DNA of 32,000 bases, taken from Beggiatoa leptomitoformis. Its GTDB lineage: Bacteria > Pseudomonadota > Gammaproteobacteria > Beggiatoales > Beggiatoaceae. Below are positions 1 to 32,000 of this stretch, piece by piece. The stretch spans positions 3,888,799 through 3,920,798 of the forward strand of contig NZ_CP012373.2 of NCBI RefSeq assembly GCF_001305575.3, given 5' to 3'. The notes under the pieces were generated by a model. It ran no database searches, was not told the DNA's origin, and saw nothing but the letters and a program-made list of their open reading frames with translations. The position numbers and the translations under genes were made by a program. Numbering within the stretch: position 1 is the first letter of the stretch; every line of letters starts with the position of its first letter.

Positions 1-2409
1 ACTTTCTAAACCTTGAGAGTCTTTTACCGTCAGAGTAACAACATATTGACCAATATTTGTAAAAGTATGTGTCACTATTGGACTATTTGATGTTGTGATA
101 GAAGTTTCTTCACTATCATCATCTAACGGTGAGTATTTCCACGAGTAGGAAACGATAGAACCATCAGAATCGCTTGAATCACTTGCATCTAGTGTTGTTG
201 TTAAAGGACTTGCGCCCTTATTTGGGGATAAACTAAAACTGGCAATTGGCGGTTTAGCTGGTGTTTCACCAGTTACTTCACATTCGTATTTTGCGTTGAA
301 AGTTCCTAAATTAGCGTCAGAATCATCGCAATCTTTCTCAGCTTTACAAGATAATGGACAAGTTGAGGGTTTTTCCTCAGATATTCCCCAGTTGCAATAA
401 TTATCATTATCTTTATCAACACAAACAATCTGGCGTGCTTTAGCAAGACTATTAATTGGTGGTTCGATAGCCATGACACTTAAGTTTTTAGGTTCTAGTT
501 TGATATAAGCAAAACCATTTTCAGCAGAGCCTTCGGATTTATATTTACCCCAATGCGATATTTTCCCTGTCTTCTCATTGACAATATCGCCCATAGCTCC
601 AGCTCCTCCCCAACCTCCACTCCAACTATTTTTAAAAATCCAAATAGTTCTTCCATCTAAATCAGTTTCGAAACCAACTAATATCATGGCATGACTAAGA
701 CTCCAAACAGCCGCGACTAAAGGACCTTTTTCGATGAGCAATTTCTTTATATCATCTTCATTATCTTCACTTAAATCAAAATATGAACCTGCTTTATTTA
801 TACTAACTTTTTCACTAAAAATAGATTGTTTATCAGAGCAGGCTAGTAAATCTGTTGCTTTATAAGGGAAGGCATTCTCGTCAACAATACCTAAAGTGAG
901 ATATTTCTGAGGAATAGTAAACATTGGTCCGCCGTTGCAAGAACCTAGTTTTCTTTTTACAAGTTTTCCGTTTTCATCTGTAAACTCGATTTCAGGATTA
1001 CAAGACAATACATCTTGCTCAGATAAATCCAAACTTAGCTGTTGATTAAAATAAAGGTTGGTAACTGCTTCTAAAGTGCCTGTATCAGCAAAGGCCCAAC
1101 AACTTCCACAATTACCTTGATCCTTTACAGCAGTAACCCAATTTTCTCCATGTCTATTCCGCCAATCAAAACTGTCGACCAAAGCACTTTGTCGCCGAGT
1201 TTTTCTCAAATTGCGTGTATCATTTGGGTTTTTAGATTTTAAATCAAATATACCACCTCGGTAATATTCAAAACCCTGCAAATTAAGTTCTCCAACTTCA
1301 GTTTCATCATCAGCTAATGCACCAGTTAAATGTTTTTTTTCTGCATAAGTTAAATTAGAAACAGCGGTTTCCCCGGCAATCCATCCAATATCTTGTTGTT
1401 CGTTAAGCTTTTGGACAATAACAGTATTTTGTTGTTTTATTACTGTTTCTGTACTAGAAGATAACGGGGTATTAACGTAGTAAATCTCAGGAATGCTAAG
1501 TACAGCACTTTTCGCTTCAAGACGTAGTGAAAAAGTGTGAATTGTTTTTGGTAAAACACAACTCTCTTGGCAAACAGCGTTAAAAACTAAATAATCTGAC
1601 AACCAGTTAAATTTTTCTTCTTCTGTTAATTCCTGATAACTCTTTTGATATACCAGATACTCCCTTTTTGTCTCGTTATCAATTAATACCACTCGAACAA
1701 AGGCAGAAGTATCTATTCCGCCGACTCCTGAAAATATTGTGTCTATAATATTTAGCATTAATCTAATTTTGATGGCTAATGCACTAATATTAATAATATT
1801 ATCTATATTGATAGTAGTTGTTTCAAAATTAAAAATGGATGCTGAAACCTCAAGGTTTACAGATTGACTTATAGTTTCTGCTTCAATGGGAATTGAAAAT
1901 GCTTTTGCTTCATTAGCAACTAGGTTTGGTATTGTAACAAATGTTAGATTCTCTAGAGCTAGGGTTGTAGAACAACAGACATATGTAACAGGAAATATTA
2001 TTCCCGTTTTTTCTGACCAAGTAAAAGTGTCGTCTCTTTTCGCAAAATAGAAACCATTAACACTGGAATTATTTGTCAGCATGAAAGACCAAGAGTAATC
2101 ACCACTACCACACATTAGAGGGGAACTTTCGTCGTAAACTGCCAGTCCATCAGTAAGAAGCCGAATCCAAAAACTGCTACAATTAGAATCTGTAACCTCG
2201 TAATTAAAATGAATTGTGATTTTTTGCCCATTAGCAACAGTGCTTCCACTGGGAATAGAAGTACGAATATTGCTAAATTTGACATTACCAACTGTTAAAC
2301 TGTCCGTAGCAAAACTGGGTTGGAGTAAAAATCCTACTAGCCATAAAGTTAGGATGAGCAGTTTTAAAAAAATATAACGAAGGTCATTCTTTGTTTGAAT
2401 CCTGAACAT
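1..2409 (-). CDS. Secreted papain-family (peptidase C1) cysteine protease with a C-terminal Cys/Asp-rich module and PKD domain; the 3' end runs off the window
   Basis: Not in the ORF track because no stop codon lies inside the window. Manual minus-strand translation from ATG 2409-2407 (GAGGTG 6 nt upstream) stays open to nt 1, 803 codons. The N-terminus MFRIQTKNDLRYIFLKLLILTLWLVGFLLQPSFA/TD looks like a Sec signal peptide. Papain triad motifs are present: VKDQGNCGSCWAF (Cys codon 1099-1101), SLSHAMILVGF (His codon 691-693) and IFKNSWSGGWGG (Asn codon 628-630). A cathepsin-B-like GWIAGETAVSNLTYAEKKHLTG lies just upstream. A Cys/Asp-rich CVDKDNDNYC..KDCDDSDA module is at 250-423. A PKD-like TLDASDSSDSDGSIVSYSW..HTFTNIGQYVVTLTVKDSQG is at 1-249. 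Confidence 0.85.
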   Translation of the reverse strand, partial: MFRIQTKNDLRYIFLKLLILTLWLVGFLLQPSFATDSLTVGNVKFSNIRTSIPSGSTVANGQKITIHFNYEVTDSNCSSFWIRLLTDGLAVYDESSPLMCGSGDYSWSFMLTNNSSVNGFYFAKRDDTFTWSEKTGIIFPVTYVCCSTTLALENLTFVTIPNLVANEAKAFSIPIEAETISQSVNLEVSASIFNFETTTINIDNIINISALAIKIRLMLNIIDTIFSGVGGIDTSAFVRVVLIDNETKREYLVYQKSYQELTEEEKFNWLSDYLVFNAVCQESCVLPKTIHTFSLRLEAKSAVLSIPEIYYVNTPLSSSTETVIKQQNTVIVQKLNEQQDIGWIAGETAVSNLTYAEKKHLTGALADDETEVGELNLQGFEYYRGGIFDLKSKNPNDTRNLRKTRRQSALVDSFDWRNRHGENWVTAVKDQGNCGSCWAFADTGTLEAVTNLYFNQQLSLDLSEQDVLSCNPEIEFTDENGKLVKRKLGSCNGGPMFTIPQKYLTLGIVDENAFPYKATDLLACSDKQSIFSEKVSINKAGSYFDLSEDNEDDIKKLLIEKGPLVAAVWSLSHAMILVGFETDLDGRTIWIFKNSWSGGWGGAGAMGDIVNEKTGKISHWGKYKSEGSAENGFAYIKLEPKNLSVMAIEPPINSLAKARQIVCVDKDNDNYCNWGISEEKPSTCPLSCKAEKDCDDSDANLGTFNAKYECEVTGETPAKPPIASFSLSPNKGASPLTTTLDASDSSDSDGSIVSYSWKYSPLDDDSEETSITTSNSPIVTHTFTNIGQYVVTLTVKDSQGLES

Positions 2410-2428
2410 AAGACACCTCACGATATCC

Positions 2429-2450
2429 CGTTACCAAAAAATTGGTAACG
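2429..2450 (-). promoter_or_regulatory. Perfect 9-bp stem / 4-nt loop hairpin in the 5' leader of the protease gene
   Basis: CGTTACCAA aaaa TTGGTAACG is a perfect inverted repeat 20 nt upstream of the ATG at 2409. Neither strand has a U-tract after it, so it is more likely a leader structure than a terminator. Confidence 0.3.
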
Positions 2451-3048
2451 AGAAATACCCAAAAACTAAAGGAAAAGTATGTTGTTGTTACTTATTTTGA
2501 CAACTGAAGTTACCGCTTGAACTACATTGACAACTAGAACTGGTACTAAAGTTGAACCAAGTAAGAGTATTAATGCCATTTTTAAATAGCACTACGTAAA
2601 GTATAATAAAATATAAAAAATATCAATTTACAATAAATTAGACAACTTTTTACTTTATTGTAAAGTGATAGTGTTTTTTTATCCTAATTTGTAAACCATG
2701 AATTCTCAAACAGCAGAAAAATTTAAAAATAAAATAACTATTGTCAATAATTTGTCTATGTTTACTAACATAAATGGTTTTTGCTTAAGAAACTTTATTT
2801 TCTTTAAATATGGTTAGAGAAATAGTAGGCTTTTTGGTTGGAAAACGTGATACGAGTGGTATAGCAATATTATGGAAACCCATTTCAGTGGTTTATCTTT
2901 AATGCGCAGTGCGTTATGCGAGTTTTTTGGAAGCGTCAAAGAGGGTTAGCAAACGTCTTAACAATGCATTGAAACAGCAAGTTAGTCGATTGGTAAAACT
3001 TTATCATTCTCTAAGAAATTGCAAAACCACATAGTGGCTATTGTTTCT

Positions 3049-3177
3049 TTCATTGGTAATGCTAAAGATACAAAACTGACGCAGTTTGGGACGCGGGATT
3101 ATGAGGCGGAAATCGGGCGGTGGATAATGACAGACCCGATTGGAGTTGATGGTAAACAGGTAGATTTATACCCTTAA
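3049..3177 (+). pseudogene. Orphan RHS/YD-repeat core C-terminal fragment (no start codon, no toxin tip)
   Basis: Frame-1 translation gives FIGNAKDTKLTQFGTRDYEAEIGRWIMTDPIGVDGKQVDLYP*. This matches the conserved end of RHS core domains (F.GG.YD.DTGL.RFGARDYD...GRW...DPIG..GG.NLY.Y). The frame opens only at 2986 after a TAG, has no ATG before the motif, and stops right after LYP. Confidence 0.6.
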
Positions 3178-3242
3178 TGTTAATAGTGTTTTTCATCCTC
3201 ATCAATTACATTCTAGTAGTTCAGCTAATTCTGGTTCAGGCA

Positions 3243-3268
3243 GGCACTAGCATTAGTGCCGTTTTTTT
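3243..3268 (+). terminator. Rho-independent terminator (plus strand) overlapping the last codons of the convergent kinase gene
   Basis: GGCACTA gcat TAGTGCC is a 7-bp stem, followed by GTTTTTTT on the plus strand. The minus strand has no U-tract after the stem. Confidence 0.5.
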
Positions 3269-6200
3269 AAAACCAGCAGTGTAATATCATCTTTTAATTT
3301 ATCCCCACTGAGATGCGCTCGCACATCGGCGATAACAGCATGGTTAATTTCTGCTACCGATTTTGACCAAAAATGACTGACTACATCACATAAACGTTTT
3401 ACGCCGTATTGGTGTTTTTCAGGATTTAAGGCTTCAGTTATGCCGTCAGTATAAAGCACAATACCATCCCCTACTTGTAATATAACTTCTTGATAGTTAA
3501 TCAAGTCGTTAATCTCTTCTTCTAATCCTATGGGAAAACCCAAAGCGGTTGTATTAATACGTTCAACTTGTCCATCTTGTCGTACAACGAGTATTTCTTC
3601 GTGTTGTCCTGTCATGCGTAAAACGGTTAATGAACTATCTAGGGGGGAGGGATAACAATCAATGAGGCTTAAGGTTAAACTTTTGTCTGAACCCATTCGT
3701 TGAATATTGGCATAAACCGCACGGTTAATAATGGGTAAAAAGGCTTCTGGGGTGGCTAGTTGTGTTTCTAGTAAGGTGCGAACGGCCATTTGTATCATGA
3801 GCATAATCACGCCACTTTCTAACCCATGTCCTGTTACATCACCAATTCCAATAAGAGTATGTTCTGCACATTGTAAAATATCATAGTAATCCCCCCCTAC
3901 TTCGTCGGCAGGTTCCATAAAGGCGGCAACGTCTAGGCCTCTCACTTGGGTTAATTCTGTCTCTGTCGGTAATAACATGCGTTGTAGTTGGCGAGAAACG
4001 GATAATTCTGCCCCCATACGCGCATTTTCTGAGGCTAATTGTTCGTTGTGTTGTAAGGTTTTAATTAGGCGCATGTGTTCTTGTTCTGCGCGTTTACGGT
4101 CGGTAATATCATGTAATGCGGTGAGAATGACGCGTTCATCTGCATAGGTTGCTTGTTGGGTTGAAATCGCTACCCAAACGGGCGAGCCGTCGGCTTTGAG
4201 TAGTTCAACTTCATAATCTTTTACTTTGCCTTTATTTTGTTTGTATAAAGAGACATATTTTTGCTGGTCTGTTGTGTAGCGGTACAATTCGCCTATCGTG
4301 CGTTCCACTAAATCGGGAATGCTATATCCAAAGGTTTGGCTACTTTGTGGATTCGCATACAAAATCATGCCTGATTCGGGTTTGATGATAAAAATAGGCA
4401 CGGGCATGGTTTCAGCAATCACGCGGAAACGTTCTTCACTTTCTTGTAATGCACGGGTAAAGCCTTGACGTTCTACTTCGGCATTTTTAATGTCGGTGAT
4501 GTCATAGTACGCGCTGAGAAGTACGTTTTGATTAACAAAGCGAATAGGATGCACAAAAAGCGCGACCCATACGGATTGGTTGTAAACATTACGAAATTCA
4601 ATTTCATAATTGCTGACTGAGCCAAAACGTCGGAATGCGCCCACCACTTTTTCGCGGTCATCAGGGTTGCGATAAAAATCAAGCGTACGATATTGATTAA
4701 TCAGGGTACTGGGTGGTAAGCCGAAAATAGATTCAATGCGAGGATTTGCGTATAAAATGAGTCCATCTTCTGCACGGCTGATGGATAGGGCTATCGGTGT
4801 GGTTTCGGTAATAATCCGTAATCGTTCTTCATTTTCGCCTAATGTTTTATATAAACGCGCATTATCTAAAGAGATGGCCATTTGATTAGATAATAGACTT
4901 AGGATTTCTACCCGTTCTGGGGTGAATACACTGGTCGCAAGATTGTTTTCTAGGTATAAAATACCGCTTAGTTTACCCTTATTTAACATGGGCATACATA
5001 AGATGGATTTAATTTGTTGGCTGGCAACATAGGGGTCGCGGGTAAACTTGCCCATATTGCACGCATCGTTTAATACGACACAATCTTGTACGCGAATGAC
5101 ATAATTAACGAGGGTGATAGGCAGCGATAATGCGGCGTTTTCTAAAGGTAAATCTTGTAAAATTTCGACATGTTCTGCATTCAATGCACCTTCGGCTTCA
5201 ATAACCCAATGTCCATTTTGTTCTAGCACTAATAAGCTACGTTGCGCGCCTGCATTTTCTAAGACAATTTGCATGAGTTTTTTGAGCAATTTGCCTAAGT
5301 CTAATTCGCTAGTGGTGGCTTGCGAGGCTTTTAAAATGCTAGCAAAATCTAGCATGTTGGGTAGCCCTTGTTGGGTTATTAAGGTTGTAATGGTTGTTGT
5401 TTGGGCGGAACTGTCTCGTTGCGAAAATAAATTGCTGTGGCGAATTTCTAATTCTTTGGCCTTTGCTATGGCTCCCCAGCGGATATAGGCGTAATGGGCA
5501 TCACGTAAACAGGCGTATGCGTATTTAACTAAACCGCGCTGTAAATAAAATTGTCCTGCTAATTCGCAAGCAATGGCTTCTTCGTTTAAATAGCCTTGTT
5601 CATGCGCAAGATGAATTGCTTGGTCGTAATATTCACGGGCTTCTTTATCATGTTTTAAGGCACGTTCCCGTTCTGCGGCAACCAAGTAATATTTATGTTG
5701 TTGGTTATCTGGTGAAAAAGTTGCCCATAGTTGTAGTTTTTTCTGATTTTTATCTACTGTGCGTAAAATGTGTTTTTGTTCACGGGGTGTAACTTGTGGA
5801 TAAATACTTAAGAGTATTAATGATTCATAAAAATGAAAAAAAGCAAATGGTATTGAACCAATCGTGCCATTTAAATATTGTGCTGCACAATTAATATAGT
5901 CCCTTGCTTTGTAAGGTTCTTGAAAGTAATAAGCTAAAATAGCCTTGTTGAAATAGTTATGATACAAAGCGGTACGATTGTTATGTTTTTTATACATAAC
6001 TATCGACTCTTCTTCATTGTATGCCGTGCCGACCAGTTGACTAGGATTTTCTGGGGATTGTCCCCGTAGGTTTAAGATAGTTTGATGATAAATTTCAATT
6101 AAATTAACAGCCGCTGCTTGGCGTAGTTGCCGAATTTCTTGGCTATACGCGGTCATTTCTTTTTCTAAATTTTCTAAGGGTTCACCAATCAGGGCGGCAT

Positions 6201-9200
6201 AGGCAAGACGGGCAAACATGCTGAGGCTTGCAAAATCAAATTCGCCCATTTCTAACCCAAGTCGCCACACATCCCGCAAGGGGTTTAAAATACTGCGAAC
6301 AGGGTTGCGCCAATGCCGAATGAAGGCGTTGACGATGAAAAAAGTTTTGGTTCGAAATTCACGATTGTTGAGGCGTTCACTTAATTGCACCGCCAATTCA
6401 CCGAATTGATAACCGCTTTCAATAAATCCCGTGCCACATAGCCGTTGTCCGTAAGTTGCGTAGGCATACGCTGAAACAGGGGTATTGCCAAAATCTACCG
6501 ATAATTGAATCAAGCGGAAAGTGATTAGGGGCATTAAATTGGGTTGGGCAGCATACGCGGCAGAAGTTGCGTGATTTAAAATCTGCATTGCCGCGAGTTT
6601 TTCGGGGTTAGTCATCTCGGGCAGTTCTAAAAGGCTAGGCATATCGCCTGAGGTTAACGCAAATTTCATGCGTAACTCGCCTAACCAAATATGCCAACGA
6701 CTGGGGTTATCTGGCAGACGAATGCCCAATTTACGTAGGGCATGGCGGGCAATATTTAAGGCATCGCGAAACCGTCCTTGAGCGCGAGCAGCTTGAATAC
6801 GGACTTCATAAATACGGATTTTATCTAGTAAACTTCGGGCATTGCGTAATACACGCAATGCTAATCGTTCCATTTCATCGGCATCACCAATGTAGTAGGC
6901 AACTTCTGCCCCTTCAGTAGTGACGGCTAAAATAAGGGCGTAATCTGTTTGCCAATATTGAACGGTAAATAGGTTGAGTGCCGCACTAAGATAGCGAAAA
7001 GCGGATTCGTAAGCTGCAGCGGCTTTTGCTTTACGTGCTGCGGCTAGGTTTAAGTTAGCAATTAGAATTTTATCACTGGTTTCAGTGACAAGGGGAATGC
7101 CTAAGTTAAAATGGTTGGTGATTTCGAACAATTCATCAATGGATTTGTTTTCTCCAATTTTTTGATTTAGTAACCGTCCAATTTTTAAATGATTTTTTTG
7201 CTTATTGATTTCATTCAAAAGATTATAAGCCGTTTCTTGCACACGGTTATGCAGAAAACGAAACACATTGCCATCGGAATCAGGGAGGGGAGCGATAAGA
7301 TTTGCTTCTAAGGCGGGTAATAGTTCTTGTGTCGTTTCAATCACTGATTTGTCATAGACATCCGCAACAATTTGTATATCAAATGGATTACCCAAACAGG
7401 CGGCAATAGAGAGCAAGTATTGGGTATCTTCAGGTAATTTTTGTAGTTTATGAATTAATAAGTCTGCCACATTATCCGTAATACTGGCTTCTTCAATCGC
7501 TTCTAAATTCCATTGCCACTGTGGTTGTCGTTGTCCATTTTCTTGTAGTTGAAAATGTAAGTTGAGTAAATTTTCTTCATACAGTGTTTTAATGAACTGT
7601 TGGATAAATAATGGATTTCCATCAGTTTTATGTAATATAACTTCAGCAAGGGGGTGAATTTGTTGTCGTTTGGCGTGGAGAGTATCGATTAATAATTGAG
7701 TAATAGCTTCTAAATCTAAGGGTTGCAAAGTGATTTGCAGGGTAATCGTCATCGATTTACGTAATTCGTCTAACGTTAATGTCAGTGGGTGTAACTCGTC
7801 CACTTCGTGCTGACGGTAAACACCAATCACTAATAAATAACGGGTTTCTTCATCTCGTAACAACATGGAGAGGAGTTTTAATGAAGCACTGTCTGCCCAT
7901 TGCAAATCGTCCAGCACAATGGCTAGGGGGTGTGATGGTTGACAAAATACTTTCATAAAACTCAAAAACACGCGGTTAAATCGGTTTTGAGCCTCTAAAA
8001 AACCTAAATTTTGTTCAGCATTCGCTTGTTCGCCAATAATTAATGCAACTTCTGGAATAACATCAATAATCAATTGTCCATTGCTGCCTAAAGCACTTAA
8101 TAAGCGTTTTTTCCATTTGGCTAGTTGTGCTTCACTTTCTGTTAAGACTTGACGAACTAATTCACCAAAAACATCTAAAATGGCCGTGTAAGGGGTAGTG
8201 CTTTGAAATTGTCCAAATTTACCTGTGATAAAATGTCCTTGTTGTTGCAAAACAGGTTTATACAATTCCCGAACAACCGTTGTTTTACCAATGCCCTCAT
8301 CTCCTGAGACTAACACCATTTCCGTGCAACCCTGACTCACCCGCTCAAAGGCATCCAGTAGTTCTATAACAGCACGGCTATTACCATATAATTTATCTGG
8401 AATTTGTAAAATTGTGGTAATATCATTTTGTCTTAATATAAATAATTCAATGGGTTGTTCACGGATTGATTGTTCAAAACAGTGGGTTAAATCCATTTGC
8501 AAGCCGTAAGCACTTTGATAGCGCAACTCGGCATTTTTTTCTAATAAACAGAAGATGATAGCGGATAAAATTGGCGGGACATCTACTCTGATGGTCTGTG
8601 GCAATGCAGGTTGTTTGGCAATATGACAATGTACCAGCTCTAACGGGTCGCTGGTTTCAAACGGTAATCGCCCCACTAACATTTCATAAAGGGTAATACC
8701 AAATGAGTAAAAATCTGTCCGATAATCCAGCGGACGACTCATCCGCCCCGTTTGTTCAGGGGATAAGTAATGGAGCGTTCCTTCTAATTTTTCGATACTT
8801 TTTAATGAGGGATTTTCTCGAGGCAGTACACTGGCAATGCCAAAGTCTATGAGCTTTAATTCACCAGAAGCAGGATTGTAAACAATGTTACTGGGGTTAA
8901 TGTCTTTGTGAATAACATGTTCGGCGTGAATTTCACCAATAGCTTGCGTGATTTTAATCGCTAGAAACAAAAAGGTTGTTATGTTTAATTCACGATGACG
9001 TAACCACTCTTTTAAGGAAAGACCCGCAATATCTTCTAACACCATCACCAGCGTATTTTTATATTTTTCTAACGCATAGACACGAATCACATTACTTTCT
9101 GAAGAAGGCGCGCTTTTTTGTAATCGATTTAAAATGTCATATTCACGTTGATACTGTGCTAATTCTGTCGGACTTGGGTAATCTGATTTTAAAAGCTTTA

Positions 9201-9303
9201 ACACAACAGGCATCGCATCACTCACCCGCGTTGCACGGTAAGCAATTGATTGTGTCCCTTCATAAATTTTATCGTCAATCCGGTAGCCCGGTAGAGTAAG
9301 CAT
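3253..9303 (-). CDS. Giant multidomain signalling protein: Ser/Thr protein kinase, AAA_16/STAND-type P-loop NTPase, helical (TPR-like) repeats, GAF, PAS, PAS, SpoIIE/PP2C phosphatase
   Basis: 2016-aa ORF with GGGGAG upstream of the ATG. Kinase motifs are VVLK (K36), IHKDINPSN (D133), DFG (153-155) and SPE (181-183). The P-loop is GDEGIGKT (334-341, nt ~8281-8304) and Walker B is VLDDLQWAD (463-471). GAF is about aa 1319-1489 (nt 4837-5349). The PAS domains are about aa 1490-1610 and 1620-1740 (nt 4474-4836 and 4084-4446). PP2C is about aa 1766-2016 (nt 3256-4008), with GGDYYD, GDVTGHG, YTDGITEA and DDITLLVLK. Confidence 0.95.
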   Translation of the reverse strand: MLTLPGYRIDDKIYEGTQSIAYRATRVSDAMPVVLKLLKSDYPSPTELAQYQREYDILNRLQKSAPSSESNVIRVYALEKYKNTLVMVLEDIAGLSLKEWLRHRELNITTFLFLAIKITQAIGEIHAEHVIHKDINPSNIVYNPASGELKLIDFGIASVLPRENPSLKSIEKLEGTLHYLSPEQTGRMSRPLDYRTDFYSFGITLYEMLVGRLPFETSDPLELVHCHIAKQPALPQTIRVDVPPILSAIIFCLLEKNAELRYQSAYGLQMDLTHCFEQSIREQPIELFILRQNDITTILQIPDKLYGNSRAVIELLDAFERVSQGCTEMVLVSGDEGIGKTTVVRELYKPVLQQQGHFITGKFGQFQSTTPYTAILDVFGELVRQVLTESEAQLAKWKKRLLSALGSNGQLIIDVIPEVALIIGEQANAEQNLGFLEAQNRFNRVFLSFMKVFCQPSHPLAIVLDDLQWADSASLKLLSMLLRDEETRYLLVIGVYRQHEVDELHPLTLTLDELRKSMTITLQITLQPLDLEAITQLLIDTLHAKRQQIHPLAEVILHKTDGNPLFIQQFIKTLYEENLLNLHFQLQENGQRQPQWQWNLEAIEEASITDNVADLLIHKLQKLPEDTQYLLSIAACLGNPFDIQIVADVYDKSVIETTQELLPALEANLIAPLPDSDGNVFRFLHNRVQETAYNLLNEINKQKNHLKIGRLLNQKIGENKSIDELFEITNHFNLGIPLVTETSDKILIANLNLAAARKAKAAAAYESAFRYLSAALNLFTVQYWQTDYALILAVTTEGAEVAYYIGDADEMERLALRVLRNARSLLDKIRIYEVRIQAARAQGRFRDALNIARHALRKLGIRLPDNPSRWHIWLGELRMKFALTSGDMPSLLELPEMTNPEKLAAMQILNHATSAAYAAQPNLMPLITFRLIQLSVDFGNTPVSAYAYATYGQRLCGTGFIESGYQFGELAVQLSERLNNREFRTKTFFIVNAFIRHWRNPVRSILNPLRDVWRLGLEMGEFDFASLSMFARLAYAALIGEPLENLEKEMTAYSQEIRQLRQAAAVNLIEIYHQTILNLRGQSPENPSQLVGTAYNEEESIVMYKKHNNRTALYHNYFNKAILAYYFQEPYKARDYINCAAQYLNGTIGSIPFAFFHFYESLILLSIYPQVTPREQKHILRTVDKNQKKLQLWATFSPDNQQHKYYLVAAERERALKHDKEAREYYDQAIHLAHEQGYLNEEAIACELAGQFYLQRGLVKYAYACLRDAHYAYIRWGAIAKAKELEIRHSNLFSQRDSSAQTTTITTLITQQGLPNMLDFASILKASQATTSELDLGKLLKKLMQIVLENAGAQRSLLVLEQNGHWVIEAEGALNAEHVEILQDLPLENAALSLPITLVNYVIRVQDCVVLNDACNMGKFTRDPYVASQQIKSILCMPMLNKGKLSGILYLENNLATSVFTPERVEILSLLSNQMAISLDNARLYKTLGENEERLRIITETTPIALSISRAEDGLILYANPRIESIFGLPPSTLINQYRTLDFYRNPDDREKVVGAFRRFGSVSNYEIEFRNVYNQSVWVALFVHPIRFVNQNVLLSAYYDITDIKNAEVERQGFTRALQESEERFRVIAETMPVPIFIIKPESGMILYANPQSSQTFGYSIPDLVERTIGELYRYTTDQQKYVSLYKQNKGKVKDYEVELLKADGSPVWVAISTQQATYADERVILTALHDITDRKRAEQEHMRLIKTLQHNEQLASENARMGAELSVSRQLQRMLLPTETELTQVRGLDVAAFMEPADEVGGDYYDILQCAEHTLIGIGDVTGHGLESGVIMLMIQMAVRTLLETQLATPEAFLPIINRAVYANIQRMGSDKSLTLSLIDCYPSPLDSSLTVLRMTGQHEEILVVRQDGQVERINTTALGFPIGLEEEINDLINYQEVILQVGDGIVLYTDGITEALNPEKHQYGVKRLCDVVSHFWSKSVAEINHAVIADVRAHLSGDKLKDDITLLVLKKRH

Positions 9304-9533
9304 TGTTCTTATTCTCCCCCGCTCTCATCTATCATTAATAAACAAGCAATCGTGTTAATTTGTTTTATAGTCGGTTTAGCAAGTTATAAGCCATTTACTA
9401 ACATAATGTAGTACAAACAATTCAATCGATAATTATCGCACTTAGCCATTATATAGGCGATAGAAACCATTAATAAACTAACGACCTTTTTAAATTGATT
9501 TATTGCCTATCAATAAACGCAGGATACTACAAC

Positions 9534-10094
9534 ATGTTACTGTCTTTTTGTCACGGTACGATTATTACAGCATTACTATTTATCACCGCCTGCACCCCCT
9601 ATTCGCCTACAAATCTCCCGCGTGCCTCGCAAGGCATGAGAGCAGATGAAACGGCTAACGACTGGTTTAGGCAAATAGACGATAGAAATAAAAACTATAA
9701 TCAATCACGCGAACAAGAACAGCAACAAGACACCCAGTGGTGGCAAACACGCACAACAAAACGGTCAGAACATTCATCTCCCGCCATCACGCAACAACCC
9801 ACAGACGCAGACAGCCAATCGTCATGGGGTGCAATGCAGGCAAAACAACGCTTTTTATCCCTGCACCAAGCCCCCATTGAATCATCCAGCGCGACACCTA
9901 CCGACCTTTATGAGCAGTGGAATGTTGACAGAAAACAACGGGCGGAAACCGCCAGAATAAACCGCGAAACAGAAGAGTTTGACCGCCAAGCATGGGAAGC
10001 ACAATTGCAACAATGGCGAGAAACTGACCCCATCAAGAGAGAAAAACGCCGTCTTGAACGGATGCGAGAACAACACGACTACCACCGTTATTGA
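9534..10094 (+). CDS. Hypothetical lipoprotein, Q/E/R/W-rich and probably disordered
   Basis: The track ORF is 9495..10094. An internal ATG at 9534 (AGGA ~10 nt upstream) gives MLLSFCHGTIITALLFITAC, a lipoprotein signal peptide with lipobox I-T-A-C. The remainder is polar low-complexity sequence with repeated QW/WW motifs. I recognise no family. Confidence 0.55.
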   Translation: MLLSFCHGTIITALLFITACTPYSPTNLPRASQGMRADETANDWFRQIDDRNKNYNQSREQEQQQDTQWWQTRTTKRSEHSSPAITQQPTDADSQSSWGAMQAKQRFLSLHQAPIESSSATPTDLYEQWNVDRKQRAETARINRETEEFDRQAWEAQLQQWRETDPIKREKRRLERMREQHDYHRY

Positions 10095-10145
10095 TAAAAT
10101 CAATCAGTCATTATCCAATTATTTACCAAAGGACGTTATATTTTT

Positions 10146-10376
10146 ATGTCAATTACGGTTAAATTTTTCGCCAGTTTACGCCAACTTGTTGGCAAAAAAG
10201 AAGTGCAACTGGACATTGTTCATACGTTGACCGCTAGCGATGTTTGGGCGCAAGTTTGTAACGACCCGCTACCCACACACGCATTAATTGCCATCAATCT
10301 TGAATATGTTAGCCCAGAAACCTGCGTGAAAGAAGGCGATGAAGTGGCTTTTTTTCCACCGGTTACAGGGGGATAA
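10146..10376 (+). CDS. moaD: Molybdopterin synthase sulfur-carrier subunit MoaD
   Basis: 76 aa with a ubiquitin-like ThiS/MoaD pattern (MSITVKFFASLRQLVGKKE...) and the C-terminal FFPPVTGG di-glycine. It sits immediately upstream of moaE. Confidence 0.9.
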   Translation: MSITVKFFASLRQLVGKKEVQLDIVHTLTASDVWAQVCNDPLPTHALIAINLEYVSPETCVKEGDEVAFFPPVTGG

Positions 10377-10380
10377 CTCA

Positions 10381-10836
10381 ATGAGTGCGCAATTAAAAGT
10401 TGAATTAACTAACCAGATATTCAACGCATGGACAGCTCTGCAAACGTATGAACAGCAATTGCAAACCATACACGGCAAATGCGGTGCTGTCGCGGTATTT
10501 GTTGGCACTATGCGTGATTACAACGAAGGGGACGACGTAAAATCCATGTTTTTAGAACACTATCCCCAAATGACAGAAAAATACTTGCAAAAAATCAGCA
10601 TCCAAGCCCATGCAGATTTCACAATACTAGATACCCTTATTATTCATCGTGTTGGTGAGATTTTACCCGGAGAGACGATTGTCCTTACGGCGGCATGGTC
10701 AGCCCATCGTGCAGCCGCTTTTGCCGCCTGTCAGTTTTTAATTGAAACACTCAAAGCAAGCGCACCATTCTGGAAACAAGAAACATTACAAAATGATAGC
10801 CGTAGGTGGGTAGAAAAAAATACACCTGCCCGTTAA
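10381..10836 (+). CDS. moaE: Molybdopterin synthase catalytic subunit MoaE
   Basis: The track ORF starts at 10339, inside moaD. The ATG at 10381 (MSAQLKVELT..), 4 nt after the moaD stop, is the likely start. MoaE-like motifs are AVAVFVGTMRD, LEHYPQM, IIHRVGEI, AAWSAHRAAAF, LKASAPFWK. Confidence 0.9.
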   Translation: MSAQLKVELTNQIFNAWTALQTYEQQLQTIHGKCGAVAVFVGTMRDYNEGDDVKSMFLEHYPQMTEKYLQKISIQAHADFTILDTLIIHRVGEILPGETIVLTAAWSAHRAAAFAACQFLIETLKASAPFWKQETLQNDSRRWVEKNTPAR

Positions 10837-11058
10837 TACCTAAGTACCTGCAATAACACAAAAACGAAAAAACGACTTGCTACCCATCATGTGAACCATT
10901 CACACCACCGATAAAAACGCGATTAATCGCGTCGATACTCTTTTTAATAAGCTGTAAAACCCTCACTATACTGACTTGCGACAATCAAGTAAGCATGTTT
11001 CAATGACATTATTCCAAAAAATACCCAGTAAAAATATTTGTTAAATGAGGATTGATTT

Positions 11059-12495
11059 ATGTCGTGGGAAGTCGTTATTGGTTTAGAAATTCACGCCCAG
11101 CTCGCCACAAAAAGTAAAATATTTTCAGGTGCTTCTACTGCTTACGGTGCAGAACCGAATACCCAAGCCTGCGCGGTTGATTTAGGCTTACCGGGGGTTT
11201 TACCCGTACTGAATGAAGAAGCTGTAAAAATGGCAATAAAGTTCGGATTAGCGGTAGATGCAGAAATTGCAGAACGCTCTGTTTTTGCACGTAAAAACTA
11301 CTTTTATCCCGATTTACCCAAAGGCTACCAAATTAGCCAATACGAACTCCCCATCGTCAAGGCAGGACACATCAATATTGAAACAGAGGGGCAAGAAAAA
11401 ACCATCCGCATCACCCGCGCCCACTTAGAAGAGGACGCAGGTAAATCATTACATGAAGATTTTCATGGCTTAAGTGGTATCGATTTAAATCGTGCAGGCA
11501 CGCCCTTAATTGAAATCGTTTCCGAACCTGACATGCGTTCGGCAAAAGAAGCCGTTGCCTATATGAAGAAAATTCACTCTATCGTCAGATACCTAGATAT
11601 TTGCGATGGTAATATGCAAGAAGGCTCATTCCGTTGCGATGCGAATGTTTCCGTCCGCCCAACAGGCACAAGCACTTATGGCACACGTGCTGAGCTGAAA
11701 AACCTGAATTCCTTCCGTTTTATTGAAAAAGCGATTAATTACGAAGTAGAACGGCAAATTGAATTGATTGAAAGCGGTGGTAAAGTCACGCAAGAAACCC
11801 GCTTGTACGACCCTGATAAAAACGAAACGCGCCCTATGCGTTCTAAAGAAGAAGCCAATGATTACCGCTACTTCCCCGACCCTGATTTACTTCCTGTCGT
11901 AGTCGATAAAGCGTTTTTAGAAGACTTAAAAGCGACACTCCCTGAATTACCTGAAGAGAAAAAACAGCGTTTTGTCAGTCAATACGGCTTATCTTTGTAC
12001 GATGCGGATATTTTAACCAGTTCACGAGAGCTAGCTGATTATTTTGAAGAAACTGTGCAAGCCTCAAATACTGACGCGAAAATGTGTGCTAACTGGGTTA
12101 TGGGTGAACTCTCTGCGGTGTTAAATAAACATAACTTAGATATTACACAATCGCCTGTTTCCCCTGCATATTTAGCTGTATTGTTAAATCGAATTGCGGA
12201 TAATACAATTTCTGGCAAAATTGCCAAACAGGTCTTTGAAGCCATGTGGGCGGGAGAGTGTGATGGTAATGCGGATAAAATCATTGAAACGCAAGGTTTA
12301 AAACAAGTAACGGATTCAGGTGCAATTGAACCGATTATTGACGCGGTTATTGCGGCAAATCCGAAAGAGCTAGCGGATTATCGAGCAGGTAAAGAAAAAT
12401 TATTCGCCTTTTTTGTTGGACAGGTGATGAAAGTCTCAAAAGGCAAAGCGAATCCTGCACAGGTGAATGAGTTACTGAAAAGGAAGTTGGGTTAA
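11059..12495 (+). CDS. gatB: Asp-tRNA(Asn)/Glu-tRNA(Gln) amidotransferase subunit B
   Basis: 478 aa with GAGGA upstream. The GatB N-terminus is canonical: [20 protein letters not shown], then [36 protein letters not shown] YqeY-like tail is present. No gatC or gatA lies adjacent in this window. Confidence 0.97.
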
Positions 12496-12530
12496 GTTTT
12501 TAGCGGTTTTAAGCCGTATTATCGATGTAT

Positions 12531-12557
12531 ATAAGTTAAGTATGCTAACTTATTTTT
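12531..12557 (+). terminator. Candidate intrinsic terminator after gatB
   Basis: ATAAGTTA agtatgc TAACTTAT is a perfect 8-bp stem made only of A/T pairs, followed by TTTT, 36 nt after the gatB stop. Confidence 0.35.
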
Positions 12558-12593
12558 ACGTCTAATAAAATTAGTCATCATTATCTTTCTTAG

Positions 12594-12636
12594 CGATTGA
12601 ACCCTGTTTTTAAAAAACAGAGATTCAATCGTTTTT
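12594..12636. terminator. Long hairpin plus T-run between convergent gatB and the hydrolase gene
   Basis: CGATTGAAcccTGTTTTT / AAAAACAgagaTTCAATCG is a near-perfect 18-nt arm, followed by TTTTT on the plus strand. It abuts the hydrolase stop codon at 12637-12639. Confidence 0.5.
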
Positions 12637-13419
12637 CTATTTTAGCTTTTTACCCAACCAATCTAACATGTAATCGGCGATGGTTTGCCAATGCAGTTCT
12701 AGCATCATGCCATGTGCTGTTTTTGGGAAAACGTGAACATCGGCGCGATGGGATGACGCTGTCCAATGGACTATTGCAGGGGGAAAAAATACATCGTTTT
12801 CCGCACCCAATACTAACATGGGTACATTGTCGGGACGATGTGGGGGCATGTCTAAATTCATCATGTCTAAAACAGCTTGATGTGATTCATTTTGCATGTA
12901 CATGAAATATTCTTCGACTTTTTTGTCGGGCATTTCTGGGGAGAAAAGCGCGCGTTTCATGGCAACAGGGTTAACAAAATGTGTCCCAAAGTTTTGTAAA
13001 ACACCAAATTGTTGAAATAGTAATGGGTCAGTCAATGACATGTAAAATGCGGAACTGCCTATTCCGTTAGGTGATACGGAGTTCATGAGTATTACTGCAC
13101 GGCAAGGATGTTTTTCCATATACTTTTGTGCAACCATCCCACCCATAGAGTGTCCTACAATAATCGGGGCTTGTTCTAATGTGGCTGTAACACTTTTAAC
13201 ATCTTCAATATAATCATTAATTCCTGCACTACGCAAATTTCCGCCACTTTTTCCATGTCCTCGTAGGCTCACGGCATACGCAGGATAGCCTTGTTTGGCA
13301 AAGTAGGAGAGGAAGTGGACATCCCAACAAATCGCACCAATAAAAGCACCATGTATAAAAACAATGGGGGGTTTATTGGTGGGGGTTTTAGGTAATCGTT
13401 TTATAACTTCTAGTTCCAT
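12637..13419 (-). CDS. Alpha/beta-fold hydrolase
   Basis: 260 aa with an HG oxyanion motif (IVFIHGAF), the nucleophile elbow GHSMGG, and a late His (KTAHGMMLE). Confidence 0.85.
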   Translation of the reverse strand: MELEVIKRLPKTPTNKPPIVFIHGAFIGAICWDVHFLSYFAKQGYPAYAVSLRGHGKSGGNLRSAGINDYIEDVKSVTATLEQAPIIVGHSMGGMVAQKYMEKHPCRAVILMNSVSPNGIGSSAFYMSLTDPLLFQQFGVLQNFGTHFVNPVAMKRALFSPEMPDKKVEEYFMYMQNESHQAVLDMMNLDMPPHRPDNVPMLVLGAENDVFFPPAIVHWTASSHRADVHVFPKTAHGMMLELHWQTIADYMLDWLGKKLK

Positions 13420-13487
13420 GTTAATTGTCGTCGCGCTGAAAAGAATATTATTGCATAGATTGCTTCTACTCTAACACCGTTACAGTC

Positions 13488-14258
13488 TCATCTTGTCAGT
13501 GTAAAGCGGTATGTTGTTGTGCCATCAATGTCGCCCATTGGATTAAAACGTTGTTCGCAGAATTCTACTGCGCCATTGGTGTTGACACGTAAAACGGTTG
13601 AACTCCGTGTGCCGTAGTCGGGGCTAGTGATAAATAGGGGGGAGAGTAGGCGTTCCCATGCCAAACTTACGCCTGTTTGTGGGAGTTGTGCATCTTCTGC
13701 AAGGGTTTTGTCAGAAAGAAGGGCAAGCAGTTCTGTGAGTTGAAAGTCATGATGCATGAGGGATTGTAAATGTGCTTTGCCTTTTTGCACTTTAACCCAT
13801 GGGGTATCAAGGAATTGGTTGCTGAGTCCATAGATACCTGCCATTAATTTTTGTGGGCTGGTTTGTCGATTGCTGTAGTAGTACAGGTCTTGTTGTATGT
13901 TGCCAGCAATGAGATTAAACCCTTGATAGTCAGCGGATTGTTGTTGACAGATTTGTAGGTAGGTTGGTGTAGATTGTTGGCTGTGTAGATAGTTGCTGAC
14001 CAGCGCGCCACGGGAAAATTTGGGGTTTATAGGGGTTTGTTGGGGTTCACGGTAGTTGGTAACAGCGGCAAAGCGTCCTTGTTGGGTGATGCCCACCCAT
14101 GTTCCACCACTTTGTAAATCACGTCCTGCAAGCAGTTGTGGGGAGCTTTCCCAAAAGTGGGCGGGTGCAGTGGGACGTGCATGAAATTCGTCACGGTTAG
14201 CTGCGACAATAAGGGGGTAAAGCGGATGAGTATTGTAGGCAAAGAGTATGAGGCACAT
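13488..14258 (-). CDS. NRDE-family (TANGO2/DUF833-like) protein
   Basis: 256 aa starting MCLILFAY with the eponymous AANRDEF motif at aa 20-26, then GGTWVG. This is typical of the family. Confidence 0.85.
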   Translation of the reverse strand: MCLILFAYNTHPLYPLIVAANRDEFHARPTAPAHFWESSPQLLAGRDLQSGGTWVGITQQGRFAAVTNYREPQQTPINPKFSRGALVSNYLHSQQSTPTYLQICQQQSADYQGFNLIAGNIQQDLYYYSNRQTSPQKLMAGIYGLSNQFLDTPWVKVQKGKAHLQSLMHHDFQLTELLALLSDKTLAEDAQLPQTGVSLAWERLLSPLFITSPDYGTRSSTVLRVNTNGAVEFCEQRFNPMGDIDGTTTYRFTLTR

Positions 14259-14264
14259 GGGATT

Positions 14265-14294
14265 AAAATGGTGTAGGTGGGGTTACACCATTTT
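14265..14294. terminator. A-tract / hairpin / T-tract structure between the 101-aa ORF and the NRDE gene
   Basis: AAAATGGTGTA ggtggggt TACACCATTTT is a perfect 11-bp stem with an 8-nt loop. It ends 6 nt before the NRDE ATG, where a Shine-Dalgarno would normally sit, and none is visible. Confidence 0.4.
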
Positions 14295-14435
14295 ATCAGT
14301 TGGTTTACTTAATGGTGCGAGCATTCCAAAACGAAGGTCGGGATTAGTCGTTTGAGTTAGAATTGTGTCATCTGTTTGAATAAGGCGTGTGCTATCGGCA
14401 TAGTTCAATCGGCGTTATGGTGTGAAAAGACGCAC

Positions 14436-14741
14436 CTAACGTATCCTACTTGTAATTCGACCTACTGCTAGAACATGATAACCATTAAGAATCTCAATGT
14501 ATTCTCCTTCTTTTAACCACTCTGCTGGAACAGAATTAATCAATTTACCAGTAGCACTCCCAAGTAAAATATTGGGATCGAAATTAATTTCTTCCCACTG
14601 AACATCTCTTAGACATTGCAAAAAATCTTCAATGTGTTTTTGCCAGCGTATATTTGTACGCATACCTTCATATGGTGGGCCTCTATAACCACCTAGAGAA
14701 TGAGGTATCCAAATAAAGTCAGCTTGAAATATTTTATTCAT
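14436..14741 (-). CDS. Small stand-alone protein resembling EF-Tu domain 3 (beta-barrel)
   Basis: 101 aa. By eye, [29 protein letters not shown] ... [22 protein letters not shown] aligns with EF-Tu domain 3 ([30 protein letters not shown] ... GLRFAIREGGRTVGAGVV). The ATG (14741-14739) overlaps the TGA (14740-14738) of the upstream RHS fragment. Confidence 0.55.
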
Positions 14742-14890
14742 CCTGCAAATCCAAATGGTTGAAACTCTGGGTTTGTATCTTCAAGGATATTGCCAAACGC
14801 ATCGTAATCTAAGCGTTGCGCGATTGTGCCTATTTGCACATCAACAATTAAACGCGGACTGCCTAAGTGGTCAGAAATGACGCGGTAAGT
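14738..14890 (-). pseudogene. Orphan RHS/YD-repeat core fragment (about 50 aa, no start)
   Basis: Minus-strand translation gives [50 protein letters not shown]. It carries the DHLGS...DYDAFGN...FQPFGFAGG signature of RHS core domains. A stop lies upstream at 14903-14905 inside the MITE, and there is no initiation codon. Confidence 0.7.
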
Positions 14891-14891
14891 A

Positions 14892-15056
14892 TAGTAAACG
14901 CACTATAAAACGATACGGAGGATTAGCAGTCCTGTGAGGACTGCTAATCCTAAATTTAAATCACTTTATGGTACGTTTGCTATAGTTGCTAGCACTTTAC
15001 GACGGAAGTCTAGTGAAGAGGTCATTTTTTATCCTCTTTTTATAATACGTTTACTA
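14892..15056 (-). mobile_element. MITE: internally deleted IS630-family derivative, 165 bp, flanked by TA
   Basis: The terminal inverted repeats are TAGTAAACGCACTATAAAA (14892-) and the reverse complement of TTTATAATACGTTTACTA (-15056). TA flanks both sides (14890-91 and 15057-58). It retains the first codons of a transposase (MTSSLDFRRKVLA). The right end is about 80% similar to the adjacent IS end. An internal perfect 15-bp hairpin lies at 14919-14951. Confidence 0.65.
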
Positions 15057-15071
15057 TAACGCCTTGAAATA

Positions 15072-15948
15072 TAGCAACAGTACTATAAAAAGATTAAATA
15101 GAATTCAGTAAAAAGAGCTCATCAATAGAACAATGTTGTTGTTTACGGAGAGTCTTAGCTTGAGCCCATTTATGCTCAATAGGATTTAAATCAGGCGAAT
15201 AAGGCGGTAAATATTCCAAGAGATGCCCAGCGTCTAAAATAGCCTGCTGAATGTCACTACGTTTATGAAAAGTGGCGTTATCCATCACAATCACAGAATT
15301 CTGAGGGAGTTTGGGAAGTAAGTCTTGGGTTATCCAAGCGAAAAAGACATCGGAATTAATCGTGCCAGAAACTAAAGAGACCGTTAATAAACAAAAATTG
15401 AGCAAAGCCCCGATGACATTGGTACGTCCCTTTGCATTCCAGTCTTGCGTGCCAAAGCAACGTTTGCCGATAGGTGCATAACCAAAACGGCGTGGCATAT
15501 CATGGGCAAAACCACTTTCATCGATGAAAACAATTTGCCTATTAGATTGTTTATAACGGTTCATTTTATCTTGAAAGACTTGCCGTGCTTCGGGGTTGGC
15601 TTTGGGGTGTTTGAGGGTTTTTTTTACGGCTAATCCCTAGACGTTTTAACGCATGGCGAATCCCGCCTTCCGTAATCCCAAAACGGGCTGCGCGTTCATA
15701 ATGGTAAGCATCGGGATATAACGCCACATCTTGTCTTAAGGCTTCCATATCTATTTTAGTTGGTCTGTTACGTGTCCCTTTGGCTTCCAATACTTTGCTC
15801 CACCTGACGACGCTTGCGATGGCTATTTGAAAGCGTTTCGCTACCGCTGCTAGGGTGAGATTTTCTTCTTGTTTCACTTTATAATACTTTTTTACGGAAA
15901 TCTATTGAATAGGTCATTTCTTATTCTCTTTTTAAAATACGGTTACTA
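15072..15948 (-). mobile_element. IS630-family (ISY100-like, Tc1/mariner superfamily) insertion sequence, about 877 bp, flanked by TA
   Basis: The imperfect terminal inverted repeats are TAGCAACAGTACTATAAAAAG (15072-) and the reverse complement of CTTTTTAAAATACGGTTACTA (-15948). TA lies on both sides (15070-71 and 15949-50). It encodes a DDE/D transposase. Confidence 0.85.
15094..15917 (-). CDS. IS630-family transposase, split into three reading frames at two poly-A runs
   Basis: MTYSIDFRKKVL* starts at ATG 15917. It is followed by track ORF 15566..15877 (HTH: LTLAAVAKRFQIAIASVVRW) and track ORF 15094..15564 (DDE: VFIDESGF, VIVMDNATFHK, YSPDLNPIEHKW). Removing one A from the A6 run (plus-strand T-run 15888-15893) and one A from the A8 run (15618-15625) fuses all three into a transposase of about 270 aa. 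Confidence 0.8.
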
Positions 15949-15997
15949 TAGTAAATTATGCTATGAAAATATATGATTAAGCGTCATGTACCCTACG

Positions 15998-16033
15998 CAA
16001 AAAAACCTGACAGGTTTTTAAAACTTGTCAGGT
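15998..16033 (-). terminator. Rho-independent terminator of dsbC
   Basis: On the minus strand, ACCTGACAAG ttttaaaaa CCTGTCAGGT forms a 10-bp stem with one G-U pair, followed by TTTTTTT. It lies 54 nt downstream of the dsbC stop. Confidence 0.7.
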
Positions 16034-16086
16034 CTCTGTTTTATTTACAGCATTTATTTGTAAAATTTTGCCGCATTTAGGTTGGT

Positions 16087-16965
16087 TTAGTTACTGCTTG
16101 CTTTACTTAAACTGGGTACGGATTTTTGCATGAGGTAGGCAACTAAGCGGTCAGCGGGAACGTAACCCGGCAGAAGCTCGCCATCGGAGAGAACAAGGGC
16201 AGGTGTGCCATTAACGCCGAGTTGTTGTCCAAGTTCATATTCTTTGGCAATGGGGTTGTCGCATTGTGCGGGTTTTACGGATTGTTGGTTTTTGGCAGCA
16301 GTCAGGGCTGCATTTTTGTCGTCAGCACACCAAACACTGACCATGGTTTGATACGTTTCTGAGCCAACGCCTGCGCGGGGGAATGCTAAATAACGTACTT
16401 TGATACCTAGTTCGTTAAGTTTGGGAACTTCTTGATGTAATTTTCTGCAATAGCCGCAATCTACATCGGTAAATACGTTGATGGTAAAGAGGGTTTTACC
16501 TTTAGGGGTAAAGATAATCATGTCTTTTTCATCAAGGCTGTTAATAGCTGTTGCACGTAGGTTGTTGCGTTTTTGTTCAGTGAGATTTGTGCCTGTTTTT
16601 GTATCACGAATATCGCCGACAATGACGTGACCACCGTCTTCACTGATATAAATAACTTCTGAGCCGACCGTAACTTCATACATATTTTTTATGGGGGCGG
16701 GTGCAAGTTTAACTTGGTCTAGTTTTTCTGCGCCGATAAGGCGTTTGAGTGCTTCACGCAAAACAGGTGGTATGGTCGCGTCTGTTTTTTTCTCTGCGTG
16801 TTGTTCAAGGGGGGCGGCAGGTGTTGCGGGGGTTACAACAGGGTCTTGCATGGGTTGGATGGCAATGGGTTCAGCCGTTGTGCTGGTGCTTGGAGTTGCT
16901 AATTCACTGGTTGCCCAACTATTGGCAGAAAGTGCAAGGAGTGCCAATATAAAACGAATACGCAT
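16087..16965 (-). CDS. dsbC: Thiol:disulfide interchange protein DsbC (periplasmic disulfide isomerase) with a Pro/Thr/Ala-rich N-terminal extension
   Basis: CGYC active site (FTDVDCGYCRKLH), GTPA cis-Pro loop (GVNGTPALV), and signal peptide MRIRFILALLALSANSWA. The likely start is ATG 16965 (GAGG 9 nt upstream) rather than the TTG at 16980 used by the track. Confidence 0.85.
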   Translation of the reverse strand: MRIRFILALLALSANSWATSELATPSTSTTAEPIAIQPMQDPVVTPATPAAPLEQHAEKKTDATIPPVLREALKRLIGAEKLDQVKLAPAPIKNMYEVTVGSEVIYISEDGGHVIVGDIRDTKTGTNLTEQKRNNLRATAINSLDEKDMIIFTPKGKTLFTINVFTDVDCGYCRKLHQEVPKLNELGIKVRYLAFPRAGVGSETYQTMVSVWCADDKNAALTAAKNQQSVKPAQCDNPIAKEYELGQQLGVNGTPALVLSDGELLPGYVPADRLVAYLMQKSVPSLSKASSN

Positions 16966-16985
16966 AACGATAGACCTCAATAGTT

Positions 16986-17468
16986 TTAATCACGAAAGTT
17001 GGTAAATTGTAAGGGTTGTTCTAAATTTTGACTTTTCAGAAGGCTGATGGCTTCTTGTAAATCATCTCTTTTTTTGCCTGTCACACGAACCTCGTCGCCT
17101 TGTATAGCAGCTTGTACCTTGATTTTTTTATCTTTAATCAGTTTAACTATTTTTTTTGCTAGTTCGCTAGGAATACCTTGTTTAATAAGCCATGTCTGAC
17201 GAGCGCGACGATTTTGTATTTCTGCCTCTTTTGGGTCTAACGCGGCCAGATCAATCCCACGTTTCGCAAGTTTAATGTGTAAGATGTCGGCTATTTGTTG
17301 AAGTTGGAATTCAGTTTCGGCATGTAGGATGAGTGATTCGTCGGTTTGTTCTATATTGGCATCAGAGCCTTTAAAGTCAAAACGGGCGACAATTTCGCGG
17401 TTTGTTTGGTCAACTGCGTTTGATAATTCGTGCATATCGACTGTAGAAACAATATCAAAGGATGGCAT
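16986..17468 (-). CDS. yajQ: YajQ-family (UPF0234) nucleotide / cyclic-di-GMP-binding protein
   Basis: 160 aa with the canonical YajQ N-terminus [35 protein letters not shown]. Confidence 0.9.
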
Positions 17469-17664
17469 TTTGCTGTCCTATTCGTTTAGGTAATCAGTAT
17501 AGACAATTTGAAGGTAGCTTGCGGATGGAAAAGGGGCAAGCGGTGTTATGCGGGGGATAGAACTGCCAGTTATACGGATAAACTGGCAGTCTGCACCAAT
17601 ATTTAGTGGCGCGAGAGGCAAATAACTAAATCTGTTTAGATAAGTTATTTGGTTAATGCGTTGG

Positions 17665-18048
17665 TTATGCTTGGGCAACTGCGCTGTTGTTATCACGCTT
17701 AGAAATGATTTTTTCTTTGATACGTGCAGCTTTACCACGTAAGTTGCGCATGTAGTAAAGTTTGGCGCGACGTACATCGCCTCTACGTTTGACTTCAATG
17801 CCTGCAACTAAGGGGCTGTGGGTTTGGAAAACCCGTTCTACGCCTTCGCCGTGGGAAATTTTACGGACGGTGAATGCGGAGTTCATGCCACGATTACGTT
17901 TAGCAATAACCACGCCCTCAAAGGCTTGTAACCGTTCACGGTCGCCTTCTTTTACTTTTACTTGGACAATAACTGTATCGCCTGCAACAAAGGAGGGGAT
18001 ATTTTGTTTTAGTTGTTCATTTTCTAACATTGCAATGATTGGATTCAT
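17665..18048 (-). CDS. rplS: 50S ribosomal protein L19
   Basis: [41 protein letters not shown] is near-identical to enterobacterial L19. There is an ATGA overlap with the trmD stop. Confidence 0.97.
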
Positions 18049-18839
18049 TTTATTTTCCCGTCATATTCAGTAATAAATTCATTCAATAACACCTGTTGTT
18101 CAGGCTGTAAATTGAGTTTAGCAAGTAAATCTGGTCGTTTTAACCAAGTACGTCCTAGGGCTTGTTTGTGTCGCCACCGTGCAATGTCAGCGTGATGACC
18201 ATTTAGTAATACCGTTGGAACGTTTTGTGTGTCTATGACTTCTGGGCGCGTGTAGTGCGGACAGTCAAGCAGACCCGCGTAGAAGGAGTCTTCTGTTGCT
18301 GAATCGGCATGTCCTAACGCGCCCGGTAGCCAACGGGTCAGGGCATCAATTATGACCATTGCGGCTAGTTCACCACCACTTAACACGTAATCACCAATAG
18401 ACCATTCTTCATCAACATCGCGTTCAATAACCCGTTCATCAATGCCTTCATAACGTCCTGCAATCAACAGGAGGTTTGAGAATTGTGAGAGGTATTGCAC
18501 ACCTGCTTGGTCTAGTCGTCGTCCTTGCGGGGATAGGTATAGAACACGTGTATTCTCACCTAATTCGTGTTTTGCCGTTTGTATAGCTGTTCGTAATGGA
18601 TGAACTTGCATCACCATGCCCGGTCCGCCGCCGTAGGGGCGGTCATCTACATGTCGATGCTTGTTATCAGCAAAATCACGCGGATTCCAGTAAGCAAGGC
18701 GCAATAAGCCATTTTGCACAGCCCGCGCCGTAATGCCACCACAGGTTAGCGCGGTAAACATTTCAGGAAACAGGGTGATAACACCAATTTGCACGTTAGT
18801 CACTGTTTTTGTAGCACGAACTAAAAATCCGTGTCCCAT
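18045..18839 (-). CDS. trmD: tRNA (guanine37-N1)-methyltransferase TrmD
   Basis: [51 protein letters not shown]. The true start may be GTG at 18794 ([13 protein letters not shown], matching E. coli MWIGIISLFPEMF) rather than ATG 18839, which overlaps rimM. Confidence 0.95.
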
Positions 18840-19327
18840 TCAACCTGTATCGTGCGATTTTGTAAGTCAATGGCTTTAATGAATACGTTCAACACAAAAG
18901 GAATAAGGCGTTCTTGTTCACCTTTTATAACCAGTACATCGTGTGCACCTGTTTCTAAAAGGTAATCAACTATTCCAAAACACACTCCCTCTTGGTTTAT
19001 AACGCTTAAACCGATGAGGTCAGACCAGTAATATTCATCCTTTTCTAAAAGATGTAATTGTGTTTGGGCGATAGCGATATCAGCCCCTAACAAGTGTATT
19101 GACTGATCACGGTCATCATAACCAACCAGTTTGGCTACAATGCCTTTTCCGTGTTCTTTACCATCTTCTACGATAACTTCACGCCATTGTCCTTGTTGAC
19201 AAATTTGCCAAGGCGTGTAGGTAAGGATATTAGCCAGCGGGTCTGTGTAGGAATACACTTTAACCCAGCCTCTAACGCCATACAGACCGTTAATGCGTCC
19301 TAGCATCACGCGCGTCTGTGATGTCAT
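18821..19327 (-). CDS. rimM: 16S rRNA processing protein RimM
   Basis: It occupies the position between rpsP and trmD. The motif [16 protein letters not shown] and a PRC-barrel tail are present. ATG 19327 (MTSQTRV..) is preferred over the track's TTG at 19336. Confidence 0.9.
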
Positions 19328-19329
19328 TA

Positions 19330-19593
19330 TTAGCAAGCCGCTGGGGTTGTATTCTTAGCGTTATCTTTGATAAGTTTAGCAACAACTTCAGAGGGTTGTG
19401 CGCCAACACTTAACCAGTAATTAATCCGTGAAACATCTAAACGGATACTTTCTTGTTTTTCTTTTGCAACGGGGTTGTAAAAGCCAATACTTTCTAAGTA
19501 ATTACCATCACGGCGGCTGCGTGAGTCAGTTACGACAACATGATAAAAAGGACGTTTCTTAGAGCCACCACGGGATAAACGGATTGTAACCAT
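19330..19593 (-). CDS. rpsP: 30S ribosomal protein S16
   Basis: [30 protein letters not shown] is the canonical S16 N-terminus. Confidence 0.97.
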
Positions 19594-19941
19594 AGCTATT
19601 CTGTCACCTTAAGAGCAGTACGCAATAGTGCCTACAAGTTAATGAAAAATTCAAAATTATAGTCGAGAGATGGTCAATAGGGAAGGGGAAAGGTATAATT
19701 TCTTATCTTTGGTTCAATGCTGCATTGGCGCAGTATTGTGCAATATATTATAAGTATTAGGTTTATTATTCTACTATCTATTTAACCGATTATGTTGCGT
19801 CGATTTGCTTGCCACACCTTCATTAAGGTATGTGTAGAAAGGTCAATATCAACATAATCTGCGGTGCGACTTTCTGACCGCATGATTTTATAGATGGTTT
19901 ATACTGTTATTCAAACGTTGATAATGGGAGGAATCACTGTA

Positions 19942-20285
19942 ATGGCTGAGGATGCAAACAACGGTGATGACAGCATGGTTGAATATCATCTAAATTACCT
20001 TACCGAACAACTCGAAGCGCAACGCAGGAAGATTGATGAGCAGATGAATAGACATATTCGCGATATTCAATCATTAAGTAAACAGATTGCATTGCAGAAT
20101 CAAGATACTAATGTGGAGTTGTATTCGCAACGCGCGAGACTAACACAGTTAGACGACCAAATTAATGAAATCAGTGAAAGTATTGAACAACAGAGCCAGA
20201 ATTTATCGCTTGCGATTAGTCAAGTTATAAACACTTTGCCTGACTCTCCGCATGAAACTGTTAAACGTAACAAGGATAAATCATC

Positions 20286-20289
<4 letters not shown>
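19942..20289 (+). CDS. Hypothetical coiled-coil protein
   Basis: The track ORF is 19894..20289. ATG 19942 with GGAGG 9 nt upstream is the likely start (MAEDANNGDD..). The heptad-like Q/E/L-rich sequence matches no family I recognise. Its TGA overlaps the TTG start of hpt (TTGA). Confidence 0.5.
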
Positions 20290-21580
<1,291 letters not shown>

Positions 21581-21686
21581 AAACAATCTGATAATTCAAT
21601 GCTTACAATTTGTAGGTGCATACTTATTCCGTTTGGTCGTACAATTCTTATTGAGAATAAAATTGCGCCTACAATAGTTTATTTAG

Positions 21687-22598
21687 TCAAATAGTCTCGC
21701 CCACTGCTGCAAAAGCTGCACGCAATTGTTCAATCTCCGTTGTGTTATACAATCCCTCACGATAATGCTGTATTGCTTCTGCTACGCGATTTAATTGCAA
21801 CAACATCATCACCCGCTCATAATCCCGCCCATCTGCTTGTGCAAGATATAGATAAGATTGATAATTTCCCTTTTCTTTTAAAATGCGCAAATAACGACTA
21901 ATCAACGCATCAGCATCATAAGGTTGATTAGTTTCCTCTGTCGTTGATTCATCCCACATATCCAATTCTGTCTCTTGCCACAAAAGGGTTGTGGTTTCAC
22001 CCTGTAAAATCTGTTGCAACGGCGGATAATCCCAACCAAAGCGAAGCGCATCAATAGCAGTATCAAATACATAAACCATATAATGCACCAATTGTGTTTG
22101 CCAACCTGTTAATTTATTTTGCCATGCTTGACGACTTTTCGCCGATAACGTGGTTTTTAGAAAACTGTCTGCCCATAATTCGCTAACGGCTGATAACAAA
22201 CGAATATAATTTGCCTGTGCGATAAAATCGGTATGGTTGGCTTTATCTTGTGAAATTTTATGAAAAGTTGTAATTGCAATATCCAACGTGCCAAGTGTAA
22301 CCGCTTCTAACACAGCTAATGCAGTCTGCCCTTGTTGCGTGTCTAAATAATGCGGAATCGTGGCTAATAATGCGCTTAAATCACCGCCATGACTGGCTAA
22401 TTGTTGGACTGCACGAACATCAATATGGGCTGGCAATTGTGGCGATTCTTGTACTTGTTCCCCTTGCCACGTATCCAATTGTTTAATAATAACAGATTGT
22501 AATAACGGATATTTTTCAACTAATTGATTTATTAATAAACACAATTGCGTTTTTTCTAACGTAGCTAAACGATTATTTAATAAAGTAACATCAGACAT
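21687..22598 (-). CDS. Hypothetical helical protein (303 aa)
   Basis: The track ORF extends to 22700 into the duplicated promoter region. ATG 22598 (MSDVTLLNN..) with AAAGGA upstream is the likely start. I recognise no motif. Confidence 0.6.
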   Translation of the reverse strand: MSDVTLLNNRLATLEKTQLCLLINQLVEKYPLLQSVIIKQLDTWQGEQVQESPQLPAHIDVRAVQQLASHGGDLSALLATIPHYLDTQQGQTALAVLEAVTLGTLDIAITTFHKISQDKANHTDFIAQANYIRLLSAVSELWADSFLKTTLSAKSRQAWQNKLTGWQTQLVHYMVYVFDTAIDALRFGWDYPPLQQILQGETTTLLWQETELDMWDESTTEETNQPYDADALISRYLRILKEKGNYQSYLYLAQADGRDYERVMMLLQLNRVAEAIQHYREGLYNTTEIEQLRAAFAAVGETI

Positions 22599-22673
22599 AA
22601 AATTATTTCCTTTAATTAATCTTTTAGTCTTATAAAACATATTTTTCACATCATCATAAGCAATAAAGTGTAA

Positions 22674-22830
22674 TGTGATTAATAATGCCGTTTTTTTCAA
22701 TCAAGATAGAACGATAAATGTTAAAAAAGGGCTATATATCGTCATGGAAAGAAACTTGTTTAACACACTCATCATATCGTTAAACAGTGCTATTTATTTA
22801 AATACATTATGCCTACTTTCTTGCTTAAAA
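22674..22830 (+). repeat. Direct repeat copy 1 (157 bp): duplicate of the GGDEF-EAL gene promoter region and its first 7 codons
   Basis: It aligns with 23799-23944 with 5 substitutions and one 11-nt indel (CAAGATAGAAC), counted by eye. It contains ATG 22809 followed by PTFLLK, then diverges to a stop at 22863-22865. Confidence 0.9.
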
Positions 22831-23176
22831 TTTTTCCGTATTTCACGATATGTGTCACGTTGTAGCTAGGGCAATTTAGCATATTAGGGACTCTTTTACT
22901 TTTTCAGTTTTCTTAATTTTAATATCACTGCTTTTTTGCACTATCCAAATAAGAAACTCATATAAAATAACAAGTAAAGAGTCTAACAAGTTAATACTTG
23001 CTAGAATATAATGATTTATTTTCAAGTAACTAAATGACGTTATGTTACTTGCAACAAGCTAATGTTGTGTTCCAGCCTAATACTTTGCCACTGGGCGGTT
23101 TTGCGGCAATTTGAGGTTTCGTGGCGGTAGCAGGGTACGGCTGAACTTAGACGTTATGCTAAAGGAGTAATCGAGG

Positions 23177-23545
23177 TTGTTTTCTGAGCAAACTATTTAC
23201 ATTCAGATAGAAAAAGACTTATTTAGGTTTCTGCATGTGCAAAGCGGAAGAACCGCAAAAATACAGGGTTTTTTCTCAAATCAAAGGCTTGCAATCGCTC
23301 ATTTTATAGTTGCAGAGAAGGCTCTTAAACAAGGAATCTATGAAGTTTATCCAAAATCGTTTTTTCGTCTTTCGCCCATAATAATCATGCACCAAATTTT
23401 TAATTCAGAGGGTGGGCTTTGTGAAATTGAAGAACGAATCTTGAGAGAAGCCGCTTTATCTGCTGGTGCGAGGCAGGTATTTATTTGGCAAGGTCAACCA
23501 TTGTCATCAAGTCAGTTGGAAAACAAGGTATATAAAAAAGCATAA
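23177..23545 (+). CDS. MreB-derived mini-protein (122 aa) lacking the nucleotide-binding motifs
   Basis: TTG start with AAGGAG at 23162-23167. IAHFIVAEKALKQGIYEVYPKSFFRLSPIIIMHQ...EIEERILREAALSAGARQVFIW aligns by eye with E. coli MreB [57 protein letters not shown]. The DLGT phosphate-1 loop and the entire C-terminal half are absent. Confidence 0.6.
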   Translation: MFSEQTIYIQIEKDLFRFLHVQSGRTAKIQGFFSNQRLAIAHFIVAEKALKQGIYEVYPKSFFRLSPIIIMHQIFNSEGGLCEIEERILREAALSAGARQVFIWQGQPLSSSQLENKVYKKA

Positions 23546-23798
23546 CTTAAAGTGTTTCAACTCGCGCACGTCGTGTGCTAGATAGTTTGTAAGTTTTGGT
23601 TTTTCGGCTGATACAGATTCTGGTTAGCTCCACATAACATAGATAATTGCTCTACTTTAAAGAATTTTCTCAGAATAGTAAATATTTTTAACGGGTTATA
23701 AGAGAACTGATATTCTGTCAGGAGTTTACTGTTTATTTGAGCAATAAAGGTGCTGGATGGGTATGCGCTAGAAGACGGACTATGTATATGTGCCATTG

Positions 23799-23944
23799 TG
23801 TGATTAATAATGCCGTTTTTTTCAATGATAAATGTTAAAAAAGGCTTATACATCGTCATGGAAAGAAACTTGCTTAACACACTCATCATATCGTTAAACA
23901 GTGCTATTTATTTAAATACATTATGCCCACTTTCTTGCTTAAAA
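23799..23944 (+). repeat. Direct repeat copy 2 (146 bp): functional promoter and start of the GGDEF-EAL gene
   Basis: See copy 1. It contains the real ATG at 23923. Confidence 0.9.
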
Positions 23945-26694
23945 AATCTTATCTAACCTTAATATTCGTTGCCATTCTTGGCTGTGGTTTGTCTTTCTTT
24001 GCTTTTAATCACACACAAAAATGGGAAGAACAGCAAGTTATGCAAGAAAAAGAGGCTCTACTTGATCACTATATTCGTTTATTACGTCAAGCCTCATTAA
24101 CAGTAGATCAGCTACTCGGCTCTTTGCGCGGGTTATATTCGATAAAACAAAAAATAGAACATGAAGACTTTGCCTTACTGGTTAATCAAGAGCTTTTAAC
24201 GGATTGGATAGTTGGTTTTACATGGTCTCCCTACATTAAAGAGGGGCAACGTGCCGAGATAGAACAACAACTAACGACTTCTTTTTGGCAATATAACAAC
24301 CAACAACAAGCGGTTATTACACCAACGCAGGTAGATTACTATCCGATTCTCTTTGCTGAACCCAAAGAACGTTTTAAAACACTCATTGGTTTTGATGTAA
24401 ACACAGTTTATTCATTCAATTTTTTACACAGCAGTAGTGTATTACTCTCTTTTCAAATGCCACATGGGGCAGAGAAACAGCTACATGTTTTTCTACCTAT
24501 TTATACCGAAGCACTAAAACCCATTGGTTTTTTTACGGCGATATTACAACTCAATACTTTTATTGATGTTCTGCTTCGTCCTGCCAAACAACGCTATGAA
24601 GTTTTTCTTGTTATACGTGACACTCGTTCACCCAATCCACAAAATATCATTTATGCCCCCGATTGGTATGCACAAGATAAGACCTTACAAAATGAAAAGA
24701 ATACTATTCTCAGTGTTCCTATAGAATTTGAAGGGCAACAATGGCGCATTGAATTACACCATCTTCTTGCTGGAACAAGCATTTACTACGCTTATGCGTG
24801 GATGGTTTTATTCATGGGCATATTATTTACAATCGGTTTAACCCGTTATTTGTACGTTGTGCTTAACCACAGTGCGCAAACAGAAATATTAGTAAGTCAA
24901 CGAACACAAAAATTAATTGCTGTTAATCAAACCCTGCATGAAGAAATGCTCGTTCGTGAACAAATGACTACAGCTTTGATTGCCGCAGAACAAAAGTTCC
25001 GCGCTATTTTTGAAAATGCCATTGAAGGTATTTTTCAATGTACCCCTGATGGCGATTTTTTAAGCATTAATCCAGCATTTGCCCGTCTATTTGATTTACC
25101 ACAAGCAGTAAATGGTGACACACAAGTACATTATCGCAAAAACAATTTTTTTCTACATCCATCTGATTATAATGAATATATTATACACCTTACTCAGCAA
25201 GGTGAAGTAAAAGACTATGAGTATCAAGCTATTTGCATTACCAAACAAATTGTCTGGGTTAGTGAAACCACCAAAGCCGTTTATAATGCGACAGGCGAGT
25301 TACAACATTATGAAGGTATTATAGAAAATATTACCGAGCGGAAAAAACAAGAAGAAGAGTTACGCTATGCCGCCTCTCATGACTTGCTTACAGGGCTTTA
25401 TAATCGCAACGCATTTACCGAACGGCTTGCCTATGTACTACAGCAACAACAGGATAAATTTTCTGCTGCCAATCACATCCCCTTTGCCGTACTTTTTATT
25501 GATTTAGACCGATTTAAAATCGTCAATGACAGTATGGGGCATTTAATGGGGGATAAACTGCTTAAACAGATGGCTGAGCGATTAGCAACGACAATACAAC
25601 AGTTTACTGCCATGATTGCACGTTTTGGGGGAGATGAATTTGCCTTGCTAATAGAAGAAATCCCCGATTTGGAGACGTTGGAAACCTATATAGAACAAGT
25701 ACAGCAACAACTTAATCAGCCTTATGAATTAGAAGGGGAAATATTCATAACAACGGCAAGTATTGGCATTGCCCTCAGTGCATCACATTACACCTGTCCA
25801 AATGAGATTTTGCGCGATGCGGACACGGCTATGTATGCCGCTAAAAAACAAGGGTTGGGGAAATATGCGTTTTTTCAGCAGGGTATGCACACACACATTG
25901 TTCATATCATGCGCATGGAGTCAGACCTACGTAAAGCCTTTGAACGTAACGAATTATGTATTTATTATCAACCCATTATTGCACTAGAGAAACAACACAC
26001 CGTTGGATTAGAAGCCCTGATTCGTTGGCAACATCCACAACGTGGGTTAATTTCACCCGATGAATTTATTCCCCTTGCTGAAGAAACGGGATTAATTCAA
26101 GAATTAGGACGCTGGGTTTTTAGCACGGCTTGTGTACAGCTCTATCAATGGCAGCAACGTTATCCACAACATGCCAATTTAGGGATTAATATCAATGTAT
26201 CCCCTATCCAATTTAAACAACCGCGTTTAGTACGTGAGATTCAAGATATTATTGAACGAGCGGGCATTTCCCCGCGTAGTTGCCGTTTAGAAATCACAGA
26301 AAGTGCCATGATGTATAACCCAGAGGAAACACTGAAAACATTGCAAGAACTGAAAGAGTTGGAAGTTCAATTATATATAGATGATTTTGGAACAGGCTAT
26401 TCATCACTGAGCTATTTACAAAAATTTCCCATTGATGCCCTTAAAATAGATAAAAGTTTTATTCGCGATTTAGAAAATGACCCTCGCTCACACCAAATAG
26501 CACAAGCAATTATTGCATTAGGAGAAGCCTTTAATTTAAAAACCATCGCCGAAGGGGTAGAAACGCAACAACAACTTTCTATTTTAAAAATGGCGGGTTG
26601 TCATCATGTGCAAGGATTTCTCTTTTCCCGCCCTCGCCCACTCAGTGATATTGAACAATATTTATGTGCAGAAACCAAATACGACATTATTTAA
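23923..26694 (+). CDS. Membrane sensor CHASE-PAS-GGDEF-EAL protein (diguanylate cyclase / phosphodiesterase)
   Basis: TM helices lie at about aa 10-28 and 288-312, flanking a CHASE-like periplasmic domain (VGFTWSPYIKEGQRAEIEQ, DYYPILFAEP..LIGFDV). PAS: FRAIFENAIEGIFQCTPDGDFLSINPAF. GGDEF: SHDLLTGLYNR, RFGGDEF at aa 567-573, with no RxxD I-site. EAL: GLEALIRW at aa 695-702, DDFGTGYSSL, KIDKSFI. Confidence 0.95.
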   Translation: MPTFLLKKSYLTLIFVAILGCGLSFFAFNHTQKWEEQQVMQEKEALLDHYIRLLRQASLTVDQLLGSLRGLYSIKQKIEHEDFALLVNQELLTDWIVGFTWSPYIKEGQRAEIEQQLTTSFWQYNNQQQAVITPTQVDYYPILFAEPKERFKTLIGFDVNTVYSFNFLHSSSVLLSFQMPHGAEKQLHVFLPIYTEALKPIGFFTAILQLNTFIDVLLRPAKQRYEVFLVIRDTRSPNPQNIIYAPDWYAQDKTLQNEKNTILSVPIEFEGQQWRIELHHLLAGTSIYYAYAWMVLFMGILFTIGLTRYLYVVLNHSAQTEILVSQRTQKLIAVNQTLHEEMLVREQMTTALIAAEQKFRAIFENAIEGIFQCTPDGDFLSINPAFARLFDLPQAVNGDTQVHYRKNNFFLHPSDYNEYIIHLTQQGEVKDYEYQAICITKQIVWVSETTKAVYNATGELQHYEGIIENITERKKQEEELRYAASHDLLTGLYNRNAFTERLAYVLQQQQDKFSAANHIPFAVLFIDLDRFKIVNDSMGHLMGDKLLKQMAERLATTIQQFTAMIARFGGDEFALLIEEIPDLETLETYIEQVQQQLNQPYELEGEIFITTASIGIALSASHYTCPNEILRDADTAMYAAKKQGLGKYAFFQQGMHTHIVHIMRMESDLRKAFERNELCIYYQPIIALEKQHTVGLEALIRWQHPQRGLISPDEFIPLAEETGLIQELGRWVFSTACVQLYQWQQRYPQHANLGININVSPIQFKQPRLVREIQDIIERAGISPRSCRLEITESAMMYNPEETLKTLQELKELEVQLYIDDFGTGYSSLSYLQKFPIDALKIDKSFIRDLENDPRSHQIAQAIIALGEAFNLKTIAEGVETQQQLSILKMAGCHHVQGFLFSRPRPLSDIEQYLCAETKYDII

Positions 26695-27473
26695 CGTCTA
26701 ATAACGCGCAAAGGATAATCAGGCCATTGTTGTTTTAATTTTCTATATACTTTTTTAACTTGTTCTTGATCGGTATAACGCATACCCAATCCAGTATCTC
26801 GCCATCCACCACCTGCCTCATCAGACCATTCTTTAGGATGATCTTTGTTAAACATTAAGCAAATCACATAAGCCATATTATTGACAGGTGCAGGCGTTGC
26901 GCGAACGGTCGCATTTGCATGAGTGGCGGCGGGTTTAGCAACTGTAGTGGCGGGTTTATTCACGGTTACAGGCTTTTTAGTAACGGTAGGCGCAGCTTTT
27001 GCCGTTACTACAGGTTTAGCAATCTTTTTCTCTAACGTTTCATCGGATAAACGCGATTTTAGTTTGCTTAACTCTGCAACATATTGTTCATCCTCATTCG
27101 TTTTAGCCTCCATTGATGCGGGTATATCCTCTTTTAAAAGTTGGCGTTTTAGTTTCTTAATCTCTTCAAAATATCGTTCTTCATTATAATCATCAGCTTC
27201 ATAGTCATCTTCGAATTTATGCAACTGGGCTTCTAATCGGCTAATTTCATCCGTATCACGTAATGATGCATAATCAATCTCTTCAATTGCATCTACCTGA
27301 AACTTATCAATTGTATTCAGTACTGCTTCAAAATCATGCACAATACGTTCAAAATCATGTAATTTTTTTAAATCAACAGTTTGACGTTGTTGCTCTACTT
27401 CCAAGCCTTTTAAACGATTACGTAATTTTTCAGTAATTTTAATCGCCACAATCATTCTTCCCCGATACGACAC
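26691..27473 (-). CDS. Hypothetical protein: acidic coiled-coil N-part, K/P/T/V/A-rich linker, small C-terminal globular domain
   Basis: 260-aa ORF. The start is GTG 27473, or ATG 27455 preceded by GGGGAAG. I recognise no family. Its stop overlaps the stop of the convergent GGDEF-EAL gene (TTAA at 26691-26694). Confidence 0.55.
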   Translation of the reverse strand: MSYRGRMIVAIKITEKLRNRLKGLEVEQQRQTVDLKKLHDFERIVHDFEAVLNTIDKFQVDAIEEIDYASLRDTDEISRLEAQLHKFEDDYEADDYNEERYFEEIKKLKRQLLKEDIPASMEAKTNEDEQYVAELSKLKSRLSDETLEKKIAKPVVTAKAAPTVTKKPVTVNKPATTVAKPAATHANATVRATPAPVNNMAYVICLMFNKDHPKEWSDEAGGGWRDTGLGMRYTDQEQVKKVYRKLKQQWPDYPLRVIRR

Positions 27474-27652
27474 AGTCTATCTGAATATAATTAATTTAAA
27501 TCAACGGTTTAAAAATAAATAGTAATAAGCAAATACGGATAAAGCAGATGTTCCGCCAAATTCCCCCGTAAACAGGGGAATGTTTATAGGCTCACTACAA
27601 ACAAATTGGCATTGCCATAAATACATAAGTAGTTCTTATCCACTTATATCCG

Positions 27653-29140
27653 CTAACCCTCGCGTGTCACTCGTAATAATTCCTCAATCGTACTATCACC
27701 TGCTAATACCTGTTGCGTGCCATTCTGCAACATACTACTTTGTCGCTGATGCGCATACGCTTCAAGTTCATGTTGTCCTATTTGATCATGAATCATCGTC
27801 CGTAACGAACCATCCACGTCAATTAATTCATAAATACCTGTACGTCCTTTATAACCAATATGGTTGCACGATTTACACCCATTTGCCGCATACAAGGTCA
27901 AATCGGGGGGTAAATTTGCCCGTTGTAATGCCTCTTTTTCTGTCAGACTTGCTAAATAAGGCGTTTTACACGCGGGACAAAGCAAGCGCACTAAGCGTTG
28001 CGACATCACCGACAACAAACTGGAGGACAACAAAAACGGTTCAATCCCCATATCACGCAAGCGCGTTACCGCCCCAATAGCAGTATTTGTATGCAAAGTG
28101 GATAACACTAAATGCCCTGTTAAACTTGCCTGTACCGCAATTTGGGCGGTTTCTGCATCCCGAATTTCCCCAACCATTACAACATCAGGGTCTTGACGTA
28201 AAATTGCTCGCAATCCGCGTGCAAAAGTCATATTAACCTTTGTATTAACTTGTGTTTGTCCGATGCCATCCAAATAATATTCAATGGGGTCTTCAACCGT
28301 CATAATATTACGACTATGGTCATTTAAATAATTCAACATTGCATACAAACTAGTGGTCTTGCCAGAGCCTGTTGGGCCTGTGACTAAAATAATTCCATGC
28401 GGTTTTATCAACTGTGCTTGTAAACGACTTAACATATCATCAGGCATACCAATATCTTGTAAATTTAATCGTCCTGCCTGTTTGTCTAACAAACGCAATA
28501 CCACCCGCTCACCATGTCCACTAGGAATCGTTGAGACCCGCACATCGACCGCTCGCCCCGCAATACGCAAAGAAATCCGCCCATCTTGTGGCAACCGTTT
28601 TTCGGCAATGTCCAACTTTGCCATCACCTTAATTCGTGAGACTAATAACGGTGCAAGTACTCGTCTAGGCTGTAAAACCTCACGTAATACACCATCAACA
28701 CGAAACCGTACCACTAAGCGACTTTCAAACGGTTCAATATGAATATCTGACGCATTTTCTTTAATTGCTTCAGATAATAACGCATTAATTAATCGAATAA
28801 TTGGCGCATCATCACTGCTTTCTAACAAATCCTCAGGTTCTGAGGACAACTGCTGTGCAACCTGAAACAAGTCTAATTCATCACCAATACCCTCCATCAT
28901 CTGCATAGACTGATTGGCTTGTTGCTCATAATGACGCGTCAATAAAATATCGAATTGTTCACTGGATATTGTCTCTAGTTGCACAGGACGCGCCAAAAAT
29001 CGTCGTACTTCATTTAATGTTTGTAAACTAAAATCAGGACGGCAATATAAATAAGCCTGTTCAGCAATTAACTGTTTTAAAATAACACCATGTCGTTTTG
29101 CAAATGCAAATGGCAATATAGTGGGGGCGAGAGTATTCAT
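27653..29140 (-). CDS. gspE: Type II secretion system ATPase GspE
   Basis: It resembles V. cholerae EpsE along its whole length: LPFAFAKRHGV (N1E), DAPIIRLINALL, Walker A GPTGSGKTT, LRQDPDVVMVGEIRD, TGHLVLSTLHTN, and the tetracysteine CPACK...CKSCNHIGYKGRTG. ATG 29140 (MNTLAPTILPFAFAKRHG) is preferred over the track's TTG at 29185. Confidence 0.93.
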   Translation of the reverse strand: MNTLAPTILPFAFAKRHGVILKQLIAEQAYLYCRPDFSLQTLNEVRRFLARPVQLETISSEQFDILLTRHYEQQANQSMQMMEGIGDELDLFQVAQQLSSEPEDLLESSDDAPIIRLINALLSEAIKENASDIHIEPFESRLVVRFRVDGVLREVLQPRRVLAPLLVSRIKVMAKLDIAEKRLPQDGRISLRIAGRAVDVRVSTIPSGHGERVVLRLLDKQAGRLNLQDIGMPDDMLSRLQAQLIKPHGIILVTGPTGSGKTTSLYAMLNYLNDHSRNIMTVEDPIEYYLDGIGQTQVNTKVNMTFARGLRAILRQDPDVVMVGEIRDAETAQIAVQASLTGHLVLSTLHTNTAIGAVTRLRDMGIEPFLLSSSLLSVMSQRLVRLLCPACKTPYLASLTEKEALQRANLPPDLTLYAANGCKSCNHIGYKGRTGIYELIDVDGSLRTMIHDQIGQHELEAYAHQRQSSMLQNGTQQVLAGDSTIEELLRVTREG

Positions 29141-29376
29141 AAGGCAAAAAGTTAAGGTAATAGAGCAGCAAATGGATTTAAACAATTGTATTATAAAATA
29201 CCTGATAATTCGTAGGTATCGCCAGCGCGGTCAACCCAGATAAAATAAGCCATATCAGCACACAGCTTTTATTTGAATCAAAACTAACCCGCTTTAAAAA
29301 ATAAAAAGCTTTTTAGATAAACAGATGCGAATCTATTCGCACGAATAAATCCATAAAACTCCACCAAAGGCAATGT

Positions 29377-30984
29377 ATGAGCATATTAAAAACAACCATT
29401 GATACCCGTTCCGCAGGCTATCATGAAAATGTCCTTGCCATGCAAGGGCTAGTGCAAGATTTACGCGCAAAAATTACCGTTGTGACACAAGGCGGTGGTG
29501 AACGCGCCCGTGCAAAACACCTAGAACGCGGAAAACTGCTCCCCCGTGAGCGCGTACGCGCCCTGCTTGATGTTGGCTCACCCTTTTTAGAACTATCACA
29601 ACTCGCCGCGTATGCTGTTTACGATGATGATGTTCCTGCTGCGGGCATTATTACAGGCATTGGGCGTATTATGGGGTGCGAGTGCATGATTGTAGCGAAT
29701 GATGCGACCGTTAAAGGTGGTACATACTACCCCTTAACAGTTAAAAAACACTTACGCGCCCAAGAAATTGCGACAGAAAATCAGTTACCCTGTCTATATC
29801 TCGTCGATTCAGGCGGTGCATTTTTACCCCATCAAGATGAAGTTTTTCCCGATAAAGACGATTTCGGACGTATTTTCTTCAATCAAGCGACTTTATCTGC
29901 ACGCGGTATTCCCCAAATTGCCGTTGTTATGGGTTCATGTACGGCAGGCGGTGCGTATGTTCCCGCGATGTCGGACGAAAGCATTATCGTTAAAAATCAA
30001 GGGACAATATTTTTAGGAGGCCCTCCTTTAGTAAAAGCAGCAACTGGCGAAATTGTCAGTGCAGAAGAATTAGGCGGTGCAGATGTTCACTGTCGCACCT
30101 CGGGCGTAACCGACCATTATGCCCATGATGACCGCCACGCGCTCGCCATCGCCCGCCAAATTGTTGGTAACTTAAATCGCGTTAAAAAACCAATGCTCGC
30201 CATACGTCCTGTCATTCCACCTTTATATGACCCCCAAGAGATTTATGGCGTTATTCCCAAAGACCCTCGTAAACCATTTGATATTCGGGAAATTATCGCC
30301 CGTTTAGTTGATGGCTCAGAATTTGACGAATTTAAACAACTTTATGGCGCAACCCTTGTGTGTGGCTTTGCCCATTTATGGGGTTATCCTGTTGGAATTG
30401 TGGCGAATAATGGCATTTTATTTTCCGAATCAGCGCAAAAAGGCGCGCATTTTATTGAATTATGTAGCCAACGTGGCATCCCCTTAATATTTTTACAAAA
30501 TATCACAGGGTTTATGGTCGGGAAAAAATACGAATCGGGTGGTATAGCCAAAGATGGCGCGAAAATGGTCACTGCCGTCGCTTGCGCACAAGTACCTAAA
30601 TTAACTGTATTAATTGGCGGCAGTTTTGGTGCAGGCAATTACGGCATGTGCGGACGGGCATATAGTCCACGTTTTTTATGGATGTGGCCTAATGCGCGTA
30701 TTTCAGTCATGGGCGGCGAACAAGCCGCTAATGTGTTAGCACAAGTTCGTCGCGACAATATGGAAGCCAACGGTAAAACATGGTCCAGCGCGGAAGAACA
30801 AAGCTTTAAAGACCCCATCCGCACACAGTATGAAACACAAGGACATCCTTATTATGCCAGTGCGCGATTATGGGATGATGGTGTGATAGACCCCACAGAT
30901 ACCCGCATGGTACTTGGTTTAGGATTATCCGCCTGCCTGAATGCACCCATAGAAAAAACCCAGTTTGGTGTGTTTAGAATGTAA
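29377..30984 (+). CDS. liuB: 3-methylcrotonyl-CoA carboxylase carboxyltransferase (beta) subunit
   Basis: 535 aa, collinear with P. aeruginosa LiuB as recalled: [76 protein letters not shown] propionyl-CoA carboxylase beta subunit cannot be fully excluded without a search. Confidence 0.85.
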
Positions 30985-31298
30985 TATTTGAGAGTGCATT
31001 ATGTTGCGTAAATATGCTTAACATATCTCTGCATCTTCTTTTTTAGCACTATCCTTATTTGTTTGTACTTGCTGAGTTTTATAAATAGATTAAAATTATC
31101 AGGGTGATATTTTCACTTTTATTGGTATAGGGCAAAATTGTTCAGCAGATAATAGAGTTCGGATTATGCTGACGAGTACGGTACTGATTACACTCGTTCT
31201 GCTAACCGTGACAATATTGCACCTACGATTAATTACTACACTTTAAGTTTTCGTGTTGTTCTTATTTTCCCCTAGGATTCTTTACACTTTATACTTTT

Positions 31299-31402
31299 TT
31301 GTCTGAACCGCAATTTACACAATTAACTTAATTTTCTAAATTTTAAAGAATATTTTTTATAATGATGAAAATTGAGATAATTAAGTAATTGTGGTTCAGA
31401 CA
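31299..31402. repeat. 17-bp inverted repeat pair enclosing a 70-nt AT-rich spacer, just upstream of the PD-(D/E)XK ORF
   Basis: TTGTCTGAACCGCAATT (31299-31315) pairs with AATTGTGGTTCAGACAA (31386-31402) at 16 of 17 positions. Confidence 0.6.
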
Positions 31403-31415
31403 ACAGGAAAAAAAC

Positions 31416-32000
31416 CATGCAAGTCGCCTCATTACGTTACGAAGTGATTTTTAAAAAAGCCTTTTGCGATGTAGAAGTGTTTAAAGCCTTTGTAAAAGAT
31501 TTTCTTGGGATTGATTTAAAGATAGATAAAGTCGAAACAGAAAAGAAATATGAAAAACCGATAGGGAATGTCGATTCGCGTTTTGACTTACACGCCGAAG
31601 ATTTAGAAAACCGCGTCATCGTTGATATTCAACATCGGCGTTATCCCGACCATTATGACCGTTTTTTACACTACCACTGTGCAGCACTATTACAACAAGT
31701 GGAAAATGCAAAAAATTATTCTCCAAACTTAACTGTTTTTACCATCGTTGTTTCCACCTCTGGCACAAAAGAAGATGTTGCGATGGCAGAAATCAACTTT
31801 GACCCTATTGATTGCTTTACTAAAAAAGCCTTGAATAAAATTCATCACCGTATTCTCTATATTTCGCCAAAACATGTTAATGAAAACACCCCCGAACCCT
31901 ATCGCCAATGGTTAGAACTGATAAAAGACAGCTTAGACGAAGAAATAGATGAAACGATTTACCATAAACACGAAATTTTAAAAGTGGTGGATTTAATCAA
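31416..32000 (+). CDS. PD-(D/E)XK nuclease-family protein ('transposase-like' PDDEXK_2 / Rpn-YhgA-like); the 3' end runs off the window
   Basis: Not in the ORF track because no stop lies in the window. The frame is open from ATG 31416 (AGGA upstream) for 195 codons: MQVASLRYEVIFKKAFCDVEVFKAFVKDFLGIDL...DSRFDLHAEDLENRVIVDIQHRRYPDHYDRFLHY. This is the D...(D/E)xQ/K arrangement with the N-terminal FKK.F....F..FL motif typical of this family. Confidence 0.7.

What the first reader, a model, noticed from the sequence alone, without database searches (positions are those of the whole stretch)
3253..9303. 2016-aa protein with an apparently active Ser/Thr kinase and an apparently active PP2C phosphatase on one STAND-NTPase scaffold
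Domain order, with residues counted by hand:
- Ser/Thr kinase, aa 1 to ~290 (K36, D133 in HKDINPSN, DFG 153-155, SPE 181-183).
- AAA_16/STAND-type P-loop NTPase (GDEGIGKT 334-341, Walker B VLDDLQWAD 463-471).
- About 800 aa of helical/TPR-like repeats.
- GAF, aa ~1319-1489.
- PAS x2, aa ~1490-1740.
- Coiled-coil linker.
- SpoIIE/RsbU-type PP2C, aa ~1766-2016, with all four Asp-containing motifs conserved (GGDYYD, GDVTGHG, YTDGITEA, DDITLLV).

The kinase-AAA_16-GAF chassis is familiar from cyanobacterial multidomain kinases, which usually end in a histidine-kinase module. Here the output is a phosphatase, so opposing activities are fused. SpoIIE-type phosphatases normally act on STAS-domain partner-switching proteins, but no STAS, anti-sigma or FHA gene lies nearby. 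The neighbours are an RHS scar and a lipoprotein. The protein may therefore be a self-contained, ligand-gated (GAF/PAS) and nucleotide-gated (STAND) phospho-switch, or it may act on distant substrates.
Basis: partly seen in the sequence, partly recalled or inferred. Interest (0 to 1): 0.7.

Follow-up and report, generated by a model that had tools for sequence, protein, structure and literature searches.

The report
Multi-sensor kinase–STAND protein with phosphatase output
This 2016-residue Beggiatoa protein is real and has the domains described. It belongs to a very large family of bacterial signalling scaffolds that swap their output module, and its phosphatase most likely acts on a small switch protein encoded elsewhere in the genome rather than opposing its own kinase.

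Summary
One residue is miscounted: the catalytic Asp is D134, not D133. The protein is 100% identical to a Beggiatoa leptomitoformis protein annotated "AAA family ATPase".

The architecture is not rare. All 120 closest database clusters carry Pkinase+AAA_16+GAF+SpoIIE. The kinase–STAND–TPR–GAF chassis has over 11,000 representatives at E≤1e-30. Its outputs are interchangeable: histidine kinase, PP2C, GGDEF, cyclase, HD-GYP and sigma-54 activator. The kinase therefore belongs to the chassis and is not a dedicated antagonist of the PP2C.

The PP2C falls in a SiaA-like clade. About half of the non-chassis members of that clade sit directly upstream of an slr1658 (SiaB-like) plus slr1659 (STAS/SiaC-like) gene pair. 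None of the chassis-fused members do (0/13, p≈4e-4). B. leptomitoformis and B. alba each encode such a pair without an adjacent phosphatase, followed by a PAS-GGDEF-EAL gene.

Best model: a sensor phosphatase acting in trans on that partner switch. This is inferred, not shown. I found no experimental paper on the family. Verdict: a common but undescribed variant of known kinds, of moderate interest.

The parts
3253..9303 (-). Complete ORF of 2016 aa plus stop. Identical to the B. leptomitoformis protein annotated 'AAA family ATPase' (P0001).
8434..9303 (-). Hanks-type Ser/Thr kinase domain, aa 1-290. K36, E54, H132-K133-D134, N139, D153-F-G, S181-P-E, D197 and R261 are present. It is a non-RD kinase (HKD), and its Gly-rich loop is degenerate (aa 13-22, IYEGTQSIAY).
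   Evidence: Pfam Pkinase E 7e-36. PknB/Stk1 alignment. Conservation. Fold TM 0.85 to PknB.
7825..8394 (-). AAA_16 / STAND P-loop NTPase core, aa 304-493. Walker A is GDEGIGKT (334-341); Walker B is VLDDLQWAD (463-471).
   Evidence: Pfam AAA_16 E 3e-39. Motifs invariant in 120 homologues.
5350..7806 (-). Helical and winged-helix arm followed by a TPR-like alpha-solenoid, aa ~500-1318. This is the STAND sensor/scaffold part.
   Evidence: AF2 model, pLDDT mostly 80-95. Foldseek hit to the STAND-TPR protein 6MFV over 831 columns. Weak Pfam TPR_CHK1.
4867..5301 (-). GAF domain, aa 1335-1479.
   Evidence: Pfam GAF E 1e-15. Confident in the AF2 model. Foldseek hits to GAF structures such as 5W10.
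4474..4821 (-). PAS domain A, aa ~1495-1610. Part of an insertion found in the Beggiatoa pair and in few other family members.
   Evidence: Pfam PAS_3 1516-1591, E 6e-11. Most homologues lack it. The AF2 model is poor here because the alignment is shallow.
4099..4434 (-). PAS domain B, aa 1624-1735.
   Evidence: Pfam PAS/PAS_9, E 4e-21 / 8e-23. NCBIfam sensory_box.
3973..4134 (-). Long single helix, aa ~1724-1777, linking PAS-B to the phosphatase. Putative dimeric coiled-coil signalling linker.
   Evidence: AF2 helix at residues 425-478 of the model. Mechanistic precedent in PMC12143880.
3256..3951 (-). SpoIIE/RsbU/SiaA-type PP2C (PPM) phosphatase domain, aa ~1785-2016. Metal-binding Asp residues are D1805 (GGDYYD), D1822 (GDVTGHG), D1953 (YTDGITEA) and D2005/D2006 (DDITLLV).
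   Evidence: Pfam SpoIIE E 2e-33. Closest solved structures are SiaA 6K4E, Rv1364c and RssB. Motifs invariant. pLDDT ~90-97.

Best explanation
The gene encodes a cytoplasmic, multi-input signalling protein. It belongs to the very large 'Ser/Thr-kinase – STAND NTPase – TPR – GAF' chassis family, which includes cyanobacterial HstK-type and fungal CHK1/Mak-type proteins. Here the usual histidine-kinase output is replaced by a SiaA/RsbU-type PP2C phosphatase.

Proposed mechanism:
1. Signals are sensed by the STAND/TPR module (nucleotide-dependent conformational change or oligomerisation), the GAF domain and the two PAS domains. This step is inferred.
2. The signal passes through the ~54-residue helical linker to the PP2C. 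This would follow the coiled-coil linker mechanism described for RsbU, RsbP and RsbZ. This step is inferred by analogy.
3. The active PP2C dephosphorylates, in trans, the 114-aa slr1659-family STAS/SiaC-like protein of the same genome (P0295). The slr1658-family (SiaB-like) protein encoded next to P0295 would be its kinase. This step is inferred from gene neighbourhoods in relatives and from the absence of a phosphatase gene beside the pair in Beggiatoa.
4. That pair is followed by a PAS-GGDEF-EAL gene, so the likely downstream output is c-di-GMP turnover, as in P. aeruginosa SiaABCD. This is the most speculative step.

The N-terminal Hanks kinase is a constant part of the chassis, whatever the output. 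All its catalytic residues are intact, so it is probably catalytically competent. It most likely serves auto-regulation of the scaffold rather than forming a purpose-built antagonist pair with the PP2C.

Shown: the domain composition, the conserved catalytic motifs, the folds, the family size, the modular outputs, the neighbourhood statistics, and the existence and context of the slr1658/slr1659 pair.
For: Identity and domains.

Catalytic residues conserved across 120 homologues.

Folds:
- PP2C to SiaA, TMt 0.81.
- Kinase to PknB, and STAND-TPR to 6MFV.

Family size: 70,027 / 32,735 / 11,563 representatives at E ≤1e-3 / 1e-10 / 1e-30 for the chassis alone.

Interchangeable outputs among the 152 nearest representatives:
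- Histidine kinase 87, SpoIIE 19-20, GGDEF 8, cyclase 6.
- Also sigma-54 AAA+/HTH_8, AAA_35, HD-GYP, HisKA_3 and Hpt.
- O. acuminata has three tandem chassis paralogues, two with a cyclase and one with a PP2C.
- Ca. Parabeggiatoa has chassis-HK, REC-SpoIIE, chassis-SpoIIE and HK-REC-SpoIIE genes in a row.
- HK-REC-SpoIIE chassis variants exist (L037).

Kinase motifs are conserved equally in all output classes.

The PP2C clade:
- 79 GTDB loci carry PP2C domains 45-61% identical to this one.
- 33 of 64 non-chassis genes are followed within 2 kb by slr1658 + slr1659, against 0 of 13 chassis genes (Fisher p = 3.7e-4).
- Family assignments were checked with NCBIfam and Pfam: slr1659_superfam E 1e-49 to 3e-34, with weak STAS and SiaC hits; slr1658 family E 7e-73, with a weak SiaB-kinase hit at E 1e-5.
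- The closest non-orthologous PP2C (61%, Ca. Parabeggiatoa L007) is followed by slr1658-slr1659.
- In an NJ tree, PP2C domains group by taxon rather than by N-terminal architecture.

The candidate substrate:
- B. leptomitoformis encodes slr1658-slr1659 (P0295) at ~0.457 Mb with no adjacent phosphatase, followed by PAS-GGDEF-EAL.
- B. alba has the same arrangement.
- Pairs without an adjacent phosphatase also occur in Ca. Halobeggiatoa and Ca. Parabeggiatoa.
- The window gene lies at ~3.89-3.90 Mb of the same chromosome.

Mechanistic precedents:
- Coiled-coil linker control of PPM phosphatases, and modular exchange of PPM, HK and GGDEF outputs: PMC12143880.
- The SiaABCD mechanism: PMC7278518 and PMC7647112.
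Against: - No experiment links any chassis-PP2C protein to slr1659. The link rests on gene neighbourhoods of related PP2C domains, not on this protein.
- About half of the non-chassis PP2Cs of the clade also lack an adjacent slr1658/slr1659 pair. Adjacency is therefore not a defining trait of the clade.
- I could not search the whole B. leptomitoformis genome. Other PP2Cs that could serve the pair, and other STAS proteins that could be substrates, are not excluded.
- Similarity of slr1658 to SiaB kinase, and of slr1659 to SiaC/STAS, is below the curated cut-offs.
Only seven hits were verified against curated libraries.
- The trees are NJ without bootstrap support.
- The PAS region and the dimeric state were not modelled with confidence.
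- If the kinase were only a scaffold part, strict conservation of all its catalytic residues would be unexpected. It does something catalytic that this model leaves vague.
Confidence: 0.45

Rival explanations
1. Self-contained phospho-switch. The Hanks kinase autophosphorylates the protein or a neighbouring protomer in the STAND oligomer. The C-terminal PP2C removes those phosphates. GAF/PAS ligands and the nucleotide state set the balance, and the phospho-state controls oligomerisation or an unknown partner.
For: - Both catalytic centres are intact and under strong purifying selection.
- No substrate gene is adjacent in any of 13-16 chassis-PP2C loci.
- There is a precedent for a kinase, a PP2C and their substrate in one chain: Rv1364c, one of the closest solved PP2Cs (PMC12143880).
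Against: - The same kinase domain, with the same motifs, heads chassis proteins with HK, GGDEF, cyclase and other outputs that have no phosphatase.
- The same PP2C clade works without any Hanks kinase in REC-, PAS- and HK-REC-fused proteins, and often sits next to slr1658/slr1659.
- About 10% of chassis relatives, including 2 of 18 SpoIIE-output representatives, have D134N. Kinase catalysis is therefore dispensable in some members.
- All known SpoIIE-family substrates are STAS or STAS-like proteins (established knowledge). The protein contains no STAS domain.
Confidence: 0.15
2. The PP2C acts in trans on a different substrate. Candidates are a classical RsbV/SpoIIAA-type anti-sigma antagonist controlling a sigma factor, or phospho-Ser/Thr proteins produced by Hanks kinases, including the protein's own kinase acting on third parties.
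For: - The SpoIIE-family HMM and fold match RsbU, Rv1364c, RssB and SpoIIE.
- About half of the clade's PP2C genes have no slr1658/slr1659 pair nearby.
- The genome was not searched exhaustively.
Against: - Where this PP2C clade has an adjacent partner, it is nearly always slr1658 + slr1659. RsbW-like ORFs were found in only 5 of 84 loci.
- Both Beggiatoa genomes keep an slr1658/slr1659 pair with no adjacent phosphatase.
Confidence: 0.25
3. Anti-phage or conflict STAND system: a kinase-bearing STAND NTPase that senses infection and fires an effector.
For: - STAND NTPases with kinase domains occur in defence systems.
- PADLOC and NCBIfam give hits to PD-T4-6, Mad6, MkoA and PglW.
- The family is enriched in multicellular filamentous bacteria.
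Against: - All defence hits cover only the generic kinase domain (aa 6-284) and fall far below family cut-offs.
- The output modules are ordinary signalling domains (HK, GGDEF, cyclase, PP2C), not toxic effectors.
- The neighbours are housekeeping genes: MoaD/E, GatB and ribosomal proteins.
- The gene is syntenic between two Beggiatoa species.
Confidence: 0.03

Closest known systems
HstK-type dual Ser/Thr + histidine kinases of filamentous cyanobacteria, and fungal group X hybrid histidine kinases (S. pombe Mak2/Mak3, Candida CHK1; Pfam TPR_CHK1)
   Same: The N-terminal chassis is the same: a Hanks-like kinase with a degenerate Gly loop, AAA_16 NTPase, TPR-like helical region and GAF, with or without PAS. 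HstK is cited in PMC2853384. The description of the fungal proteins comes from my own knowledge.
   Different: Those proteins end in HisKA-HATPase_c, with or without REC. This one ends in a PP2C. No function or kinase activity of the chassis could be retrieved from the held literature.
P. aeruginosa SiaA of the SiaABCD system (PP2C / SiaB kinase / SiaC phosphoprotein / SiaD cyclase)
   Same: - SiaA is the closest solved PP2C by sequence and by fold (6K4E).
- PP2Cs of this clade are typically followed by a SiaB-like (slr1658) and a SiaC/STAS-like (slr1659) gene.
- In Beggiatoa the pair is followed by a GGDEF-containing gene.
- The Sia mechanism is described in PMC7278518 and PMC7647112.
   Different: - SiaA is a membrane HAMP-PP2C encoded in the operon. 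Here the PP2C is fused to a 1750-aa cytoplasmic sensor and lies 3.4 Mb from the pair.
- slr1658 and slr1659 match the Sia models only below cut-off.
- The neighbouring gene is PAS-GGDEF-EAL, not a plain cyclase.
RsbU / RsbP / RsbZ-type general-stress PP2C phosphatases
   Same: A sensor domain (PAS, GAF or REC), a helical linker, then a SpoIIE-family PP2C. [quoted passage not shown] The helix at aa 1724-1777 fits this design.
   Different: There is no adjacent RsbV/RsbW and no sigma factor. The sensor part is far larger and includes a kinase and a STAND NTPase.
M. tuberculosis Rv1364c (PAS-PP2C-RsbW kinase-STAS in one chain)
   Same: It is a precedent for a Ser kinase and a PP2C on one polypeptide. 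Its PP2C is among the closest solved structures (3KE6).
   Different: The Rv1364c kinase is a GHKL (RsbW-type) kinase whose STAS substrate is fused in cis. Here the kinase is Hanks-type and no STAS domain is present.
M. tuberculosis PknK and archaeal PH0952 (6MFV) STAND-TPR proteins
   Same: PknK has a Hanks kinase fused to an AAA_16/MalT-like STAND region (from my own knowledge; one homologue, P0028, is named 'PknK' by its source). 6MFV shares the NTPase-WH-TPR fold.
   Different: Neither has GAF or PAS domains or an enzymatic C-terminal output.
Synechocystis slr1657-slr1660 locus (Slr1658; iron-starvation recovery phenotype)
   Same: It is the namesake of the slr1658 and slr1659 families found next to PP2Cs of this clade and, without an adjacent phosphatase, in Beggiatoa. 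The Slr1658 phenotype is cited in PMC7555055.
   Different: Its biochemistry is uncharacterised, and any link to a chassis-PP2C is untested.

Membership tests
Hanks-type (eukaryotic-like) Ser/Thr protein kinase | Match to the Pkinase profile above the curated threshold, and a kinase fold | tested here: met
   PF00069 scores 124 bits against a 31.7 cut-off. Foldseek to PknB gives TMt 0.85.
Hanks-type (eukaryotic-like) Ser/Thr protein kinase | Catalytic residues: beta3 Lys, alphaC Glu, HxD Asp, catalytic-loop Asn, DFG Asp | tested here: met
   K36, E54, D134, N139 and D153 are present. They are invariant or nearly so in 120 homologues.
Hanks-type (eukaryotic-like) Ser/Thr protein kinase | Glycine-rich loop GxGxxG | tested here: not met
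   The window has YEGTQS and the family consensus is YESANS. The loop is degenerate in all output classes.
Hanks-type (eukaryotic-like) Ser/Thr protein kinase | Phosphotransfer activity | not testable with these tools
   Needs an in vitro autophosphorylation assay.
STAND NTPase | P-loop NTPase with Walker A and Walker B, matching the AAA_16 profile | tested here: met
   PF13191 scores 135.7 bits against a 32.6 cut-off. GxxGxGK[ST] and hhDDLQWAD are invariant.
STAND NTPase | NTPase followed by a helical/winged-helix arm and a C-terminal repeat (TPR) sensor | tested here: met
   AF2 model. Foldseek alignment of 831 columns to the STAND-TPR protein 6MFV, E 1.5e-10.
STAND NTPase | Nucleotide-dependent oligomerisation switch | not testable with these tools
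   Needs biochemistry.
SpoIIE/RsbU-type PPM (PP2C) phosphatase | Profile match, PPM fold and all metal-binding Asp motifs | tested here: met
   PF07228 scores 116 bits against a cut-off of 25. Foldseek to SiaA gives E 1e-13, TMt 0.81. D1805, D1822, D1953 and D2005/D2006 are invariant.
SpoIIE/RsbU-type PPM (PP2C) phosphatase | N-terminal sensor joined to the PPM domain by a helical (coiled-coil) linker | tested here: inconclusive
   A 54-residue helix is predicted in a monomer model with pLDDT ~75. A dimeric coiled coil was not modelled.
Partner-switching module (PP2C + Ser kinase + STAS-like phosphoprotein) | STAS-type substrate and its kinase encoded next to the phosphatase | tested here: not met
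   None is present in the window or in 13-16 chassis-PP2C loci.
Partner-switching module (PP2C + Ser kinase + STAS-like phosphoprotein) | A STAS-like protein and a candidate kinase present in the same genome | tested here: met
   P0295 matches slr1659_superfam (144 bits against a cut-off of 100). The adjacent protein matches the slr1658 family (244 bits against a cut-off of 200). Both are on CP018889.2.
SiaABCD-like system | The kinase is a SiaB-family member and the phosphoprotein is a SiaC-family member | tested here: inconclusive
   The SiaB_fam_kinase match scores 25 bits against a cut-off of 85. Pfam SiaC matches have E 3e-4 to 5e-3, below the gathering score.
SiaABCD-like system | A diguanylate cyclase encoded with the pair | tested here: met
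   A PAS-GGDEF-EAL gene lies directly downstream of slr1659 in both Beggiatoa genomes. Functional coupling is untested.
HstK / dual Ser/Thr-histidine kinase family | C-terminal HisKA + HATPase_c module | tested here: not met
   No HisKA or HATPase_c match in the protein. It shares only the chassis.
Anti-phage defence STAND / kinase systems (PADLOC) | Full-length match to a defence-system model, or a defence-island context | tested here: not met
   Only the generic kinase domain (aa 6-284) matches. The neighbours are housekeeping genes.

The most novel reading that the evidence does not exclude
The Hanks kinase and the PP2C of one scaffold act on the same phospho-sites, either on the scaffold itself or on the slr1659 switch protein. 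The STAND oligomer would then be a nucleotide- and ligand-gated kinase/phosphatase cycle: an ultrasensitive or timing switch. It would feed a SiaBCD-like c-di-GMP module in gliding filamentous bacteria. This would be a new logic for bacterial partner switching, with two unrelated kinases (Hanks and SiaB-like) opposing one phosphatase.
Probability: 0.1. Interest if true: 0.7.

Novelty: new variant of a known kind. Interest (0 to 1): 0.4.

Why it matters
- The kinase–STAND–TPR–GAF chassis is one of the largest families of giant bacterial and fungal signalling proteins, with more than 11,000 representatives at 50% identity clustering. I found almost no biochemistry on it.
- Its outputs are freely exchangeable, and its PP2C version belongs to a SiaA-like clade tied to the poorly understood slr1658/slr1659 pair. 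This gives a concrete, testable wiring diagram: giant sensor, then PP2C, then a STAS-like switch, then c-di-GMP.
- The organisms concerned (Beggiatoa and oscillatorian cyanobacteria) show behaviour such as gliding and mat formation that depends on sensing redox, light and sulfide.
- The analysis also assigns a probable role, as a partner-switch kinase and phosphoprotein, to the Synechocystis slr1658/slr1659 genes.
- For the original claim, the result is sobering. The kinase/phosphatase fusion is common and is probably a by-product of modular output swapping rather than a designed antagonistic pair.

Tried and rejected
Literature:
- Searches with Pfam names (AAA_16 + SpoIIE + Pkinase; AAA_16 + GAF + Pkinase) returned nothing.
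- The 'HstK' search gave almost only unrelated acronyms.
- The original HstK paper (PMC1222267) is not held.
- The 'group X' search gave only a passing mention.
- The eLife 2020 conflict-systems paper does not describe this architecture.

Structure and sequence searches:
- PDB sequence searches found no solved relative of the chassis (aa 300-1320) or of the slr1658 protein.
- The AF2 model of aa 1300-2016 is unreliable across the two PAS domains (pLDDT <50). Only three or four aligned homologues have them. I drew no conclusion on PAS packing or cofactors.
- AlphaFold cannot take the full 2016 aa.

Defence hypothesis: rejected, because only the generic kinase domain matches PADLOC models.

An early misreading: I first took window 1-3250 to be gene-free, because the ORF listing omits ORFs that run off the window. 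It in fact holds a Peptidase_C1/PKD gene.

Searches not run:
- The third large protein search, which could have listed other PP2Cs of the same genome. A top-120 list would be swamped by metagenomic relatives.
- A whole-genome census of STAS, RsbW and PP2C genes in B. leptomitoformis. The tools do not allow it.

Full report
**1. The observation**

The window holds one uninterrupted ORF on the minus strand, from ATG at 9303 to the stop at 3253-3255, encoding 2016 aa.

Pfam places the following domains, all far above gathering thresholds:
- Pkinase at aa 7-262
- AAA_16 at aa 304-493
- GAF at aa 1335-1479
- two PAS domains at aa 1516-1591 and 1624-1735
- SpoIIE-type PP2C at aa 1815-2013

NCBIfam agrees and adds a sub-threshold match to the SiaA phosphatase model.

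An AlphaFold2 model of aa 1-1200, built on 50 homologues, has mean pLDDT 84. It shows a kinase fold (PknB, TM 0.85), a P-loop NTPase, a winged-helix region and about 500 residues of paired helices. The part after the kinase aligns over 831 columns to the archaeal STAND-TPR protein 6MFV.

A model of aa 1300-2016 gives confident GAF and PP2C domains joined by a 54-residue helix. The PAS region is poorly predicted because few homologues have it. The PP2C superposes best on SiaA, Rv1364c, RssB and SpoIIE.

HKDINPSN spans 132-139, so the catalytic Asp is D134, not D133.

**2. Are the enzymes intact?**

In an alignment of the 120 closest database clusters, these residues are invariant or nearly so:
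- K36, H132-K133-D134, N139, D153, S/APE, D197 and R261 of the kinase
- Walker A and Walker B of the NTPase
- the four Asp motifs of the PP2C

The αC glutamate E54 is slightly less conserved (113/120).

The kinase is non-RD (HKD). Its glycine-rich loop is degenerate: the window has IYEGTQSIAY and the family consensus is IYESANSLVY. By the usual K/D/D criterion it counts as a kinase, not a pseudokinase, but its activity is untested.

**3. Who is it, and how common is the architecture?**

The protein is 100% identical to a Beggiatoa leptomitoformis protein annotated 'AAA family ATPase'. B. alba has an 84% identical orthologue in a partly syntenic position, sharing the lipoprotein-MoaD-MoaE side.

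Every one of the 120 best clusters has Pkinase+AAA_16+GAF+SpoIIE. They come mostly from oscillatorian cyanobacteria (Microcoleus, Oscillatoria, Laspinema, Planktothrix) and from Beggiatoaceae. B. leptomitoformis itself has a 1754-aa paralogue.

The two PAS domains are an insertion seen in the Beggiatoa pair and in few others. That pair forms a long branch, about 48% identical to the rest of the family.

Gene exchange between Beggiatoaceae and cyanobacteria has been described before. This includes a terminal SpoIIE domain thought to derive from cyanobacteria (PMC1951784; PMC5108060).

I found no paper that describes or tests this architecture.

**4. The chassis has interchangeable outputs**

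I searched the chassis alone (aa 300-1320) against 1.84 billion representatives. It returned 70,027 hits at E≤1e-3 and 11,563 at E≤1e-30. The top 150 all match end to end at E<1e-215, and in most the match starts about 295 residues in, leaving room for the kinase.

Classifying their domains gave these outputs among the 152 nearest representatives:

| Output | Count |
|---|---|
| Histidine kinase (often + REC) | 87 |
| SpoIIE | 19-20 |
| GGDEF | 8 |
| Adenylate/guanylate cyclase | 6 |
| None detected | ~30 |

A Pfam spot-check of unexplained tails added sigma-54 AAA+/HTH_8, AAA_35, HD-GYP, HisKA_3 and Hpt.

Gene neighbourhoods show the shuffling directly:
- O. acuminata has three chassis genes in tandem, two with a cyclase and one with a PP2C.
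- Ca. Parabeggiatoa has chassis-HK, REC-SpoIIE, chassis-SpoIIE and HK-REC-SpoIIE genes in a row.
- Chassis-HK-REC-SpoIIE fusions exist.

The kinase's catalytic residues are conserved equally in every output class. About 10% of members have D134N.

I conclude that the kinase belongs to the chassis and the PP2C is one plug-in output. This matches the 'exchangeable toolkit' of PPM, HK and GGDEF outputs driven through coiled-coil linkers (PMC12143880).

**5. What does the PP2C act on?**

The window contains no STAS, RsbW-type or FHA gene. None was seen around five homologues either.

I then collected 79 loci from GTDB species genomes whose PP2C domain is 45-61% identical to this one. They come from cyanobacteria, Beggiatoaceae/Thiomargarita, Rhizobiales, Chloroflexota, Moduliflexus, Myxococcales, Deinococcota and others.

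In these loci the PP2C is fused to many different N-termini: REC, PAS, HK-REC, the chassis, or unidentified.

A conserved pair of small genes follows many of them directly:
- A ~190-aa protein of the slr1658 family (Pfam DUF6272; NCBIfam NF052618, E 7e-73), with weak similarity to SiaB kinase.
- A ~114-aa protein of the slr1659 superfamily (NF047705, E down to 1e-49), with weak STAS and SiaC matches and a conserved LNSSGI motif that resembles the DSSG phospho-site of STAS proteins.

These assignments rest.

Taking one gene per locus with enough downstream sequence, 33 of 64 non-chassis PP2C genes have the pair within 2 kb. None of 13 chassis-PP2C genes do (Fisher p = 3.7e-4).

In an NJ tree, the PP2C domains cluster by taxon rather than by N-terminal architecture. 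The closest non-orthologous PP2C, at 61% identity in Ca. Parabeggiatoa, is followed by the pair.

B. leptomitoformis has an slr1658-slr1659 pair (P0295) at about 0.457 Mb. No phosphatase gene lies next to it, and a PAS-GGDEF-EAL gene follows it. B. alba has the identical arrangement. Two other Beggiatoaceae also have pairs with no adjacent phosphatase. The window gene lies at 3.89-3.90 Mb and its paralogue at about 1.37 Mb.

The simplest reading is a many-to-one partner switch. Several sensor-PP2Cs, this one included, would converge on one slr1659 phosphoprotein whose kinase is the slr1658 protein. This is analogous to SiaA/SiaB/SiaC controlling the cyclase SiaD in P. aeruginosa (PMC7278518, PMC7647112). 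It is also analogous to RsbU and RsbP converging on RsbV.

This is inference from comparative genomics. No step has been tested experimentally.

**6. Rivals**

- **Self-contained switch.** The idea that the kinase phosphates are removed by the protein's own PP2C is not excluded. It is weakened because each half occurs independently of the other (sections 4 and 5).
- **A different trans substrate.** A classical RsbV-type protein or Hanks-kinase targets remain possible, because the whole genome could not be searched.
- **Defence role.** This is unlikely. PADLOC hits cover only the generic kinase domain, the neighbours are housekeeping genes, and the outputs are signalling enzymes.

**7. Caveats**

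- Domain classification of representatives and loci used HMMs built here. They were spot-checked against Pfam and NCBIfam.
- The trees are NJ without support values.
- 'One pair per genome' is what the top-120 list showed, not a census.

**8. Verdict**

The 'opposing activities fused' framing is literally true but over-read.

The protein is a common, uncharacterised variant of a known modular chassis with a known type of output. The most useful new lead is the proposed link to the slr1658/slr1659/GGDEF-EAL module.

Novelty: new variant of a known kind. Interest: about 0.4.

Noticed in passing
window 1..2409 (minus strand): A gene for a secreted Peptidase_C1 (papain-like) + PKD-domain protein, 1053 aa in the genome record, starts at 2409 and runs off the window start. 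The ORF listing omits it, so the region looks empty. Its GC content is unusually low (33-36%, against ~41% elsewhere).
   Followed up: partly
window 3019..3177 (plus strand): A 52-aa ORF ends in 'GTRDYEAEIGRWIMTDPIGVDG', which resembles the conserved C-terminal core motif of RHS/YD-repeat proteins.
   Followed up: no
window 15094..15877 (minus strand): An IS630-family transposase is split into two adjacent ORFs: HTH_Tnp_IS630 (103 aa) and DDE_3 (156 aa). This is either a programmed frameshift or a decayed copy.
   Followed up: no
window 23923..26694 (plus strand): A 923-aa CHASE-PAS-GGDEF-EAL protein, another c-di-GMP signalling gene in the same window.
   Followed up: no
L085 9356-12536 (B. 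leptomitoformis) and L086 7345-10544 (B. alba): A conserved trio, slr1658-family (DUF6272) – slr1659-family STAS/SiaC-like – PAS-GGDEF-EAL, with no adjacent PP2C. It looks like a SiaBCD-type module without its phosphatase gene.
   Followed up: partly
L048, L055, L057, L060, L061, L064 and other Rhizobiales loci, ~7200-11750: A conserved four-gene block. It consists of a 391-aa protein with an slr1659-like N-terminus fused to a SAM methyltransferase, then an ~800-aa PP2C, then slr1658-like and slr1659-like genes. The methyltransferase fusion is unexplained.
   Followed up: partly
L003 1-13313 (Oscillatoria acuminata PCC 6304): Three chassis paralogues lie in tandem on one strand, two ending in an adenylate/guanylate cyclase domain and one in a PP2C. 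This captures output swapping directly.
   Followed up: partly
L005 992-21367 (Ca. Parabeggiatoa HSG14): Five consecutive signalling genes: chassis-HK, REC-SpoIIE, chassis-SpoIIE, PocR-HK-REC-SpoIIE and, after a type ISP restriction enzyme gene, Reg_prop/Y_Y_Y-HK-REC-SpoIIE. This is a marked local expansion of PP2C outputs.
   Followed up: no
representatives P0158, P0140/P0180/P0190, P0137: Chassis proteins with unusual outputs: a sigma-54 AAA+ activator with an HTH_8 DNA-binding domain, a second NTPase (AAA_35), and an HD-GYP phosphodiesterase.
   Followed up: partly
kinase domains of chassis representatives: About 10% of chassis relatives have Asn in place of the catalytic Asp (D134N), while K36 and the DFG Asp are kept at close to family-wide frequency. 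This suggests a recurrent drift toward pseudokinase status.
   Followed up: no

Follow-up and report, generated by a model that had tools for sequence, protein, structure and literature searches.

An insertion, which is genuine, old and stable and amounts to a scar of a known kind and not a mobile element, separates two long direct repeats upstream of a GGDEF-EAL gene in Beggiatoa leptomitoformis. The 968 bp between the repeats (22831-23798) are a mosaic of an IS1 scrap and a piece of an integron cassette array and not, as had been supposed in the original prediction, one functional unit. With moderate confidence, we favour the explanation that this cassette-array scrap arrived in a single event of the type called 'insertion with long target duplication' (Nobusato 2000; Furuta 2010). 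All coordinates refer to the window, the whole stretch of 32,000 nucleotides that was analysed.

Anatomy of the locus and its empty site

Pairwise alignment of 22674-22830 with 23799-23944 reproduced exactly the 157- and 146-bp repeats that had been predicted, with five substitutions (a divergence of about 3.4%) and, in addition, one 11-nt indel. A repeat search resolved them into a block of 121 nt at 95% identity (22710-22830 and 23824-23944) and one of 28 nt at 100% identity (22674-22701 and 23799-23826), and the extra nucleotides of the indel lie between these blocks in copy 1 only. The similarity begins sharply between 22673 and 22674 and between 23798 and 23799, and ends just as sharply between 22830 and 22831 and between 23944 and 23945. 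The proposed self-comparison and whole-genome BLASTN of the region (E 2e-56) recovered the repeats and found these two copies alone in the 4.27-Mb genome; they are therefore not a dispersed repeat. Both copies contain the ATG (at 22809 and 23923) followed by the codons PTFLLK, and, as foreseen, copy 1 leads into an 18-codon stub and copy 2 into the 923-aa gene. The product of the latter matched the Pfam families EAL (2.9e-80), GGDEF (3.9e-43), CHASE (8.9e-11) and PAS. The features of the locus are these:

21687-22598, minus strand: 303-aa gene from the list of open reading frames, at the left flank of the insertion site; a core gene, present also in the sister species
22674-22830, plus strand: direct repeat copy 1 (157 nt), a duplicate of the GGDEF-EAL upstream region with the ATG (22809) and first seven codons
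22809-22865, plus strand: stub ORF of 18 codons, the duplicated start codons fused to the antisense of the IS1 fragment (from sequence reading and the ORF list)
22831-22946, minus strand: IS1-family remnant, comprising codons 1-17 of insA (ATG at 22882-22880) and the terminal inverted repeat, whose outer end is at about 22946
22947-23048, plus strand: AT-rich tail (23% GC) of an upstream cassette, into which the IS1 element had inserted; unique in the genome and the fetched loci
23049-23159, plus strand: eroded attC of the upstream cassette, with the R' box GTTATGC at 23153-23159 and a putative crossover after the G of GTT, between 23153 and 23154
23154-23667, plus strand: integron gene cassette, comprising a 5' UTR with its own ribosome-binding site, the 122-aa ORF and attC remains
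23177-23545, plus strand: 122-aa gene (ORF122), with a TTG start, AGGAG 9 nt upstream and a single ASKHA/actin-fold domain
23540-23667, plus strand: decayed attC of the ORF122 cassette, its R'' box GCATAAC (23540-23546) overlapping the stop codon
23668-23798, no strand assigned: stretch of 131 bp up to the right junction, with no match found
23799-23944, plus strand: direct repeat copy 2 (146 nt), which serves as the working upstream region of the GGDEF-EAL gene and contains its start
23923-26694, plus strand: 923-aa CHASE-PAS-GGDEF-EAL gene, the target gene, kept intact by the duplication

In annotation, neither the 18-codon stub nor the duplicate upstream region should be taken for a second gene start: both belong to the scar. 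No Pfam or NCBIfam family matched the 303-aa gene.

An empty site was found in the genome of a sister species of the same genus (G001). There, about 82 bp separate the 303-aa gene from the GGDEF-EAL gene and the repeated block is present once; G001 is a different species and not conspecific, and only the gene-proximal ~90 nt of the repeat can be aligned. The conserved block and the ATG region of G001 align with both repeat copies, and this single-copy site bears out the original suggestion of a duplication-insertion with target duplication. At both sites that G001 allows us to polarise, copy 1 carries the derived base and copy 2 the ancestral one found in G001. The 303-aa gene is 74% identical to its G001 counterpart at the DNA level, a divergence of about 26%.

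The arrangement also withstood reassembly and is not an assembly artefact. It is the same in a second assembly (CP018889.2, from a near-identical genome), with 0 differences over 4369 bp. In a ~99% identical strain from a landfill metagenome, which differs by 0.2-1.5% from the genome analysed here (G000), separate contigs span the left junction (22830/22831) and the right one (23798/23799), and the structure is stable in two lineages. No excised or empty-site joints were seen in landfill and wastewater contigs, a kind of evidence that cannot reveal rare forms.

The left end of the insert is the terminal 116 bp of an IS1-family element whose interior is severed exactly at 22831, inside insA. 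About 20 IS matches in the genome all begin at this position, and full copies run some 660 bp further inward past it. The genome holds 11 full-length and about 20 fragmentary IS1 copies. The full copies are 774 bp long, have inverted repeats GGTAGTGCTAAAGA and 8-bp target duplications and match the InsA zinc ribbon (PF03811, 30.5 bits) and DDE_Tnp_IS1 (PF03400, 83 bits) families of Pfam, which places them in the IS1 family as defined by a length of ~770 bp, terminal inverted repeats, two genes in two frames (insA with a zinc ribbon and insB with DDE_Tnp_IS1) and a duplication of 8-9 bp. The piece in the window is only 83-84% identical to every resident copy. Because the left junction falls inside insA and the IS terminus is internal to the insert, this junction was not made by a transposase. 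No microhomology is visible there in comparison with the IS copies and copy 2.

The ORF list and Pfam searches revealed no recombinase ORF within 22831-23798 or its flanks. The original prediction of a spacer with no recombinase was correct in this respect but missed the 17 insA codons on the minus strand. An Rfam scan of 22000-24500 at E ≤ 1 returned nothing, which means that the supposed leader corresponds to no known RNA, and neither GC content nor GC3 distinguishes the insert from its host. Screening the genome for further unique pairs of long direct repeats yielded five candidates, and none of the three that were compared with G001 had a simple empty site.

A decayed integron cassette and its MreB-like gene

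Positions 23153-23593 share 80-82% nucleotide identity with cassettes in the loci L017-L025 and L046-L049, and at least six different metagenomic arrays, all with canonical attC sites, contain this cassette. Homology with 10 or more independent copies starts at 23146-23154, at the GTTATGC box, where each of the other loci shows the R' end of a different, well-formed attC. The neighbours differ among L017, L018, L019, L020, L021, L024 and L048, which marks the sequence as a discrete module, that is, an integron cassette. Global alignment to the other cassettes extends weakly as far as about 23667. On either side, 22947-23152 and 23594-23798 are shared by no family genome and no metagenome locus, and 23668-23798, possibly the start of the next cassette, matched nothing in the genome, relatives or fetched loci. 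A search for the donor array found no database sequence with the insert's flanks beyond the cassette.

Both attC sites scored weakly in our arm-pairing test, a crude home-made energy measure with a genomic background. The arms of the upstream site pair at −3.6 kcal/mol, whereas 17 bona fide sites have a median of about −9 and the background lies at −1.7 ± 2.6, and its fold is no better than those of shuffled sequences. This eroded attC of the adjacent cassette is what the original prediction had read as a structured leader, which shows that an apparent structured leader can be a dead attC site. In the attC of the ORF122 cassette itself, the R'' box and the 5' half are conserved and the 3' half has diverged, with no intact R' and no hairpin. 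Foldable pairing of R'' with R' and of L'' with L' was not found (z from −1.2 to +1.1 against shuffles), arm pairing reached 0 to −5 kcal/mol, weaker than the approximately −9 of bona fide sites, and a search for the missing 3' half downstream of 23594 gave scores at shuffle level. Judged by these sequence features, the ORF122 cassette is a fossil. RNAalifold on a MAFFT alignment of the 17 bona fide sites returned no consensus pair, and a regex and ungapped-pairing attC scan, applied genome-wide and beside the intI remnant, either lacked specificity or yielded no sites. This frameshifted remnant (C1:325337-326079), about 3.6 Mb from the insert, is the sole intI in the genome.

ORF122, the only intact ORF in the insert, is a real gene, as had been proposed, and is a relative of MreB domain I and, more remotely, of YjaA. 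Its homologues fall into 589 clusters at E ≤ 1e-3, MreB proteins match it both in the PDB (4cze, E 5e-4) and in all family genomes, and its AF2 model (pLDDT 94) has MreB as its best Foldseek matches. This homology to MreB and YjaA is real but family membership is not: the NCBIfam YjaA profile (NF041448) matches at E 1.4e-15 with 57.4 bits, below its cutoff of 125, and Pfam MreB_Mbl (PF06723) with 15 bits, below its cutoff of 27. Within the same bacterial family, longer relatives (163-191 aa) exceed the PF06723 cutoff. No close homologue occurs in the 54 other family genomes, where the best match has 43% identity. A predicted complex of ORF122 with MreB scored 0.00, the same as controls, which neither supports nor counts against an interaction.

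The dN/dS values of ORF122 (0.03-0.12) and its differences from the landfill strain, of which four out of four are synonymous, point to strong purifying selection, and a gene kept in this way would therefore be used by its host. More broadly, widespread single-domain MreB/YjaA-like mini-proteins travel as integron cassettes. We considered and rejected a general association of ORF122-like genes with GGDEF-EAL genes: one homologue adjoins a PAS-GGDEF-EAL gene, and the neighbours of the other homologues are unrelated.

No consensus sigma-70 site was found in the duplicated segment. The only sigma-70-like match on the plus strand, CTAACA-18-TATAAT at 22983-23012, lies within the AT-rich cassette tail, and ORF122 might be expressed from either this site or copy 1. 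It is plausible that ORF122 and the GGDEF-EAL gene are co-regulated from the duplicated upstream region. A bolder proposal, which we consider distinctly unlikely, is that the target duplication domesticated a promoterless cassette, such that the resident gene stayed intact, ORF122 came under a second copy of the control region with read-through into the GGDEF-EAL gene, and selection kept its co-expression with the c-di-GMP sensor. If this were true, cassettes in general could leave integrons through insertion with long target duplication, without any recombinase, and become fixed, expressed chromosomal genes.

Origin of the insertion

We infer that one illegitimate recombination event put a foreign fragment of about 970 bp behind the seventh codon of the GGDEF-EAL gene. 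In doing so it would have made a second copy of the ~146 bp before this point, which span the upstream region, the ATG and seven codons, as a result of which the gene stayed intact. The fragment would have come at random from an integron cassette array of another bacterium, after an IS1-family element had invaded that array. It would comprise 116 bp from the outer end of the IS, the tail of one cassette with its attC, a further cassette that is complete (that of ORF122) and another 131 bp. The event would be later than the split from the sister species and earlier than that from the landfill strain, after which both attC sites and repeat copy 1 may have drifted as purifying selection held ORF122. 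Lacking its own means of moving, the insert could presumably leave only by RecA-type recombination between the 146/157-bp repeats.

The features that define insertions with long target duplication are largely present: the insert is bracketed by unique direct repeats of more than 30 bp (146/157 nt), a related genome, although of a different species (G001), has a single-copy insert-free site, and no mobility gene or mobile-element end explains the junctions. Restriction-modification cargo, a criterion of the published screens and not of the mechanism, is missing. The class name is only descriptive because its mechanism has never been shown experimentally. The genome has no Ku gene and classical end joining is therefore not available, which counts against the explanation we favour, as does the lack of any database match to a donor array, and the repeat divergence of 3.4% plus an indel could equally reflect two copies from two lineages.

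Such a dual ancestry is the core of a possible but unlikely alternative, homologous import from a donor lineage that already had the IS1-cassette block upstream of its GGDEF-EAL gene. Import might have occurred by a Campbell-type single crossover of a small circle or by homology-facilitated illegitimate recombination in transformation. Incoming DNA would have reached from inside the IS to inside the gene, with an anchor of ~150 bp recombining homologously on one side and illegitimate joining on the other, and copy 1 would be the recipient allele and copy 2 the donor allele. The repeats, at 146-157 bp, are about as long as the minimum anchor reported for homology-facilitated illegitimate recombination. 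The divergence between the copies exceeds the 0.2-1.5% between G000 and the landfill strain, as expected of two alleles, and the absence of Ku favours RecA-dependent routes. However, import requires a prior, unexplained insertion in the donor at exactly 23798/23799 and is thus less parsimonious, the ancestral state of copy 2 and derived state of copy 1 at both polarisable sites fit drift of a redundant copy at least equally well, and no such donor arrangement turned up in 55 family genomes or the metagenome loci.

It is improbable that the arrangement is ancestral to the genus and that the empty site is an excision product, left when the sister species lost the insert by recombination between the repeats. 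Although repeats this long are substrates for RecA-mediated deletion and the attC sites and IS fragment look old, repeats that predate the species split should differ far more than 3.4%, given the ~26% divergence of the flanking gene between G000 and G001, unless they had been homogenised, and a close ORF122 homologue occurs nowhere else in the family. An ancestral arrangement would in any case alter only the date of the insertion and not its mode of origin.

The IS1 sequence directly at the left junction, the many resident IS1 copies and the observation of IS-centred duplications in the laboratory (PMC11708052) raise the possibility that IS1, alone or as a composite with cassette DNA, transposed into the gene, lay at the centre of the duplication and later suffered an internal deletion. 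We regard this as quite improbable: the IS terminus (~22946) points into the insert and is at neither junction, the junction itself cuts insA, the identity of only 83-84% to every resident copy indicates that the fragment does not stem from the active family, and at least one extra deletion ending exactly at the repeat boundary would be required.

The direct repeats had also been compared with an att-site duplication by an integrating element, and IntI, of which the genome holds a pseudogene, is known to insert cassettes outside integrons, at secondary (attG) sites (bioRxiv 10.1101/2022.09.11.507474). Site-specific integration of either kind is nevertheless highly improbable. Within or beside the insert there is neither a tyrosine/serine recombinase gene nor a short identical core at both ends; the repeats copy the target and not the element, and the ends are arbitrary, one inside IS1 insA and the other in unassigned sequence. 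The ends also differ from the attC crossover point at 23153/23154, recombination of attC with attG makes no 150-bp target duplication, and the intI remnant is frameshifted and far away. Because the cassette both begins (23153/4) and ends (23593 or later) within the insert, an integron integrase did not make the junctions either. Finally, a falsely duplicated or collapsed repeat, for which nothing speaks beyond the general risk of assembling repeats, is practically negligible, since the copies differ at five sites and an indel, the contigs spanning both junctions come independently from a strain diverged by ~1%, and the second assembly is identical.

Comparison with known systems

Like YjaA of Escherichia coli (NF041448), ORF122 belongs to a length class of ~125 aa, and the YjaA profile match spans its residues 6-100. 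Its single RNase-H-like actin subdomain superposes on domain I of MreB. Unlike MreB, ORF122 has no second domain and therefore no nucleotide-binding cleft, and unlike both proteins it is carried on an integron cassette.

Cassettes and attC sites that occur without an integron integrase are known as CALINs and SALINs (Cury et al. 2016, PMC4889954; Loot et al. 2023, bioRxiv 10.1101/2022.09.11.507474); IntegronFinder defines an integron by an intI beside the array and a CALIN by at least two callable attC sites without intI. The insert resembles these in being a chromosomal cassette far from a working intI, beside a transposable-element remnant, near a resident promoter region and probably expressed. 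It differs from a CALIN in that both attC sites are eroded and probably not callable. It differs from an attG insertion in that its ends are neither attC nor attG crossover points, and IntI therefore did not place it. The target duplication of ~150 bp is no feature of CALINs or attG insertions.

In Pseudomonas fluorescens, a complete IS481 copy was seen experimentally between very large duplicated segments and was readily lost (Ngan et al. 2024, PMC11708052). Both cases have foreign or mobile DNA exactly at the junction of a tandem duplication and lack the normal short target-site duplication; here, however, the IS is a 116-bp stump with an internal terminus, the duplication is 146 bp long and the structure has been stable in two lineages.

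The closest likeness is to insertions with long target duplication, in which unique direct repeats of 30 to ~420 bp flank DNA without a mobility gene and a relative has the empty site (PMC2853133). The locus shares with them a short insert (<20 kb) with no mobility gene of its own, slightly diverged unique repeats and a single copy at the empty site of a relative. In the published cases the cargo consists of restriction-modification gene units, whose enzymes were suspected by the authors of playing a part (Nobusato et al. 2000, Gene 259:99; Furuta, Abe and Kobayashi 2010, PMC2853133); here it is cassette-array scrap and an IS1 fragment with no nuclease gene. In a further difference from those cases, the duplicated target includes the start of a gene and so preserves the gene. 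The locus would thus extend this poorly understood class from restriction-modification units to integron cargo, and offers a clean, datable case in which a piece of a cassette array appears to have become a fixed, selected chromosomal gene without integrase or transposase action at its junctions.

Direct repeats and the empty site

The observation in the original prediction, that the 5' end of the GGDEF-EAL gene is repeated on both sides of a small cargo gene (ORF122), is confirmed as written. A repeat search recovered the two copies as a 121-nt block at 95% identity and a 28-nt block at 100%, and pairwise alignment gave the five substitutions and single 11-nt indel that had been counted by eye, with sharp limits on both sides. 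Both copies contain the ATG and the codons PTFLLK; copy 2 is the start of the 923-aa CHASE-PAS-GGDEF-EAL gene, which the duplication leaves intact, and copy 1 runs on into a stub of 18 codons that ends at 22865. As also described, 968 bp separate them, and by BLASTN the two copies are the sole occurrences in the complete 4,265,317-bp genome.

Features of the region (window positions)
21687-22598, (-), 303-aa gene, left flank
22674-22830, direct repeat, copy 1
22831 to ~22946, (-) for insA, IS1-family remnant: inverted repeat and first 17 insA codons, the terminal 116 bp
22947-23048, 23% GC, no match in the genome or the fetched loci
23049-23159, eroded attC of the preceding cassette
23177-23545, (+), ORF122
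23668-23798, no match in the genome or the fetched loci
23799-23944, direct repeat, copy 2
23923-26694, (+), GGDEF-EAL gene

Over 4369 bp around the site the window shows no difference from a second assembly, that of a near-identical genome (CP018889.2), which is not independent evidence. Such evidence comes from a landfill metagenome strain differing from the window at 0.2-1.5% of positions, in which separate contigs (22769-23630 and 23639-23903) bridge both junctions and carry the same repeat differences as the window. The arrangement is thus real and stable, and we rate assembly error as its origin below both of the readings weighed in the last section. No contig joining the flanks without the insert was found in the landfill metagenome, whose contigs drop rare variants and so are silent on rare excision.

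A comparison with relatives, proposed earlier as a check, revealed an empty site in the sister species (genome G001), the only other species of the genus compared. There the 303-aa and GGDEF-EAL genes are divergent neighbours ~82 bp apart, and the region has the conserved block (ATGGAAA-GAACTTGCTTA) and the start MPNFLLKK once each. Two repeat differences can be polarised with this outgroup, and at both of them the ancestral base is the one in copy 2, copy 1 being derived. A close relative of ORF122 is absent from all 54 other genomes of the family. An ancestral arrangement whose insert was lost in the sister species likewise ranks behind the two readings weighed below. Divergence between the repeat copies (3.4%) falls between that of the landfill strain (0.2-1.5%) and that of the flanking gene between the two species (~26%), so the event dates to after the split of the species and before that of the landfill strain.

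Composition of the insert

Matches to the insert occur at about 20 places in the genome, each beginning exactly at 22831. All of them are ends of an IS1-family element 774 bp long, which has inverted repeats of GGTAGTGCTAAAGA, is flanked by 8-bp target duplications and carries two ORFs, one for an InsA zinc ribbon and one for DDE_Tnp_IS1. The genome carries 11 full-length copies at 96-100% identity, each with 8-bp target duplications (for example 1862517-1863290 on C1, the contig carrying the window), one copy split by another insertion and ~20 decayed fragments (for example C1:3887794-3887830, just upstream of the window). The piece in the window is 83-84% identical to every resident copy; its terminus faces the inside of the insert, and the junction with copy 1 truncates its interior.

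Positions 23153-23593 are 80-82% identical to DNA of many metagenome contigs, which carry proteins at 84-89% identity. On these contigs each relative of ORF122 is one of a series of small ORFs, all on one strand and separated by canonical attC sites (R'' xxxTAAC, R' GTTAxxx and paired L boxes with extrahelical bases), and its neighbours differ from contig to contig. Homology to the window starts at 23146-23154, at a GTTATGC box; at this point a different attC ends in each of the other loci. The sequence from 23154 onward is therefore an integron gene cassette, with 23049-23159 being the attC of its predecessor. The latter region had been read as a structured leader, which we do not uphold: it matches no Rfam family and folds no better than shuffles.

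Of the cassette's own attC, the 5' half and R'' (GCATAAC, which overlaps the stop codon) are retained; the 3' half can be made out only in global alignment, to ~23667, and neither an intact R' nor a predicted hairpin was found in this site. In a crude arm-pairing test, bona fide attC sites collected from the metagenome arrays (n = 17) had a median of ~-9 kcal/mol and random genomic AAC...GTT pairs averaged -1.7 +/- 2.6, with the upstream attC at -3.6 and that of the ORF122 cassette between +3.2 and -5.1 kcal/mol. Both sites in the window are fossils. The genome's only integron integrase lies ~3.6 Mb away (C1:325337-326079, loci L026 and L027; TIGR02249) and is a frameshifted or partly deleted remnant whose match is split between two frames, with 251 bits for positions 2-213 in one and 51 bits for positions 275-315 in the other; methylase-like and restriction-like ORFs adjoin it, with no obvious cassette array.

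Within the decayed attC, 1 nt at 23638 is missing from the landfill strain and four letters are added between 23630 and 23623, a rearrangement (23623-23639) that fits relaxed constraint on a relic site. In two other arrays (L017:1353 onward and L024:2858 onward) the ORF122 cassette's attC is interrupted, immediately after CAGTTTGTAAG, by a group II intron, a placement that is the habit of attC-targeting class C introns. The intron's 5' end is GTGTGCC..., the L017 copy has an ORF with RVT_1 and GIIM domains (reverse transcriptase), and it is at this position that the window's similarity to the other arrays falls off steeply.

The cargo gene and its expression

ORF122 (122 aa) begins with TTG, carries AGGAG 9 nt before it and belongs to a large protein family (589 clusters at E<=1e-3). 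Its description as MreB-like was correct: residues 39-109 match MreB of all genomes of the bacterial family, the profile of its protein family matches PDB MreB 4cze (E 5e-4), the top Foldseek matches of its AlphaFold2 model (pLDDT 94) are MreB structures (TM ~0.6 over the query), and longer relatives (163-191 aa) pass Pfam MreB_Mbl at profile positions 3-128. A match to the NCBIfam 'YjaA family stress response protein' (E 1.4e-15) is below the family cutoff. The modelled single beta-beta-beta-alpha-beta-alpha-beta domain is predicted to be one actin-fold subdomain, without the nucleotide cleft; a predicted complex with host MreB received no support. Strong purifying selection is indicated by dN/dS values of 0.03-0.12 against cassette homologues and by comparison with the landfill strain, where all four differences are synonymous and the non-coding parts of the insert differ by ~1.6%.

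In genomes G062, G017, G013 and G043 of the same family (L035-L038), 163-191 aa proteins passing MreB_Mbl correspond to MreB domain I alone and have varied neighbours (a CHAT protease with a TPS-domain protein, a methyltransferase, a hydrolase); they make up a wider family of truncated-MreB mini-proteins. On a 1.26-Mb metagenome contig (L014:2601-5372, the same locus as L050), a 67% identical homologue lies directly downstream of a PAS-GGDEF-EAL gene, outside a cassette array. This second, independent adjacency to a c-di-GMP gene is probably due to chance because the neighbours of other homologues are unrelated.

Integron cassettes are normally promoterless. ORF122, with its own RBS, could be transcribed from any promoter in copy 1 or from a sigma-70-like site (CTAACA-18-TATAAT, 22983-23012), the only consensus match on its strand in a region with fewer such matches than shuffles. 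No consensus promoter was found within the repeat; its position and the block conserved with G001 are what suggest that a promoter was duplicated. Since a terminator-like site is absent after ORF122, read-through into the GGDEF-EAL gene would be possible.

Origin of the structure

Neither junction lies at an IS terminus or an attC crossover point, and a recombinase is absent, so the junctions were not made by transposition, by integron recombination or by site-specific integration. The earlier interpretation is supported in part: an insertion that duplicated its target stands, and att-site duplication by an integrating element does not. The insert looks like a random piece of a foreign chromosome in which a cassette array had acquired an IS1 relative. 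We lean, by a little, towards a one-step insertion with long target duplication, which has been described in several bacteria, most of them naturally competent, with restriction-modification units as the inserted DNA (PMC2853133, also citing Nobusato et al. 2000). Homologous import, with a ~150-bp segment as anchor and a donor lineage that already had the block upstream of the gene, would account for the 3.4% repeat divergence and fits a genome in which no Ku gene was found, but it presupposes a prior insertion that is itself unexplained, no donor was found, and we consider it unlikely. Lower still we place an IS1-driven event like the experimental IS481 case (PMC11708052) and an integrase-mediated attG insertion (bioRxiv 10.1101/2022.09.11.507474).

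Five further direct-repeat pairs on C1, outside the window (93-358 nt, 90-97% identical, bracketing 0.6-4 kb), may be more scars of the kind described here.

Further repeat pairs on C1, each unique in the genome
2829152-2829309 and 2831886-2832042
2809769-2809959 and 2814054-2814243
547301-547658 and 551429-551783
90348-90446 and 91008-91105
334642-334734 and 335534-335626

An 824-aa gene lies within one pair, and a 180-aa protein that looks secreted within another; the three pairs compared with G001 have no simple empty site there. Inside the 824-aa gene, 1.35 kb (L053:2541-3889, C1:2830540-2831888) is 96% identical to G001:C2:2028479-2029822, with flanks at 74-83%, which points to a recent event between the lineages, either exchange or gene conversion.

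Insertion with long target duplication is a published class, and the scar described here shares its kind, just as its stray cassette resembles the published stray cassettes termed CALIN and SALIN. The scar is ordinary yet well resolved, and its cargo gene is selected; what is new is that the cargo is a scrap of an IS-invaded cassette array and that the target duplication copied a gene's 5' end.
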